64,000 nt of DNA from Schmidtea polychroa (taxonomy: Eukaryota), in NCBI GenBank assembly GCA_044892525.1, contig CM097885.1:4900001-4964000 (forward strand). The letters are read 5' to 3'. A program made the translations under genes and the position numbers. The stretch's first letter is position 1, and each line of letters opens with the position of its first letter. Of this stretch, positions 1 to 64,000 are shown one piece after another. The notes beneath the pieces were generated by a model. That model was not told the DNA's origin. It saw only the letters and a program-made list of their open reading frames with translations, and did not search any database.

Positions 1-41
1 TTTTTAAATTAATTAGAAACCTTGTGGTAACAGTTATGACA

Positions 42-78
<37 letters not shown>

Positions 79-1084
79 ATTCTTATGAATATTTATCTCT
101 CCCTTATTATGTGACTAAATTTCCTTTTTTTTTGATTGTCAACGGATCGATTTGGGTGCATAGAAATTATTTGTTTGGCTAATTCATTCCGGGAGATTAT
201 CAAGGATAATTCTGTGTATTGGGGGAAATTGGGATAAATCCTACAAGGAGAGAGACGACAAGAAATATCGATCACAACTGCTGGAAACGGTTCATTAACT
301 CCGTTTCAACAAATACTAGAATGAAACCTGACCGTAATCCAATAGAAGGGCAAATATTTAACACTGCTCAGTGTGAGAAATTGTTTTTCTCTGCCTTAGA
401 TGTGCCAATTGAGCTTGCAATTCTATTTTTATTGTTTTCCATTCCGTCAATTAAAATTTAATATTCAACTTTTGGCATAGTTTTGTTTCCTATCTGATTT
501 CTGGTAACCGTGCTATTATTATGTGCAAACGCATTTTCAAGTTCCTCATTGTTCTGTCTATGTACCTCACAGTTCGCCACTTACAGAATAATTAATGGAA
601 TCAAATGAGCCAATTTAACTCAGTATGAATTTGTTAGCGAGTGTCTCGCCTCACTAATCTCCAATATTAACAATTGTAGGTAATAATAACCTTGCAATGA
701 ATACGACAACATGTTTATTACCCCATAAATTAAACTGATTATAATTTGAGGATGGAATAATTCACAGGAATTTTGCAGAAAAGGGGGGGGGATTTTTTAA
801 CATTTGATTAGAAGGTAGTTAGGAGCCCACTGCAACAATTACCCCCCCCCCTAGAAAAAAAAATTGTTGCGACTCACATTTTTTGTTGCAACTTTTTATT
901 ACGCAATTGTTCCACACTATAGTGAGGGGGTCTCGATGGTCCTGGGATTTTCAATACAAAAAAATTTGAAAATTTAAATGGAAATTTTTTTTTTAAGTTA
1001 ATTTTAAATGTAAAATTTTTTAAATACAAATTTCAAAGTTAATTTCAATGAAATATTTTTCAAAGTCAAATGAAAATTTTAATG

Positions 1085-1146
<62 letters not shown>

Positions 1147-2276
1147 TAATAATAATGTAATAATAATAATCATGTAATAATCATGTATTTTTAACTAGGT
1201 GCTAACAAATAAATAAATACTTACAACATGATACCACATACTAACTAAATCTCAATCAACCAAGTACTAACAACCAACTAAATCTTCTTCATTGTATCTT
1301 ATGAAATGCTTTTTAAATTAACTTTTTATATGTCTTCAAAAATATGTTTAATTACAATTAATAGAAAACCTTTTCAAAATGTCTAAATTTAACAAAAATG
1401 TTGATTTTCATCAAAAAATGAATAATTGTCAACTCATCACCACATGGAATTCAAAATAATTTAAATTACAATGAAAGACTAATGAATTCTAATTTACAAA
1501 ACATTCTTCTTTTAATTGATAACTTATTATTGCAAAGTAAAAATCACATTCAATAAATACTTATTGTTGATCAGTTTTATTATATATACTCTGAGTTTAT
1601 CCGACAGGATGTTTTGACCCCCTAAGGGTACTGGTCGTAAGGGTATTAGTCGTAAAGGTACTATTCGTAAAGGTATTAGTCGTAAGTATACTGGTTAATT
1701 AACTTAAAAAATATTTCATAAAAATTTTCATTAAAAATTATCTTAAAAATTATTCCATAAAAATTTCTATTAAAAAATTTTTCATTAAAATTAACTTAAA
1801 AAATTTTACATTTAAAATTAACTTAAAAAAAATTTCCATTTAAATTTTCATTAAGTTTTTTTCAATCTTTTGATAATAAATTTAAAAATCTTAGTTTAAT
1901 TTTACTTTAATTTACTTTAATTTACTCATTTAGCTTTAATTTAAAATTTAAACCATTGTTTTCTTTAATTTAATTTTTTGAACCTTAATTTACTAATTTA
2001 AAATTTTTAATTTTAATTTACTTAATTTTTCTTTATTACTTTAATTTTACACCATAATTTACTTAACAACTAATTATAACCCTTTTTTACATATTTAACC
2101 AATAATTTCATGTGGTCATTGATTAATTGACGAAGATTTGCATCTAAAATTAACATTGGAAATCCCAGAAAACTTTCATCTTAAATTGACTTTAACTTTA
2201 ATATTTTAGACCATTAATTACTTAAATTTTTAAATTAGACATTAATTTACTTATTTAACCAATAATTTCATGTGGT

Positions 2277-3130
2277 CATCTGGTTGTAAGTATCTAGTTA
2301 ACAGTGCTTAGTACTAGGTATCTTGTCCTTGGTTGTTAGTACTTGGTTGATGATGATTAGTACCTGGTTGTTGACGGTTGTGAGTACTTGGTATCTAGTT
2401 GTTAGTTGGTTGTCTTTGGTTGTTAGTACTTAGTAGTTGGTTGATAATGCTTAGTACCTGGTTGATGTTGATTGTATGTACTTGGTAGGTGGTAGTTAGT
2501 TGTTAGTAACTAGTTGTAGGTTGTATGTACTTGGTAGGTGGTTGTTGGTACTAAGTTGTTGGTTGTTGTTGGTTGTTAGTACTTGGTAGGTGGTTGTAGG
2601 TACTTGGTTGATAATGCTTAGTACCTGGTTGTTTTCGGTTGTGAGTAGTTGGTATCAGGTAACTGGTTGTAAGTATCTGGTTGTTTGAGAGTTAGTTAGT
2701 GCGTGGTATCTAGTTGTAAGTACTTGGTAGCATGTAACTGGTTGTTAGTATCTAGTTGTAGGTATCTGGTTGATGTTGGTTGTATGTACTTGGTAACAGG
2801 TAACATGTTGTTAGTACTTGGTATCAGGTAACATGTTGTAAGTACTTGGTAGCAGGTAACTGGTTGTTAGTAACTAGTTGTAAGTACTTAGTAGCAGGTA
2901 GCTAGTTGTTAGCTGATTGTTTTTGGTTGTTAGTACTTGGTATCTAGTACCTAGTTAGCTGGTTGTAGCTAGTTAATGGGTAGGTGGTAGCTAGTTGTTA
3001 GCTGGTTGTAGCTAGTTAATGGGTAAGTGGTTGTAGGTACTTAGTAGTTGGTAACTGGTTGTTGGTATCTAGTTGTTAATACATGTTCGTAAGTTACTGG
3101 TTGTTGGTACTAAGTTGTTGGTTTGTTGTT
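2277..3130 (+). repeat. Degenerate TG-rich, strand-asymmetric tandem array inside the Polinton-like element
   Basis: Recurrent TGGTTGT(T/A)AGTACTTGGTA-like units; an inverted copy of part of it lies at ~1195-1285. Confidence 0.8.
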
Positions 3131-3399
3131 GAATTATTATTAAAATTTGTCTTTGAAAAATATTTTATAAAAATTTTCATGAAAAATTATCTTAAAAATT
3201 TCCATCTAAAATTATCATTGAAAATTATTCCATTAAAATTTCCATTAAAAATTACCATTGAAAAATATTTCATAAAAATTTCCATTAAAAATTATCTTAA
3301 AAATTATTCTATTAAAATTTCCATTAAAAAATATTCATAAAAAATTTTCATTAAAAAATTTCAATTCTCAAACACCTTCTATTATTTTGTAATTAAATT

Positions 3400-4240
3400 T
3401 TAAAATCTTACTTTAATTTACTTATTTAAAATTTTTTACCATTGATTACTTAATTTAAAAATTATTACTTTAATTTACTTATTTAAAATTTTTTACCATT
3501 GATTACTTAATTTAAAATTTGGACCTTAATTAACTTTAATTTAATTTTTAGAACCTTAATTTACTTTAATTTAAAAATTTGGACCATTATTTACTGTAAT
3601 TTAATTTTTAAGAACCATAATTTACTGTAATTTAAAAATTTGAGCCATAATTTACTGTAATTTAATTTTTTAGGACCATAATTTACTGTAATTCAAAAAT
3701 TTGGACCATTATTTACTGTAATTGAAAAATTTACCACGCTTTTTTTTAGTGTAGACCACCTTTTTCTATTGAAATTCTCAGGACCAAGGAGACCCACCTT
3801 AATTTACTTTGAATATTCTATGCTTTTTTATTGAGACCGCCTTTTTGTATTGAAAATATCCTGAGACCTTAAATTACCATGCTTTTTTATTGAAGACTGC
3901 CTTTTTCTATTGAAATTCTCAGGACCAAGGAGACCCACCTTAATTTAATTCGAAAAATCCATGCTTTTTATTGATAGTCGGATTTTTGTATTGAAAAATT
4001 TTTTTTTTGTATTGAAAATCCCAGGACCATCGTTTTTGTATTGAAAAAAAATTTTTTGTATTGAAAATCCCCGGACCATCGAGACCCCCTCACTATAGTG
4101 TGAATAATCCTTGGCTTTTTTATTGAAGACCGCCTTTTTGTATTGAAAAAATTTTTTTTTGTATTGAAAATCCCAGGACCATCGTTTTTGTATTGAAAAA
4201 AATTTTTTGTATTGAAAATCCCAGGACCATCGAGACCCCC
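3400..4240 (+). repeat. Subterminal tandem repeats (~32-bp GGACCATAATTTACTGTAATT units, then ~60-120-bp TTTTTGTATTGAAAATCCCAGGACCATCG units)
   Basis: Directly visible repeated units running into the right TIR. Confidence 0.8.
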
Positions 4241-4852
4241 TCACTATAGTGTGGAACAATTGCGTAATAAAAAGTTGCAACAAAAAATGTGAGTTGCAAC
4301 AATTTTTTTTTCTAGGGGGAGGGGGTAATTGTTGCAGTGGGCTCCTAACTACCTACTTTGATTTTATAACATGCATGCGATAATATGCTAATTTCTGTTT
4401 GTTAGGCCTTTCTGTTGATGATTTCACCACGGAATTTATCTTATTTCACAATTGTTGACATTATTTCACATTGATTGTTGATTTGTCTGTCCGGAGGCCG
4501 TTGAATCCCATGCGAGTCTGTATGCGTACGCGAGTATGTGCGAGTGACAATTTCAGATTCATTTTACAGATGTTGCCAATGTATTTCATCCATTATCTTT
4601 TATCCCAGTTGTTCTGCTTTGTTCGAATGTTTCCTACTTGGCAAATATTGGTTTACGCGTGAGTCAATTGCTGCTTGTCGTCGTAGTCGTCGTCTGTCAC
4701 CACAAATAGGAAATTATCCCACTTAATCCCATTATATTTTTTCCATTATTTTAAATATTAATACAAAAAAAAAATTGAGATTGTTAAATAATTTGTTGTT
4801 AATAATTATGTAAAGCATAATAAATAATAAATAATCGATTTTCACACTTAAG

Positions 4853-5077
4853 CATCACAGAAAGAAATTGGAGGGTCGTCGACTAGATTTTGACTGTAAA
4901 AAAAGGAAACAGGAAAAAGGTATGCATGGTTTAATCACTATTGAAAGTGCTCATATTATTATCCATTTTTGGTTAGGAGCTAAGATCCTAGATGAGGAAA
5001 TCAAAACCGCTGAAGATAAATTTGAAGAATCAAAATCTCTTGCTGAGCTGGCCATGACCAACTTTCTAAGTTCTGAA
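4853..5077 (+). CDS. SH3GL: Endophilin-A, BAR-domain exons 4853-4919 and 4977-5077 (upstream exons not found in window)
   Basis: Spliced translation [56 protein letters not shown], the characteristic endophilin-A BAR segment; 57-bp GT-AG intron with correct phase. Confidence 0.93.
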
Positions 5078-5290
5078 GTAAGTTTCTGATTACATTTATT
5101 ATTCAACACATGCAATTTAGAGGGGAATAAAATGTTACCATAATGTCTTTGTAAATACAGATTTTGACTATTTTGGGGTTGATCTTCCGATCTTAAACAT
5201 TTAAATTTACCATTGAATAAAACAAAATTAAAAAAATCCATTTAGTGAAACAATAAAATATATTATTTGCTAATATACAATAAAAATTCC

Positions 5291-6343
5291 GCTGACAGTT
5301 TACTATACGCATCCCATAAAGAAATAATTAATTAATAAATAAATCAATTAAATAATCATTTTATTTTAAACCTTAAAAATGCAAAATTATCCTGACTTAT
5401 ACGCAATTTTTCCAATTAGCTCTGATAAATTGGAATGTATTGAATACTTTCAGAGAAAAAAAACGTTTAAAAAAGTAATTTTAATTGTTTTTGTGGTCAA
5501 CAATTGATTTTAATAAAAAGAAATAATATTACAGATGGATATACTTATAGATGTCCAAGAAAATGCTCTTCCTGCAGTGTAAGGAAAGATTCTTTTTTTT
5601 GAGAAATCAAAGCTGCCACTTTTTACATTGCTTCTTTTGACTTATTTTTGGGTATTGGGGGTGCCTAGCAATAAAATTTTAACAATGTTAAAGTTATCAA
5701 AAAAACTTTGGCAGATTGGAATAATTTCTTTCCAGAAATTTGTTCGACCTCTTTGCTAAATTTAAATAACGATCATCTCATGATTGGGGGAGAAGGAGTA
5801 CTCTTATCTCCATAAAAACCAAATATAACAGAGGTCGGAGATACTGGGAAGTTTGGATGATGGGCGGTATTGACAGAGTTTCAAAAAAATGGTTTGCGAG
5901 AGTTGTCGAAAGAAAAGATCGTGAAACTCTTGTTCCTTTAATCACTAGATTTATAAGACTAGGCTCTATTATTCACTCTGATATGTGGCGTGGATGTTAT
6001 ACCGAAACCTTCAATATCGGAAATTTACCTGGATTAAATTACACACACCATGCTGTTAATCACAAATTGTAATATGTTTACCAAGAAACTGGTGTTCATA
6101 CCAACACTATTGAAGGATTATGGGTAATTTAAAGACTGTTTTAAGAAGTAGAAGAGGAATGCCATTTACCAAAAAATGGCTTTTATTGGTTTTAAAATGT
6201 GGTTATCAAGGCAAAATACAACAGAAAATCATTTATTAGATATGTTTTTGTACGCAATTCCTGCCATAAAATAAATGATTATTTAATTGATTTATTTATT
6301 ATTTAATTATTTTTTTTTGGGATGCGTATAGTAAACCGTCGCC
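5291..6343 (+). mobile_element. Merlin (IS1595-like) DNA transposon, degenerate, in endophilin intron
   Basis: ~75-bp imperfect TIRs (GTTTACTATACGCATCCCA...). Transposase pieces KPKYNRGR, WMMGGIDR, GSIIHSDMWRG, HHAVNH, TGVHTNTIEGLW with stops and frameshifts. No TSD seen. Confidence 0.88.
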
Positions 6344-6710
6344 ACAACTAATTTAAATAATGATAAAATTTATAGATATTATATATTATAGCAACTATAG
6401 AAAAACAGAAAAATAAATTTGGATAGAAAAATATAATACACTTCTCACAGCAATCCCAATAATTTTAATAATTACATATTTTAAATAATATTTCTGCACA
6501 TTTCTCTGGAATCTTGGATAAATAAATCTGCTGTAAACGCCGGTTTCGATTGAAAGGATTATTTGTGTCAAATGATTTGGGAAATTAACGGTACAAGCAT
6601 AACTGTAACACTTGACAAATGATACATATATACGCCCATTCGTTGCACTGCCCATTCTCATACCTTTTTGCATTGTACATATTGTTTCATTTAGTATTTC
6701 ATTTGATTAG

Positions 6711-7031
6711 GTTGAGCACATTCAAGCTCTTCAATCTTTTATCCAATCTCAAATGGAATATCATGCAGAAGCCAACAAGTTATTGCAAGAGCTCAATAAT
6801 CTTCTAACAGTTAAGTAAGTCTTTCTTTTTCGGTAATTTTGTATTTTTGCTTACCAACTTCGAGGAGTGACAAAGCCAAACTCAAACCCAAGCCTCAGCC
6901 AATGCCAAAACGATCAACAAGCAGCAGAAGCCTATACGAAGAAAACCCTGTTAATGATGCTACATTGTCTGGCAACTCTTTGTTTAAATCCAATGCTTCT
7001 CAATATCCAACTTCCAATGGATCACTGAAAG
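6711..7031 (+). CDS. SH3GL: Endophilin-A exons 6711-6814 and 6865-7031 (BAR end and linker)
   Basis: VEHIQALQSFIQSQMEYHAEANKLLQELNNLLTVK / SDKAKLKPKPQPMP...; phases consistent with flanking exons. Confidence 0.88.
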
Positions 7032-7114
7032 GTATTATTATATAATTTTAATAATAATATTATTATAAGAACTTTTATTTCTTCCAATTTCACCACTGAT
7101 TATTTCTTCCATTG

Positions 7115-7216
7115 AATTTATCAAAAAGAGAGTTTGAAGACTATAAATCGGTAATATGTCGATGTTTGTCGATATATTACTGATTTATAGTCTTCAAACT
7201 CTCTTTTTGATAAATT
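7115..7216. repeat. ~100-bp near-perfect palindrome, member of a dispersed repeat family
   Basis: AATTTATCAAAAAGAGAGTTTGAAGACTATAAATC...GATTTATAGTCTTCAAACTCTCTTTTTGATAAATT. Confidence 0.9.
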
Positions 7217-7344
7217 AATAATAATAATCATTATTATTATTAGTATAAAGTAATGATTTCTTGATAGCAGCATTTATTATTTTAAACAATAAAGTGATAA
7301 TTTAAGCCTTTTGCTGCAAATAATGTATTTAATGAAAAACATTT

Positions 7345-8050
7345 TTGAAAGCGTATTTGAATAACCATCCAAAAGAATTTATCTACGAGATACAAAGACA
7401 AGCTTTCATGACAACAGAAGCACATTATTCCCTGCGATTTGACAAAAGAAACAAACACCTTTTGAGAAAAAAGGACCTCAAAGCAGGCCTTGGTACGAAC
7501 AATGAAACACTCGACGGAAACGAAAGCATTACAGTGAATAGAGAAAGCAAAGGATTGGTAATCAACCTCACAAATTGTCTATCCGAATGTGAGAAAGGAT
7601 TACTTTCACTAGGACCAGAGTTCAGTATAAACAGAGAAATAGATGAAACAGCCATCCTCAATTTTAAAACAGCTCTTTGTCGCATTGCGTACCAAATCAA
7701 ATGGAACAATACAATACCTCATGAAAATGAAAATAGCGAAAACCCAGTATACATAAACACAGATAAACTCTATCAATCAAATACTGATGCAGAATTAGAT
7801 TCAACACTTTCGAAGGTTTGCCACAAAATCATGGAGATAGTTAAGAAGGAAAGAAGAAAACCATATCTCTCAAACCTAAGATGAACAAGAAATATTAAAA
7901 TCCCTTAAAAAGAAACGATACGTTTACTTACCAAGTGACAGGGGGGGATTTTCCATTTTAGATAAAAATCGTTACTGTGAAGCTGGTTACGAACACCTCG
8001 GCAACATCGAAACATACAAGAAAGTCAGCCGCGTGTCACCAAACACCATC
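7345..8050 (+). mobile_element. Penelope-like retroelement ORF fragment (region N-terminal to RT)
   Basis: LVINLTNCLSECEKGLLSLGPEF ... SNL ... LPSDRG ... ILDKNRY...HLGNIETYKK resembles the PLE pre-RT motifs (VINLS..LS..E..LL..G..F; DKG..VILD...Y....L...TY); frameshifted. Confidence 0.7.
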
Positions 8051-8054
8051 GAAA

Positions 8055-8131
8055 TTTTATTATTATTATCACTTATTATTTTTATTATTATTATAATTAT
8101 TTATTATTTTTATTATTATTATTTATTATTA

Positions 8132-8170
<39 letters not shown>

Positions 8171-8172
8171 TA

Positions 8173-8219
<47 letters not shown>

Positions 8220-8358
8220 TTTATTACTATTATTATTTCTATTATTTTCATTATTATTATAATTATTTATTTTTATTATTATTATAATTATTTATTTTTA
8301 TTATTATTATAATTATTTATTATTTTTATTATTATTATTAATATTATTATTATTATTA

Positions 8359-8443
<85 letters not shown>

Positions 8444-8460
8444 ATTATTAATATTATTAA
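8055..8460. repeat. (ATT)n microsatellite tract
   Basis: Direct; it explains the poly-I/L/Y/N spurious ORFs. Confidence 0.97.
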
Positions 8461-9149
8461 TATAGTATTTTTCCACTTATTTTATTTATAGTAATTGCTC
8501 ATTTTATTAATTATTTATACTCATTATTCTTATAATTACAATCCTATCCACTATATGGCTATTGAAATTTCTCTCTGATCGAGCCCAACCCCAAAGATGT
8601 TCTAGACTCTTATTGTTTGTATGATTAAACGTGGGGTTTTGTTTATATTGTTAATAAATAGCGATGAATTGGAAATAATTCAAATAATAAATAAATATCA
8701 GGAGTCCGGGAATATAAAATCCTTTTTAATGAAAGGTAGAAATTTAAAATTGAATATATTTTATGCTTAATTAATTATATAATCGCCACCGTCACTAATC
8801 AAGGCTTTCCATTTGGAAACCCATATATACAATGACATCCTTATGTATAAAATGAATTTTTATTTATTTATTTAATATTATCCCTTGAAACATAATCTAA
8901 TATACATGGGGTTCTATTCTTTTTATTTCCATCAAGAACATTCTTAAGTTTGTAAATCAGTGTCATGTTTTTGGATCATTTTCTAATAAATTACTCTAAT
9001 TTTTAAAACCTTTTGGATTCTTTGCCTTGCCTATCATCAATGGGTTGTTATTCGTTCTTTTGAGAATTTCCCGCTTACATGGTCTCCTTGCATCACCAAC
9101 GTTCTCGACGGGTTTATATTGCTTTAGTGTACTTTCATAGGTTGTTGTG

Positions 9150-9611
9150 AATTTATCAATGTCATTATCATTTACTAATCCAGCCTCCCCAGATATTTAT
9201 TTACTAGTCATATTGTGACGTTTATTAAAACTTTCCATCTAACCATATGAAGCTTTTTTTTACGTTGAAACGCTGGGAAAGTTCTAATGCCATCTCCTGT
9301 ATATTTATATTCTCGATTGTAGTCAATCCTCATCTTTTCATGCAAAACCATTCGTATAATTTTTGATCAATTACCATCGTTTTGAATTTAGTCTTAATCG
9401 TTTTCGTCCTATTTCTTTCTTCATTATTCTTTGTTAAATCCTGATGTAACATGATCAAGTTTATACTGCTTAATGCAAGTTTAAAATGTGAAGATAATTT
9501 ATCTGGATGTGATTCTGCATGAGCTATAAGATCTTTCTTTTGTTGAATAGTTAATCTTCCTCTTTTGTTCGTTTGATCTTTCTTATTTTCAAATTCTCGA
9601 TTCGTTATCAA
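9150..9611 (-). mobile_element. Tigger/pogo (CENP-B-like) transposase N-terminal relic
   Basis: RGRLTIQQKKDLIAHAESHP...IDQKLYEWFCMKR, then ASYG...FNKRHNM...ISGEA (HTH_psq and HTH_Tnp_Tc5-like); disrupted. Confidence 0.7.
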
Positions 9612-10170
9612 TATGGGTAAATTTTAAAAATTAATGAATATAAACAATAATAAAAATAAAATAAAATTTTATTCATATAAATAGTAATGTCCACTATTGA
9701 AATCTACTATTGAATCTCCTGATTTCCCCACCATTGATAAATAGGAATAATGACAGTATCAAGGATGAAAGCGAAAAGGTGAGTGGAAAGGCCTGAATTG
9801 ATACATTACCATAACGATGGAAAGTCAATGCAAGATCTATCAAATGCTTGTCATCAACATGAGAGCGACGTCCAGACAAATTCATGAAGAATATGATCCC
9901 TTTTTATAGTTACGTGGCAATTAGTTTATTTGGGTTTAATCAGCTAAATAATAGCTAATTAATTAATAGAGATTTATTTTCATTTGCAGTAGACATAAAC
10001 ACGTATAAATAGCAATGAGGATTACATCACATAGAGATGTCATTACCTTCAGCTACCCCCTAATAATTGTAAGCACTTGATAACAGATTCTATGCCTTGC
10101 TAGTGAGAAGGTCAATGCTATGTATCAAATGAGGATTATAGAGATTTCATGTGAATCCATCTCATTCTAG

Positions 10171-10352
10171 AACCTTGCGCTCGAGGTCTCTTTGATTTCG
10201 AAGCAGAAAATGAAACTGAGCTTTGTTTCAAAGAAGGTGAAATTGTGAAACTTATTCAGCAAGTCGATGAGAATTGGTATGAAGGAGAAATTAATGGTCG
10301 CCAAGGCTATTTTCCTGTGAATTACGTTGAAATTATTGTTCCTCTGAAGTGA
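10171..10352 (+). CDS. SH3GL: Endophilin-A terminal exon (SH3 domain)
   Basis: [60 protein letters not shown]; acceptor TTCTAG at 10170. Confidence 0.95.
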
Positions 10353-10447
10353 GATTATTTGCACTCGAGTGGCGCTGTCTATTCCATCACTGTGATAAAC
10401 CATTTTTATTCCTATCTCTAATACTTCATTTATTGCTATTGTTTTTA

Positions 10448-10627
<180 letters not shown>

Positions 10628-13626
10628 GATAATAATTAATATTTGTGATAACTCTGACTGTAATCCTCCATTACTCGGCGGCCATTTACGGGCTGTGACT
10701 TGATGGGCCCCGAATGAATCAGCATAATAAGATCATTGTTTCCATAATTTATTAATGATCTGTTGGCATTAGTTTATTAACTGTTTTATTGTTGAGCTTT
10801 TATATTTCCATTTCTACGCGTTCCAGATATGATATATGGCCTATCATGTAATCTATCTATCTCTCTCTATCTCTCTCTCTGTCACTGATCTCTTATTAGA
10901 AGCAATTTTATTGTAGATTTTGTATATTTATCTTTTAATATTGATGTGAATGTTATCTAATGTGATTCTCTAGTCCTAGATCTTGGAATGAATTATTGTT
11001 GTTGTATTGGGGTTTATTGTATTGATGATATTTGGGCCGTGTGGACCGTATGGACTTAGTCAATAGTTGATTTATCCATGTACCTAGCATGTTAGTGTGA
11101 AGAATCTTTTTCCTTTACAATATATGATCGGTGTTATGTTCTCATTATATTTTGGGGGGAAAATAATTTAGCAATGCCTCGGCACAATCTATGGCACTCA
11201 TTTACTGTGCTCCTTACGAAAATTATAGTTATTTTGATTTTAAATATTAATAAATTTACATAAACATAATACATTTTGGAATAATAAACATAAGTTTTAT
11301 ACAACTGCGTAACTTGGTATAAAAAGTGTATATATATATATATGGAGTAAAATATTTTTTACGGGTGCCTAACATTAAAATAATAAACATTTCAAGCTTT
11401 GTGATTCCCAGTGAAAATCCCAATAGTAGACTAGTTTCAAGCTTTTGGCTCTCATCAGTACTATGCGGGAGACACGAAGATTTCTCTTCGCGCCAATAAG
11501 TATACAACATTGCTGATTCAACTCTATTGCATACTTTCCCTGCTACACTGGAAATCACATCACTTGCAAATAAGCTAAATCACAGAATAAAAATATCTGC
11601 AAACTTGTAAACATAGCGTATGAATAATAATTATAAAAACGTTTTATAAAATAAAGCTGCCATAATATTCAAATGAAATTCATCAAATAATTAATTTATT
11701 TAGCAAGCTTATTAATGTGAAAATCATTTGAGCTATTCTAATATTTACATAAAATAATAAACAAGACAATATATTTCTAAATTCAAATTCTATTTCATTA
11801 CAATTAATATTTAAACAATTTAAATTATTATATGATATACTTTTAAATTGACAAGATTTTATATTGCTGTATCAAAAAAATTTGTTCTGAATGTTTATGT
11901 TATTATGTAGAAAAATTATCTAAATTTAAAGGGACAAACAATTTCTTCTGTTTTAATTAGAAAATTATTGCAGTCAGTTTCTAAATGTTACTCGTATGCC
12001 TATATTAATTTGAAAATATCTAAGATATCTGGAAACAGACAAACTATTATAGTTTATATCGGTTGTCTCCAGATAATCAGTTCCTGTTCCACATTCAACA
12101 TCCATTCATTTTCCTTGACAAGTGCCTGGACAACCTCCATTGCATTGACGCATATTTCTTACATGTTAGAACATATAAATTGGTCAAGACTTACAAATAA
12201 TTTATTCAATGTTCTTGCGTTTTCAATGTTAGCAGTAAATACCATTTTGAATTTTGCTCTTTTTTCATTATATATATATATATATATGCTTGCTCTAAAA
12301 AAAATTCTCAAACCATTCAAAAAATAAATAATTCGGGACAATCTTTAACTTTAATCAACAAGTATGATGAAAAAAAGGCTGGCCATGCATAAAAACATAT
12401 TTAATTTTAATAGTAAAACAATCAGCACCATCAAAAATAGTTAGATGTGAGCTTTATGGACCAATGTGACCTAATTTATCTCTTAATATACGATTAAATG
12501 GTTCGATATCCATTACCTTAGACTGTGAATGCACAGTATAGTGATTTACATGATTTTTTTTCCAATTGGTTTTACCTTACTGCTGTAGAATTTCTTACCT
12601 AAATCAATTTGCAAATTACCAGATGTCTACCAGCAAATCAAGTATTGATTGCTTGACCCATTTCATTAGCCCTTGTAAATCGACTATATAAATTAATGCA
12701 TACCAAAAGACAATTGTAACATTTGTTGATACCCGATTATATTAAATCATTTACATCAAATTTAATTGCCATAAATCTTCAATACGAAATGTTTTATAGG
12801 CTCTTCTATCAATATTGGCGTGCAAGTTGGCTCGACAACCAATTTAGTCTTTCTTTGATTTCTTGGATGATTTTTTCTAATCTGTCAACTTCGCTGAAAG
12901 ATAATGAGTTTTTTGAATTTTGTCCAAATTTTCTCGATTGCAAAAATTTTAATTAAAATCAAGGTTGATATTCGGCATTGAAAGAGTACCACTCTATTTT
13001 CCTAATAAACATGCTCCACCTAATAAAGATATTTCGAAGACCTGCCGAAAAAAACAAGATTGAACTGCTTTTCATCTTTTCAGATCTTTCAACTCTTACA
13101 ATTTTGATTGATAGGCATCTGAACTGTTTTTTAATTTTTTTATATTCTTATTTATTATTATAATTTCTAGATAGATCGAACAATATAATTTGTCTTTAAT
13201 ATAAATATGTATACTAAATTGTAATAGTATATATTAAATTGAATTTGTATAATTGCAGTATGTTGATATCGATTAGAATATAAAAACACATTATTGAATT
13301 CTCCAAGTTTTATTCGATATTTTTATTATATAACATCAATTGTGAAAATCGTGTGATTGTTTTGAAAATAATTAATATCGATAAGGATATAAATTACTAT
13401 TAATTATATATTATTATTACTATTACTATAATTATTATTATTTGTAATTATTATTGTCATTATTATATACTATTATTATTTATTAGGGTTTATGGCCCAT
13501 GCCTACCTCCGAAATGGTTGATAATCATTAGTAAAAAGACCAACAATACATGTACCTATATTCAACAAATTGTGACATTCATATTAATCACGTATGCATC
13601 AATCAGTCCTATCCAACATTAAATAT

Positions 13627-13918
13627 TTAAACACGAATCGGTTCCTCGTCTTCATGACATTTGGTCGTTTCAAACAAATCCACGTTACCTCCGGTCAAAA
13701 GTTTGCCTTTGAATATCCAGTGATTGTAATCCATCTCTACTCTGTGATCATTAAGGAAGGTGAAAGCCGACATTTCGTGCTCATAACCGAAAAACGTCCT
13801 AAATGTGTTAATTAACAGTTTAAGTCATGGGTGGTTACATTTACTTTTCATAAAATTTGCTCTCAACCGCCAAAGCTTGATTGCTTTTCCCATGCTTTAT
13901 GACGATTTTTTCGCTGGT
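13627..13918 (-). CDS. CFAP161: CFAP161 exons 5 (13845-13918) and 6 (13627-13798)
   Basis: TSEKIVIKHGKSNQALAVESKFYEK/TFFGYEHEMSAFTFLNDHRVEMDYNHWIFKG...RV* matches the CFAP161 C-terminus pattern (TYFGKEAEV.AHTYLDSHRVE...NHW). Confidence 0.88.
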
Positions 13919-14148
13919 CTAAATGAAAGATTTTATTTGTTATTCTATTGGTTTAAACAAGAATTTCAATTTTTTATAATTATTTTGTAAATCTTTTGAT
14001 TTCTTATCATTAGATTTACAATTTCGTTTATTTTTATCTTTTTCACTTCTAAAAAGCAGTATCGAAAATTATTGTTCAATAGAAAGTAAAAAAAAAACAT
14101 TGGATGACATAGAAAAGCCCATCGAAACATTCGTATTAACAAAAGACT

Positions 14149-14820
14149 CAGGGCCGTTTCTACCATTAGGCTAGGAGGCCGCCCTGGGCGGAAATGGGTG
14201 GAAATTTTAATTTTAAATTAAAAAACGATAATTTGAGCAAATTTAAAAAGGAAAATGAAATAAAGGAAAAATTAGAACATTGAATTTTTTAAAAGCATAC
14301 GAGAGAGTTACTTAATAAGTGTTTACTTTGACAATTTTAGAGCCGCTAATGAGTACGAAAGGTGAACAAATACGACCTTGACGATGATATAAACTACTAG
14401 ACAAGTACATAGAAGTTGAGAGCCGAAAGTAAGAAAAATGCGTTGTAATTAATATGGTGATGATAAAATGAAGAAATAACTGAAGAAAGCGTAAAAAAGG
14501 ACATAGGCAGTGCCTATTAGGCACGGCAGCAATATGTTTTGAACTTTCACGAATAGGTCATCGAATACAAATGCAAAACTTGAATATGTACTGAACTATC
14601 TGTGTCAAAATAAGTAAGAAAATAGCTTTTCTAATTTCTTTGTACCTATTCATATCCTTTTGACTTTACCTATATCAGTTGCAAGTTCGTGGACAAGTTT
14701 CTCAAACCTCAAATTAATAAAAACCTGGCTGTGCCAAGGAAGAATCGTGAAATTACCCAAAATTTCAATATAAAAAGACATGGCTAACTAGCTTGATATT
14801 AGATATCTTATTAAAGACTT
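14149..14820 (+). mobile_element. hAT transposon relic (left end plus C-terminal dimerisation motif)
   Basis: CAGGGCCGTTTCTACC terminus-like sequence; LTLPISVASSWTSFSNLKLIKTWL at ~14660-14730. Confidence 0.65.
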
Positions 14821-14829
14821 CTAAAATAA

Positions 14830-15360
14830 GGGCAAGGATAACAGAGAAATATAACCAATCCATCCCAGAGCAAAGAACAAGAAGAAATTGAAAAATAAAA
14901 ATATCCAAATGCTCATATCAGCTAGAAAGTTTATTTGTTATAGCCCAAAAAAAGCAGTAAAAGAAATATAAAAAGATGAATCAGCTCCAGCAGATCTAGA
15001 AAAAAGAATACTATATACATATTTTGTCAAAGAAGATCCTGCTTTCCAAGATTGCAAAATAACATACGACCACTACCAAGACTGGATAACAAAACCAGAA
15101 ATTAGCTACAAAGAAATCGAAACAGCCTTGAGAAAAACCAGTGACTCAGCCCCTGGAGAAGACAATATCCCCATTAGACAATGGGAAAAATGGATGGAAG
15201 ATTGAGTTTTATTTGATATATTCAACTATGTAAAGAGGACCCACATCATTCCAGAAATATGGAAAGACTTCGGGACAACTCTAATAATCAAACCAGGAAA
15301 AAAGGGAAAAACTAATAACCCGGCTAACTGGAAACCAATTGCAATACTGCCAACGAGTTA
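14830..15360 (+). mobile_element. Non-LTR retrotransposon (R2/NeSL-like) RT N-terminal fragment
   Basis: ISYKEIETALRKTSDSAPGEDNI...IPEIWKDFGTTLIIKPGK...PANWKPIAILPT; frameshifted. Confidence 0.75.
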
Positions 15361-17077
15361 AGATTAAGAGAAAGATTATATAACTAGTTAACCAGTACAC
15401 GTTGAGACAATCTCTCATGAAACTTCAACAATCTGAAAGAAATGAAGATAAACCTACTGTTATTTATTAAGGTCTAATTGGGCGTTAATTAAGATCCGTA
15501 ATATATGAAAGTAAAGGTAGAGTAACAGTGTCGAGTATATACACATTTAACACAAATACGAAAATTAATTCAGTTAGAAGCCATTCTTTAATGTATTTCA
15601 TGATAGAGGTGCAAAAAAATTAATATTAGTAAATGCATAAATGAACAACAATACTCATAAAAAAATAATAAAAAATGCAGAAATGTAGATATTAATTGAA
15701 GTCTTTGTAGTGCCTCTGAAAAGCACTTTTATCAATCTAATAATTGAACTAAAAATATATTATTAAATTAATTAAATTAAAATAAAAAATTAAAAACAAT
15801 TGTTTAAATAATATTTCACTTTTTTCGAAAATCATCATCAAATTCAATTTAAAATGTCTAACAAAGTCACTGAAGTCGAATAAGTTGAAGAATCATCAAA
15901 TCGAGTCAAAATCAATGAATCAAATATGTCAGAAATACAGGAAACAGAAGCCTTTATCTTATTCACAATGATATCTCTGATGATGTTCAAGATCTTCAAC
16001 AATGTCAATTATAATAAATTCTTTGTTCAAATTAATTGTATGTCTCTACAGTCTTTACATCAAACTTTATAAATAATATGCATTGTAATGATAGAGAAAT
16101 GCTAATTAAATTGAGCATCAAATAAATTCATTAATACATCCAAATTATTTACTAGGCATATACGAATTTTACTTAGCATAAATCAACTTAGGTTTTATTT
16201 AAAATTACTTAGCACTTAAATAGGTGCCATTTTTAATCCTTTTATGTTAATAATATCTATACTAAAATTAAAACTTCGTATTTATTATGAACTTCAGGTC
16301 ATTTATGATTAATGTTTGAAAACAGTAAGATTTATTAAATTCATAACCAACGTTTCCTTTAATTTTATTTTTCACTGTGCAATAATTATCGGAGCCCGAA
16401 TTTTGAAATTTGAATTGTTATTATAAAAATCATAATTTTGTGCGTAAAAGAAAATATGCACAATTTATGGATTTTCTAAGCAAATGAGCATGTTAAAATA
16501 TCCCACTTCTGACAACATCGTAATAAAATATAATTTAATATCAAATCTGTTGATTCTATTTCTTCAGCAACTTCAATGATTTTGTTGGACATACTTGAAT
16601 TTGATTTTTGAATTTCGAAAAATAAAGTTAATAAATGTATTTTATTTACTTAATATAATGTTTAATTTTAATATTTTAATATCTTATAAATAATAAAAAA
16701 ATTGTATGATAATTCTGATATATTGTGACCAGCATACGTAAATTAAAAGAAATATTGATTAATTATAACTAATTAAATGAACAATTAATTTATTTTATTT
16801 TATTTTTATTAATTATATTCTTCAACTAATTTTTCAGAATATTAAAATTTGTATTATTATTTCTCATTGAAACAATTCTCAATTGTTATTAATTAGTTTT
16901 CTTAGTTGATAATTGTTGTATCAATAAACAATATATTGTTGGGTAAATATTGGTTGGTACCCTTGGCAGGTTACCCAACCCTGATATTTGCAAGATTTGA
17001 GCAAAATCGAAACTTGTAACTAAATATCAGTATCAATATTAACTTAATATACATTATGACGTAGTAAAAATATTTAC

Positions 17078-17318
17078 CTTAATAGGACATCCTTCATGTT
17101 GAAGCCTTTGTCTCGGGTCCGTATGTTGGACATTGAAATGACTCAAAAAGCTTAGACCACCAATGCAACATATTTCTTGATGTTTAGATTGTTTTGCCGT
17201 ATTAACGAAGGCACAGTTGTCACTAGATATATACATTGTAGGCCCTAAAAGCGATGATATTTTGAATGCAATAGGCTCTCCGTAAGTTACTTTTTTCCCG
17301 GTTTTATCACTGTCAATA
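17078..17318 (-). CDS. CFAP161: CFAP161 exon 4
   Basis: IDSDKTGKKVTYGEPIAFK...MYISSDNCAFVNTAKQSKHQEI...DPRQRLQHEGCPIK; GT-AG boundaries with consistent phases. Confidence 0.9.
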
Positions 17319-17502
17319 CTGTGTTAAAAATAATAATTAAAACAAATTGAAGTTAATTTAATATATATCTCATTTCGTAGATAATTATTTCAGGTGATTC
17401 GCAATTTTGGAACACTTAATGAAATATTTGCGGAACACCGCGTCAAAAACGTATATGTATGACTCTGTTCATTAAAAATGCAAAAAATAAAATAATCTAA
17501 AC

Positions 17503-17759
17503 CAGTGATGAACAAAATTTTTCGGACTGCGAACCCCTTCTTTAAATAAAAATTATCATTTGACCCCACCTAGCAAAATTTATAGAAAAAATCAAAAAAG
17601 TAATCAAAAAAAAGTAAAAATTTAAAATAAAAATGTTATACAAAATTTAAAGAATATTTTTATTTTATATTTCAAAATGATAAAACTAACTTTTTCAACC
17701 CCTCTGGAGTTTTTCGGGAACCCCTATGAAGGTCGCGACCCACACTTTGAGTATCACTG
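17503..17759. mobile_element. hAT-type MITE, 257 bp
   Basis: Termini CAGTGATG.../...TATCACTG; perfect 8-bp TSD ATCTAAAC (17495-17502, 17760-17767). Confidence 0.88.
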
Positions 17760-18676
17760 ATCTAAACAACCAAAAAGATTACATTTTTTTAGGTTGCACA
17801 CCAGTGATAATAAAAGGCTAATATATTGAGGACCTGTCCATCAAGCAATCAAAAAACAGTGAAGAAGATATATATCTTATATCTTAACAATGAGTCAAAA
17901 CAATAAAATTAATGTAATATCCCAAAATAGTGTACTATATCAACTACCTTATACAAAATGAAACCAATTCATATAATCAACTGAAGAATTACAAGCTCAA
18001 ATTACTGATAATACCAATATTCAAAATTCATAATTTATTATAGTCCGACTCAACCCGACCCGGCGTTTAGTAAAATAATATAGCTCAATAATAAAGACTG
18101 TATTAGACGAAAGCATATTCATCAAGAATTTTGTCTTAGATTTTCAAGGTGATTTTTCTCTTCTTACCAATTTGAAATAACATTTCTAAGATTTTTACTC
18201 TTTAACCACGATATTGTAGTTTCTTCTCTTCGACCAACTGGCATTTGTCCAACAGTGTCGTTTACTTTTATATTGTTGTTCATCCTGCGTAATCGGATAA
18301 TTGAATTAGGCGTCGGCCAAAAAAACAAAGTAATTGAACAGGCGCCCTCACCTATTTGTTCAAAATTCTCGTTTCGCTAATTCATTTTATCGATATGCAC
18401 ATTCAAACACATTTTGAGCCACTTTATACGAACACCAAAAATAAAAAAAAATATGGCACCCAGAAAGATTAAGCATTTTTCTTCGTTTTTCTCATAATTC
18501 TCAATTAAGTAATCAAAATTGACAGATAAGGCTTTATATTAAAAAAGAGTGGGCAAATAATTAATTTGATCTTAGCTCATTATTGAGGTAATTTTTGATT
18601 TGTTTTAATTAATAATTATTTTTCAAAATATTATTATTTTCAAGGTCATATTATTATTTTCAAAATATTATTATTA

Positions 18677-18736
<60 letters not shown>

Positions 18737-19094
18737 CTATTATTATTATTTGCGAAGTTCTTATTATTTTATTGTCAATGTTTTATTATTATTTACTTAA
18801 ATATTCATAAAACTAAATTTCAGCATCAATTTACGATTTTCAATATTTGATAATTATTTTCAGGAACATTTTCATAATTTTAACGTTTTCATCATTTTCA
18901 CGATTTTCAACATTTTCAGGAACATTTTCATCATTTTCAACGTTTTCTTTATTTTCATCATTTTCAACATTTTCATAATTTTCACGATTTTCAATATTTT
19001 CATGATTATTATCTTCAAAATTCTTATTTTATTTATAAAATATCATTTTCAAAATTATTTTCAAATTTCTTATTATTTATTTTCAAAGTATATT

Positions 19095-19125
<31 letters not shown>

Positions 19126-20522
19126 TTATTATTATATATACTCCTAGTCTATCCGATAAAATATTTTGTCCCCCTATGGGTACTGCTCACACTCAACAGG
19201 TTGCAAGGGTACTAGTCATGCTTATTATTATTGTTATACAATATGATGTTACTTAGACATTTGAAGGTTCAACCATGGTTACAATTTCTACATTTTGAAA
19301 ACGCTAATTTGATTGGCTATCTCAATTTTTATAAATGTAAAAACAAAAGTAATTTAGTTTATACGATAAGATATTTCTCCCTCTATGGGTACTGCTCGTA
19401 AGGGTACTGCTCGTAAGGGTACTGGTCGTAAAGGCACGAAATCCCACGAAAACTTACTCAAATATAACCGAAAGACATAAAACAACAAAAACAAATTCGA
19501 TTAAATACTTTATAGCAATTGCATTGATACATCAAAATGTCAGATAATATTTATAAATTAACTAAAAACTACACAAAAATACTATATTACCTAAGAATTC
19601 AGTTATGTTTCTAGTTAAATAATTGAAATAATTAGTATTACTATCAACTATATAAAAAATTGTTATGAGTCCAAGAATATTTTAATTAAATGGTATAGCC
19701 AAATACATGGATTTCTAACTAAATTTGTAAATTTATCTGGAAATATTTTACTTAAGAAATTGCTATATATTTAAAATAACCATGTACCTTTCACTAAATT
19801 GCCTAAGAATTTGCTATATGGTATTGTTAAATAAAATAATCATAATAAAATTAAAAATAATAATATTATGAAAAAATAATATAATTGTATGACTAATAAA
19901 TTTGCAATACAAGTGCATAATTAACAAAGACTTTGCAATAAATGGACATGATTAACAAAGACACTAGAAATATTATCTTTACATTTTGTCGAAGATGATT
20001 ATGGCAGTAATATCAGAGGAGAATCAATGGACAGAAGAAAAGCATCATTATGATTTATAATAATTGTAAATATAATTGTATATGTAATTGTAAATTTTCA
20101 TATATATAAATAACACTATATAAAAAAATTAATACAAAAATTAAAACAAAATGAATATGTTTTAATCAAAAAGTATTACAATAAAACAATAAATTTATAA
20201 AAACAAATTAAAACATTTATTTCCGAAACAATAATAACCAATACTACTGTAACACATAATTTCAATTTTAAAATATTGGTTAGGGTTTCTTCTACTTTTC
20301 GAGCATCTACATGGTTCTTGCGAAGATCTTTTTCCCATTTTGATGAACTCATGGGTATCCCTTCATCATATCATCACTATTTGGTAGTTGCGCCCAATAT
20401 ATTTAATTACCAAGATGATTTCATATTATTCAATGTTTGAAAATTTCCTACATTATAGTACCGTCATTATGTATGGTAATAATTCATTTGACTTTGATAT
20501 TGTATTGATTTGTATTGAGAAC

Positions 20523-21179
20523 TTACATGTATATATTATGATGTTCATTAATCATTGTTGAACAGGCTTGACAATTGTGAACATTCTTCTCGTGACACTT
20601 AGAACAAACAATTACGTGACCACACGGTAAATACAAAACCGAAACTTGATTTTCTTTACAAATTGAACAAGTTAAATACCTTTTCTTAACATCGTTCAGT
20701 TTTTTCCGTTAGCTTATTTTCAATCAAATCGGCTTTTGCTATCCATTCATAAATCAATCTACTATATCCCGGTTTCAACCTTAAATACATGCAACTCCAA
20801 AAGTATTCATTCAGTGAATCGTTGTTTACCACTGTTTTTTTTCTAAATACATTAAATAACTAGATAACTTCAAAATGAATTTATCATAATTAAATAAATC
20901 AATCAAATATTGAATAGAGGAATGTTTAAAAATTTTTAAAATATTTATGATTTCCTTATCAGTGTAAGTATCATGATTATTTATAAAATCTTCAACTGTG
21001 TTGAAAAATTTCAATGAACGCTTATCTTCGGAATAGGTTGGACTTAATATTTCCTTATTTCTAGTAGGATTTCCTTGCTATAAATGACATATATAAAAAT
21101 ATTGACAAAATAATAAAGTTACCAAATGTGTTTTGTGATTTATACATTCATATTCAACAGTGTTACTTGTTGAAATCAT
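20523..21179 (-). pseudogene. Intron-containing gene with C-terminal IAP/MDM-type C3HC4 RING; at least one A-run frameshift
   Basis: ATG 21179, exon 21123-21179, 45-bp GT-AG intron 21078-21122, possible second 50-bp intron ~20780-20829. Ends LTCSICKENQVSVLYLPCGHVIVCSKCHEKNVHNCQACSTMINEHHNIYM*. One extra A in the A6 run at 20700-20705. Confidence 0.75.
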
Positions 21180-21194
21180 CAGTAAATTTCTTAA

Positions 21195-21250
21195 TAACTA
21201 AATTACTTTTGTTTTTACATTTATAACGATTGAGATAGCCAATCAAATTA
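21195..21250 (-). promoter_or_regulatory. Putative Pol II promoter of the RING gene (CCAAT box, TATAAA, Inr-like TTAGTT)
   Basis: Minus strand reads TTTGATTGGCTA...TATAAATG...(about 20 nt)...TTAGTT, then ATG shortly after; copies at ~19310-19360 and ~25130-25180. Confidence 0.5.
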
Positions 21251-21414
21251 GAGTTTTCAAAATGTAGAAATTGTAACCATGGTTGAACCTTCAAATGTCT
21301 AAGTAACATCATATTGTATAACAATAATAATAAACATGACTAGTACCCTTGCAACCTGTTGAGTGTGAACAGTACCCATAGGGGGACAAAATATTTTGTC
21401 GGATAGACTAGGAG

Positions 21415-21474
<60 letters not shown>

Positions 21475-24400
21475 GTAATAATATTGATAAAAACTTTGAA
21501 AATATTTTGAAAATAATTTTTTGAAAATAATACTTTGAAAAATATTCGATGAAAAGTTCCTGAAATAATCATGAAAATGTTGAAAATCGTGAAAATATTG
21601 AAAATGTAAAAATTATTAAAATAATCATGCAAATGATGAAAATGTTGAAAATCATGTAATTGACGTAGAAATTAAGTTTATAAATATTTAAGTAAATAAT
21701 AATAATGAAACTTCTAAATTAAAATAATAATTAGACCTGTGCAAATAATAATAATTCTTTGAAAATAATAGTTTGAAAAATATTTGATGAAAATGTTCCT
21801 GAAATAATCATGAAAATGCTGAAAATCGTGAAAATGTTGAAAATCATGAAAATGTTGAAAATCGTGAAAATATTGAAAATGTAGAAAATTATGAAAATAA
21901 TGAAAATTATTAAAATATTCATGTAAATGATCAAAATGTTGAAAATCATGAAATTGACGCAGATTAAATTGATTAAAACATATTCATTTTGTTTTAATTT
22001 TTGTATTAATTTTTTTATATAGTGTTATTTATATATATGAAAATTTACAATTACATATACAATTATATTTACAATTATTATAAATCATAATGATGCTTTT
22101 CTTCTGTCCATTGATTCTCCTCTGATATTACTGCCATAATCATCTTCGACAAAATGTAAAGATAATATTTCTAGTGTCTTTGTTAATCATGTCCATTTAT
22201 TGCAAAGTCTTTGTTAATTATGCACTTGTATTGCAAATTTATTAGTCATACAATTATATTATTTTTTCATAATATTATTATTTTTAATTTTATTATGATT
22301 ATTTTATTTAACAATACCATATAGCAAATTCTTAGGCAATTTAGTGAAAGGTACATGGTTATTTTAAATATATAGCAATTTCTTAAGTAAAATATTTCCA
22401 GATAAATTTACAAATTTAGTTAGAAATCCATGTATTTGGCTATACCATTTAATTAAAATATTCTTGGACTCATAACAATTTTTTATATAGTTGATAGTAA
22501 TACTAATTATTTCAATTATTTAACTAGAAACATAACTGAATTCTTAGGTAATATAGTATTTTTGTGTAGTTTTTAGTTAATTTATAAATATTATCTGACA
22601 TTTTGATGTATCAATGCAATATACAACAAATTAATCAATAAAAACCTTAGCATATTGTAAGTTTTTATATATAGTCTGAATTTATCCGACAATATATTTT
22701 GTCCCCCTGTGTGTATTTGTCGTAAGGGTACTGCTTACATTCAACATGTCGCAAGGGTATATTAATTAAAGCACGTGTATATTAGTTAAAAATTCTTAGG
22801 CAATTTAGTGAGAAATGGATGATCATAGATATCAGAAATTCGTGAATATTTTGAATATTTTGAATGTAACTTACTGAATTCTCATTTCGAGCGACTAATT
22901 TATTGGTTAACTTTGTCATGTTTTGTCATTTAAAATAATATTTAGCAAAAGGTAAGATATGAATATTTAGTATTTCATAGGTAATTTATTCATGTAATGT
23001 TCATTACAATAGTTAATATAACTTCGTGAGAAATGCATAATCATTAATAACAACATATATTCATTGATAATTTTGGTAGAAAGTCTTTATCATTTGGAGT
23101 AAATTTCTGTCTTTGTTCGAGTCAAAAAGGAGTCATAATAGAAACATGATCATTTGGTTATCATTTAACCAATTAAGGTGCTTATTAGTTAGAAATATAG
23201 GGTTACAATTCTTTTCTAATTTAATGAGATGATCATTGGGTGTAATATATCTTTGTGAGAAATATATGGTTAACATTTTTAAATAGGGATTTTTGAGTAA
23301 CTTTTACCAAAACAGGGATATTTTGTGCGATCAATTTATGAATATTGCTTAATTTCCTCATTTTTAGTCATTTAGCAAAATATCATTGAAAGATTTATCC
23401 ATCCGATAACAATATTCCTTCAATAGATTTTACCCTTAATATTCAACCGATTTAATTTCTAGAAATCTAATTAAAATCATAAAATTCCTTCAATAAAGAT
23501 CAATTTTTTTTAGCTGTTATCGATTTCCAACTTTTAAGTAAATATCTCTCAAGTTTTGTCACTGATATCCTCACAATGAATAAAATAACTTCTTAAATAA
23601 AATAATTTAAAGAAATAACCTTTGATATCAATCCCAATTAATTCTAAAGATTTAAAATATTTCATTGTCAAAACCAAGTAAATAAATCATTAACCCTAAA
23701 CGACTTAATAAAACAGTGGATAATTAATAAAGAACTGGTTCTAAAACATAAATCTAAATTACTGTGCCATAACATTCATCACGACCTAATAAACCTCTAA
23801 AACGATATAATTTCACAGTAATTATTATTAATTCATAGCTAAATACTGACTATTTCCCTTGAAAATTTGATATTTTACCAATAAGAACATTGTCGATTTA
23901 AATAGAGATTTCAAACATTTCCGCCTTAACCGATCACTCACTAAATATTTCTACTCCTTTAAAAATACCCCCTTTAAAATCATATATTACCATCTTAACT
24001 GAACCTTCACTAAATCCGAACGACTTTAATATATCAGCCCTTTAATATATCAATTCTCTTAAAATCCATAGAAAATTCTTCAAAATATGAATTTTATTTA
24101 ATTGTTACCAACATTCTTCCATTGAAATAATTTATTATCTAAATTCATGTAGTAAAAGCCCACTAAAAGATCAAAATTCACTAAAATCAATATTTTCTAC
24201 AAATATTTCACCACATTTACCATCAAATACCTAACTAGAGATGAAATATATTGATTGATCATAATTCTTCATCGATTCAGCCAATTATATAGCAATTATA
24301 ATGTGATATATTTTTCAAAATCACAAATTTCAGTATATTTTACAATAATTTTCAAGTAGATTTCAAATATATCAACATGATAAAATTAGCTGGTTTCAAC

Positions 24401-25363
24401 TTTAGATTTTCAATATTTAAAAGTTCATCAATATTCTTAGAAAATATATGAAAAATTATTTTATCAAATTCAATATCATTACAAAGTCATCATAAAAATT
24501 AAATAATAATCACTTGATTATTGTAAAAACTAATTTAACTGTCATTAAAAATAATTTTTATTTAAAATTAAATTTAAAAACAAGTCAATAAAATATAGCA
24601 AATTATCAAGAAATTAATTAAATTTGTCTTAGAATTAACAATAAAACCTTAAATTTTTAAATATTCTTTCAATTATTCACAAAAAGGTTAATAATAATGT
24701 TAGTAAAATCCCGCTAACTCTAAAAATTACCAATGAATTTAATGCTCAATAATAACCAAAAATTTGCCTAAATGAAATCATTACAACACACCAGTGCCTT
24801 TACGACCAGTACCCTTACGAGCCGTACCCATAGAGGGAGAAAATATCTTGATAATAATTAGTAAGCGTAAAGTCGAAAGATAATTTTAATAACACATAGA
24901 TAAAATTAACAATATTATTCTCAGGTGGTAAGAATCTTCATTAAAGTTAGGAAATTATAAGAACTAGCAATTGCTATAAAGTATTTAATCGAATTTGTTT
25001 TTGTTGTTTTATGTCTTTCGGTTATATTTGAGTAAGTTTTCGTGGGATTTCGTGCCTTTACGACCAGTACCCTTACGAGCAGTACCCTTACGAGCAGTAC
25101 CCATAGAGGGAGAAATATCTTATCGTATAAACTAAATTACTTTTGTTTTTACATTTATAAAAATTGAGATAGCCAATCAAATTAGCGTTTTCAAAATGTA
25201 GAAATTGTAACCATGGTTGAACCTTCAAATGTCTAAGTAACATCATATTGTATAACAATAATAATAAGCATGACTAGTACCCTTGCAACCTGTTGAGTGT
25301 GAGCAGTACCCATAGGGGGACAAAATATTTTATCGGATAGACTAGGAGTATATATAATAATAA

Positions 25364-25428
<65 letters not shown>

Positions 25429-25770
25429 TACTTTGAAAATAAATAATAAGAAATTTGAAAATAATTTTGAAAATGATATTTTATAAATAAAATAAGAATT
25501 TTGAAGATAATAATCATGAAAATATTGAAAATCGTGAAAATTATGAAAATGTTGAAAATGATGAAAATAAAGAAAACGTTGAAAATGATGAAAACCGTGA
25601 AAATATTGAAAATGATGAAAACGTTAAAATTATGAAAATGTTCCTGAAAATAATTATCAAATATTGAAAATCGTAAATTGATGCTGAAATTAAGTTTTAT
25701 GAATATTTAAGTAAATAATAATAAAACATTGACAATAAAATAATAAGAACTTCGCAAATAATAATAATAG

Positions 25771-25848
<78 letters not shown>

Positions 25849-26169
25849 TAATAATAATATTTTGAAAATAATAATATGACCTTGAAAATAATAATATTTT
25901 GAAAAATAATAATATGACCTTGAAAATAATAATATTTTGAAAAATAATAATATGACCTTGAAAATAATAAAATAATAATTATAAAGTTATAATAATAATA
26001 TTAATACCCTTGCGACATGTTGAATGTGTCCAGTACCCTTACGACAAATACACATAGGTGGACAGAATATTTTGTCGGATAAACTCTGACTATATAATAA
26101 TAATAATATTGATTAAAACTTTGAAAATAATAATTTTGAAAATAACATCTTCCGCGCGGGCGGTAATAT

Positions 26170-26570
26170 CTTTCCAAATATTAATGATAAATTAAATTAT
26201 TGCGTAATCGATATTTAAAACAAAAAAAATATTTAATCAACGATTTAAATAAAATTAAATTATTACGTAATCGATAATTAAAACAAAAATTAAAATATTA
26301 TTATATATTTAACGAATTAAATAAAATTTAATTAATACGTAATCGATAATTAAAGAAAAAATAAAAATAATATATAATCAACGATTTAAACAAAATTAAA
26401 TTATTACGTATTCGATAATTAAAACAAAAAAAATAAAAATATTATTATATAATCAACGATTTAAACAAAATTAAATTATTACGTATTCGATAATTAAAAC
26501 AAAAAAAAATAAAAATATTATTATATAATTAACAATTTAAATAAAATTAAATTATTACGTAAACAAAAAA
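26170..26570 (+). repeat. ~6 tandem ~60-68-bp units containing ATTACGTAAT and ATCGAT palindromes
   Basis: Repeated AAATTAAATTATTACGTA(A/T)TCGATAATTAAAACAAAAA...AATCAACGATTTAAA. Confidence 0.85.
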
Positions 26571-27129
26571 TAAACCGCTGGAACAAAAATAGATGTCTTT
26601 TTTACTAAAAATAGAACGACCTTGGCGAGTCATCGGATCAATGATCGGATCAAAAATGTTACTAAAAATATATTAAAGGTGTTACTAAAAATAGATGTCT
26701 TTATTACTAAAAATAGAACGACCTTGGTGACTCAGCGACTGAGTCATTGTCTTTGTTTAAATTACCTTGATAATTAAAACTTGATGATAATAATAATATT
26801 AATAATAAATTTTGAAAATATCTTCGAAAATAATAATAATAATAATAAATAATATTGAAATTAATAATAATAAATAATAATAATACATTTGATAGTAATA
26901 AATAATAAATCCCATGGGCGCGTCATTGTCTTTGTTCTGAAAATGATGAGTTTGTTCAAGAAATAAATGAGTCATCGATGAGTACTTTTTTATTACCGTT
27001 TATTTGATATGTATATTATAAGGTTTGAAAAATTTAAACCTTGGATCCTTGGACTCTTTGACCTTCAAACTTGGACCATCATACTCATCTTTGAATTACC
27101 TTTTGTTTGATATGTATATTATAAGTTTT

Positions 27130-27495
27130 CTAATTAGAAGATTTTACCAAGAGATTTATACAATTCCTGAATTCAATTAACGGTAATTTATAATTTGAAG
27201 TGTATTTATTTATTACCTGCAAATAAATTATTTTTATAGGGACCTCATTACAATTAACAATGTCAGCTAAAAAACAAACGAATAGAAAAGCTATTTCTTT
27301 GGAAGTTAAAATCAAAATTTTGGATAGACTAGCCACTGTAGAAGGTGCCACTTCTGTAGGAAAATATTTTAATTTAAAATAATCTACCATAAGAACAATA
27401 AAAAAAATCCTCTACTTTTATATGGACACCATATCTTTTTTTACGCGTATTTTCGGGGAACGTATCTATCGCGTAAAAACAGAAATAGGTATATA
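27130..27495 (+). mobile_element. Short Tigger/pogo deletion derivative nested in the Polinton-like end
   Basis: MSAKKQTNRKAISLEVKIKILDRLATVEGATSVGKYFNLK*STIRTIKK from 27260 (Tigger-type HTH); TIR-like end CGCGTAAAAACAGAAATAGGTA-TA. Confidence 0.65.
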
Positions 27496-28403
27496 TATAT
27501 ATATTATAATGTTTGAAAAAAAAATTCGAAGGTTATTGACCAACCATACACCTTCGAGGGTATTACCATCATACTTACCTCTCAAATACCTTTGGATTGA
27601 TATACATATTATAAGGTTTGAAAAATATTCGAAGGTTTTGTACCCTTTGAAGGCCGAGGACCTACCATACACCTTCAAGGGTATGACCATCATATTAACC
27701 TCTCAAATACCTTTCGAATGATACCCTTGGGGGAAGGTTTGACCTTATTTGACCTTTGGAAAGTTAAATATGACCTTGGCCTTAAAAATATGACCTTGAC
27801 CTTAAAATATGACATTGGCCTTGAATGAGTCATCGGATGAGTCACATGACCTTGAATGGGTCATCGTCTTTGTTTCAATGACCTTAATGAGTCATATGTC
27901 TTTGTTTAAAATTTGACCTTGAAAAAAAATTCTTTAATGGCGGGGGGTAGGGGGTATGTCTTTGTCCCAGAGGGCCGCTGGTTTAGTGGGCCGCTGGTTT
28001 AGTGGGCCGCTATCCCTCTACTTGAGTAGTATAATTAATAACAAAAAGTGTAAAAGAAACCACATCATAAAGATTAGAAAGTGGAGAACAAGTTTATGGA
28101 AACAATTGGAGAAAGGTGTCTGTTGCTACTACCTAAATTTAACAATTTTATAACATAATTATCATCTTTTAACAATTAATAATAATAGTTTACAGAGTAC
28201 TCTAAGACGCCAACCCAAGATAGACATCGATCATACCTTTCTAAGCTAGAATATTATAATAATAAACTTATACCGACCCCAGTAACGTCGCGTCTTGAAT
28301 TATGTGAGACCTGATCATACAGCTACCTTATAACTGTCAAAGAAGTAAATGAGAGATATGAATGATTGACACAACTCTATAATGGTATCAATGATTACGT
28401 TAC

Positions 28404-28918
28404 CTTACGATTTCAAATACATTTCTGGACAACGGGTCAAGCTTAAAAGAAGCAGTGCATGTACTCGGATCCGGCAATTCGTTTCGAAAATACAACATCT
28501 CATCTGCAGCATCGATACTGATTACAGTGGGTGGTCTTAGAGTAATTCTTTGTAGCCTTACCATGTTCGGATCGGACCCTACATTGATTATTTGAATGAG
28601 GTCGCCGAAACGAACAAATCCATCAGCAATGGTACTCGGAGATGCCTGTGAATTACATTTATGAACTGTTTTGTAAATGACTTTCAATTTTTACCGACTG
28701 AGACATTTTCTTCAATAAAGAGCCCATCTTTTGAATCATCAACTGGCCGCTGTCTCGCTTGGCCAGAAAGTCTTTGATTATTTCCTAAACCGAAACTTTT
28801 ATTTGCTAATATCTTCCTTCTGAATTCATACCTCTTCCAGGATTCGATTGTCAAACCAGCTGTCTATGAGCACCTTGGAGTTGTACTGATTTTTGATCTG
28901 AGGAATTTCACACGACAT
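28404..28918 (-). CDS. CFAP161: CFAP161 exons 1-3 (28832-28918, 28695-28784, 28404-28645); whole gene 13627-28918, 906-nt CDS, 301 aa
   Basis: MSCEIPQIKNQYNSKVLIDSWFDNRILEE/EIIKDFLAKRDSGQLMIQK.../ASPSTIADGFVRFGDLIQIIN...PLSRNVFEIVS matches the CFAP161 N-terminus pattern (Y...V.IGNW.ED..LEEE..KDFL.KRD.G.L.IQ; DG.I.YGD; RN.F.I.S); all six exons splice in phase. Confidence 0.92.
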
Positions 28919-29399
28919 TTTATTTTATATATGATATTATTATGAGATTTTAATATTTTAATATTATTATATTCGATATAATATTTATAGAAATATTGGC
29001 AAAGATATTGATGACTTCAAATTAATTTACGCTTCTCCCCATTGCCACATCAACTCACTGTTCCTTAATGAATTAAAGGAATAGGATTTTTGATAATTAA
29101 ATGAGGGTTTTCTTTATAAACATTTCTTTTCAGGCTATATATTAATATTTTTACATTTTCTTCAAGGACTTCAGTGCACTTTCAAGGTCATCGCAATATC
29201 ACAAAATATGTCAAGATCAAATATCTAAATTAATCGGACAAATGAATTATTAAGTGATAAAACACATTTTAATTAACTAAGTCAAATTATTCACAATATA
29301 TATTTTATTATTCACATAAATTACACATTTAATTGTTAAAGTGGTCATTATTGTTTCGATTTGCATTCATTTCTAGACATAGCAGTTGCTATATGCATT

Positions 29400-30110
29400 T
29401 TTCGAATCTTATAGTGACCGTAGGCATAAGTTTCATTACAATTGAACCAATACCTTTATTATCCAAACATTGGAGAGGTCGTTTTTCTGCCATGAAAGTA
29501 TACAACTGATGATTGGCTATTTCCGTTCTCCTTTGTGGAGGCTCACTGTCCCACCATCAGTATACAGTTTTTTGTAAGCTTCTTGTGTAAAATTAGAATT
29601 TTTAAAACTTATTCTTTTGGGTTTTAGAGTATCTGTATCACCTTGAAGTGGGTATCACATAGTTTGAAGGAACACCTATTCTTTATATTGATTTCCTTTA
29701 TTCTCATCCTTGATTTCCCGATTACTGAACAAATTTTATCTGAGAACAACGTATCTGTTATTCGATAATTTGAAGTATCTACGATCCCATCGGCAATCAT
29801 TTCTGAATACAGTTATTAGCGTAAATCCACATTTTTACACTTTAAAAGGAAGTAGTCTGTGTCACTAGCTACGATATTAATTTGACAATTGAAACCTTCT
29901 CTATAACTTTGTAATTCTTTATATTGAAACTGGCACATACGAAGTTTGGATAAATCGAGTACGGTTTGTCCAATATACATAGGTCTATCGAAACACACCA
30001 TTTTCTTACTGCATACTTTGCGTTAATATTATAATAATATCCTTTGCCAATGTTTTCCAATCATCTGTTTATCAGATAATTTAACAAATTCTCAGGAAAG
30101 TGATAGGTCC
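29400..30110 (-). mobile_element. Polinton/Maverick-type protein-primed DNA polymerase B C-terminal relic
   Basis: FDRPMYIGQTVLDLSKLRMCQFQY...IVASDTDYF (YxDTDS-like), then DTSNY, KIKDE, LDNK and YAYGHYKI across frameshifts. Confidence 0.8.
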
Positions 30111-32421
30111 TTTCATTTTTCACGAACGTAGAGCAGAGAAAACATTTAGGAGATTTTAAGGAATTAGTATTCAAAGAACCTCAATATCAATTGTGCCTTA
30201 AGCTGCTTTGAAAATTGACAATATCTCTGAAGTTGTTTGTATTACGAAATTTATACCTAAATTTCAGCAATATTATACCATTTCCCTTTCAGACGGCAGA
30301 TGAGACAATATTACTTTATAATATTACCAGTTATTAATCTGACTCGAAGTCGGTCTTGTTGAATAAGAATAACGAGTTTCAGATATTATAAACTTTATTG
30401 ATTAACACAATTGATAACCGATTTACAGTGACACAAAGAATTATAATTATTATAACCCTTCGAGAGGAATAAGACCTATACAACACAACTTGGAGTTCAC
30501 AACCACTTGACTACTGTTTCTGATTTCAATGATCTGTAGATTTGATTTAGTTGCTTTTATAACTTTGACTTGAATTTATTCAATAACTTTAGTTATTTTT
30601 AATTCTGTTTCTTTCTTCCTTTACAATTTCCTCTAGAAATTTTGTTCTCTAACAAATTATGTTTTCATTCAAGTTGAATTTCCTTTCATAATTTATAATC
30701 TAATGTCACTTAATGATATTGACTTTCGTTTAGTTTTTTCCTTTTTGTACATTCCTTTTCTTCATTTTCAATTACGTTTGTTGGGGTAATATATAGACAC
30801 AAAATAAAATGGAAGTACAATAAAAATCAATAGAAACACCAAAATATAAAAGTTCAAAAATTAATTAAGAATTTATAAAAATTGAAAACCAATATTTTTT
30901 GGGGGGATATGGGTAAAGTTGAACGCCAAATCAGAATATGAACCCAGAAAAATTAATCCCTAATGAAAAGTCCGAGTCGGTTGGAAACCCGAGCGATGAA
31001 GAAAGTCTCGAGCGCTCTGAGACTCGATCGATTAGATAATTATTGAAGCAAACTTACCCTGGCGCCAGTTGGAAGTGAACAGATTAGATTGCTATGATTC
31101 CAATAATCCTTCAAAAATTTCAAAAATGATGTCTACCCACCCAAATGATTTCTAACAAACCTTTTCCAATATTTGGTAAATGCATATTATCCACAAAGGA
31201 TTTCAAAAAGTGATTACATAATAATTACTTTCTCAAAAAAGTATAAATAGAAAAGCTAAAAAGAGACGAGTGCCAGTTGGTTGAAGCAAACAATACGAGA
31301 TTAGAGAATGTTTACAGAACTCAAAAGAGAAAATTCAAGTAAAGCTAAAGAGAATTATAAATTATCGTACCAAAAAAGGTTATTACTCCTTGTACGAATT
31401 ACCTTGCTATATGGAAATATCTTTAGAGAAAGGTGCAAATAAAGTGACTAACTATAATTGTAGTAAAATTTGAATAAAGTTGTTTTGTGTTTTGTATTTA
31501 GTCAGAGATAACCAACTTTAATGAATCATAACCCAACCCTTTATTAGCTCGGACAAATGTCGAGTTATGTAATATTTAGAAAACGCTATATCCTGGCTTA
31601 CCCAGTGATCCCTTTTATTTCGAACAGATTATCGAAATGTTTGTTTTTGTTTTTCTTTCTTCACTTTGTACTTTGAAATTAAAAATGACCTTGTCGTATT
31701 TGATTGGTTGATTTTTTCAATTTTTTGTCATATGTATTTTGTTGTCTCATTTCTTCTTTCTCATTTCTACTTTCTAGGATTGTGGAGCAAGACACATTTT
31801 ATTTTATACATTTTCCCCCAGTCGCTTTATTCACTTTGACAATAAATATTTAATTTTTTTATTATTTAGGTATGTTCAACATATCAAATACTTTTATTTA
31901 TTTACTAAATGCCTCGTGCTAAATTCCTTTGTACTTTTTACATTCCTAATCCTTGGAATAACTTTCCAGTCCGTGAATGCAAAAGGTTGGAAACCGCTTG
32001 TGTAGGCACTGTGAAAAGGTAGCATATGACCAAAGAAATCAAAGATTTATTTCAAATAATTATGTTATGTCACTAGGCAATCCGAATCTTTTTCAAGTTT
32101 TCGTTAAAGAGTGGAGGAGCAAGGATTTATTATCCAGCTCTATTTTGCATCAGAAAGATCTCCAACACTATCATCATTGAAGTCCAATAAATAATTAATC
32201 AACAAGAATTCTTGATGACTCCAACCTACCTTTGACCTTTCATTCCATAACGCAATTCCAATGTGATAAAGACATGAGAAGAATTTCAGCACAAGTCACA
32301 AGGAGTCATTGAATATAGCATACCAATCTTCATAAACATTGAAATGTTTTCATAAAAATGAACCTTGATATAACTATTATTTATATAAACCAAGAAACCT
32401 TTTTAATATTTCATTCAAATC

Positions 32422-33613
<1,192 letters not shown>

Positions 33614-35578
33614 TAGATGTTTGAGCTTGGGACACAAACCCATTTACTGACTGTTTAAAATGTGATTTTGGATAAATAAATAATTTTTTTATTTATATTA
33701 TATTATTATATTATTATTAATTTTGTTATATTATAATTAATTAGTATAAATTGCTGTGATAAAATAAAATAAATAAAAATAATTATAGCAATTTAGTATA
33801 ATTAATATCAAAAATATTTTAATTAAGATTATAGGATTTTCAGTTTAATAGTAGAGATATTTAATTATTTAAATCATTAAATATTTTAAGAACTTTTTTC
33901 AATTTTCACTACTGATTTCTTTTCAATTGACATTGTATTTATTAAAAAACTTCACTATGAATCAGTAAATATATTGATGTTTTTTATATTCACGAATTTA
34001 CGGCACTGCTTTTAATGAGCTTAAGTGATTTAATTATTTAATTTAAAAATAAAATTTTAAAATTAATTAAATATTATTTAAAAAACATATAGATTAAAAA
34101 TGTATTAAAAAATGTATTTATTCATTAAAATCTAAATATTAATTAGTATATTTGAAATGTAATTAAAACATTCTTCAGAAGTAATAATGGAATTGAAACT
34201 TATTTCTCATCATTTGGGTAGGTGGCTTGAACAACCATTTACTTTTGTACCAATATATTCTCAATAAGATTTAAAATGGACTATAAGCTGGTAGAAATAT
34301 ATGTAAAAATTGCATTATTCAATATAATATAGGTGTAGGACAGTTGTTACCACACTTTTTACACCGAGGGCGAAATTTAAATTTTCAAGTATCGTTGCAT
34401 GTTGAAAAGTGGAAACGCTTTTTTATCTTTCAAATTTCAAACTACAAGAGTACAACCTACTAAAATTACATAAACTAGACCATTATAATGCAAATAGAAA
34501 ATTTAGAGTTTATACAAATTAGTTTGTGAATTTTTAAAATGCAACATTGTAATTGTAAATGTAAAATCTAATCTAAAACGATTGAAGTTGAAGAATATAA
34601 TTTTAAAATTAAAATGCAAGAATTCCAGCTATTCATTACAAATTATTATCTGAATTAACTTTACATATATTATTTAATCAATGTAATGTTTAGAACTGTT
34701 TATTAAAGTTTTCTCAGTTTTAATTAATGCTGTTTAAGTAACTGCAGAATGGAAGCCAGTTTATCAATGGCTGGATGCAGGTTTGTTGTGGCAAGTATCA
34801 TTTAATAGAAATATGAATAATATATTAAAATTTCAATTCCTTTCAAAAACATCAAAAATATTAATAACAAAACATACTATAAAAAAAATTGAATGAATTA
34901 AATTCATTTAAATTTGATTCATTTCAGGAAAATAATTAAAAATTATGGTACCTATTAACTATTGAGTACCTCACCTCGTATGTTACCTATTGTGTTAGTG
35001 TCCTAATTTATTATACATTTAATATTGAACACTTAAATTTTAATGTAACATAAAATAATAATAATATAAATATTTTGTGCGAAAGTAGTAAGTTTAACTT
35101 GCTAGATGTGAATAAATGTTATCAGAGAGAAAATTACGGGGTTCGGGAAATGTAAAACTAAGTAATTTCCCGGGACATCCCTGTAGTAACACACTAGTTC
35201 CAAAATATTATTTGTATTAATAATACATAATTTCTTTATAATGTCTTTATGACAGAAAATATTAATAAAGTGACTAGGCATTTTACAAAACATTTATTTA
35301 ATTACAATGTTTATACATTAACCAAGCAAGACAATGTTGAACACAAGTGATAGATAATGGATGTTGAAACCGAATTTTAATGTAATCAATATAGAAACCA
35401 ATTGTTGATAATCGGAACTATCTGAATTAATATTGTAGTTAATAAATATTTTATACTATATAATTCAAACAAAAAAAATCCCTTTGCTGATTTCATTATT
35501 ATTAATATTTTCTGCGAAATTAATAACATTGCCGCACACTTATTTTTACAAGATCGGGCTCAGAAACACACTTTTTAA

Positions 35579-35666
<88 letters not shown>

Positions 35667-36399
35667 TTAAACATTGTATTGTCTGGAGGTTCGACAATCA
35701 GTCCTGGTATTGCTGGTATTGCTGATTGTATGTAGAAAGATATATCAGTCTTGGTCCCATTAACATCAAAGACGATTAAGCAATAATAACTTTAAATATT
35801 TAATTACCGTTAAATATTTCCCCGGAATTAATAAATATTTTTCATTTATTTTTCCTTAAAAATCGTGTAGAATAGCGTAATATTTAATAATAAAAATATA
35901 AAGACGCAAATAATTATTTATTAACATTATGGGCGTAATTAATTGTTTGATATTATTTTCCATGGGAGCAGTTATTATTTGTCTCCTGTTTTCAATAGAA
36001 AATCTAATAGATTACGTAATTTTCAAAAAAAAGAACTCCAAGAACCCCCGAAATATAGCTTCCGTCGTCGAATCTGTTGGCGATAGCCACTAAACTACTG
36101 AAAAAATAAATATGAGATACACTGATGCGTCTCGGTTTCGTGGACTACAGATAGAAAGAACTCATTGTTAGACCTCATTGCTATGATCTGCTCAATTGAA
36201 TCTTTACAGTTTAATCAAAGGATGAATAGACTTTCCTCGCAATTTCTGAATGAAGTTTGTGAAACTAGATATCGTTCCCCTTGTTTCTGATGATGATTAT
36301 AGCAAATAAAACATTTACTGACAGTTGAATTTTTTGTGTTTATTTATATATTTTTATATTCATTTAATCATGATTATATGCAGTTTAATTTGTCTGTTG

Positions 36400-37340
36400 G
36401 AACTTAAGGAATGTGATGTCATTTACATATTCTAGGGTTGTTGATAGATTCTTCTTTATACACGTTTATGACTATTTTACTTTCAACAACCATATTTCGT
36501 AAAAAGGCCATCGTGGCTTGACTGTTTTATCGTGGAAAGTTTGTAGTTCTTTCCAATTATTCCTAACTATTGGTTTCCCTGTAGGTAATTTTATCAGTTT
36601 CCTGTAGAACTGTCTTGGAGTTTCCCTTATTAATTTTTTATATATTTGTTTTATTGGTTTATATGTCGTTTCCCTGTCGAGACTTGTTATAGTTTGAGTG
36701 AACTGCTGGGTGGACGAAATTATATTTTTATGAATTTTTACTTTATTCCTTTCGTAGTTCTCAATTCTTTTTGGAATTATCCCATTGTTCGGGACCATAC
36801 ACTCGTCTGTTAACATTACATTATGATTTCTTGTTCTTGTTGTTTCTGGCTCGAAAATGAAGTGTCCTTACTTTTGATATTGACTTTTAATGGGATTATA
36901 TGATCGCTTTAGTATTCTAATTCGAACGTTTTTAATGCAATTACTTCTGAAAATTTTGCGTCCTAATATATTGCTTTCCGCTTGACTATACTATCCGTTA
37001 AATCAATTACGCAGTTTTTTAACTTTTGTAGTATGTCCATCCCTAAGACACATAAGCATTTACATTCTGCTACTACCTTGAAAACATGTTCTACTACTTG
37101 ATCTGAGAAGTGAACTGTTAATTCAATATTGCCTTTTAACGGTATAAAATGTGATGATTACTTTATCCTTCGTACTCAAAATATTTCTCTTTTGATTTTC
37201 CGTAAACTGGTTTTCCAGAATCATAGAAGCTGCTGCCCCTGTATCACACAGTGCATTTATTATAATGGTATTAATCACTATTTTGAGCTTCAGCCTTGAT
37301 TCATTTAGCCCTTTTTGTATATCGTCGAATTCTAATCCAT
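36400..37340 (-). mobile_element. Degenerate LTR-retrotransposon gag/protease-like relic
   Basis: INALCDTGAAASMI retropepsin-like motif at ~37220-37270; remainder broken. Confidence 0.5.
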
Positions 37341-37826
37341 AGCATCCATAAGATTTTATTTTAATTTCTATTTTGACTATGATGATTTTGAATTCCTTCC
37401 TAATCTGTTCAAATAAATTCTAATTTCAAATAAAATTATTTAAATTATTATATTTTGATTTTCATATTTTATGAAAAGATTTATTTTTATATTTTGATCT
37501 ATTTTTAAATTTGTATTTTCCGTTTAAAAATGATATTTAAATTTCCACCAAAATTTTACTTTTTCTTATCAAATTGTAATTTAAATAAATTTGTAAGATT
37601 TAATATAAATGAGAAAAACGCTGAAAATTAACATTAATAATATTTCGAATTGAGCTCAAAGCTAAATACAATATTTATAAAATGTTTGTTTATTTACATC
37701 AAAATGCAAATTATAAATATTGAAATTGTAAAAGTCAGAGGAAATAATCAATATAATAAGTATGATTTATAAATATGATTTGTAAAATATTGAAATATTT
37801 TGATAATTTTGTTAATTTTAGATAAA

Positions 37827-38299
37827 ATGTTTGCAAGCGTATGGGAAATGATGAAGAGAAATAAATTTAAATTTGATAATGAAATCAGCAATGAATTGAT
37901 ATGCAGAATTTGCAAATGTTTAATGATAAAGGCTTGCCAAGCTCCTTGCGGTTGTCGCTTTTGTTCTGATTGCATTGAGCATTATTTGGTTGGAAAGGAT
38001 AAATTCTGTCCAGGAGCAGAAAAACATTGCGGAAAGAAAATGATAAATTTCAATAAAGATGTTTATGAAGATCATGCGATCAATTTAAGGATCTCAGAAG
38101 TGATAGTGAAATGCCCAATGCCAAATTGTCAATTCAAAGATGAATTAGAGGTGATGGAGAGCCACGTGAGAACATGCAACAAGCAGCTAATCAGATGTCC
38201 ATTTAATAGTATTGGATACAAAATGAATGAGGTGGAGAAGGACGAAATGAAAGTCGATCTCAATGAGAACGCTGAATGTAATAGCAAATTATTGATTGT
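37827..38299 (+). pseudogene. TRAF-like gene copy, 3'-truncated (RING and TRAF Zn finger only)
   Basis: ELICRICKCLMIKACQAPCGCRFCSDCI...VKCPMPNCQF...HVRTC; near-identical to 60227 ff. including ~400 bp upstream; homology stops at ~38299. Confidence 0.8.
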
Positions 38300-41179
38300 A
38301 TTATTGATTATATCTGTACTCTGTAGGCTATAATCTCAGTATATTTTGATTATTTATTTTGTTAAATTTTATTTTGGATATTTTTTTATGTCCAATAAGT
38401 TATCTCCGTACTTTATGGAGTCAGCGAATGACGCCATCATTACAGACACCTTTATCATGAGGGGCTTCGCGCTTTCGACACCCTCATTCGTCCACGCTTA
38501 AAATGATTGACGTTAATATTAATAAATATAATACTCAACTTCAACCTCCTCCTTCATAAATTCCTGGCTATGTCACTTGTCACTGAAATTGTGGGTTACA
38601 AGTTAGGATAACAATTGATGTTTATCATTTTCTTGCCGTTGTTCACACTTTACCATATTTCCCTTCGTAGCTCCGTAATACTGTTAATTTTACTGCTCCA
38701 TGCCCATCCCAAGTGCCACTGGTGCCGCAATTTAGTTGCTCGCCATCAGCTAAAGATGAGCTTCACAAGGACTGCTAATGTCCTGATGTGCCTCTGGGTT
38801 CACAGAAGTATCATAGAAGATGTAGCGTCCTATTTCATGTCTCTATAGTCATTATGTTCACTTAACCTATCTATTTGAATTTGGATTTTTACTTAAATAA
38901 ATGAAGATTTGAAGTTGAAAACGCAAGACTAAACTACCAGTGGTATCCTATCAGTGGCTAATTTCCAATTATGACGAATTTAGCTTTAAAATTTATTTTG
39001 ATTCAAAATGATTGCTTTAAATTTCATTTGGATTAAAAAACAACTTTATTTCAAATCAGGCAAGCGACAGAATCAAATGAATAAATAAATAAAAGGAAAT
39101 TTACATTAAGCATCAAATTCTCAATGTTTCCAATCGGGTAGGCTTGTTCGCGCAGATTTCAGCTTCCGGATCCTTTTGCACTTGTACTTTTTGCGACGCG
39201 GTTTTGCTGTCTTTCTTTTTTCAGTCTAGGAAGTCAATGTTCATTACGTAATAAATCAACTAATTCATTAAAACATTAAAACATGGTTGTGGTGCACTGT
39301 AATAATGGACTATTGAAATAATAATAGTACTCTCGGAATAAAAGTTGTTTCCTCGATGGGATCGTATATTTTTCCGATGCCAACGTCTGCCGGCTAGGCG
39401 AGTTCTAGCTGCGTTGCACGTAGGTTAAAATGTACATTTACTTATTTTTATTATTCTGGCAACTCCGGTTGAGTTGACATTTGAGTGCAGCCACACAATG
39501 CATAATGAATACTTAATTAACAGCAACATTTTACTTTGTGTGTATATACGATTATCTGTGTGTATTTGTTCAAGTTGCTGCGTGTTTGCATATGTCATCT
39601 GTGATGTTGTGTTGTACTGAACTGCTTGATGAGATGCATCGGTGCATCTAACGCAAAATATTTTGCTTTTTGAGTATAAGAATTCCGAGTAATTTAAGTA
39701 GTTATCTTAATATTTTCGACCTAGTAAAGTAATGCTCAAAATACAATTAATTCCTAAATATAAAAGTGTTATTATTTTGCAAGTTGGTTTTCTGTGACTC
39801 CTTGTGTTGTTTATTTAAATAAATAAATCGAAACCTAGCACAGAATAACTTTAATAAACTTCAATCAAAATTACAATTCGTCATTACATTGCCACCTTTC
39901 TCTCTAAATAATATTGCTCACTAAGGTAGACAACCCTAAGGGCATTCACCCTTTCTTGTACGAGAGTTAAACTTTGTTTTCAATTACTAGATTTCAACAT
40001 CTGATCGCTGACTGCCTTCTTCAGTTAATTTCTTTCTAGTTTCTTCGACCAACTAGTGGCTTGTTTGTTTTAAAGCTCCATTTTTATACTTTCTCTGAGA
40101 GGGCACTTATCTACAGAATTTGAGATTATTAGAAATAATTTGCTTTCAGGAATCTTCGGTAAATATTTTGGGGTAAATAATTTGTTTGCCCCGGATTGGC
40201 GCTCATGTGAGTTTGCTTCTTTATCTAATCAGTCGGTCTCAGTGGGCTTTGGATTCTCTACAGCGCTTAAGTTTCCCATTAGCTCTGGCTTCAAATAGCT
40301 CGGACTTCCCATTACAAGTTAATTAACTTTAATTAATTTTATTAAAATATGATTTATTTTGAAATAACTTAATAAAATTTACGATATTCTATTTTCCCCT
40401 CAAAATCAAAAGAGGTAGAAGGACCTGGTTGAATATTTGAATTTTGTTTTAAATATCCAAATACCACTTATAGATATTATACCTAAAAGATTTATTAAAC
40501 CAGACAATGAAATATTTATTTTCATTATAAATATAACGATTATAATATCTGAAATTCTAAAAAAATATTAAATTTATAAATAATCTTACGAAGTTTTTTT
40601 GTCATTTTTTCTACAAAAACTTTCTCTACAATGCATTTTTTTTAATAAATTGAAAATACTAATATGTTAACAATATGTTAATCACTTTTAAATTATAAAA
40701 CGAAAAAGCTACTTTAAAATTTGCTTGTATTTTGTATTATGTGTGCTGTGTTTGTATGTAAAAAATATTTTCTAACGCTTTCTCAACTTCTATATAAAAC
40801 TTTTAAATTTTGAAACATTAAATATTTACACACGGGTAAGTCTATGAGTTCCTATTCTATAACTTAATCGATTTCTTTAAATTATAGAAAATTTTACATT
40901 TCGAAATTAGGTGTAAATTATTTAATTGTCATTATTTTGTGTTTACGATTATTTATTTATTCCAACCTTTTGTATTCAAAATGTCAAATAGAAAAATTGG
41001 TGATGAGCACCAAAGTTTTAAAGGAAAGTAGGAATTGGAATACTTTTTCTGTGAAGGAAAAGATAACGTAATATGCTCGGTAGTTAAAATATTATTAATG
41101 TGGCAAAGATATATAACATTTAACGTCACTATGAACAACATAAATCAATATATGATAAATATGAATGATTAATGAGAGA

Positions 41180-41620
41180 AAAAAACACTCAATTTAATGT
41201 TTACGAAAAACTTATCGAATTGATTCAAAAGCACGATACAACGAGAAGCAAAGACATTTTTGAAAAAGTTTAAGGAATTTTGAATGACTATGATTTCGAT
41301 CTGAGTAAACTTGTATGCTTATTTACTAACAATGCAGCGAATATGTCTGGCAGGCATAATGGTGTTACTGCCAAATTACGAACGAAAATTAAGAAATTGT
41401 ATCCAGATTCATCATTTGCCCATTTTCTCTGTATAATTCATCAACAAAATTTGTGTTCAAAGACATTAAAATTGGACCGCATGCTTAGCTTGATTGCAAA
41501 AACTGTGAAATTTATCAAAAGGAAATTCTGTCAGCTGTTAAAAGACATGAATAATGAGTCCACAGGTGTTCCATTCTTTCAAGTGCTGACTGGCGCTTAG
41601 TGACGTATATATGATTGAAA
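41180..41620 (+). mobile_element. hAT (Buster/GTF2IRD2-like) transposase fragment
   Basis: DLSKLVCLFTNNAANMSGRHNGV...HFLCIIHQQNLCSK, a degenerate D(G)A..M.G and C.xH motif. Confidence 0.75.
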
Positions 41621-43291
41621 TGTGAGGCTGCTTTGCACTCAGTTGTTGATAAGTTGATGGAATAGGATGAATTCTTATAAAAAAAGGTTTTAACGTGGAA
41701 CTACTTTCATTTATTGAAATATGCTGAATTAAGTTTTTATATTGGTGCCGCTCCACCATATTTGTTTCTCAGGGAAATATTAGCTACTGTCTAAGTCAGA
41801 ACAATTATTAAAGTTATATTTAGTGATCAAGTGATCTTGTTTCTACATGAGTAGATTCATAAATAAAGAAAATAAAATAAGTCCAAGCAACGTATATAAG
41901 AATAGAACCGACGTAAAGTCACTTATTGAATGTTAGTGTATGTAGAAAGTAAAAGCTGGCTACATCAGTAGTAGACCTCCATTTCCCTATTGTGTACCTA
42001 AAAACTAATCTATGTTTATATATTTAATTGCTCCCAATGCAGAATGACCTTAAATCAGCCACCAAGAAATACCATTTTGCCACCATAATTAAAATAAAAA
42101 TTATTTTCATTATCATTTAAATTGTTAAATTTCCGCGTTAGGGCCAGAAACAACAAAAGACACAAAAGAATCATTAGAAATATTAATTTTAATTATCTAT
42201 TTAATATTAAAAATTTGGACAATAATAAATGAAATTTATAAATTGCGCTTTAATATTAGCTTGTTTACAATTTTGTTTAAATAATCATTTATTCTGCTTT
42301 ATACTTGTCGGGTTGCGCTCTACAAAATGGATATTCTTTTCTAATATTTATTATTACAAACTCCTGGGTTCCCGATGCAGGAATGCTGACAATTGGCAGC
42401 GGTCCAGTTGAACCAATGAAACCATCACAAATAATGACCAACCAATCAGAATATATTAAAAACAAATTATTCCGCTTATACTGGCAAATCCACATGCAAA
42501 TCCTTTTGCCAAAGCTGTTGATTATATTACCTTCAAGTTACTAGTATGGATAAGGAGGAAAATATAAAAATCAAGTTAAGTCAAAGGAGTAAAGAAAAGA
42601 GGTGATTATTGTTGCGGGACGTGCAAAACCAAAGTGGTTACAGAGAAACTTATTGAATAGTCAGAATAGGCATTTTATAACGATATTTGACGTTTTTAAA
42701 TAGTAGATTATACGAATTTCAATACAAATATACGCTGAGTGTTTTTTATGTAATTGTTTTCACAGATCACGTGGATTCAGAAACACTGACATTAATATTT
42801 ATCTAATTAAAACTCAACACTATAATATATAGGAAAAGGGAAATCAAATATCAAAATACAATTACATCACATTATGTAGCATTATTGTTATGGAACCTTA
42901 AGACAACTCTCTCCATCAACAAATAGAACATGCTCCAAGCCTTTATCATGGACCCTCATATTGTAGCCTATTTATTCATAAATTATTTTCTAATAAAATG
43001 ACTTTATATAGCCAATATCTTCCTTCTCTCTTTTCATAGAAAATTTCCTATGTCCCCGGTCCTAATTCATTTAAAAGAATAACGATCTATGGACAGATAT
43101 TAATATGATAAATGTCAACTCTTGCTGCGATAAAGGTCAGAGTAAGTGCCATTTCTACAATAAATATGACAGATTTTCTATATTAAGCACTCCATCATTC
43201 TCAATAATGCGCAATTACAGCACAACTAGACCTATTGTTATAGAAATTGCTATATATATATATTCACACCAGCCTGATTTGAAGGGTGAAA

Positions 43292-44812
43292 ATGGACCTA
43301 AGTTTCTATGTTAATTGTATCTTGATTTTTCTATTTATCTGCTGCTGGATCTTCAAGAAAGATTCGGTGCCGGAAGGATTGAAAGAAGTTCCAACTGAAT
43401 ATGGTTTGCCTTTAATTGGGATGATCCATAAAATTGAACCTACTCTGCCCCATTTATTATTGAAAGTCGGTAAAAAACTGGGACCGATATTCAGCATAAA
43501 ATTAGGAATGAGAAAGGTATTCGTGCTGAACAGTTACGACTCGATCAAAAAGGCTCTAGTAGATGATGGAAAAAACTTCTCAGGCCGATGGAAAACAAAA
43601 TATATTTTCTCGGATTTTATTCATGATTCCGGAATCCTTTTCACTGATGGACCTTTATGGGAAACTCAAAGGTCTTTTGTCTTGAAGGTTCTACGAGATT
43701 TTGGTTTCGGGAGACGCATATCTGTTGAAATTGTTCAAGATGAATGTTCAGAATTAGTTGATGAATTAGATTCCCAATTGGGTCAGATTGTTAACTTTGC
43801 TGAATTGATCCCAATCTATTCTATGAATATAATATCCAAATTCATAACAAACAGACGGTACACGAGAGACGACCCAACGATTCAATTAATAGAAGAATCT
43901 GCAAGACAAATGCTTAAAAACAAAGATATAGCGCAATTCATATTATTAATGTTTCCCATTTTTGAGCAGTCCACTTTGATTGCAAAATTATTGCAACTTA
44001 CATCTTCATGGAAGTCCTTTATTTCAGTTCAGAATTACTTTGTAGAAGAAATTGAGATGCATCGAACATCTCTTGATTTTAATTCGGAAGGAGAAGACCT
44101 AATTGACCGGTTCCTAATAATGCAACACCAACTGATGCAATCAACTGGAAACGTCGAGACCTTCGTTGATTGGCAAATGATTCGAAATGCCACTGAACTA
44201 TTTATCGCAGGATCGGAAACAAGTTCAACAACGCTTGTTTGGAGTTGCCTTTTCATGTCTAGACATCTTGATATTCAGAAAAAGGTTCATGATGAGATAA
44301 TGGAAATAATCGGGAAAGAACGCCTACCAACGATGGATGATAAAAAATCTCTGAATTATACTCAAGCTGTAATGGATGAAATATTGAGATTAAGCTCGGT
44401 GGTTCCTTTGTCTTTATTCCACAGAACCTTCCAAGACACCAATTTAAATGGATATTACATTCCTAAAAATTCAATGATCTTCCCTAACTTGTTTGCATGC
44501 CATGTGGATCCGGATCTCTGGAAGAATCCGATGACTTTTTATCCAGAACACTTCCTCAATTTGGAAAGTGACGGGACGTTAAATTACCGACCAAGAGAGG
44601 AACTAATTCCATTTGGTATTGGGAAACGGCAGTGCCTTGGAGAGTCACTTGCAAGAATAGAATTCTTTATTTTCTTTGTGAGAATGATGCAATTATTCAA
44701 AATAGGTTTCACAGAAGAGATAAGTGACGAACAATATTCCAAAGTTCTAATCAGTGAGGATGCGCCTGTCAAGAGTTGTAATATTACTAATTATATATTT
44801 AACAGATATTAG
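43292..44812 (+). CDS. Cytochrome P450, clan 2 (CYP2-like), single exon, ~506 aa
   Basis: N-terminal TM anchor, GLPLIG, WETQR, AGSETS, EILR, PEHF, PFGIGKRQCLGESLA heme motif. Confidence 0.96.
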   Translation: MDLSFYVNCILIFLFICCWIFKKDSVPEGLKEVPTEYGLPLIGMIHKIEPTLPHLLLKVGKKLGPIFSIKLGMRKVFVLNSYDSIKKALVDDGKNFSGRWKTKYIFSDFIHDSGILFTDGPLWETQRSFVLKVLRDFGFGRRISVEIVQDECSELVDELDSQLGQIVNFAELIPIYSMNIISKFITNRRYTRDDPTIQLIEESARQMLKNKDIAQFILLMFPIFEQSTLIAKLLQLTSSWKSFISVQNYFVEEIEMHRTSLDFNSEGEDLIDRFLIMQHQLMQSTGNVETFVDWQMIRNATELFIAGSETSSTTLVWSCLFMSRHLDIQKKVHDEIMEIIGKERLPTMDDKKSLNYTQAVMDEILRLSSVVPLSLFHRTFQDTNLNGYYIPKNSMIFPNLFACHVDPDLWKNPMTFYPEHFLNLESDGTLNYRPREELIPFGIGKRQCLGESLARIEFFIFFVRMMQLFKIGFTEEISDEQYSKVLISEDAPVKSCNITNYIFNRY

Positions 44813-47725
44813 ATAATGAAGTGTAAGTTGGAGGCTTTTAGTTTATATTTATTAATAATTTGTATTATTTTGTTGTGATAAATTATATGGATAATTATAT
44901 TCATACTTTGTGATGTTTGATATAAGAGGTAAGGGACATAGTCTACAATCGTTTATTCTAGGGGGTGAGGGTGATTAGTTGATGACACTAACGAAAGTTT
45001 CATGATAAATAATAATACTGTTGGGTTTTTGCTAATTCAAGTCTGTAACCTCTGACTCCTCTTGTCCTTTTAATCAAATCAATGAACTACCCAACGTATA
45101 TTTGATTCACAAAAATATATATCTCTCAATAATCAATAACCAAATGTCAAGTGTGGCCGATTCTCCACTCAGTGCTTTGACAAATGATAATATTCACCTT
45201 TTAATTCTTTAGCTTCTCTTGACCTTTTCCTTTTCAATTTGATTTCATTCCTTTTCACTTTTTACGTATCTCCTATTCTATAATTTCTTTTTCTCTAAAC
45301 TTCTTAATTCGTCTTTTCCCTTTGCATATCCTCGTTTTCTTCTAACCCTAGGTGAATCTAAATGCCGATTACTTTGAATTTTGACTTTTCTTTTATACTA
45401 GAATAATAACTTTGATTAATCAGTTTTGACCGGATTGCTCCTATTTGACAACCGGCTCGTTGAACGTTGTTTGAACCATTTCACGATTAATTGGCTCCCT
45501 TTGCTACTCCTTCGTAATAGTCCTAACTTTGTTTGTCTCAATTAATCATATTGTCATGATAATGACCTTCCGAGATTCTCATTTTGTTTACTTTTCATGT
45601 TAATCGAGCTCGGGTTTCCACCTTTCGGTTTCTCCATTGGCTCGGGTTTCTTATTAGCTCAAGTTTTCTATTAGCTAATTAATTAATTAATAAACGATTT
45701 TCTGTTTTAACACATTCGAATCCTTTTTGACCCTTTCTAACCATTTTCTGATAAATCCCTAATTATCATCTTGTTGACCATTATCTAATCTATTATCAAT
45801 TCAATTTCGATAACTTTACAATTCATTGATTTTTTCTGATTTCCGGATTCTTGCCTTTCGCAAATGCTTTTGACATTTCCTAATACTGCTTCCATTACAG
45901 ATTCCTTTACTATCAATTATGTGCATGATCACGCTTTTATTTGTATTTTTCATTCAACCTACATTTTATTTAAATTTATTTTAATTTACTGACCTCAAAA
46001 ATACTCACGGCTTAGATACGTTCCTGAAAAGTTGGCTGTAAAACGATTCATATATTTTTTACACTCCATACAAATTCAAAGAGCTATTATAAAAACTTTT
46101 CAATTTTCACCTCTGATCTCTTTTCAATTGACATTGCATTGATAAGAAAATGTTTGACTATGAATCAGTAAGGATATAGTTGATGTAATGGCAAAGAAAG
46201 ATAGGACGAAAACAGAACTGTAAAAGGGTACACGAAATGGAAAAATGCGCAAATCTGAGGAATTGTGATAAAGTGAAATGTTATCGAAATTGAAATTGGA
46301 AAACGGAAGTGGTGTTGATTAGGGTAGAATACAAAAGACAGTGAGCAAGAAATATTTATAAACTTTTTCGAAAGGGTTAAAAAACAGGCAAATATGGAAA
46401 ACATAAACTATTAATTAATTAATTAATTAATTGGCAAATTGAAAACCCGAGCTAATGAGAAGTCCGAACCAATTGAGAATCCGAGCGATGAAGAAAACCC
46501 AAGCGCGGCAATTTGGGAGAACAGATAAACTGGGGTTTTTTAGAGCAATTAGCAAAACAGTCCGATAAACGAGGGTAAACAAAAGAAGGAGAATTATTAA
46601 AAAAGTCAACAGAAATAACTAATTAATGATCAACAACTAAGGAAGTCGTTTAAATGAAAAAAAAATTAGGTCAAAAACGAAGCAATTACAACGATTATTG
46701 GAGTATATAAGGAAACTCAAAATTAAGATAATCGGCAGCAACCTCAGATAGGGACGAAGAAAACGAGAATAGAGAATTAAGGAAAAGAAACTAAAATTGA
46801 ATAAGGGAATTACAAAAAGAACTAAAGGGTCAGGACGAACGAGAATATCAAAGGAAGTCGGATCAAAGAGTGGAAGAGGAAAAAAAGTGAAACTTATTTT
46901 AAATCGCACAGTGCCGAGACTTTCCGGAGCAAAGTTAGATCAGGCGTGTAAACGAAATTTCTATCATTTATTAAGTTGTAAATTTGTTAAAAACAAATAT
47001 AAGACGTTAGGAGTTTGTGTTTATCGATTTTAGGACATGTGGAGTCAGAGTTACCAAAGGTCGACTTTTTAGTATCATAAAACCCAACATATATATTTTG
47101 GTGAGCCCGACGTAATCAAACCTTGGTGGACGAATAATGAATAGTGAAAAGAGGTGATTAAAGGAAATCAAAGTGGTAAATTTTAAAATAATCAAAAATC
47201 TGGAGAATTGAAAGAGGTAGATTGATTATTAATTTTAATATTTAGCAGTGAGTGAATAAAATTTGAGAAATCGAAAAGTAATGATGAACAGAAATAAAGC
47301 CTAATTGATAGACTTTGCTAGTTGTCAAAAATTACCGGTGAATCAGTATAAAGAAGACCCAATTGAGATTGGCGATTTTATGGGTGATTATTATATGTAC
47401 GCTACAGCCTATGGGTGGTCACAAACTTCTATGGTACATGGTCAAACCTTTTAATAAATACAATGTCAATCAAAAAGGAAACAGTGGTGAAATTTGAGAA
47501 AAAGTTCTTTTAAAATATAATAATGATAAACAAAAATAAATTATAAATAAACTATAGTAAAACTTTATAAAATATAAAAATTGTAACTAGAAATTAATTA
47601 TAAAAGAGTAATAAAAATAAAATCTTATATAAACTCTTAATGCTTATTTGCCACTATAAAATCTTATATAATATTGACAATTTATCAGTAGTTTATTAAT
47701 GATATATTTAAAATCGAAAATTTAG

Positions 47726-47756
<31 letters not shown>

Positions 47757-49359
47757 CATGTTTGTTTACCAACTTTTCTTTTATACAAATTGTGACTAGA
47801 TAGCAGCACGTTTTTGTTTCTAAACCATTTACATCATGATCTCATTAAATTACTCGATATTAACCACCTAAATAAACATTTTATATACAATTTCTAATTA
47901 AAAAGATTGTAAATAAATCTGAGTGAATAAAATAAAAAAAGGCTTCAGCAAATGATAAAACAACAAAAATAGAAACATGCATTATTGATTATAACAAAGT
48001 AACATCAATCACAAAATCAGAATTTTCATTGATTACTGCAAGTTCTTTGGTAAAATATTTCATCAGTTCTCTCTTGCGCTTTTCTAGGCCAGCTTCAAAT
48101 GATTTACTATTTTCTTTTTCTCCTCCATAGAATGCCGCATTCCCCCTTTCATTACTGATTCTCTAAAATTAGCAATTACTTTCCTGGAGGCTGTGCAGCC
48201 GAATGTCAGCACAAATTTTCTTCAAATCAATATAAACTTCAGGGAATTGACTTGCTTCCTCAAATGTGCTTTTCTCTTCCTCAAATCGCTTCTAAATCTC
48301 CACACCTTTAGGACTTATTGATTCTTGAACCCTGCCTTTATCTCGATGAGTTTCTGATCCATGTAATCATTGACATTAAGATGATGGCCAACTTGATCCG
48401 TTAAATTCTGAATGGCTTGACAATGTTCCACAGATTCCTCCTGCAATGTCAGACAAATCCTCTCATCTTCATTCAAATACTTGACAGCCATTCGATTCTC
48501 GAATTCCAACAATTTTATATCACTTTTCTATCAACTAAATAGCTTCGGTTTATATCAATTTACCCATACCAAAACTTCAGAGTTCCTTTTTAAATCTTCG
48601 TTTTGTTTTGTGTTCCTCTAATTCCTCTCCTCTGATTTGGGTCTTCTCTTCAATAACAGATATCACGTTTGATATAAGGTCGCAAATGACCATCGTAATT
48701 CAGCAGATATTCGTGATTTCTTGACGAATTTCTCATTTGACTAAGCCTGGGAACTGGAATGAGAGGTCAATTATCTACGAAGTACGACAAAGTCTAAGTT
48801 TATTTAAAAGTATGTCAGTTTTGTTTTGATATCCTACACAATTAATATTAGCTCCAATGGATGTTGCCAAACATTTATATCATATAAATGATGATTATTA
48901 TAATGATAATACAATAACCATTATCACATTATAATAACAAAAGAAACATGGTCAAGATGAAAGGATTTGGTTATCAAGTCAGTCCTTATTGCTGTATGAC
49001 AAATACAACAAATGATACAAAGAATAGCCAAGATTAACGAGAAAGTGATGCTAAGGAAGCAGTTACAAATGTCCTATCAATGGAATAAATTATTGTGGAA
49101 TTTTGCCATAAAATAATCTTATCGAAATCTACATAAATCTTATATAATCTATTTTGAATCAATCGTAAGCTAGATTCAATCCGTGATGAATTGTTGAGGC
49201 GATTTGTCAGCGCTTATATTCGGATGAATTTTAATTGGATTATTTCTTTCACATTAATTATAAATTTAATTATAATAAATATAATAATAATATCGGATGG
49301 AAGGCGCTGGGGAAGATAATGACAATGATTATCACAATAATTATGTCATATAATAAATC

Positions 49360-49397
<38 letters not shown>

Positions 49398-49464
49398 GGC
49401 AAATAAAAAGTCAGATCAAAAGCCAAAATAAATCAATTTTTTATTGAAATAATTTTTTAATTTT

Positions 49465-49755
49465 TCATAATTTTTCAATTCTGCACCTGAATATTTTATT
49501 GACTTGCTCATATAAATGCTGTCATTTACTGGATCGATCACATCGATTGTTTGAACGGCCAATCCAATTGCTCATCATTTGCCCCACGCATCAAACAGAA
49601 ATCAACCTCAACCCAATTACATCCAATCCTCACCGCCATTCACATTTTGTAACCGATTGGCACGGAATAAAATGCCTCGCTGTAAATCAATTTATTTCTC
49701 TTGTGAAAATGTATCGATTTGCCATTCAAAAAATCCATAATTTATATATCTGCCT
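49465..49755 (-). pseudogene. TRAF-like MATH-exon fragment
   Basis: Reverse complement matches 61235-61635 with internal deletions. Confidence 0.8.
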
Positions 49756-50613
49756 GGTTGTCTTATTGTCTTATATTTTTTATATTTTCAGGATTTGAAG
49801 ATAAATTTTGGTTTTTATTAATAATTAAAATTCATTCATAAAATTTATCAAATTTCTGAATTTAAATATTAATTTACATGAAATCTTTTTTGTTTTAATA
49901 ATATTGTATTTGAAAATTTAGCGAATGAGAAAGTGAATAAATTTATGAAATGTTACATTATTTAATATTAAATCATTTCATTAGCTATTAAAAAGGATCT
50001 CATTAGAAATGCAAATATTATTATCATTATTATATTAGCAATAATATTATTAGCAAATCGGACACGAGACCTTTAAGAGATCCAAATTTCATGATAGATG
50101 CAAAGCAAAAATTAATTAAAGCAATTCATTTAATGATTAAAAGAATGCGTAACAGAATTTGATAGAGTTTAGAAAGCACCGATTGACCTCATCGCATCGA
50201 CAGCTCTCATTTTGGTAAACTTACCCAAACTGATGTGAAAACAATTTGGAACATTTTATCAGTATTGTTGTTGCGGATTGCGTTGAAATGCCTCACAAAT
50301 AGCTGGCGAAGGTGAAATGTTAAGGCATTAATCAATTTGATATAAGGCAATTTTAGTATTGCATTTAGGTGCATTTTACTGCCATTCAATACAGCAATAA
50401 TTTCTCCACAACTCATATAACATCAGCAGCAGCAGCGATGGCGGGTTTCTCGTCGGTTCCATTCGTCATAGGAGCGCTTGATTTGTTGAGAATGACAATG
50501 ATTATCACAATAATTAGCTCATATAATAAATCAATAATAATAATAAGGCAAATAATAAATCAGATCAAAAGCAAAAATAAATCAATTTTTTATTGAAATG
50601 TTTTTTAAATTTG

Positions 50614-51855
50614 TCATAATTTGTTAGTTCTGCACCTGAGCAGCAATTTATCACTTTGGGCTGCGAATTTATAGATTGAGCTGATATAAGGACCAATATA
50701 AATAACAATTGGATCATTTCTGTCATTTAACGGTTCTCCCATCCGGTTGCATCAGGGCGATCTGATTATTTTATTGACTTGCTTTGATAAATTCTGCCAT
50801 TTGCTTGATCGATCACATCGATTGACACAGATTGATTGAACGGCCAATCCATTTGCTCACCAATTGCCCCACACATCAAACAGAAAGCAACATCAACCCC
50901 AAATGCTTTAATCCACACCGCCAAGCACATTTTGTGACCGATTGGCCCGGAATAAAATGCCTAGCTGTAAATATATTCTTTTCTATTTTGTTGAGAAAAT
51001 TTATTGAGAAAATCCGTAATTTATATATTTTTCACTTCCTAATTTTGTTTCAATCGGCCGAATTTCATTGACGCATTTCGCCATTTCAAGTTGCAACTGA
51101 ATCTCAAATTCAAACATTTCAATACATCAATAAATAACCTTTTCATTTTCCCGTTGCAGCCACTGGTAACATTTCTCTTTCATCTCATCAATTTGCTGTA
51201 TGATCTGCTTTGTATCAAAAACAAATCAATAATCAAACTTGATTGATTGATCCAATATTTGTCTCCATCTCCATCCTCAATGAGCGATTCTCATTCTTCA
51301 ATGCCACCATTTCCTCATTCAACTCTTCTATTTCTGCTCTGTTCTTCGGCTCTTTCCTTTCAATATTAGACAATTTCACCTCCAATCACAAATATCAACA
51401 AAATTAATTACAATTAAAATTTTACATTGATATTGGTAATTTCGTTACGCAATTTGATAGTCTCATCTCTCATTGCTTGCATCTCATTGCATTGCTGATC
51501 TGATCAATCAGTCGTTTGCTATGGCATACATTGTTTTCATTGAGATGGAATTTCATTTCGTCCTCCGCTACTTCATTCATTTGACATCCCATTCTATTGA
51601 ATGGACATCTGATTTGCTGTTTGTTGCATGTTCTCATGTGGCTCTCCATCATCTCTAATCTATATTTGAATTGACAATTTTGCATTTGGCATCTCACTAT
51701 CACTTCTGAGATCCTTAAACTAATCGCCTGATCTTAATAAACATCCTCATTGAAATTTATCATTTTCTTTCCGCAATGTTTTGCTGCTCCTTGACAGAAT
51801 TTATCTTTTCCATCCAAATAATGCTCAATGCAATCAGAACAAAAGCCACAGCCGC
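50614..51855 (-). pseudogene. TRAF-like gene copy, 5'-truncated, with premature stop
   Basis: Inverted paralogue of 60345-61635; in-frame TAA near 51735; RING cut at 51855 by non-LTR sequence. Confidence 0.85.
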
Positions 51856-52612
51856 CAAAATAAAGATACTAAGTCTACTACTAGAATGTTATAAAGAATG
51901 CCACACTGTATACCAAAGTGGTATAACAAAATCCAGCGAAATAAAACATGTAAAAGGAGTAAATCAAGGATGCCCATTGTCAATGACAATCTTCAGTCTG
52001 TGTATGCAATACCTGATACAAGCAGCATAGATAGTGAAAAAGGCGTCCAATTTGCAGGAGAAAATTAGCATCATAGCTTCCAATACTCAAACGGGAAAAA
52101 TGCGGATATTACATCAACATAAACGACAACGTTGGCTGGGAGAACAACATCTATCTAAATGAAATTAAAACTGCGAAGATAAACGAAGAGAACCTATACA
52201 CATACTTGGGGGTCTCAGTAGGAAATACTAGAAAAATGAGCTAAATGAGATCTTGGAAGAGGTAGGAAATTAAGCACTAGACATATTTGAATCACTCCTA
52301 AGAGCTCAACAGAAGATTGAAGCCTATAATACCTTCTGCCATTCAAAATTCATATTTGTCCTACAGGCAGAAGAAATAACAAAAACTCATGCCGAGAACT
52401 TTGATGATAAGAAAATTCCTAAAAACCTGAAGGATTACGAATGGCGCTTAATAATTAAGGCTAGAGCTAACATTCTAGAACTTAATATGAAGCAGCCCAA
52501 CCAATGAGGAAGATTAGGATCCACTAAATGCAGGAACTACGAAAACCCTCACGAATCATCAATACACGTGCTAAACATGTGTGTAAGAGGAACAAGGATG
52601 AGGACTGTAATG
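51856..52612 (+). mobile_element. Non-LTR retrotransposon (R2/NeSL-like) RT and CCHC relic
   Basis: KGVNQGCPLSMTIFSLCM, YTYLGV, WRLIIKARANIL, CR...ES..HVLNMC. Confidence 0.8.
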
Positions 52613-53571
52613 TATTGTAATATCTTATTTTTTTATTTGTTAGTTATATGGTTTAATGTAAATTACAATCTCACACGTTGCACGTGGAGAAGAATTTGTT
52701 TTTTATATATATTTTTTTATTAAAGAAACTATTTAGCGACAATTATCGCTATAGAAAATTGATTGAAAAGAAAAATAATCAATAACATTAAGATTCCAGT
52801 TGAATTTATTAATGAAACAAATAATTACCTTTCTGAAAATTGGGTATCAAACGGAAATATTAATTTAGAAAATTTCTCTTTCAATATAACACAAATCATC
52901 TCCGGAAGAACAATCCATTCAAATCTAATATAAACAATATCCATCAAATAACCAAGAATATTCAATTCGAAGTTAATATCTACCAATATTCATCGAACAA
53001 CAAGGACTATCCTAAACAAACTTAAGATACATTAGTTGATTGTAAAAATTAATTGTTCTATTCTATTTTATTATTTTTATTATTCACCTTTCTTTTTTGG
53101 TTATACAAAACAATACATACACGCACCCCGATTGTCCCGCTACAACGGTGACTCTTTCGGATTCTTCGAGCTTCTAGTAATATAGTATCGTGAATATCAC
53201 AGAAAGGACAAACAAACACAATGAAATACAAAAAGCACTAGAAAAGATATTGAGAATCAAGGGAGTAAACTTCGAAACAGAGAAAAAAACCCAAAGAGGC
53301 CAATTAAATCCTAAAGCTTGACATTGTGGTAAGAACAAAGGAACAAATAATGATAATCGTTATAAAATGCCATATTGACGACAATACAACTATAGTAGCA
53401 TCCAGAACAAAAAATCAAACTAAATATCGAAAATTTGCACAAGATATACAGTTAGAAAGATATACATCAGTTGAAACATTCGCAGTTTGATCCCTCAGAA
53501 CATGGGATAAACGGAATGTAATGTACAATCTTATTCTTTTTTATTCCTAAGCAACGGTACGTGACGTACTG

Positions 53572-53755
53572 ATTTCCTAATTGACACAGGCTCTGTAATA
53601 TGGCTACTACCCCACTACATATACAAAAACGCAAAAACAACAGAAAAATCACTAACAGCCGCAAATGGCTCCAGCATAAAAACATACGGCCAACACACAA
53701 TAACCTTAACAATAAATTCACAAAAATACAACTGGTCATTCACAATCGCAGAAGG
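53572..53755 (+). mobile_element. Gypsy-type aspartic protease fragment
   Basis: FLIDTGSVIWLLP...LTAANGSSIKTYG...WSFTIA. Confidence 0.7.
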
Positions 53756-53994
53756 ATTTAAAATGTTGAGATCTACCTAGAAACCATATTAAAACCAAAT
53801 ATTTTCCATATTATTAACGATAAAAATTAAGGTCCACTACAAACAAAACGCAGCATTTCCAAGTGATTGTTTAATTTAAAATTTACAATATGGAAAAGAA
53901 GATGCATATATCATATATATAGTAATGTATATAAAAAACATATATAAAATATGTATAAACTGATATGATAATATATATGTATTTATATTTAAAT

Positions 53995-56900
53995 TAGAGC
54001 CGTAACGGCCCAGTCGTTAACTTTTAAAATTTTAAAAATTTTAAATTAAAAAAAAATTTTAAAAAAACCTTAGTTTGCCATGCTAAATTATTTTAAAATA
54101 TTACGAATGTGTTATATTATATATACACAGAATTAAATATATAAAACATAGGGGAGCATACAAAAGGCTGTTAAAGAAATAAAAAATTTAAAAGAAATAT
54201 TTTTTAAAAATCTTAGTTTGCCATGCTAAAATATTTTACTATATAAACAAATGCATTTTCGATTTCTTTTTAATATTAAATATATTAACATAAAAATAAA
54301 ATATAAAAAAGAATATATCTAAGATATTATAGTTTATTTAATTAACAAATATTAACCCTCCAGAGGGCGCGTTGGGTCTCACAGACCCAGGCGATCTTTT
54401 TTTGCGTAAAAAAATCTTTGTGGCGTAGCATCAATTCAGAACATTCTGTAGCTGATTCATTTCAGCTTTACTTTAATTTCGACCAAAATCATTAATACAT
54501 TATTAAATCATTATAATTTTAGACAACAGTCTTTACTATTTTTGAAAATAAAATAATCATGGATCCAGTTGAAAAAGAAAACGAAAGAATCCGACAGCTA
54601 CTGGAGACAATTGTTGTGAGTTCTGATGAAACTGATGATGATAGTGACGCAGGTGAGGAAGACAATTTGGAGGTTAGACGTGAATCTACTGATACTGAAC
54701 AAGAAACACCAGACGATGGTTGATGGTCATTTTTTATCGCTTAATAAACATCGCAATGGGTTTATTATTTATTGCAAAAATGGAAATAAAACAATGCAAA
54801 GACGAACATTTCTGAAGAAATTGTGTCTAGAATTAGTTGACGATCACGTCAAGAAAAGATCCAGTATCGTAACCTTGCCAAAGCAACTGCGACAGAAATT
54901 GTCCAAAGTAACAAACACAGAAGTACAAAATGAGGCCCCCTCAGTTGGCAAACGAGGGCGTTGTCATAAATGCCAGGGTAGAGACAGAAAGACTAAATAC
55001 TTCTGTACCACGTGCCACAAGTATTTGTGTTTAAAACACGCTAAATTTATTTGCGAACAGTGTCTTTCTGATGATCAATAGCTTGCTTCGCAGTATGCAG
55101 TTTCTTTTGTGCAATGAATAATACTTTCCTGTGTTTTTTCATAAATTGTTGAATATTTTGAATGTAAAAACTTGTTTATAAAGTAATAAATCTTTTAAAA
55201 TTTAATATTGCTTTATTTTGCCAATCAATAAGTCTATAAATCATGAGAAAACAATATTGGGTCTGTGAGACCCAACGCGCGCATCCATGTAATTTTTTTA
55301 GCGCGCGCTCTGCAGGGTTAAATATATAGTTATTTTTTCCACTAAATTTTTTTAACAAAAATTAATAATTTTTTTTAAGTATTTTTTTAAAATTCAAATA
55401 TATGCCCAAATAATGTCGTCGGCAGTGTGGGAATATTTTACGAAAATTTCATCTGCAAATAGTGCTAACAATAAAGCTAAATGTAAAAAATGCGGAACAG
55501 AAGTGAAAAATTCTAAGGGTTCTACGTCAGCAATGATCAATCACATGCGAAATATTCATAAGATTTCTTGTAAAAGATCGCACGATGATTCCCTAACAAA
55601 CGTTGCTTCAACAAGTGGAAATGGGAACTCAAAATTACTCAAAAAACGCAAGTCTTGGAGAAATTGTTGACGAGTTGGCTACAAAAGACGGCTTTTCAAT
55701 TAGAGCCATTACAAGGTCAAATTTTATTCGACATGCAATTTCTGAAAAGGGCTATAAATTACCTAAAAGTGAAAGTGGAACAATGGCACTTATTCACGCC
55801 GAATATGAAAAAAAGAAAAAACTTCGTGTAAGTTTTTTTGATGAGGCCAAAAAAAAGGTGAGAAATTTAGTATCACTTTGGACGAATGGGTAAGTTCTCG
55901 ACAACGCCGTTATATGAATATAAATGTACATGATAAGACAGGTAAAGTATTGAACCTAGGATTGGTAAGAATTATTGGATCATTCAACTCGGCAAAGATT
56001 CACCTGACCGTGGCTGACCATCTTAAAATTTTCCATCTGTCCTTCGAGACATTGTAACTACCACCAACGATGGGGCTAGTGTTATGGTTAAATACGGTAG
56101 AGAATGTCCAGCTGAAGCCCAATTATGTTTAAATCATGGTATTCATCTTGCTGTTTCTAATACATTTTATTGCAAAAAATCAAAAAATCATAGCTATAAT
56201 TTCGATAATGAAGCTGAAGACGACAGCGATAATAATGAAGATGATGAATTTGATAAAGATGACGAAGGTTATTCTTTGTTTGACAATGATGATACCGAAT
56301 CCGAAGTTTCCGAAGAAATCAATCTAGCCGAGATATTAAATAAAGTTCGTGCTATTGTGAAATTTTTCAAAAACTCAACAGTTCGTAATGACACATTTTG
56401 CAACAAAAAATTTGTATCGAACTTGGTCATGAACTACATCTAAAACTTGATGTGAAACATAGATGGAATTCAATTCATCCTATGTTAGAGACATTTTTAA
56501 AATGAAGTAAACCCATCGAAGAAGTATTAAAAGAATTAAATGCTTGTAATTTAATTCGAGGAATCGATTTTGAAGTGCTTAAACAGTTGTGCGCCATTAT
56601 GGAACCATTATTACTGACTGTTCTTGCGTTGGGTAGAAAGGATGCGAATTTAATAACTGCCAAAGGTGCAATTAATTTCTTATTGAAGAAGCTAGATGAC
56701 ATTGAAGTAACAAGTTTTTTCCAAAATTGATGAACTTAAAGATAATATCAAAGCAAGATTGTGTTCACGTGAGAATATTGAGTTAAACTCTTTGTTATCC
56801 TGCCTTCTTTAACAAAAAGTACCAACAAAAGAAATTTTAAATTTTGGTTCAAGTTTTCTAAGTAGATTATACCCTCATATAGCGACATCAGCAGATAAAA

Positions 56901-57300
56901 ATTATGGAGAAAGCTTAGATGATGTGAGCATTTATGGCGATATTGCTTCTCTGCAAGATGAAATCAATGCTGCAATAAATAAGGCTGCCAAAGAGGGAGT
57001 AGAAAAACAATTTAGTTCTCTAAGAATAATTCTTCAACAATTGTATGACGCAATTCTAACGATACGCCCAACATCCACCGAATCTGAAAGATTATTTTCA
57101 GTTTCAGCTAATTTCAGCAGGAAATTAAGATCTCGCCTTAGCGATTACTCATTGAATTCTCTAATTTTTTTAAAATATTTTAGAATAAATAATTTCTAAA
57201 CGTATGAATTTTTTTACTTTAATTTTTTATTCCTTTTGAATTTTGTAATGTTTTTGTTTTGTTTAATTTTAATATTCTATGTCTAACTGTCTTATAATAA
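53995..57300 (+). mobile_element. hAT transposon with frameshifted BED-finger transposase (55413-57199)
   Basis: SAVWEYF...AKCKKCG...GSTSAMINHMRNIH (BED finger), CLNHGIHLAV, RWNS, RPTSTESERLFS...RSRLS (dimerisation domain). Candidate left end TAGAGCCGTAACGG at 53995; right TIR not found. Confidence 0.85.
54356..55317 (+). mobile_element. piggyBac internal-deletion derivative (962 bp)
   Basis: TTAA TSD (54352-54355, 55318-55321); CCCT...AGGG termini; 23-bp subterminal IR GCGCGTTGGGTCTCACAGACCCA; acidic N-terminus from ATG 54559 and C-terminal Cys-rich domain (RGRCHKC...CTTCHKYLCLKH), no DDD core. Confidence 0.93.
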
Positions 57301-58359
57301 GATAGGGGAGCACATTACCAGCCAATGGCAGTGCAGATAGGGGAGCACATTACCAGCCAATGGCAATGCAGATAGGGGAGCACATTACCAGCCAATGGCA
57401 ATGCAGATAGGGGAGCATATTACCAGCCAATGGCAATGCAGATAGGGGAGCATATTACCAGCCAATGGCAATGCAGATAGGGGAGCACATTACCAGCCAA
57501 TGGCAGTGCAGATAGGGGAGCACATTACCAGCCAATGGCAATGCAGATAGGGGAGCATATTACCAGCCAATGGCAATGCAGATAGGGGAGCACATTACCA
57601 GCCAATGGCAGTGCAGATAGGGGAGCACATTACCAGCCAATGGCAGTGCAGATAGGGGAGCATATTACCAGCCAATGGCAATGCAGATAGGGGAGCACAT
57701 TACCAGCCAATGGCAGTGCAGATAGGGGAGCACATTACCAGCCAATGGCAGTGCAGATAGGGGAGCATATTACCAGCCAATGGCAATGCAGATAGGGGAG
57801 CACATTACCAGCCAATGGCAATGCAGATAGGGGAGCACATTACCAGCCAATGGCAGTGCAGATAGGGGAGCACATTACCAGCCAATGGCAGTGCAGATAG
57901 GGGAGCACATTACCAGCCAATGGCAGTGCAGATAGGGGAGCACATTACCAGCCAATGGCAATGCAGATAGGGGAGCACATTACCAGCCAATGGCAATGCA
58001 GATAGGAGAGCATATTACCAGCCAATGGCAGTGCAGATAGGGGAGCATATTACCAGCCAATGGCAGTGCAGATAGGGGAGCACATTACCAGCCAATGGCA
58101 ATGCAGATAGGGGAGCACATTACCAGCCAATGGCAATGCAGATAGGGGAGCATATTACCAGCCAATGGCAATGCAGATAGGGGAGCACATTACCAGCCAA
58201 TGGCAATGCAGATAGGGGAGCATATTACCAGCCAATGGCAATGCAGATAGGGGAGCATATTACCAGCCAATGGCAGTGCATATAGGGGAGCATATTACCA
58301 GCCAATAGCAATGCAGATAGGGGAGCACATTACCAGCCAATGGCAATGCAGATAGGGGA
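57301..58359 (+). repeat. 35-bp minisatellite, 30 full copies plus a partial
   Basis: Unit GATAGGGGAGCA(C/T)ATTACCAGCCAATGGCA(G/A)TGCA. Confidence 0.98.
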
Positions 58360-60226
58360 CCCGCAATACCTACCAAGCATTCCAAATGTTTACAACGTGT
58401 GACAGCAAGACGAGATTCCATCTGCATCCGATAGCACGCGAATTGGACACCGAGAACAGAGAAATGTTTCTGTAGGGCGGCGCAGGCAGACTGGAAGTTG
58501 CATATAGTCGTGTATCAGTTAGTGTGGAATAGTTGGGCCGCTTTCCTGACATCTCGGTTGACACTCAGGACGGCCGATTATACAAATGGAATATCAATAT
58601 CGTACCAAAAGAACGCAAGATGGTTTAGACGGCAAATCCAAGAAGGTGAGAAGGTGAAAGGCAATCTTCTAGAAGGAGAGGCGGCAGCAGAAAGAAGCTG
58701 TGACAGTGACAGCTCAGTCATAAGGTGTATCGGGATCAGTGCAAAACGCGCTCGGTCCCATTGATATATTACTCCACTGAAGGTGATATTTTATATGGAT
58801 AACACGTGTCAGCTGCCTGAGAAGTGACGAAATTACTTTGATGGCCACTATTGATTATTCTGATGTCCTTAGCATAGGAAGGAACTTATTCCTTCACTCA
58901 CCAATGGGAATGAATAATAATTTACCATTATGCCATTGGCGTATCTTATGCTTTACTGATCCATCTCAGCCATGTAGAGGAGCCATTGAAAGCTTGGTCG
59001 GACCGCGTGCCAATGCTCATGCTAGTTGCGCAAAAGCCAATCAAATCGTCTCCATTGCCCTCATAAACATTACACAAATTCGCTTAGTCTGGGACGCATT
59101 TCTCGCTATCCGTTCTGAGTAAGCAGCCGTGTTGTACAGCTCCTTTCATGCATGCCATCCGATATGTCAGTGTAGGATCTTGTCTGTGTACAAGTTTCCG
59201 CATCATTACATTGAGGAGCTAGAAAGGATAAAATCAAATTCCCTCAACTCGTTATTAATTCATATTCATACACAAGGTAACACCATAGGTAATGCTTAGC
59301 TAAATATTCTATGCGAATGATTCTCCCTTTCCTAATTCTGACGTTTCTAGCCTACGGAATAAGTGATATGCAATTATATTTGTGTCATTATTGATATAAC
59401 CTGTGGCCTCCCATTCCCTCCATTTACCATGTCAGTTAGTGTCAAATACTTTATTCTTTAATGGCATGAAATCTTTCATTCAATAAACAAATATTGAAGA
59501 CTAAATAAAATAAGCGTTTGCATAATATTTATCACACAGGGCATGAATATAGGTGAATGCCACTGACGCCTTGTGATCTATTCCATCAACTTTTACACAT
59601 TCGCTATATTAGGAAGAACTCTTGATAGAAACCCCTACAAAGTCAGTTACAATGTATCAATGCGTTCGATGACACAACAAAGAACAATGAAAGATGGCTA
59701 GGACTACTGTGGATTGACATCAGAATGGTCCTGATAATTGCTCCATGGTGTTCATTAATTTGATTAACTTTAAAAAAAATTGTCTGATTTGTTGCTGAAT
59801 CCGTTGTGACAGAATTATTTGCCTGTATTTATGCATCCATCCCCAATTCTTTAAATTATTACTTTTTTATTTTAATATTTTATGGAAAATATTTATTTTT
59901 ATATATTGATTTCTTTTTAATTTGTGTTTTCCCTTAAAAATGTTATTTAATTTTCCATCAAAATTTTACTTTTTGTTACAAATTGTAATTTAAATAATTT
60001 TGTAAGATTTATAATAAATGAGAAAAACGCTGAAAATTAAAATTAATAATATTGCGAATTGCGCTCAAAGCTAAAATACAATATTTATAAAATGTTTCTT
60101 TATCTAGATTAAAATACAAATTATAAATATTGAAATTGTAAACGTCAGAAGAAATAATCAATATAATAAGTATGATTTATGATTTATGTTGTAAAATATT
60201 GAAATATTTTGATAATTTTAGATAAA

Positions 60227-61635
60227 ATGTTTGCAAGCGTATGGGAAATGATGAAGAGGAATAAATTTGAATTTGATAATGAAATCAGCAGTGAATTGAT
60301 ATGCAGAATTTGCAAAGGTTTAATGATAAAGGCTTGCAATGCTCCTTGCGGTTGTCGCTTTTGTTCTGATTGCATTAAGCATTATTTGGATGGAAAAGAT
60401 AAATTCTGTCCAGGAGCAGCAAAATATTGTCAAGTTCAAAAGATTCTTTTCACTAAAGATGTTTCTGTGGATCACCCAGTCAATTTAAGGATATCTGAAG
60501 TCATTGTAAAGTGCCCAGTGCAAAATTGTGATTTCAAAACCGAGTTGTGCATGATGGAGAGCCACTTGAGAACATGCAACAAGCAGCCAATCAGATCTCC
60601 GTTTAATAAAATTGGATGTGAAATGAATGAAGTAGAAGAGGACAAAATAAAAGACCATTTCAATGAGAACACTGAAGGCCATAGCAAATTACTGATTGAT
60701 CAGATCAGCAATTTATGCAATGAGATGCAGGCAATAAGAGATGAGACTATCAAATTGCGTAACGAAAATATCAATATCAATGTAAAATTTTATTTGTAAT
60801 TAATTTAATTGATATTTGTGATTGGAGGTAAAATTGTGCAATATTGAAAGGAAAGAGGCGGAGAACAGAGCAGAAATAGAAGAATTGAATGAGGAAATGG
60901 TTGCAGTGAAGAATGAGAATCGCTCATTGAGAATGGAGATGGAGACAAATATTGGATCGATCAATCAAGTTTGATTATTGATTTGATTTGTTATTGATTT
61001 GTTATTGATGCAAAGCAGATCAGACAGCAAATTGAGGTGATTGAATCAAAATGTCAGCAGCAAATTGATGAGATGAAAGAGAAATGCGAGCAGCGGCTGC
61101 AACGGGAGAATGAAAAGGTGATTTATTGATTTATTAAAATATTTGAATTTGAGATTCAGTTGAAGCTTGAAATGGCGAAATTATATAATGAAATTCGGCA
61201 GATTAAAACAAAATTAGGAAATGAAAAATATATAAATTATGGATTTTTTGAATGGCAGGTCGATGAATTTTCACAACAAAAAAGAAATGAAGATATTTAC
61301 AGCGAAGCATTTTATTCCGGGCCAATCGGTTACAAAATGTGCTTGGCGGTGTGGACTGGAGGGTATGCAAGTTGGGTTGCTTTCTGTGTGATGCGTGGGG
61401 CAAATGATGAGCAATTGGATTGGCCGTTCAATCAATCGGTGTGATCGATCCAGCAAATGGCAGCATTTATATGAGCAAGTCAATGAAATATTCAGATCGC
61501 CCTGATGCAGCCGGATGGGGGAAACCGTCAGATGACAGAAATGATCTGATTCGCATTTATTATGATCGCTCAATCTATGAATTAGCAGCCGAAAGTGATA
61601 AATTGCTGCTCAGGTGCAGAATTCACAAATTATGA
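60227..61635 (+). pseudogene. TRAF-like gene (RING, Zn finger, coiled coil, MATH); exons 60227-60781, 60828-60968, 61016-61117, 61160-61635; frameshift in MATH
   Basis: In-phase splicing; MATH motifs FEWQVDEF, YSEAFYSGPIGYKMCL, MRGANDEQLDWPF; a 10-bp deletion at ~61437 relative to the 50820 paralogue gives TGA at 61442-61444. Confidence 0.85.
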
Positions 61636-63290
61636 CAAATTTCAAAAACATTTCAATAAAAAATTGATTTATTTTGGCTTTTGATCTGATTTATTATTTG
61701 CCTTATTATTATTATTGATTTATTATATGAGCTAATCATTGCGATAATCATTGTCACTCTCCCCCCCCGCGCGCCTTCCATCCGGTATTATCAGCATCAT
61801 CAGTATTATTAATAACAATAACAACAACAAATTGATATAAAGCAGGCATATCTGTAATTGTCCAATATTCCAATTAATATACATTTGCAGCACATTTACA
61901 ATTCTCACCCTCACATAGAATTCCTAAAGCGCTCAATTGGAAAGCTTATCAACTTGCTGCGAGGAATCGCGTGCAGTTGGTGTGGATATGTACAAATGCG
62001 CACCAGATCAGCACCAAACAAGAGCCGATGATGGCGTGTAACAAGAAACAGTGCACTGGAGCACCTGGGAGGGGAGCATGCGGGGGGGGGGGTAATGCGG
62101 TGGCAGGAGTGATCGAGAGGGGTTATGAATGAGTGATGATGAGTTGCTATCATCGCATCAGCATCCGTTGCAAGCTCGCAATCCATTCCGCACTGGCTGA
62201 GATGGCTGATTGATTCTATCCAGTGATAGGTGAGGTGATAGCTGCTGAGTGCTTGATTTGCATTTGCAAATGTTCTATGTGGCGGCGGGGCGCTCACAGC
62301 AAATGGCCAATTGCAATATCAATATCAATTATATCATTGAATAAAAGCAATTAATTAAATCAAAAACATTTAATATCAATTAATATAATCAATTAATTTG
62401 AATAATTATTATAATTAAATTAATAATTAATGTGAAAGAAATAATCCAATCAAAATCCACCCGAATATAAGCGCTGACAAATCGCCTCAACAAATCAAAC
62501 GCTCCTATGACGAATGGAACCGACGAGAAACCCGCCATCGCTGCTGCTGCTTATGTTATATAAGTTGTGGAGAAATTATTACTAAAATTGCCTTATATCA
62601 AATTGATTAATGCCTTAACATTTCACCTTCGCCAGCTATTTGTGAGGCATTTCAACGCAATCCGCAACAACAATACTGATAAAATGTTCCAAATTGCTTT
62701 CACATCAGTTTGGGTAAGTTTACCAAAATGAGAGCTGTCGATGCGATGAGGGCAATCGGTGCTTTCTAAGCTCTATCAAATTCTGTTACGCATTCTTTAA
62801 TTAATTTTTCTTTGCATCTTTCATGAAATTTGGATCTCTTAAAGGTCTCGGGTCCGATTTGCTGATCATATTATTGATAATATAATGATAATATTTGCAT
62901 TTGTAATGAGATCCTTTTTAATAGCTAATGAAATGATTTAATATTAAATAATGTAACATTTCATAAATTTATTAACTTTTTCATTAGCTAAATTTTCAAA
63001 TATAATATTAATAAAACAAAAAAGATTTCATGTAAATTAATATTTAAATTAACAAATATGAAAATTTTTATGAATGAATTTTACTTATTAATAAAAAACT
63101 AAATTTATCTTAAAATCGTGAAGATTTCATGTTTGTATTTATTTAATATATTAACAAAAGGGTATTAAGTAAATAAAACATTACGAATAAATAGATTAAT
63201 TAGTAGAGATATTAAAACAAGAAATAAGATTATTATTATTATCATTTTAATACAGCACGTAATAAAATATATTTAAAAAGGCCGGAAATA

Positions 63291-63521
63291 GTAGTCTACT
63301 TTTGGTTAACAAAGCCAATGGCCCAAATGACGTCATCTCTGCGTTCGTCAAGTTCTACCCCTTTTAAAATCTCTGGCTTTGAAGTGTATAGCTTAAACCT
63401 CTTAATTCTAAACCTTGGAACTTCTGAACCGCTGAATAAGTAACTGAACAGGGTGGAACTTTCCTCACTACGAGATGACGTCATTTGAGCTCTTGACTTT
63501 GTTAGCCAAAAACTATACTAC
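63291..63521. mobile_element. MITE with ~50-bp imperfect TIRs
   Basis: GTAGTCTACTTTTGGTTAACAAAGCCAATGGCCCAAATGACGTCATCTC versus the right-end reverse complement GTAGTATAGTTTTTGGCTAACAAAGTCAAGAGCTCAAATGACGTCATCTC. Confidence 0.75.
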
Positions 63522-64000
63522 ATGTGGTTTCGAATGAATGAATAAAATAAAAAATAATGAAGCTGCTCTGAGAGGACCGGGTAATTGTTGTTGTTGTCTT
63601 TTTATGCAACTGTCCTCTCAGTATATTTTTTAATTCGGATCTTTTTTTTTATTTTTTAACTTCTTTTGCTGTTCGAATTTATTCTAATATACAAGTTGGC
63701 CAGACTTGTACACCAGACTCAATTCAAACATGCAATGCGTCTTATTAACGCGAAGTGGATTTCAAAGGTGGTTTCAACGTATTGCCGAAAGATCGAAAGA
63801 GATTCGAAAGACTGAGAACCAACTCGAAAAATAAACAAATGAAACAATTCAGTGGTCGATCATAGGTGTGTTCGAAAGACATAACATCTATTCCGGTTCG
63901 CCACCACACCTGGTTCAATAAATATATTTTTCTTATTTGTTTTTTAATTAACTTAAAAAATACTAATATACACATAAAAATATATTTATACACATACATA

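Follow-up and report, generated by a model that had tools for sequence, protein, structure and literature searches.

The window analysed here, a 64,000-nt stretch of Schmidtea polychroa DNA, carries on its minus strand a gene for a protein with a C-terminal RING, with the start codon at 21179 and the stop codon at 20525–20523, directly after the final residues IYM. The RING encoded by this copy matches PF13920 in a Pfam scan (E=3.5e-10, 40 bits against a cut-off of 27). A first-pass annotation had placed an ATG, a GT-AG intron of 45 bp and a C-terminal RING here; the ATG and the RING were found, as was a GT..AG segment of 45 nt behind a first exon of 57 nt. The gene sits in a 1.8-kb spacer (20170–21968) between two fully complementary arms of 652 nt, which are themselves enclosed by a second, more diverged pair (Table 1).

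Table 1. Features of the RING gene and its carrier element in the window (strand "." where none is assigned).
Feature	Position	Strand	Remarks
Outer left arm	18612..19522	.	93% complementary to 24967-25913; element stops here, no terminus found
Inner left arm	19518..20169	.	100% complementary to 21969-22620
AATAAA (20221-20216) and candidate poly(A) junction near 20197	20197..20221	-	One contig, weak hint
Exon 2, encoding the UBA-like domain, the long helix and the RING with its tail	20523..21077	-	Broken in the window copy
IAP-type C3HC4 RING, C-terminal tail and stop codon	20523..20669	-	
Second frame-breaking A-run	20700..20705	-	
Region for the UBA-like helical domain (approximate)	20758..20951	-	Corresponds to residues 23-86 of a natural relative
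First frame-breaking A-run	20835..20842	-	
Putative 45-nt GT-AG intron	21078..21122	-	Phase 0, in-frame stop at acceptor
Putative exon 1	21123..21179	-	57 nt, 19 codons
Promoter module; holds the GGGTACT-type motif that recurs in the element	21189..21420	-	
TATA box TATAAA (21225-21220)	21220..21225	-	46 nt upstream of ATG
CCAAT box (ATTGG at 21243 on the minus strand; CCAAT on the plus strand)	21239..21243	-	Inside the repeated promoter module
Inner right arm	21969..22620	.	
Right-side-only 2.35-kb segment	22621..24966	.	5-nt microhomology at bounds; two more motif units
Outer right arm	24967..25913	.	
Candidate Polinton-type end AGTAG...	27993..28022	-	19/30 letters equal to the sister-element end

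A word-index search returned P0002 and P0003, relatives of 163 and 198 aa respectively, and the three stop-free pieces of the window copy are 85, 86 and 95% identical to P0002. The first-pass annotation had invoked a second, 50-bp intron (20829–20780) and a single A-run indel. Both proposals were rejected. The supposed intron is conserved coding sequence, uninterrupted in P0002 and in four cluster members; it encodes the FW...RL helix kept throughout the family, and contigs from other copies span it. Since P0002 runs unbroken through this segment, the window copy shifts frame at two A-runs rather than at one. Contigs from other copies show length variants at the first run (42 in X1, six in X5, three in X10) and at the second (49 in X1, 15 in X5, seven in X10, two in X20), these variants being a minority of the summed depth in runs that consist of contigs of pooled copies. 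Several private substitutions accompany the two frame breaks, and the window copy as assembled is unable to make the full protein.

Exon 1 showed no detectable homology to relatives, yielding no alignment with P0003. The 45-nt segment that follows it is host-sized, as first suggested, given that two introns of the adjoining cathepsin gene measure 42 and 45 nt; the splice joint that would go with it is absent from the 15 of 36 joints listed from the contig runs, among which X10 and X20 are guessed to be RNA. A GT..YAG pair at this spacing is weak evidence alone, because a YAG follows 40–50 nt downstream at 18 of the element's 140 GTAA/GTAT/GTGA sites. We consider splicing of the putative intron plausible from the sequence, because its acceptor carries an in-frame stop, because 25 X1 contigs have a length variant within it that breaks the frame, and because exon 1 brings the predicted protein close in length to the 198-aa P0003.

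The CCAAT and TATA boxes reported earlier are present, but they are not specific to the gene, as the promoter module around them recurs at 96% identity in both outer arms (25123–25354 and 19135–19366) with no gene behind either copy. Where the arm copies stop matching the gene's promoter, a TATAAAC box occurs at 25126–25132 (plus strand) and 19363 (minus strand). Hints of expression are weak and come from two runs, X10 and X20, whose RNA origin is guessed. An untemplated T-run at 20197, 19 nt beyond the minus-strand AATAAA, was seen in a single X20 contig, and in run X10 four variants almost absent from the DNA runs hold much of the depth, all of them non-synonymous and none a stop.

The RING gene belongs to a high-copy repeat. 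The stretch 19950–21415 is covered by 18,612 X1 contigs over 1.47 kb with all 30 of 30 bins represented, a count taken without a single-copy control, and by 2,702 contigs in run X5; these contigs fall into four identity classes, from 99+% to below 90%, and cover the gene and its flanks alike. The earlier proposal of an element-borne gene is supported, in that the gene lies in a multicopy repeat with Polinton-like features and is not an ordinary single-copy host gene. Two CFAP161-like host exons on the minus strand flank the element (17057–17323, E=2e-5, and 28403–28690, E=0.21) and match consecutive parts of the profile, so that the element probably lies within a host intron of about 11 kb. 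Rfam returned two chance hits and ARAGORN none. Within the segment found on the right side only, some frames are low in stops and may be decayed genes; six-frame translations of 22761–24789 had no Pfam match, and a homologue search with one frame of the segment was empty. A look-alike stretch at 22829–22933 proved not to be a paralogue. Elsewhere in the window, Pfam RING hits mark several partly inverted and diverged copies (37434–38298, 49266–51855 and 59845–63125) of a RING gene that we take to be TRAF-like. An unbroken cytochrome P450 frame of 509 codons occupies 43283–44812, though the AT-rich host genome has many small introns, and a tandem array of a 35-bp unit with copies about 97% alike extends over 57160–58474.

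Polintons are recognised by terminal inverted repeats with AG..CT-type ends and by a 6-bp target-site duplication. A sister element at 810–4357 has AGTAG-type ends, inverted repeats that are 97% identical over 159 nt, and a 6-bp duplication, TTGATT; it looks gene-less, and it has the GGGTACT-type motif in common with the studied element. The candidate end at 28022 resembles the sister end better than does any of the window's 59 further AGTAG sites, the next best of which agrees at 17 of 30 letters. The search of the window for its partner was empty, and no left terminus was found from which a target duplication could be read; with this single candidate end, the foldback is not confirmed as a complete element bounded by terminal inverted repeats. 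The interval from the arm to the 28022 end holds a stretch (~27260–27400, plus strand) that had no Pfam hit but resembles a Tigger/pogo transposase in its N-terminal HTH. The Polinton/Maverick core comprises a protein-primed PolB and a retroviral-like integrase, according to passages of PMC6431247. Pfam found no relics of pPolB, integrase, ATPase or capsid in six frames of 17330–18612, 19430–20520, 22761–24789 and 26600–28022, and as these four stretches hold no core gene, the carrier is at most a non-autonomous derivative. The evidence for a Polinton carrier is circumstantial, and we regard such a carrier as fairly likely; by its sequence it is probably a truncated, rearranged non-autonomous derivative.

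The family to which the gene belongs was delimited by its N-terminus. When a profile of P0003, P0002 and P0006 was searched against 1.84 billion representatives, 464 matches (150 listed) passed E≤0.001. From 16 chosen hits that extended into the N-terminal part, an N-terminal profile was built, which selects short proteins. Those of the gathered proteins that match this profile at E<1e-4 constitute the family, after removal of 15 near-duplicates or fragments and of two with an incomplete RING. Family products are about 130–220 aa long, and the 20 members scored span 111–218 aa; 15 of these are profile seeds and all are related, so that counts over them are not independent. Identity in the 21-row alignment ranges from 12 to 57% (one near-copy apart) with a median of 25%. 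A tree of the RING only (57 rows) places the 20 members on one side of a branch with support of 71/89, recovered in 68% of bootstrap trees, so that this grouping on the RING alone is weakly supported. None of the 22 clusters looked up has an informative name. Viral-contig searches with P0002, A5, P0015, P0023, P0038, P0024, P0125 and the DNA motif returned either nothing or unspecific viral RING/IAP loci, and the viral loci fetched had no match to the N-terminal profile of the family. Five loci from a metagenome scan match 18 RING residues only and a genome-contig search gave two weak RING-only loci, so that none of these searches showed a family member in its genomic setting. The ESM Atlas gave RING look-alikes under 0.9 and nothing usable for the N-terminus.

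The BIR domain (PF00653) is absent from the window frame and from the 21 aligned members, as the first reading of the sequence had anticipated, in a scan that finds it in control IAPs. Many members are gene calls that were possibly cut at an intron, yet the 198-aa P0003 also has no BIR. Passages of PMC3972657 define the IAP (BIRC) family by at least one BIR domain, and for want of one the family product is not an IAP. The C-terminal RING with its hydrophobic tail, by contrast, is of the IAP type, matching PF13920 and having IAP RINGs as its nearest solved relatives.

One alternative is that the gene has a non-Polinton origin, as a truncated host IAP or as the accessory gene of another element (e.g. 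a Burro-type LTR retrotransposon) that a non-autonomous foldback family took up and multiplied. Such a capture would agree with the missing Polinton core genes in the four stretches scanned and with a promoter and intron of host type, and planarian Burro elements have BIR, RING and TRAF motifs (passages of PMC6431247). It would also agree with the gene model P0050, in which a family-like N-terminus and RING (35% identity over 140 aa to P0024) are fused to a retrotransposon gag domain, but this model may be mis-joined. The promoter, however, is embedded in the element's own repeated motif, gene and flanks are equally covered in the DNA runs, and some 20 lineages at the median identity given above share the short architecture, which goes beyond what a recent capture would lead one to expect. 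We therefore rate capture as unlikely.

An AlphaFold2 model of a family protein consists of six helices and a RING (pLDDT 90.4), and the N-terminal domain folded alone reaches a pLDDT of 89.7. A G[YF] motif in 13 of the 19 aligned rows, replaced by N-Y in the subfamily of the window copy, led us to predict an IAP-type UBA domain ahead of any structural test. Compared with 48,161 chains, the N-terminal model matched cIAP1 386–448 best (Z 5.4, rmsd 2.8, 60 aligned), followed by USP5 632–684 (Z 5.0, rmsd 2.7, 53 aligned), both of which we take to be UBA domains. The XIAP UBA scored Z 4.0, and UBA or SOUBA is named in the titles of 7 of the 50 best rows; scores in the range of 5.4 are, by the tool's own account, common among helical bundles. 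Profile-profile alignment to nine IAP pre-RING segments brought the G[YF] motifs into register with a score of 16.5, against 10.2 for the best of 40 column shuffles, and hhalign gave this match a probability of only 5.4%. Foldseek returned nothing at E≤0.001 for the N-terminal model, Pfam UBA_BIRC2-3 had no hit in any of the 21 members, and a search of PDB sequences with the N-terminal profile gave two chance-level rows. The structural and profile matches lend modest support to an IAP-type UBA domain at the N-terminus, which we consider probable. The family product is most likely a BIR-less UBA-RING protein equivalent to the C-terminal half of an IAP, in which a UBA-like domain is followed by a long helix and then by an IAP-type RING.

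The closest solved relatives of the RING by sequence profile are cIAP2, cIAP1 and XIAP (E 1.4e-15 to 3e-13). The same three are closest in fold, with an rmsd of 1.1 to the cIAP2 RING, and the set of zinc ligands is complete in the family. In RINGs, the loop-2 Pro and a hydrophobic residue in loop 1 have roles at the E2 surface, and some active RINGs do without a canonical linchpin. In cIAP1 the linchpin is Arg606, and Phe616 in the tail of the partner packs on ubiquitin in trans (passages of PMC6349121). The loop-2 Pro occurs in 0 of 20 family members, compared with 83 of 128 other RING hits and 19 of 23 viral RINGs. The linchpin Arg is found in a single member (R or K in 5/20) against 61/128 and 18/23, and a loop-1 I/V/L in five, including the Ile retained by the window's own subfamily, against 100/128 and 22/23. 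No member of the 20 combines a loop-1 I/V/L, the loop-2 Pro and a linchpin R/K, as do 50 of the 128 other hits and 16 of the 23 viral RINGs, a contrast that should be shrunk by the choice of control RINGs for their likeness to a query without these residues and that is inflated by the kinship of the members. The tail, on the other hand, is strictly kept: the aromatic residue at the position of cIAP1 Phe616 is present in all 20 members (79 of 126 other hits), as is an invariant Glu (15 of 126). Homodimer prediction that made no use of the alignment gave no answer, with a score of 0.00 and an uncertain fold. These residues fit a RING that would no longer activate E2 and would retain dimerisation, by analogy with MDMX.

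The earlier wording of a cargo E3 ligase is not supported as it stands, because the family has lost most of the residues by which IAP RINGs activate E2~ubiquitin. We consider it rather unlikely that the family protein acts alone as an active E3 ligase of the element, possibly working with a non-canonical E2 and recruiting its substrate through the N-terminal domain. The complete zinc ligands and IAP-like fold would suit such an enzyme, as would the loop-1 Ile of the window subfamily and the constant tail aromatic, which active homodimers need too. No member has all three E2 residues, however, and the E2 positions vary freely in the family, unexpected for a surface selected for any E2.

Very improbable in our judgement is a functionless passenger, in which the E2 residues would have been lost by simple decay and the gene would not be expressed. 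The frame breaks and private substitutions of the window copy point in this direction, as does the lack of a splice joint among the joints listed; against it, open frames, zinc ligands, tail and the invariant Glu have been kept among members that are 12–57% identical, a DNA-rare set of variants dominates a run guessed to be RNA without creating a stop at any of four sites checked, and an untemplated end of poly(A) type lies past the AATAAA in one contig.

We posit instead that a high-copy repeat, likely derived from a Polinton/Maverick and here a rearranged, non-autonomous foldback relic in a CFAP161-like intron, carries at this locus a broken copy of an accessory gene, the product of which would be an MDMX-like partner of IAPs. 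The gene, its RING and multicopy state, the family, the absence of BIR and the residue pattern are the parts of this proposal that we hold very firmly, while the explanation taken whole comes a little short of even odds. With the other parts granted, we lean slightly towards its mechanism, in which a ligase-weak protein resembling MDMX would pair with host IAP RINGs or act as a decoy for them. Heterodimers are known among IAP RINGs, and ubiquitin chains are ligands of UBA domains (passages of PMC3972657); inactive MDMX lends its tail to MDM2 in trans (passages of PMC7190642). By the proposed mechanism, the family RING would be poor at activating E2~ubiquitin alone while keeping its fold and dimer tail, and the protein would pair with a host IAP-type RING. 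It would then either lend its tail aromatic in trans or block the host homodimer, with the UBA-like domain meanwhile binding ubiquitin chains. The outcome might be that host IAP turnover, or IAP-dependent death or immune signalling, is retuned wherever the element is active, by an effect that may be stimulating or dominant-negative.

More broadly, and as a tentative proposal that we think unlikely to hold in full, Polinton-type viruses of invertebrates may encode a separate family of IAP-derived, BIR-less UBA-RING pseudo-ligases that retain just the dimer interface and the trans-acting tail and, as an MDMX-like subunit, hijack or poison host IAPs; a spliced form with a host-type promoter would have been amplified here to high copy number, some copies being expressed. 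The action of viral IAPs is ascribed to their BIRs (passages of PMC3972657). If the broader proposal is true, the route taken here would differ, with the BIRs and the E2 surface dropped and the UBA-like domain and dimer tail kept. It would also give a testable handle on the dealings of Polintons with host cell death and immunity. We know of no natural pseudo-ligase partner for the IAP family, and a literature search found none. If the product is an ordinary ligase, the finding reduces to another case of IAP-related cargo.

Such cargo is already known: homologues of IAP and Bcl2 are reported from adintoviruses in passages of Starrett et al. 2021 (PMC8502044). The proposal made here, like the adintoviruses, involves an IAP-related gene in an animal Polinton-type element, although the adintovirus paper gives its IAP genes one sentence and, in the supplement, the map label 'IAP' (in at least two places), and the gene described here has no BIR and may be spliced. 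The BIR-less, E2-degenerate form was not found in the literature searched. Passages of PMC8807557 and PMC8917759 contain nothing on a BIR-less UBA-RING architecture, the oyster study having pruned BIR-less proteins, and no BIR-less UBA-RING pseudo-ligase in a Polinton or other mobile element was found in a literature search with thin coverage of subscription papers and Repbase reports. Baculoviruses and other large DNA viruses likewise carry an IAP-type RING. Unlike the family, the 23 viral RINGs mostly keep the Pro (19) and the Arg (18), none matches the N-terminal profile, and BIRs were present in all three of them that were scanned with Pfam. Burro giant LTR retrotransposons offer a transposon-borne parallel, with BIR, RING, TRAF and Bcl-2-like motifs (passages of PMC6431247), whereas no LTR, gag or pol was found near the RING gene, whose carrier consists of inverted arms and an AGTAG-type end.

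Among cellular proteins, cIAP1, cIAP2 and XIAP (BIRC2/3/4) resemble the family in the RING, in what is probably a UBA-like domain placed before it and in the tail aromatic at the Phe616 position. The family differs from them in having neither BIR nor CARD, in the loss of the loop-2 Pro and linchpin Arg, in its invariant tail Glu and in being borne by a repeat. With MDMX (MDM4), the likeness is a functional analogy only. MDMX belongs to another RING subfamily (E 0.04–0.05 for MDM4, against 1e-15 for cIAP2), and the inactivity of the family RING is predicted from its residues; what the family would have in common with MDMX, in its pairing with MDM2, is an inactive RING that gives its C-terminal tail in trans (passages of PMC7190642).
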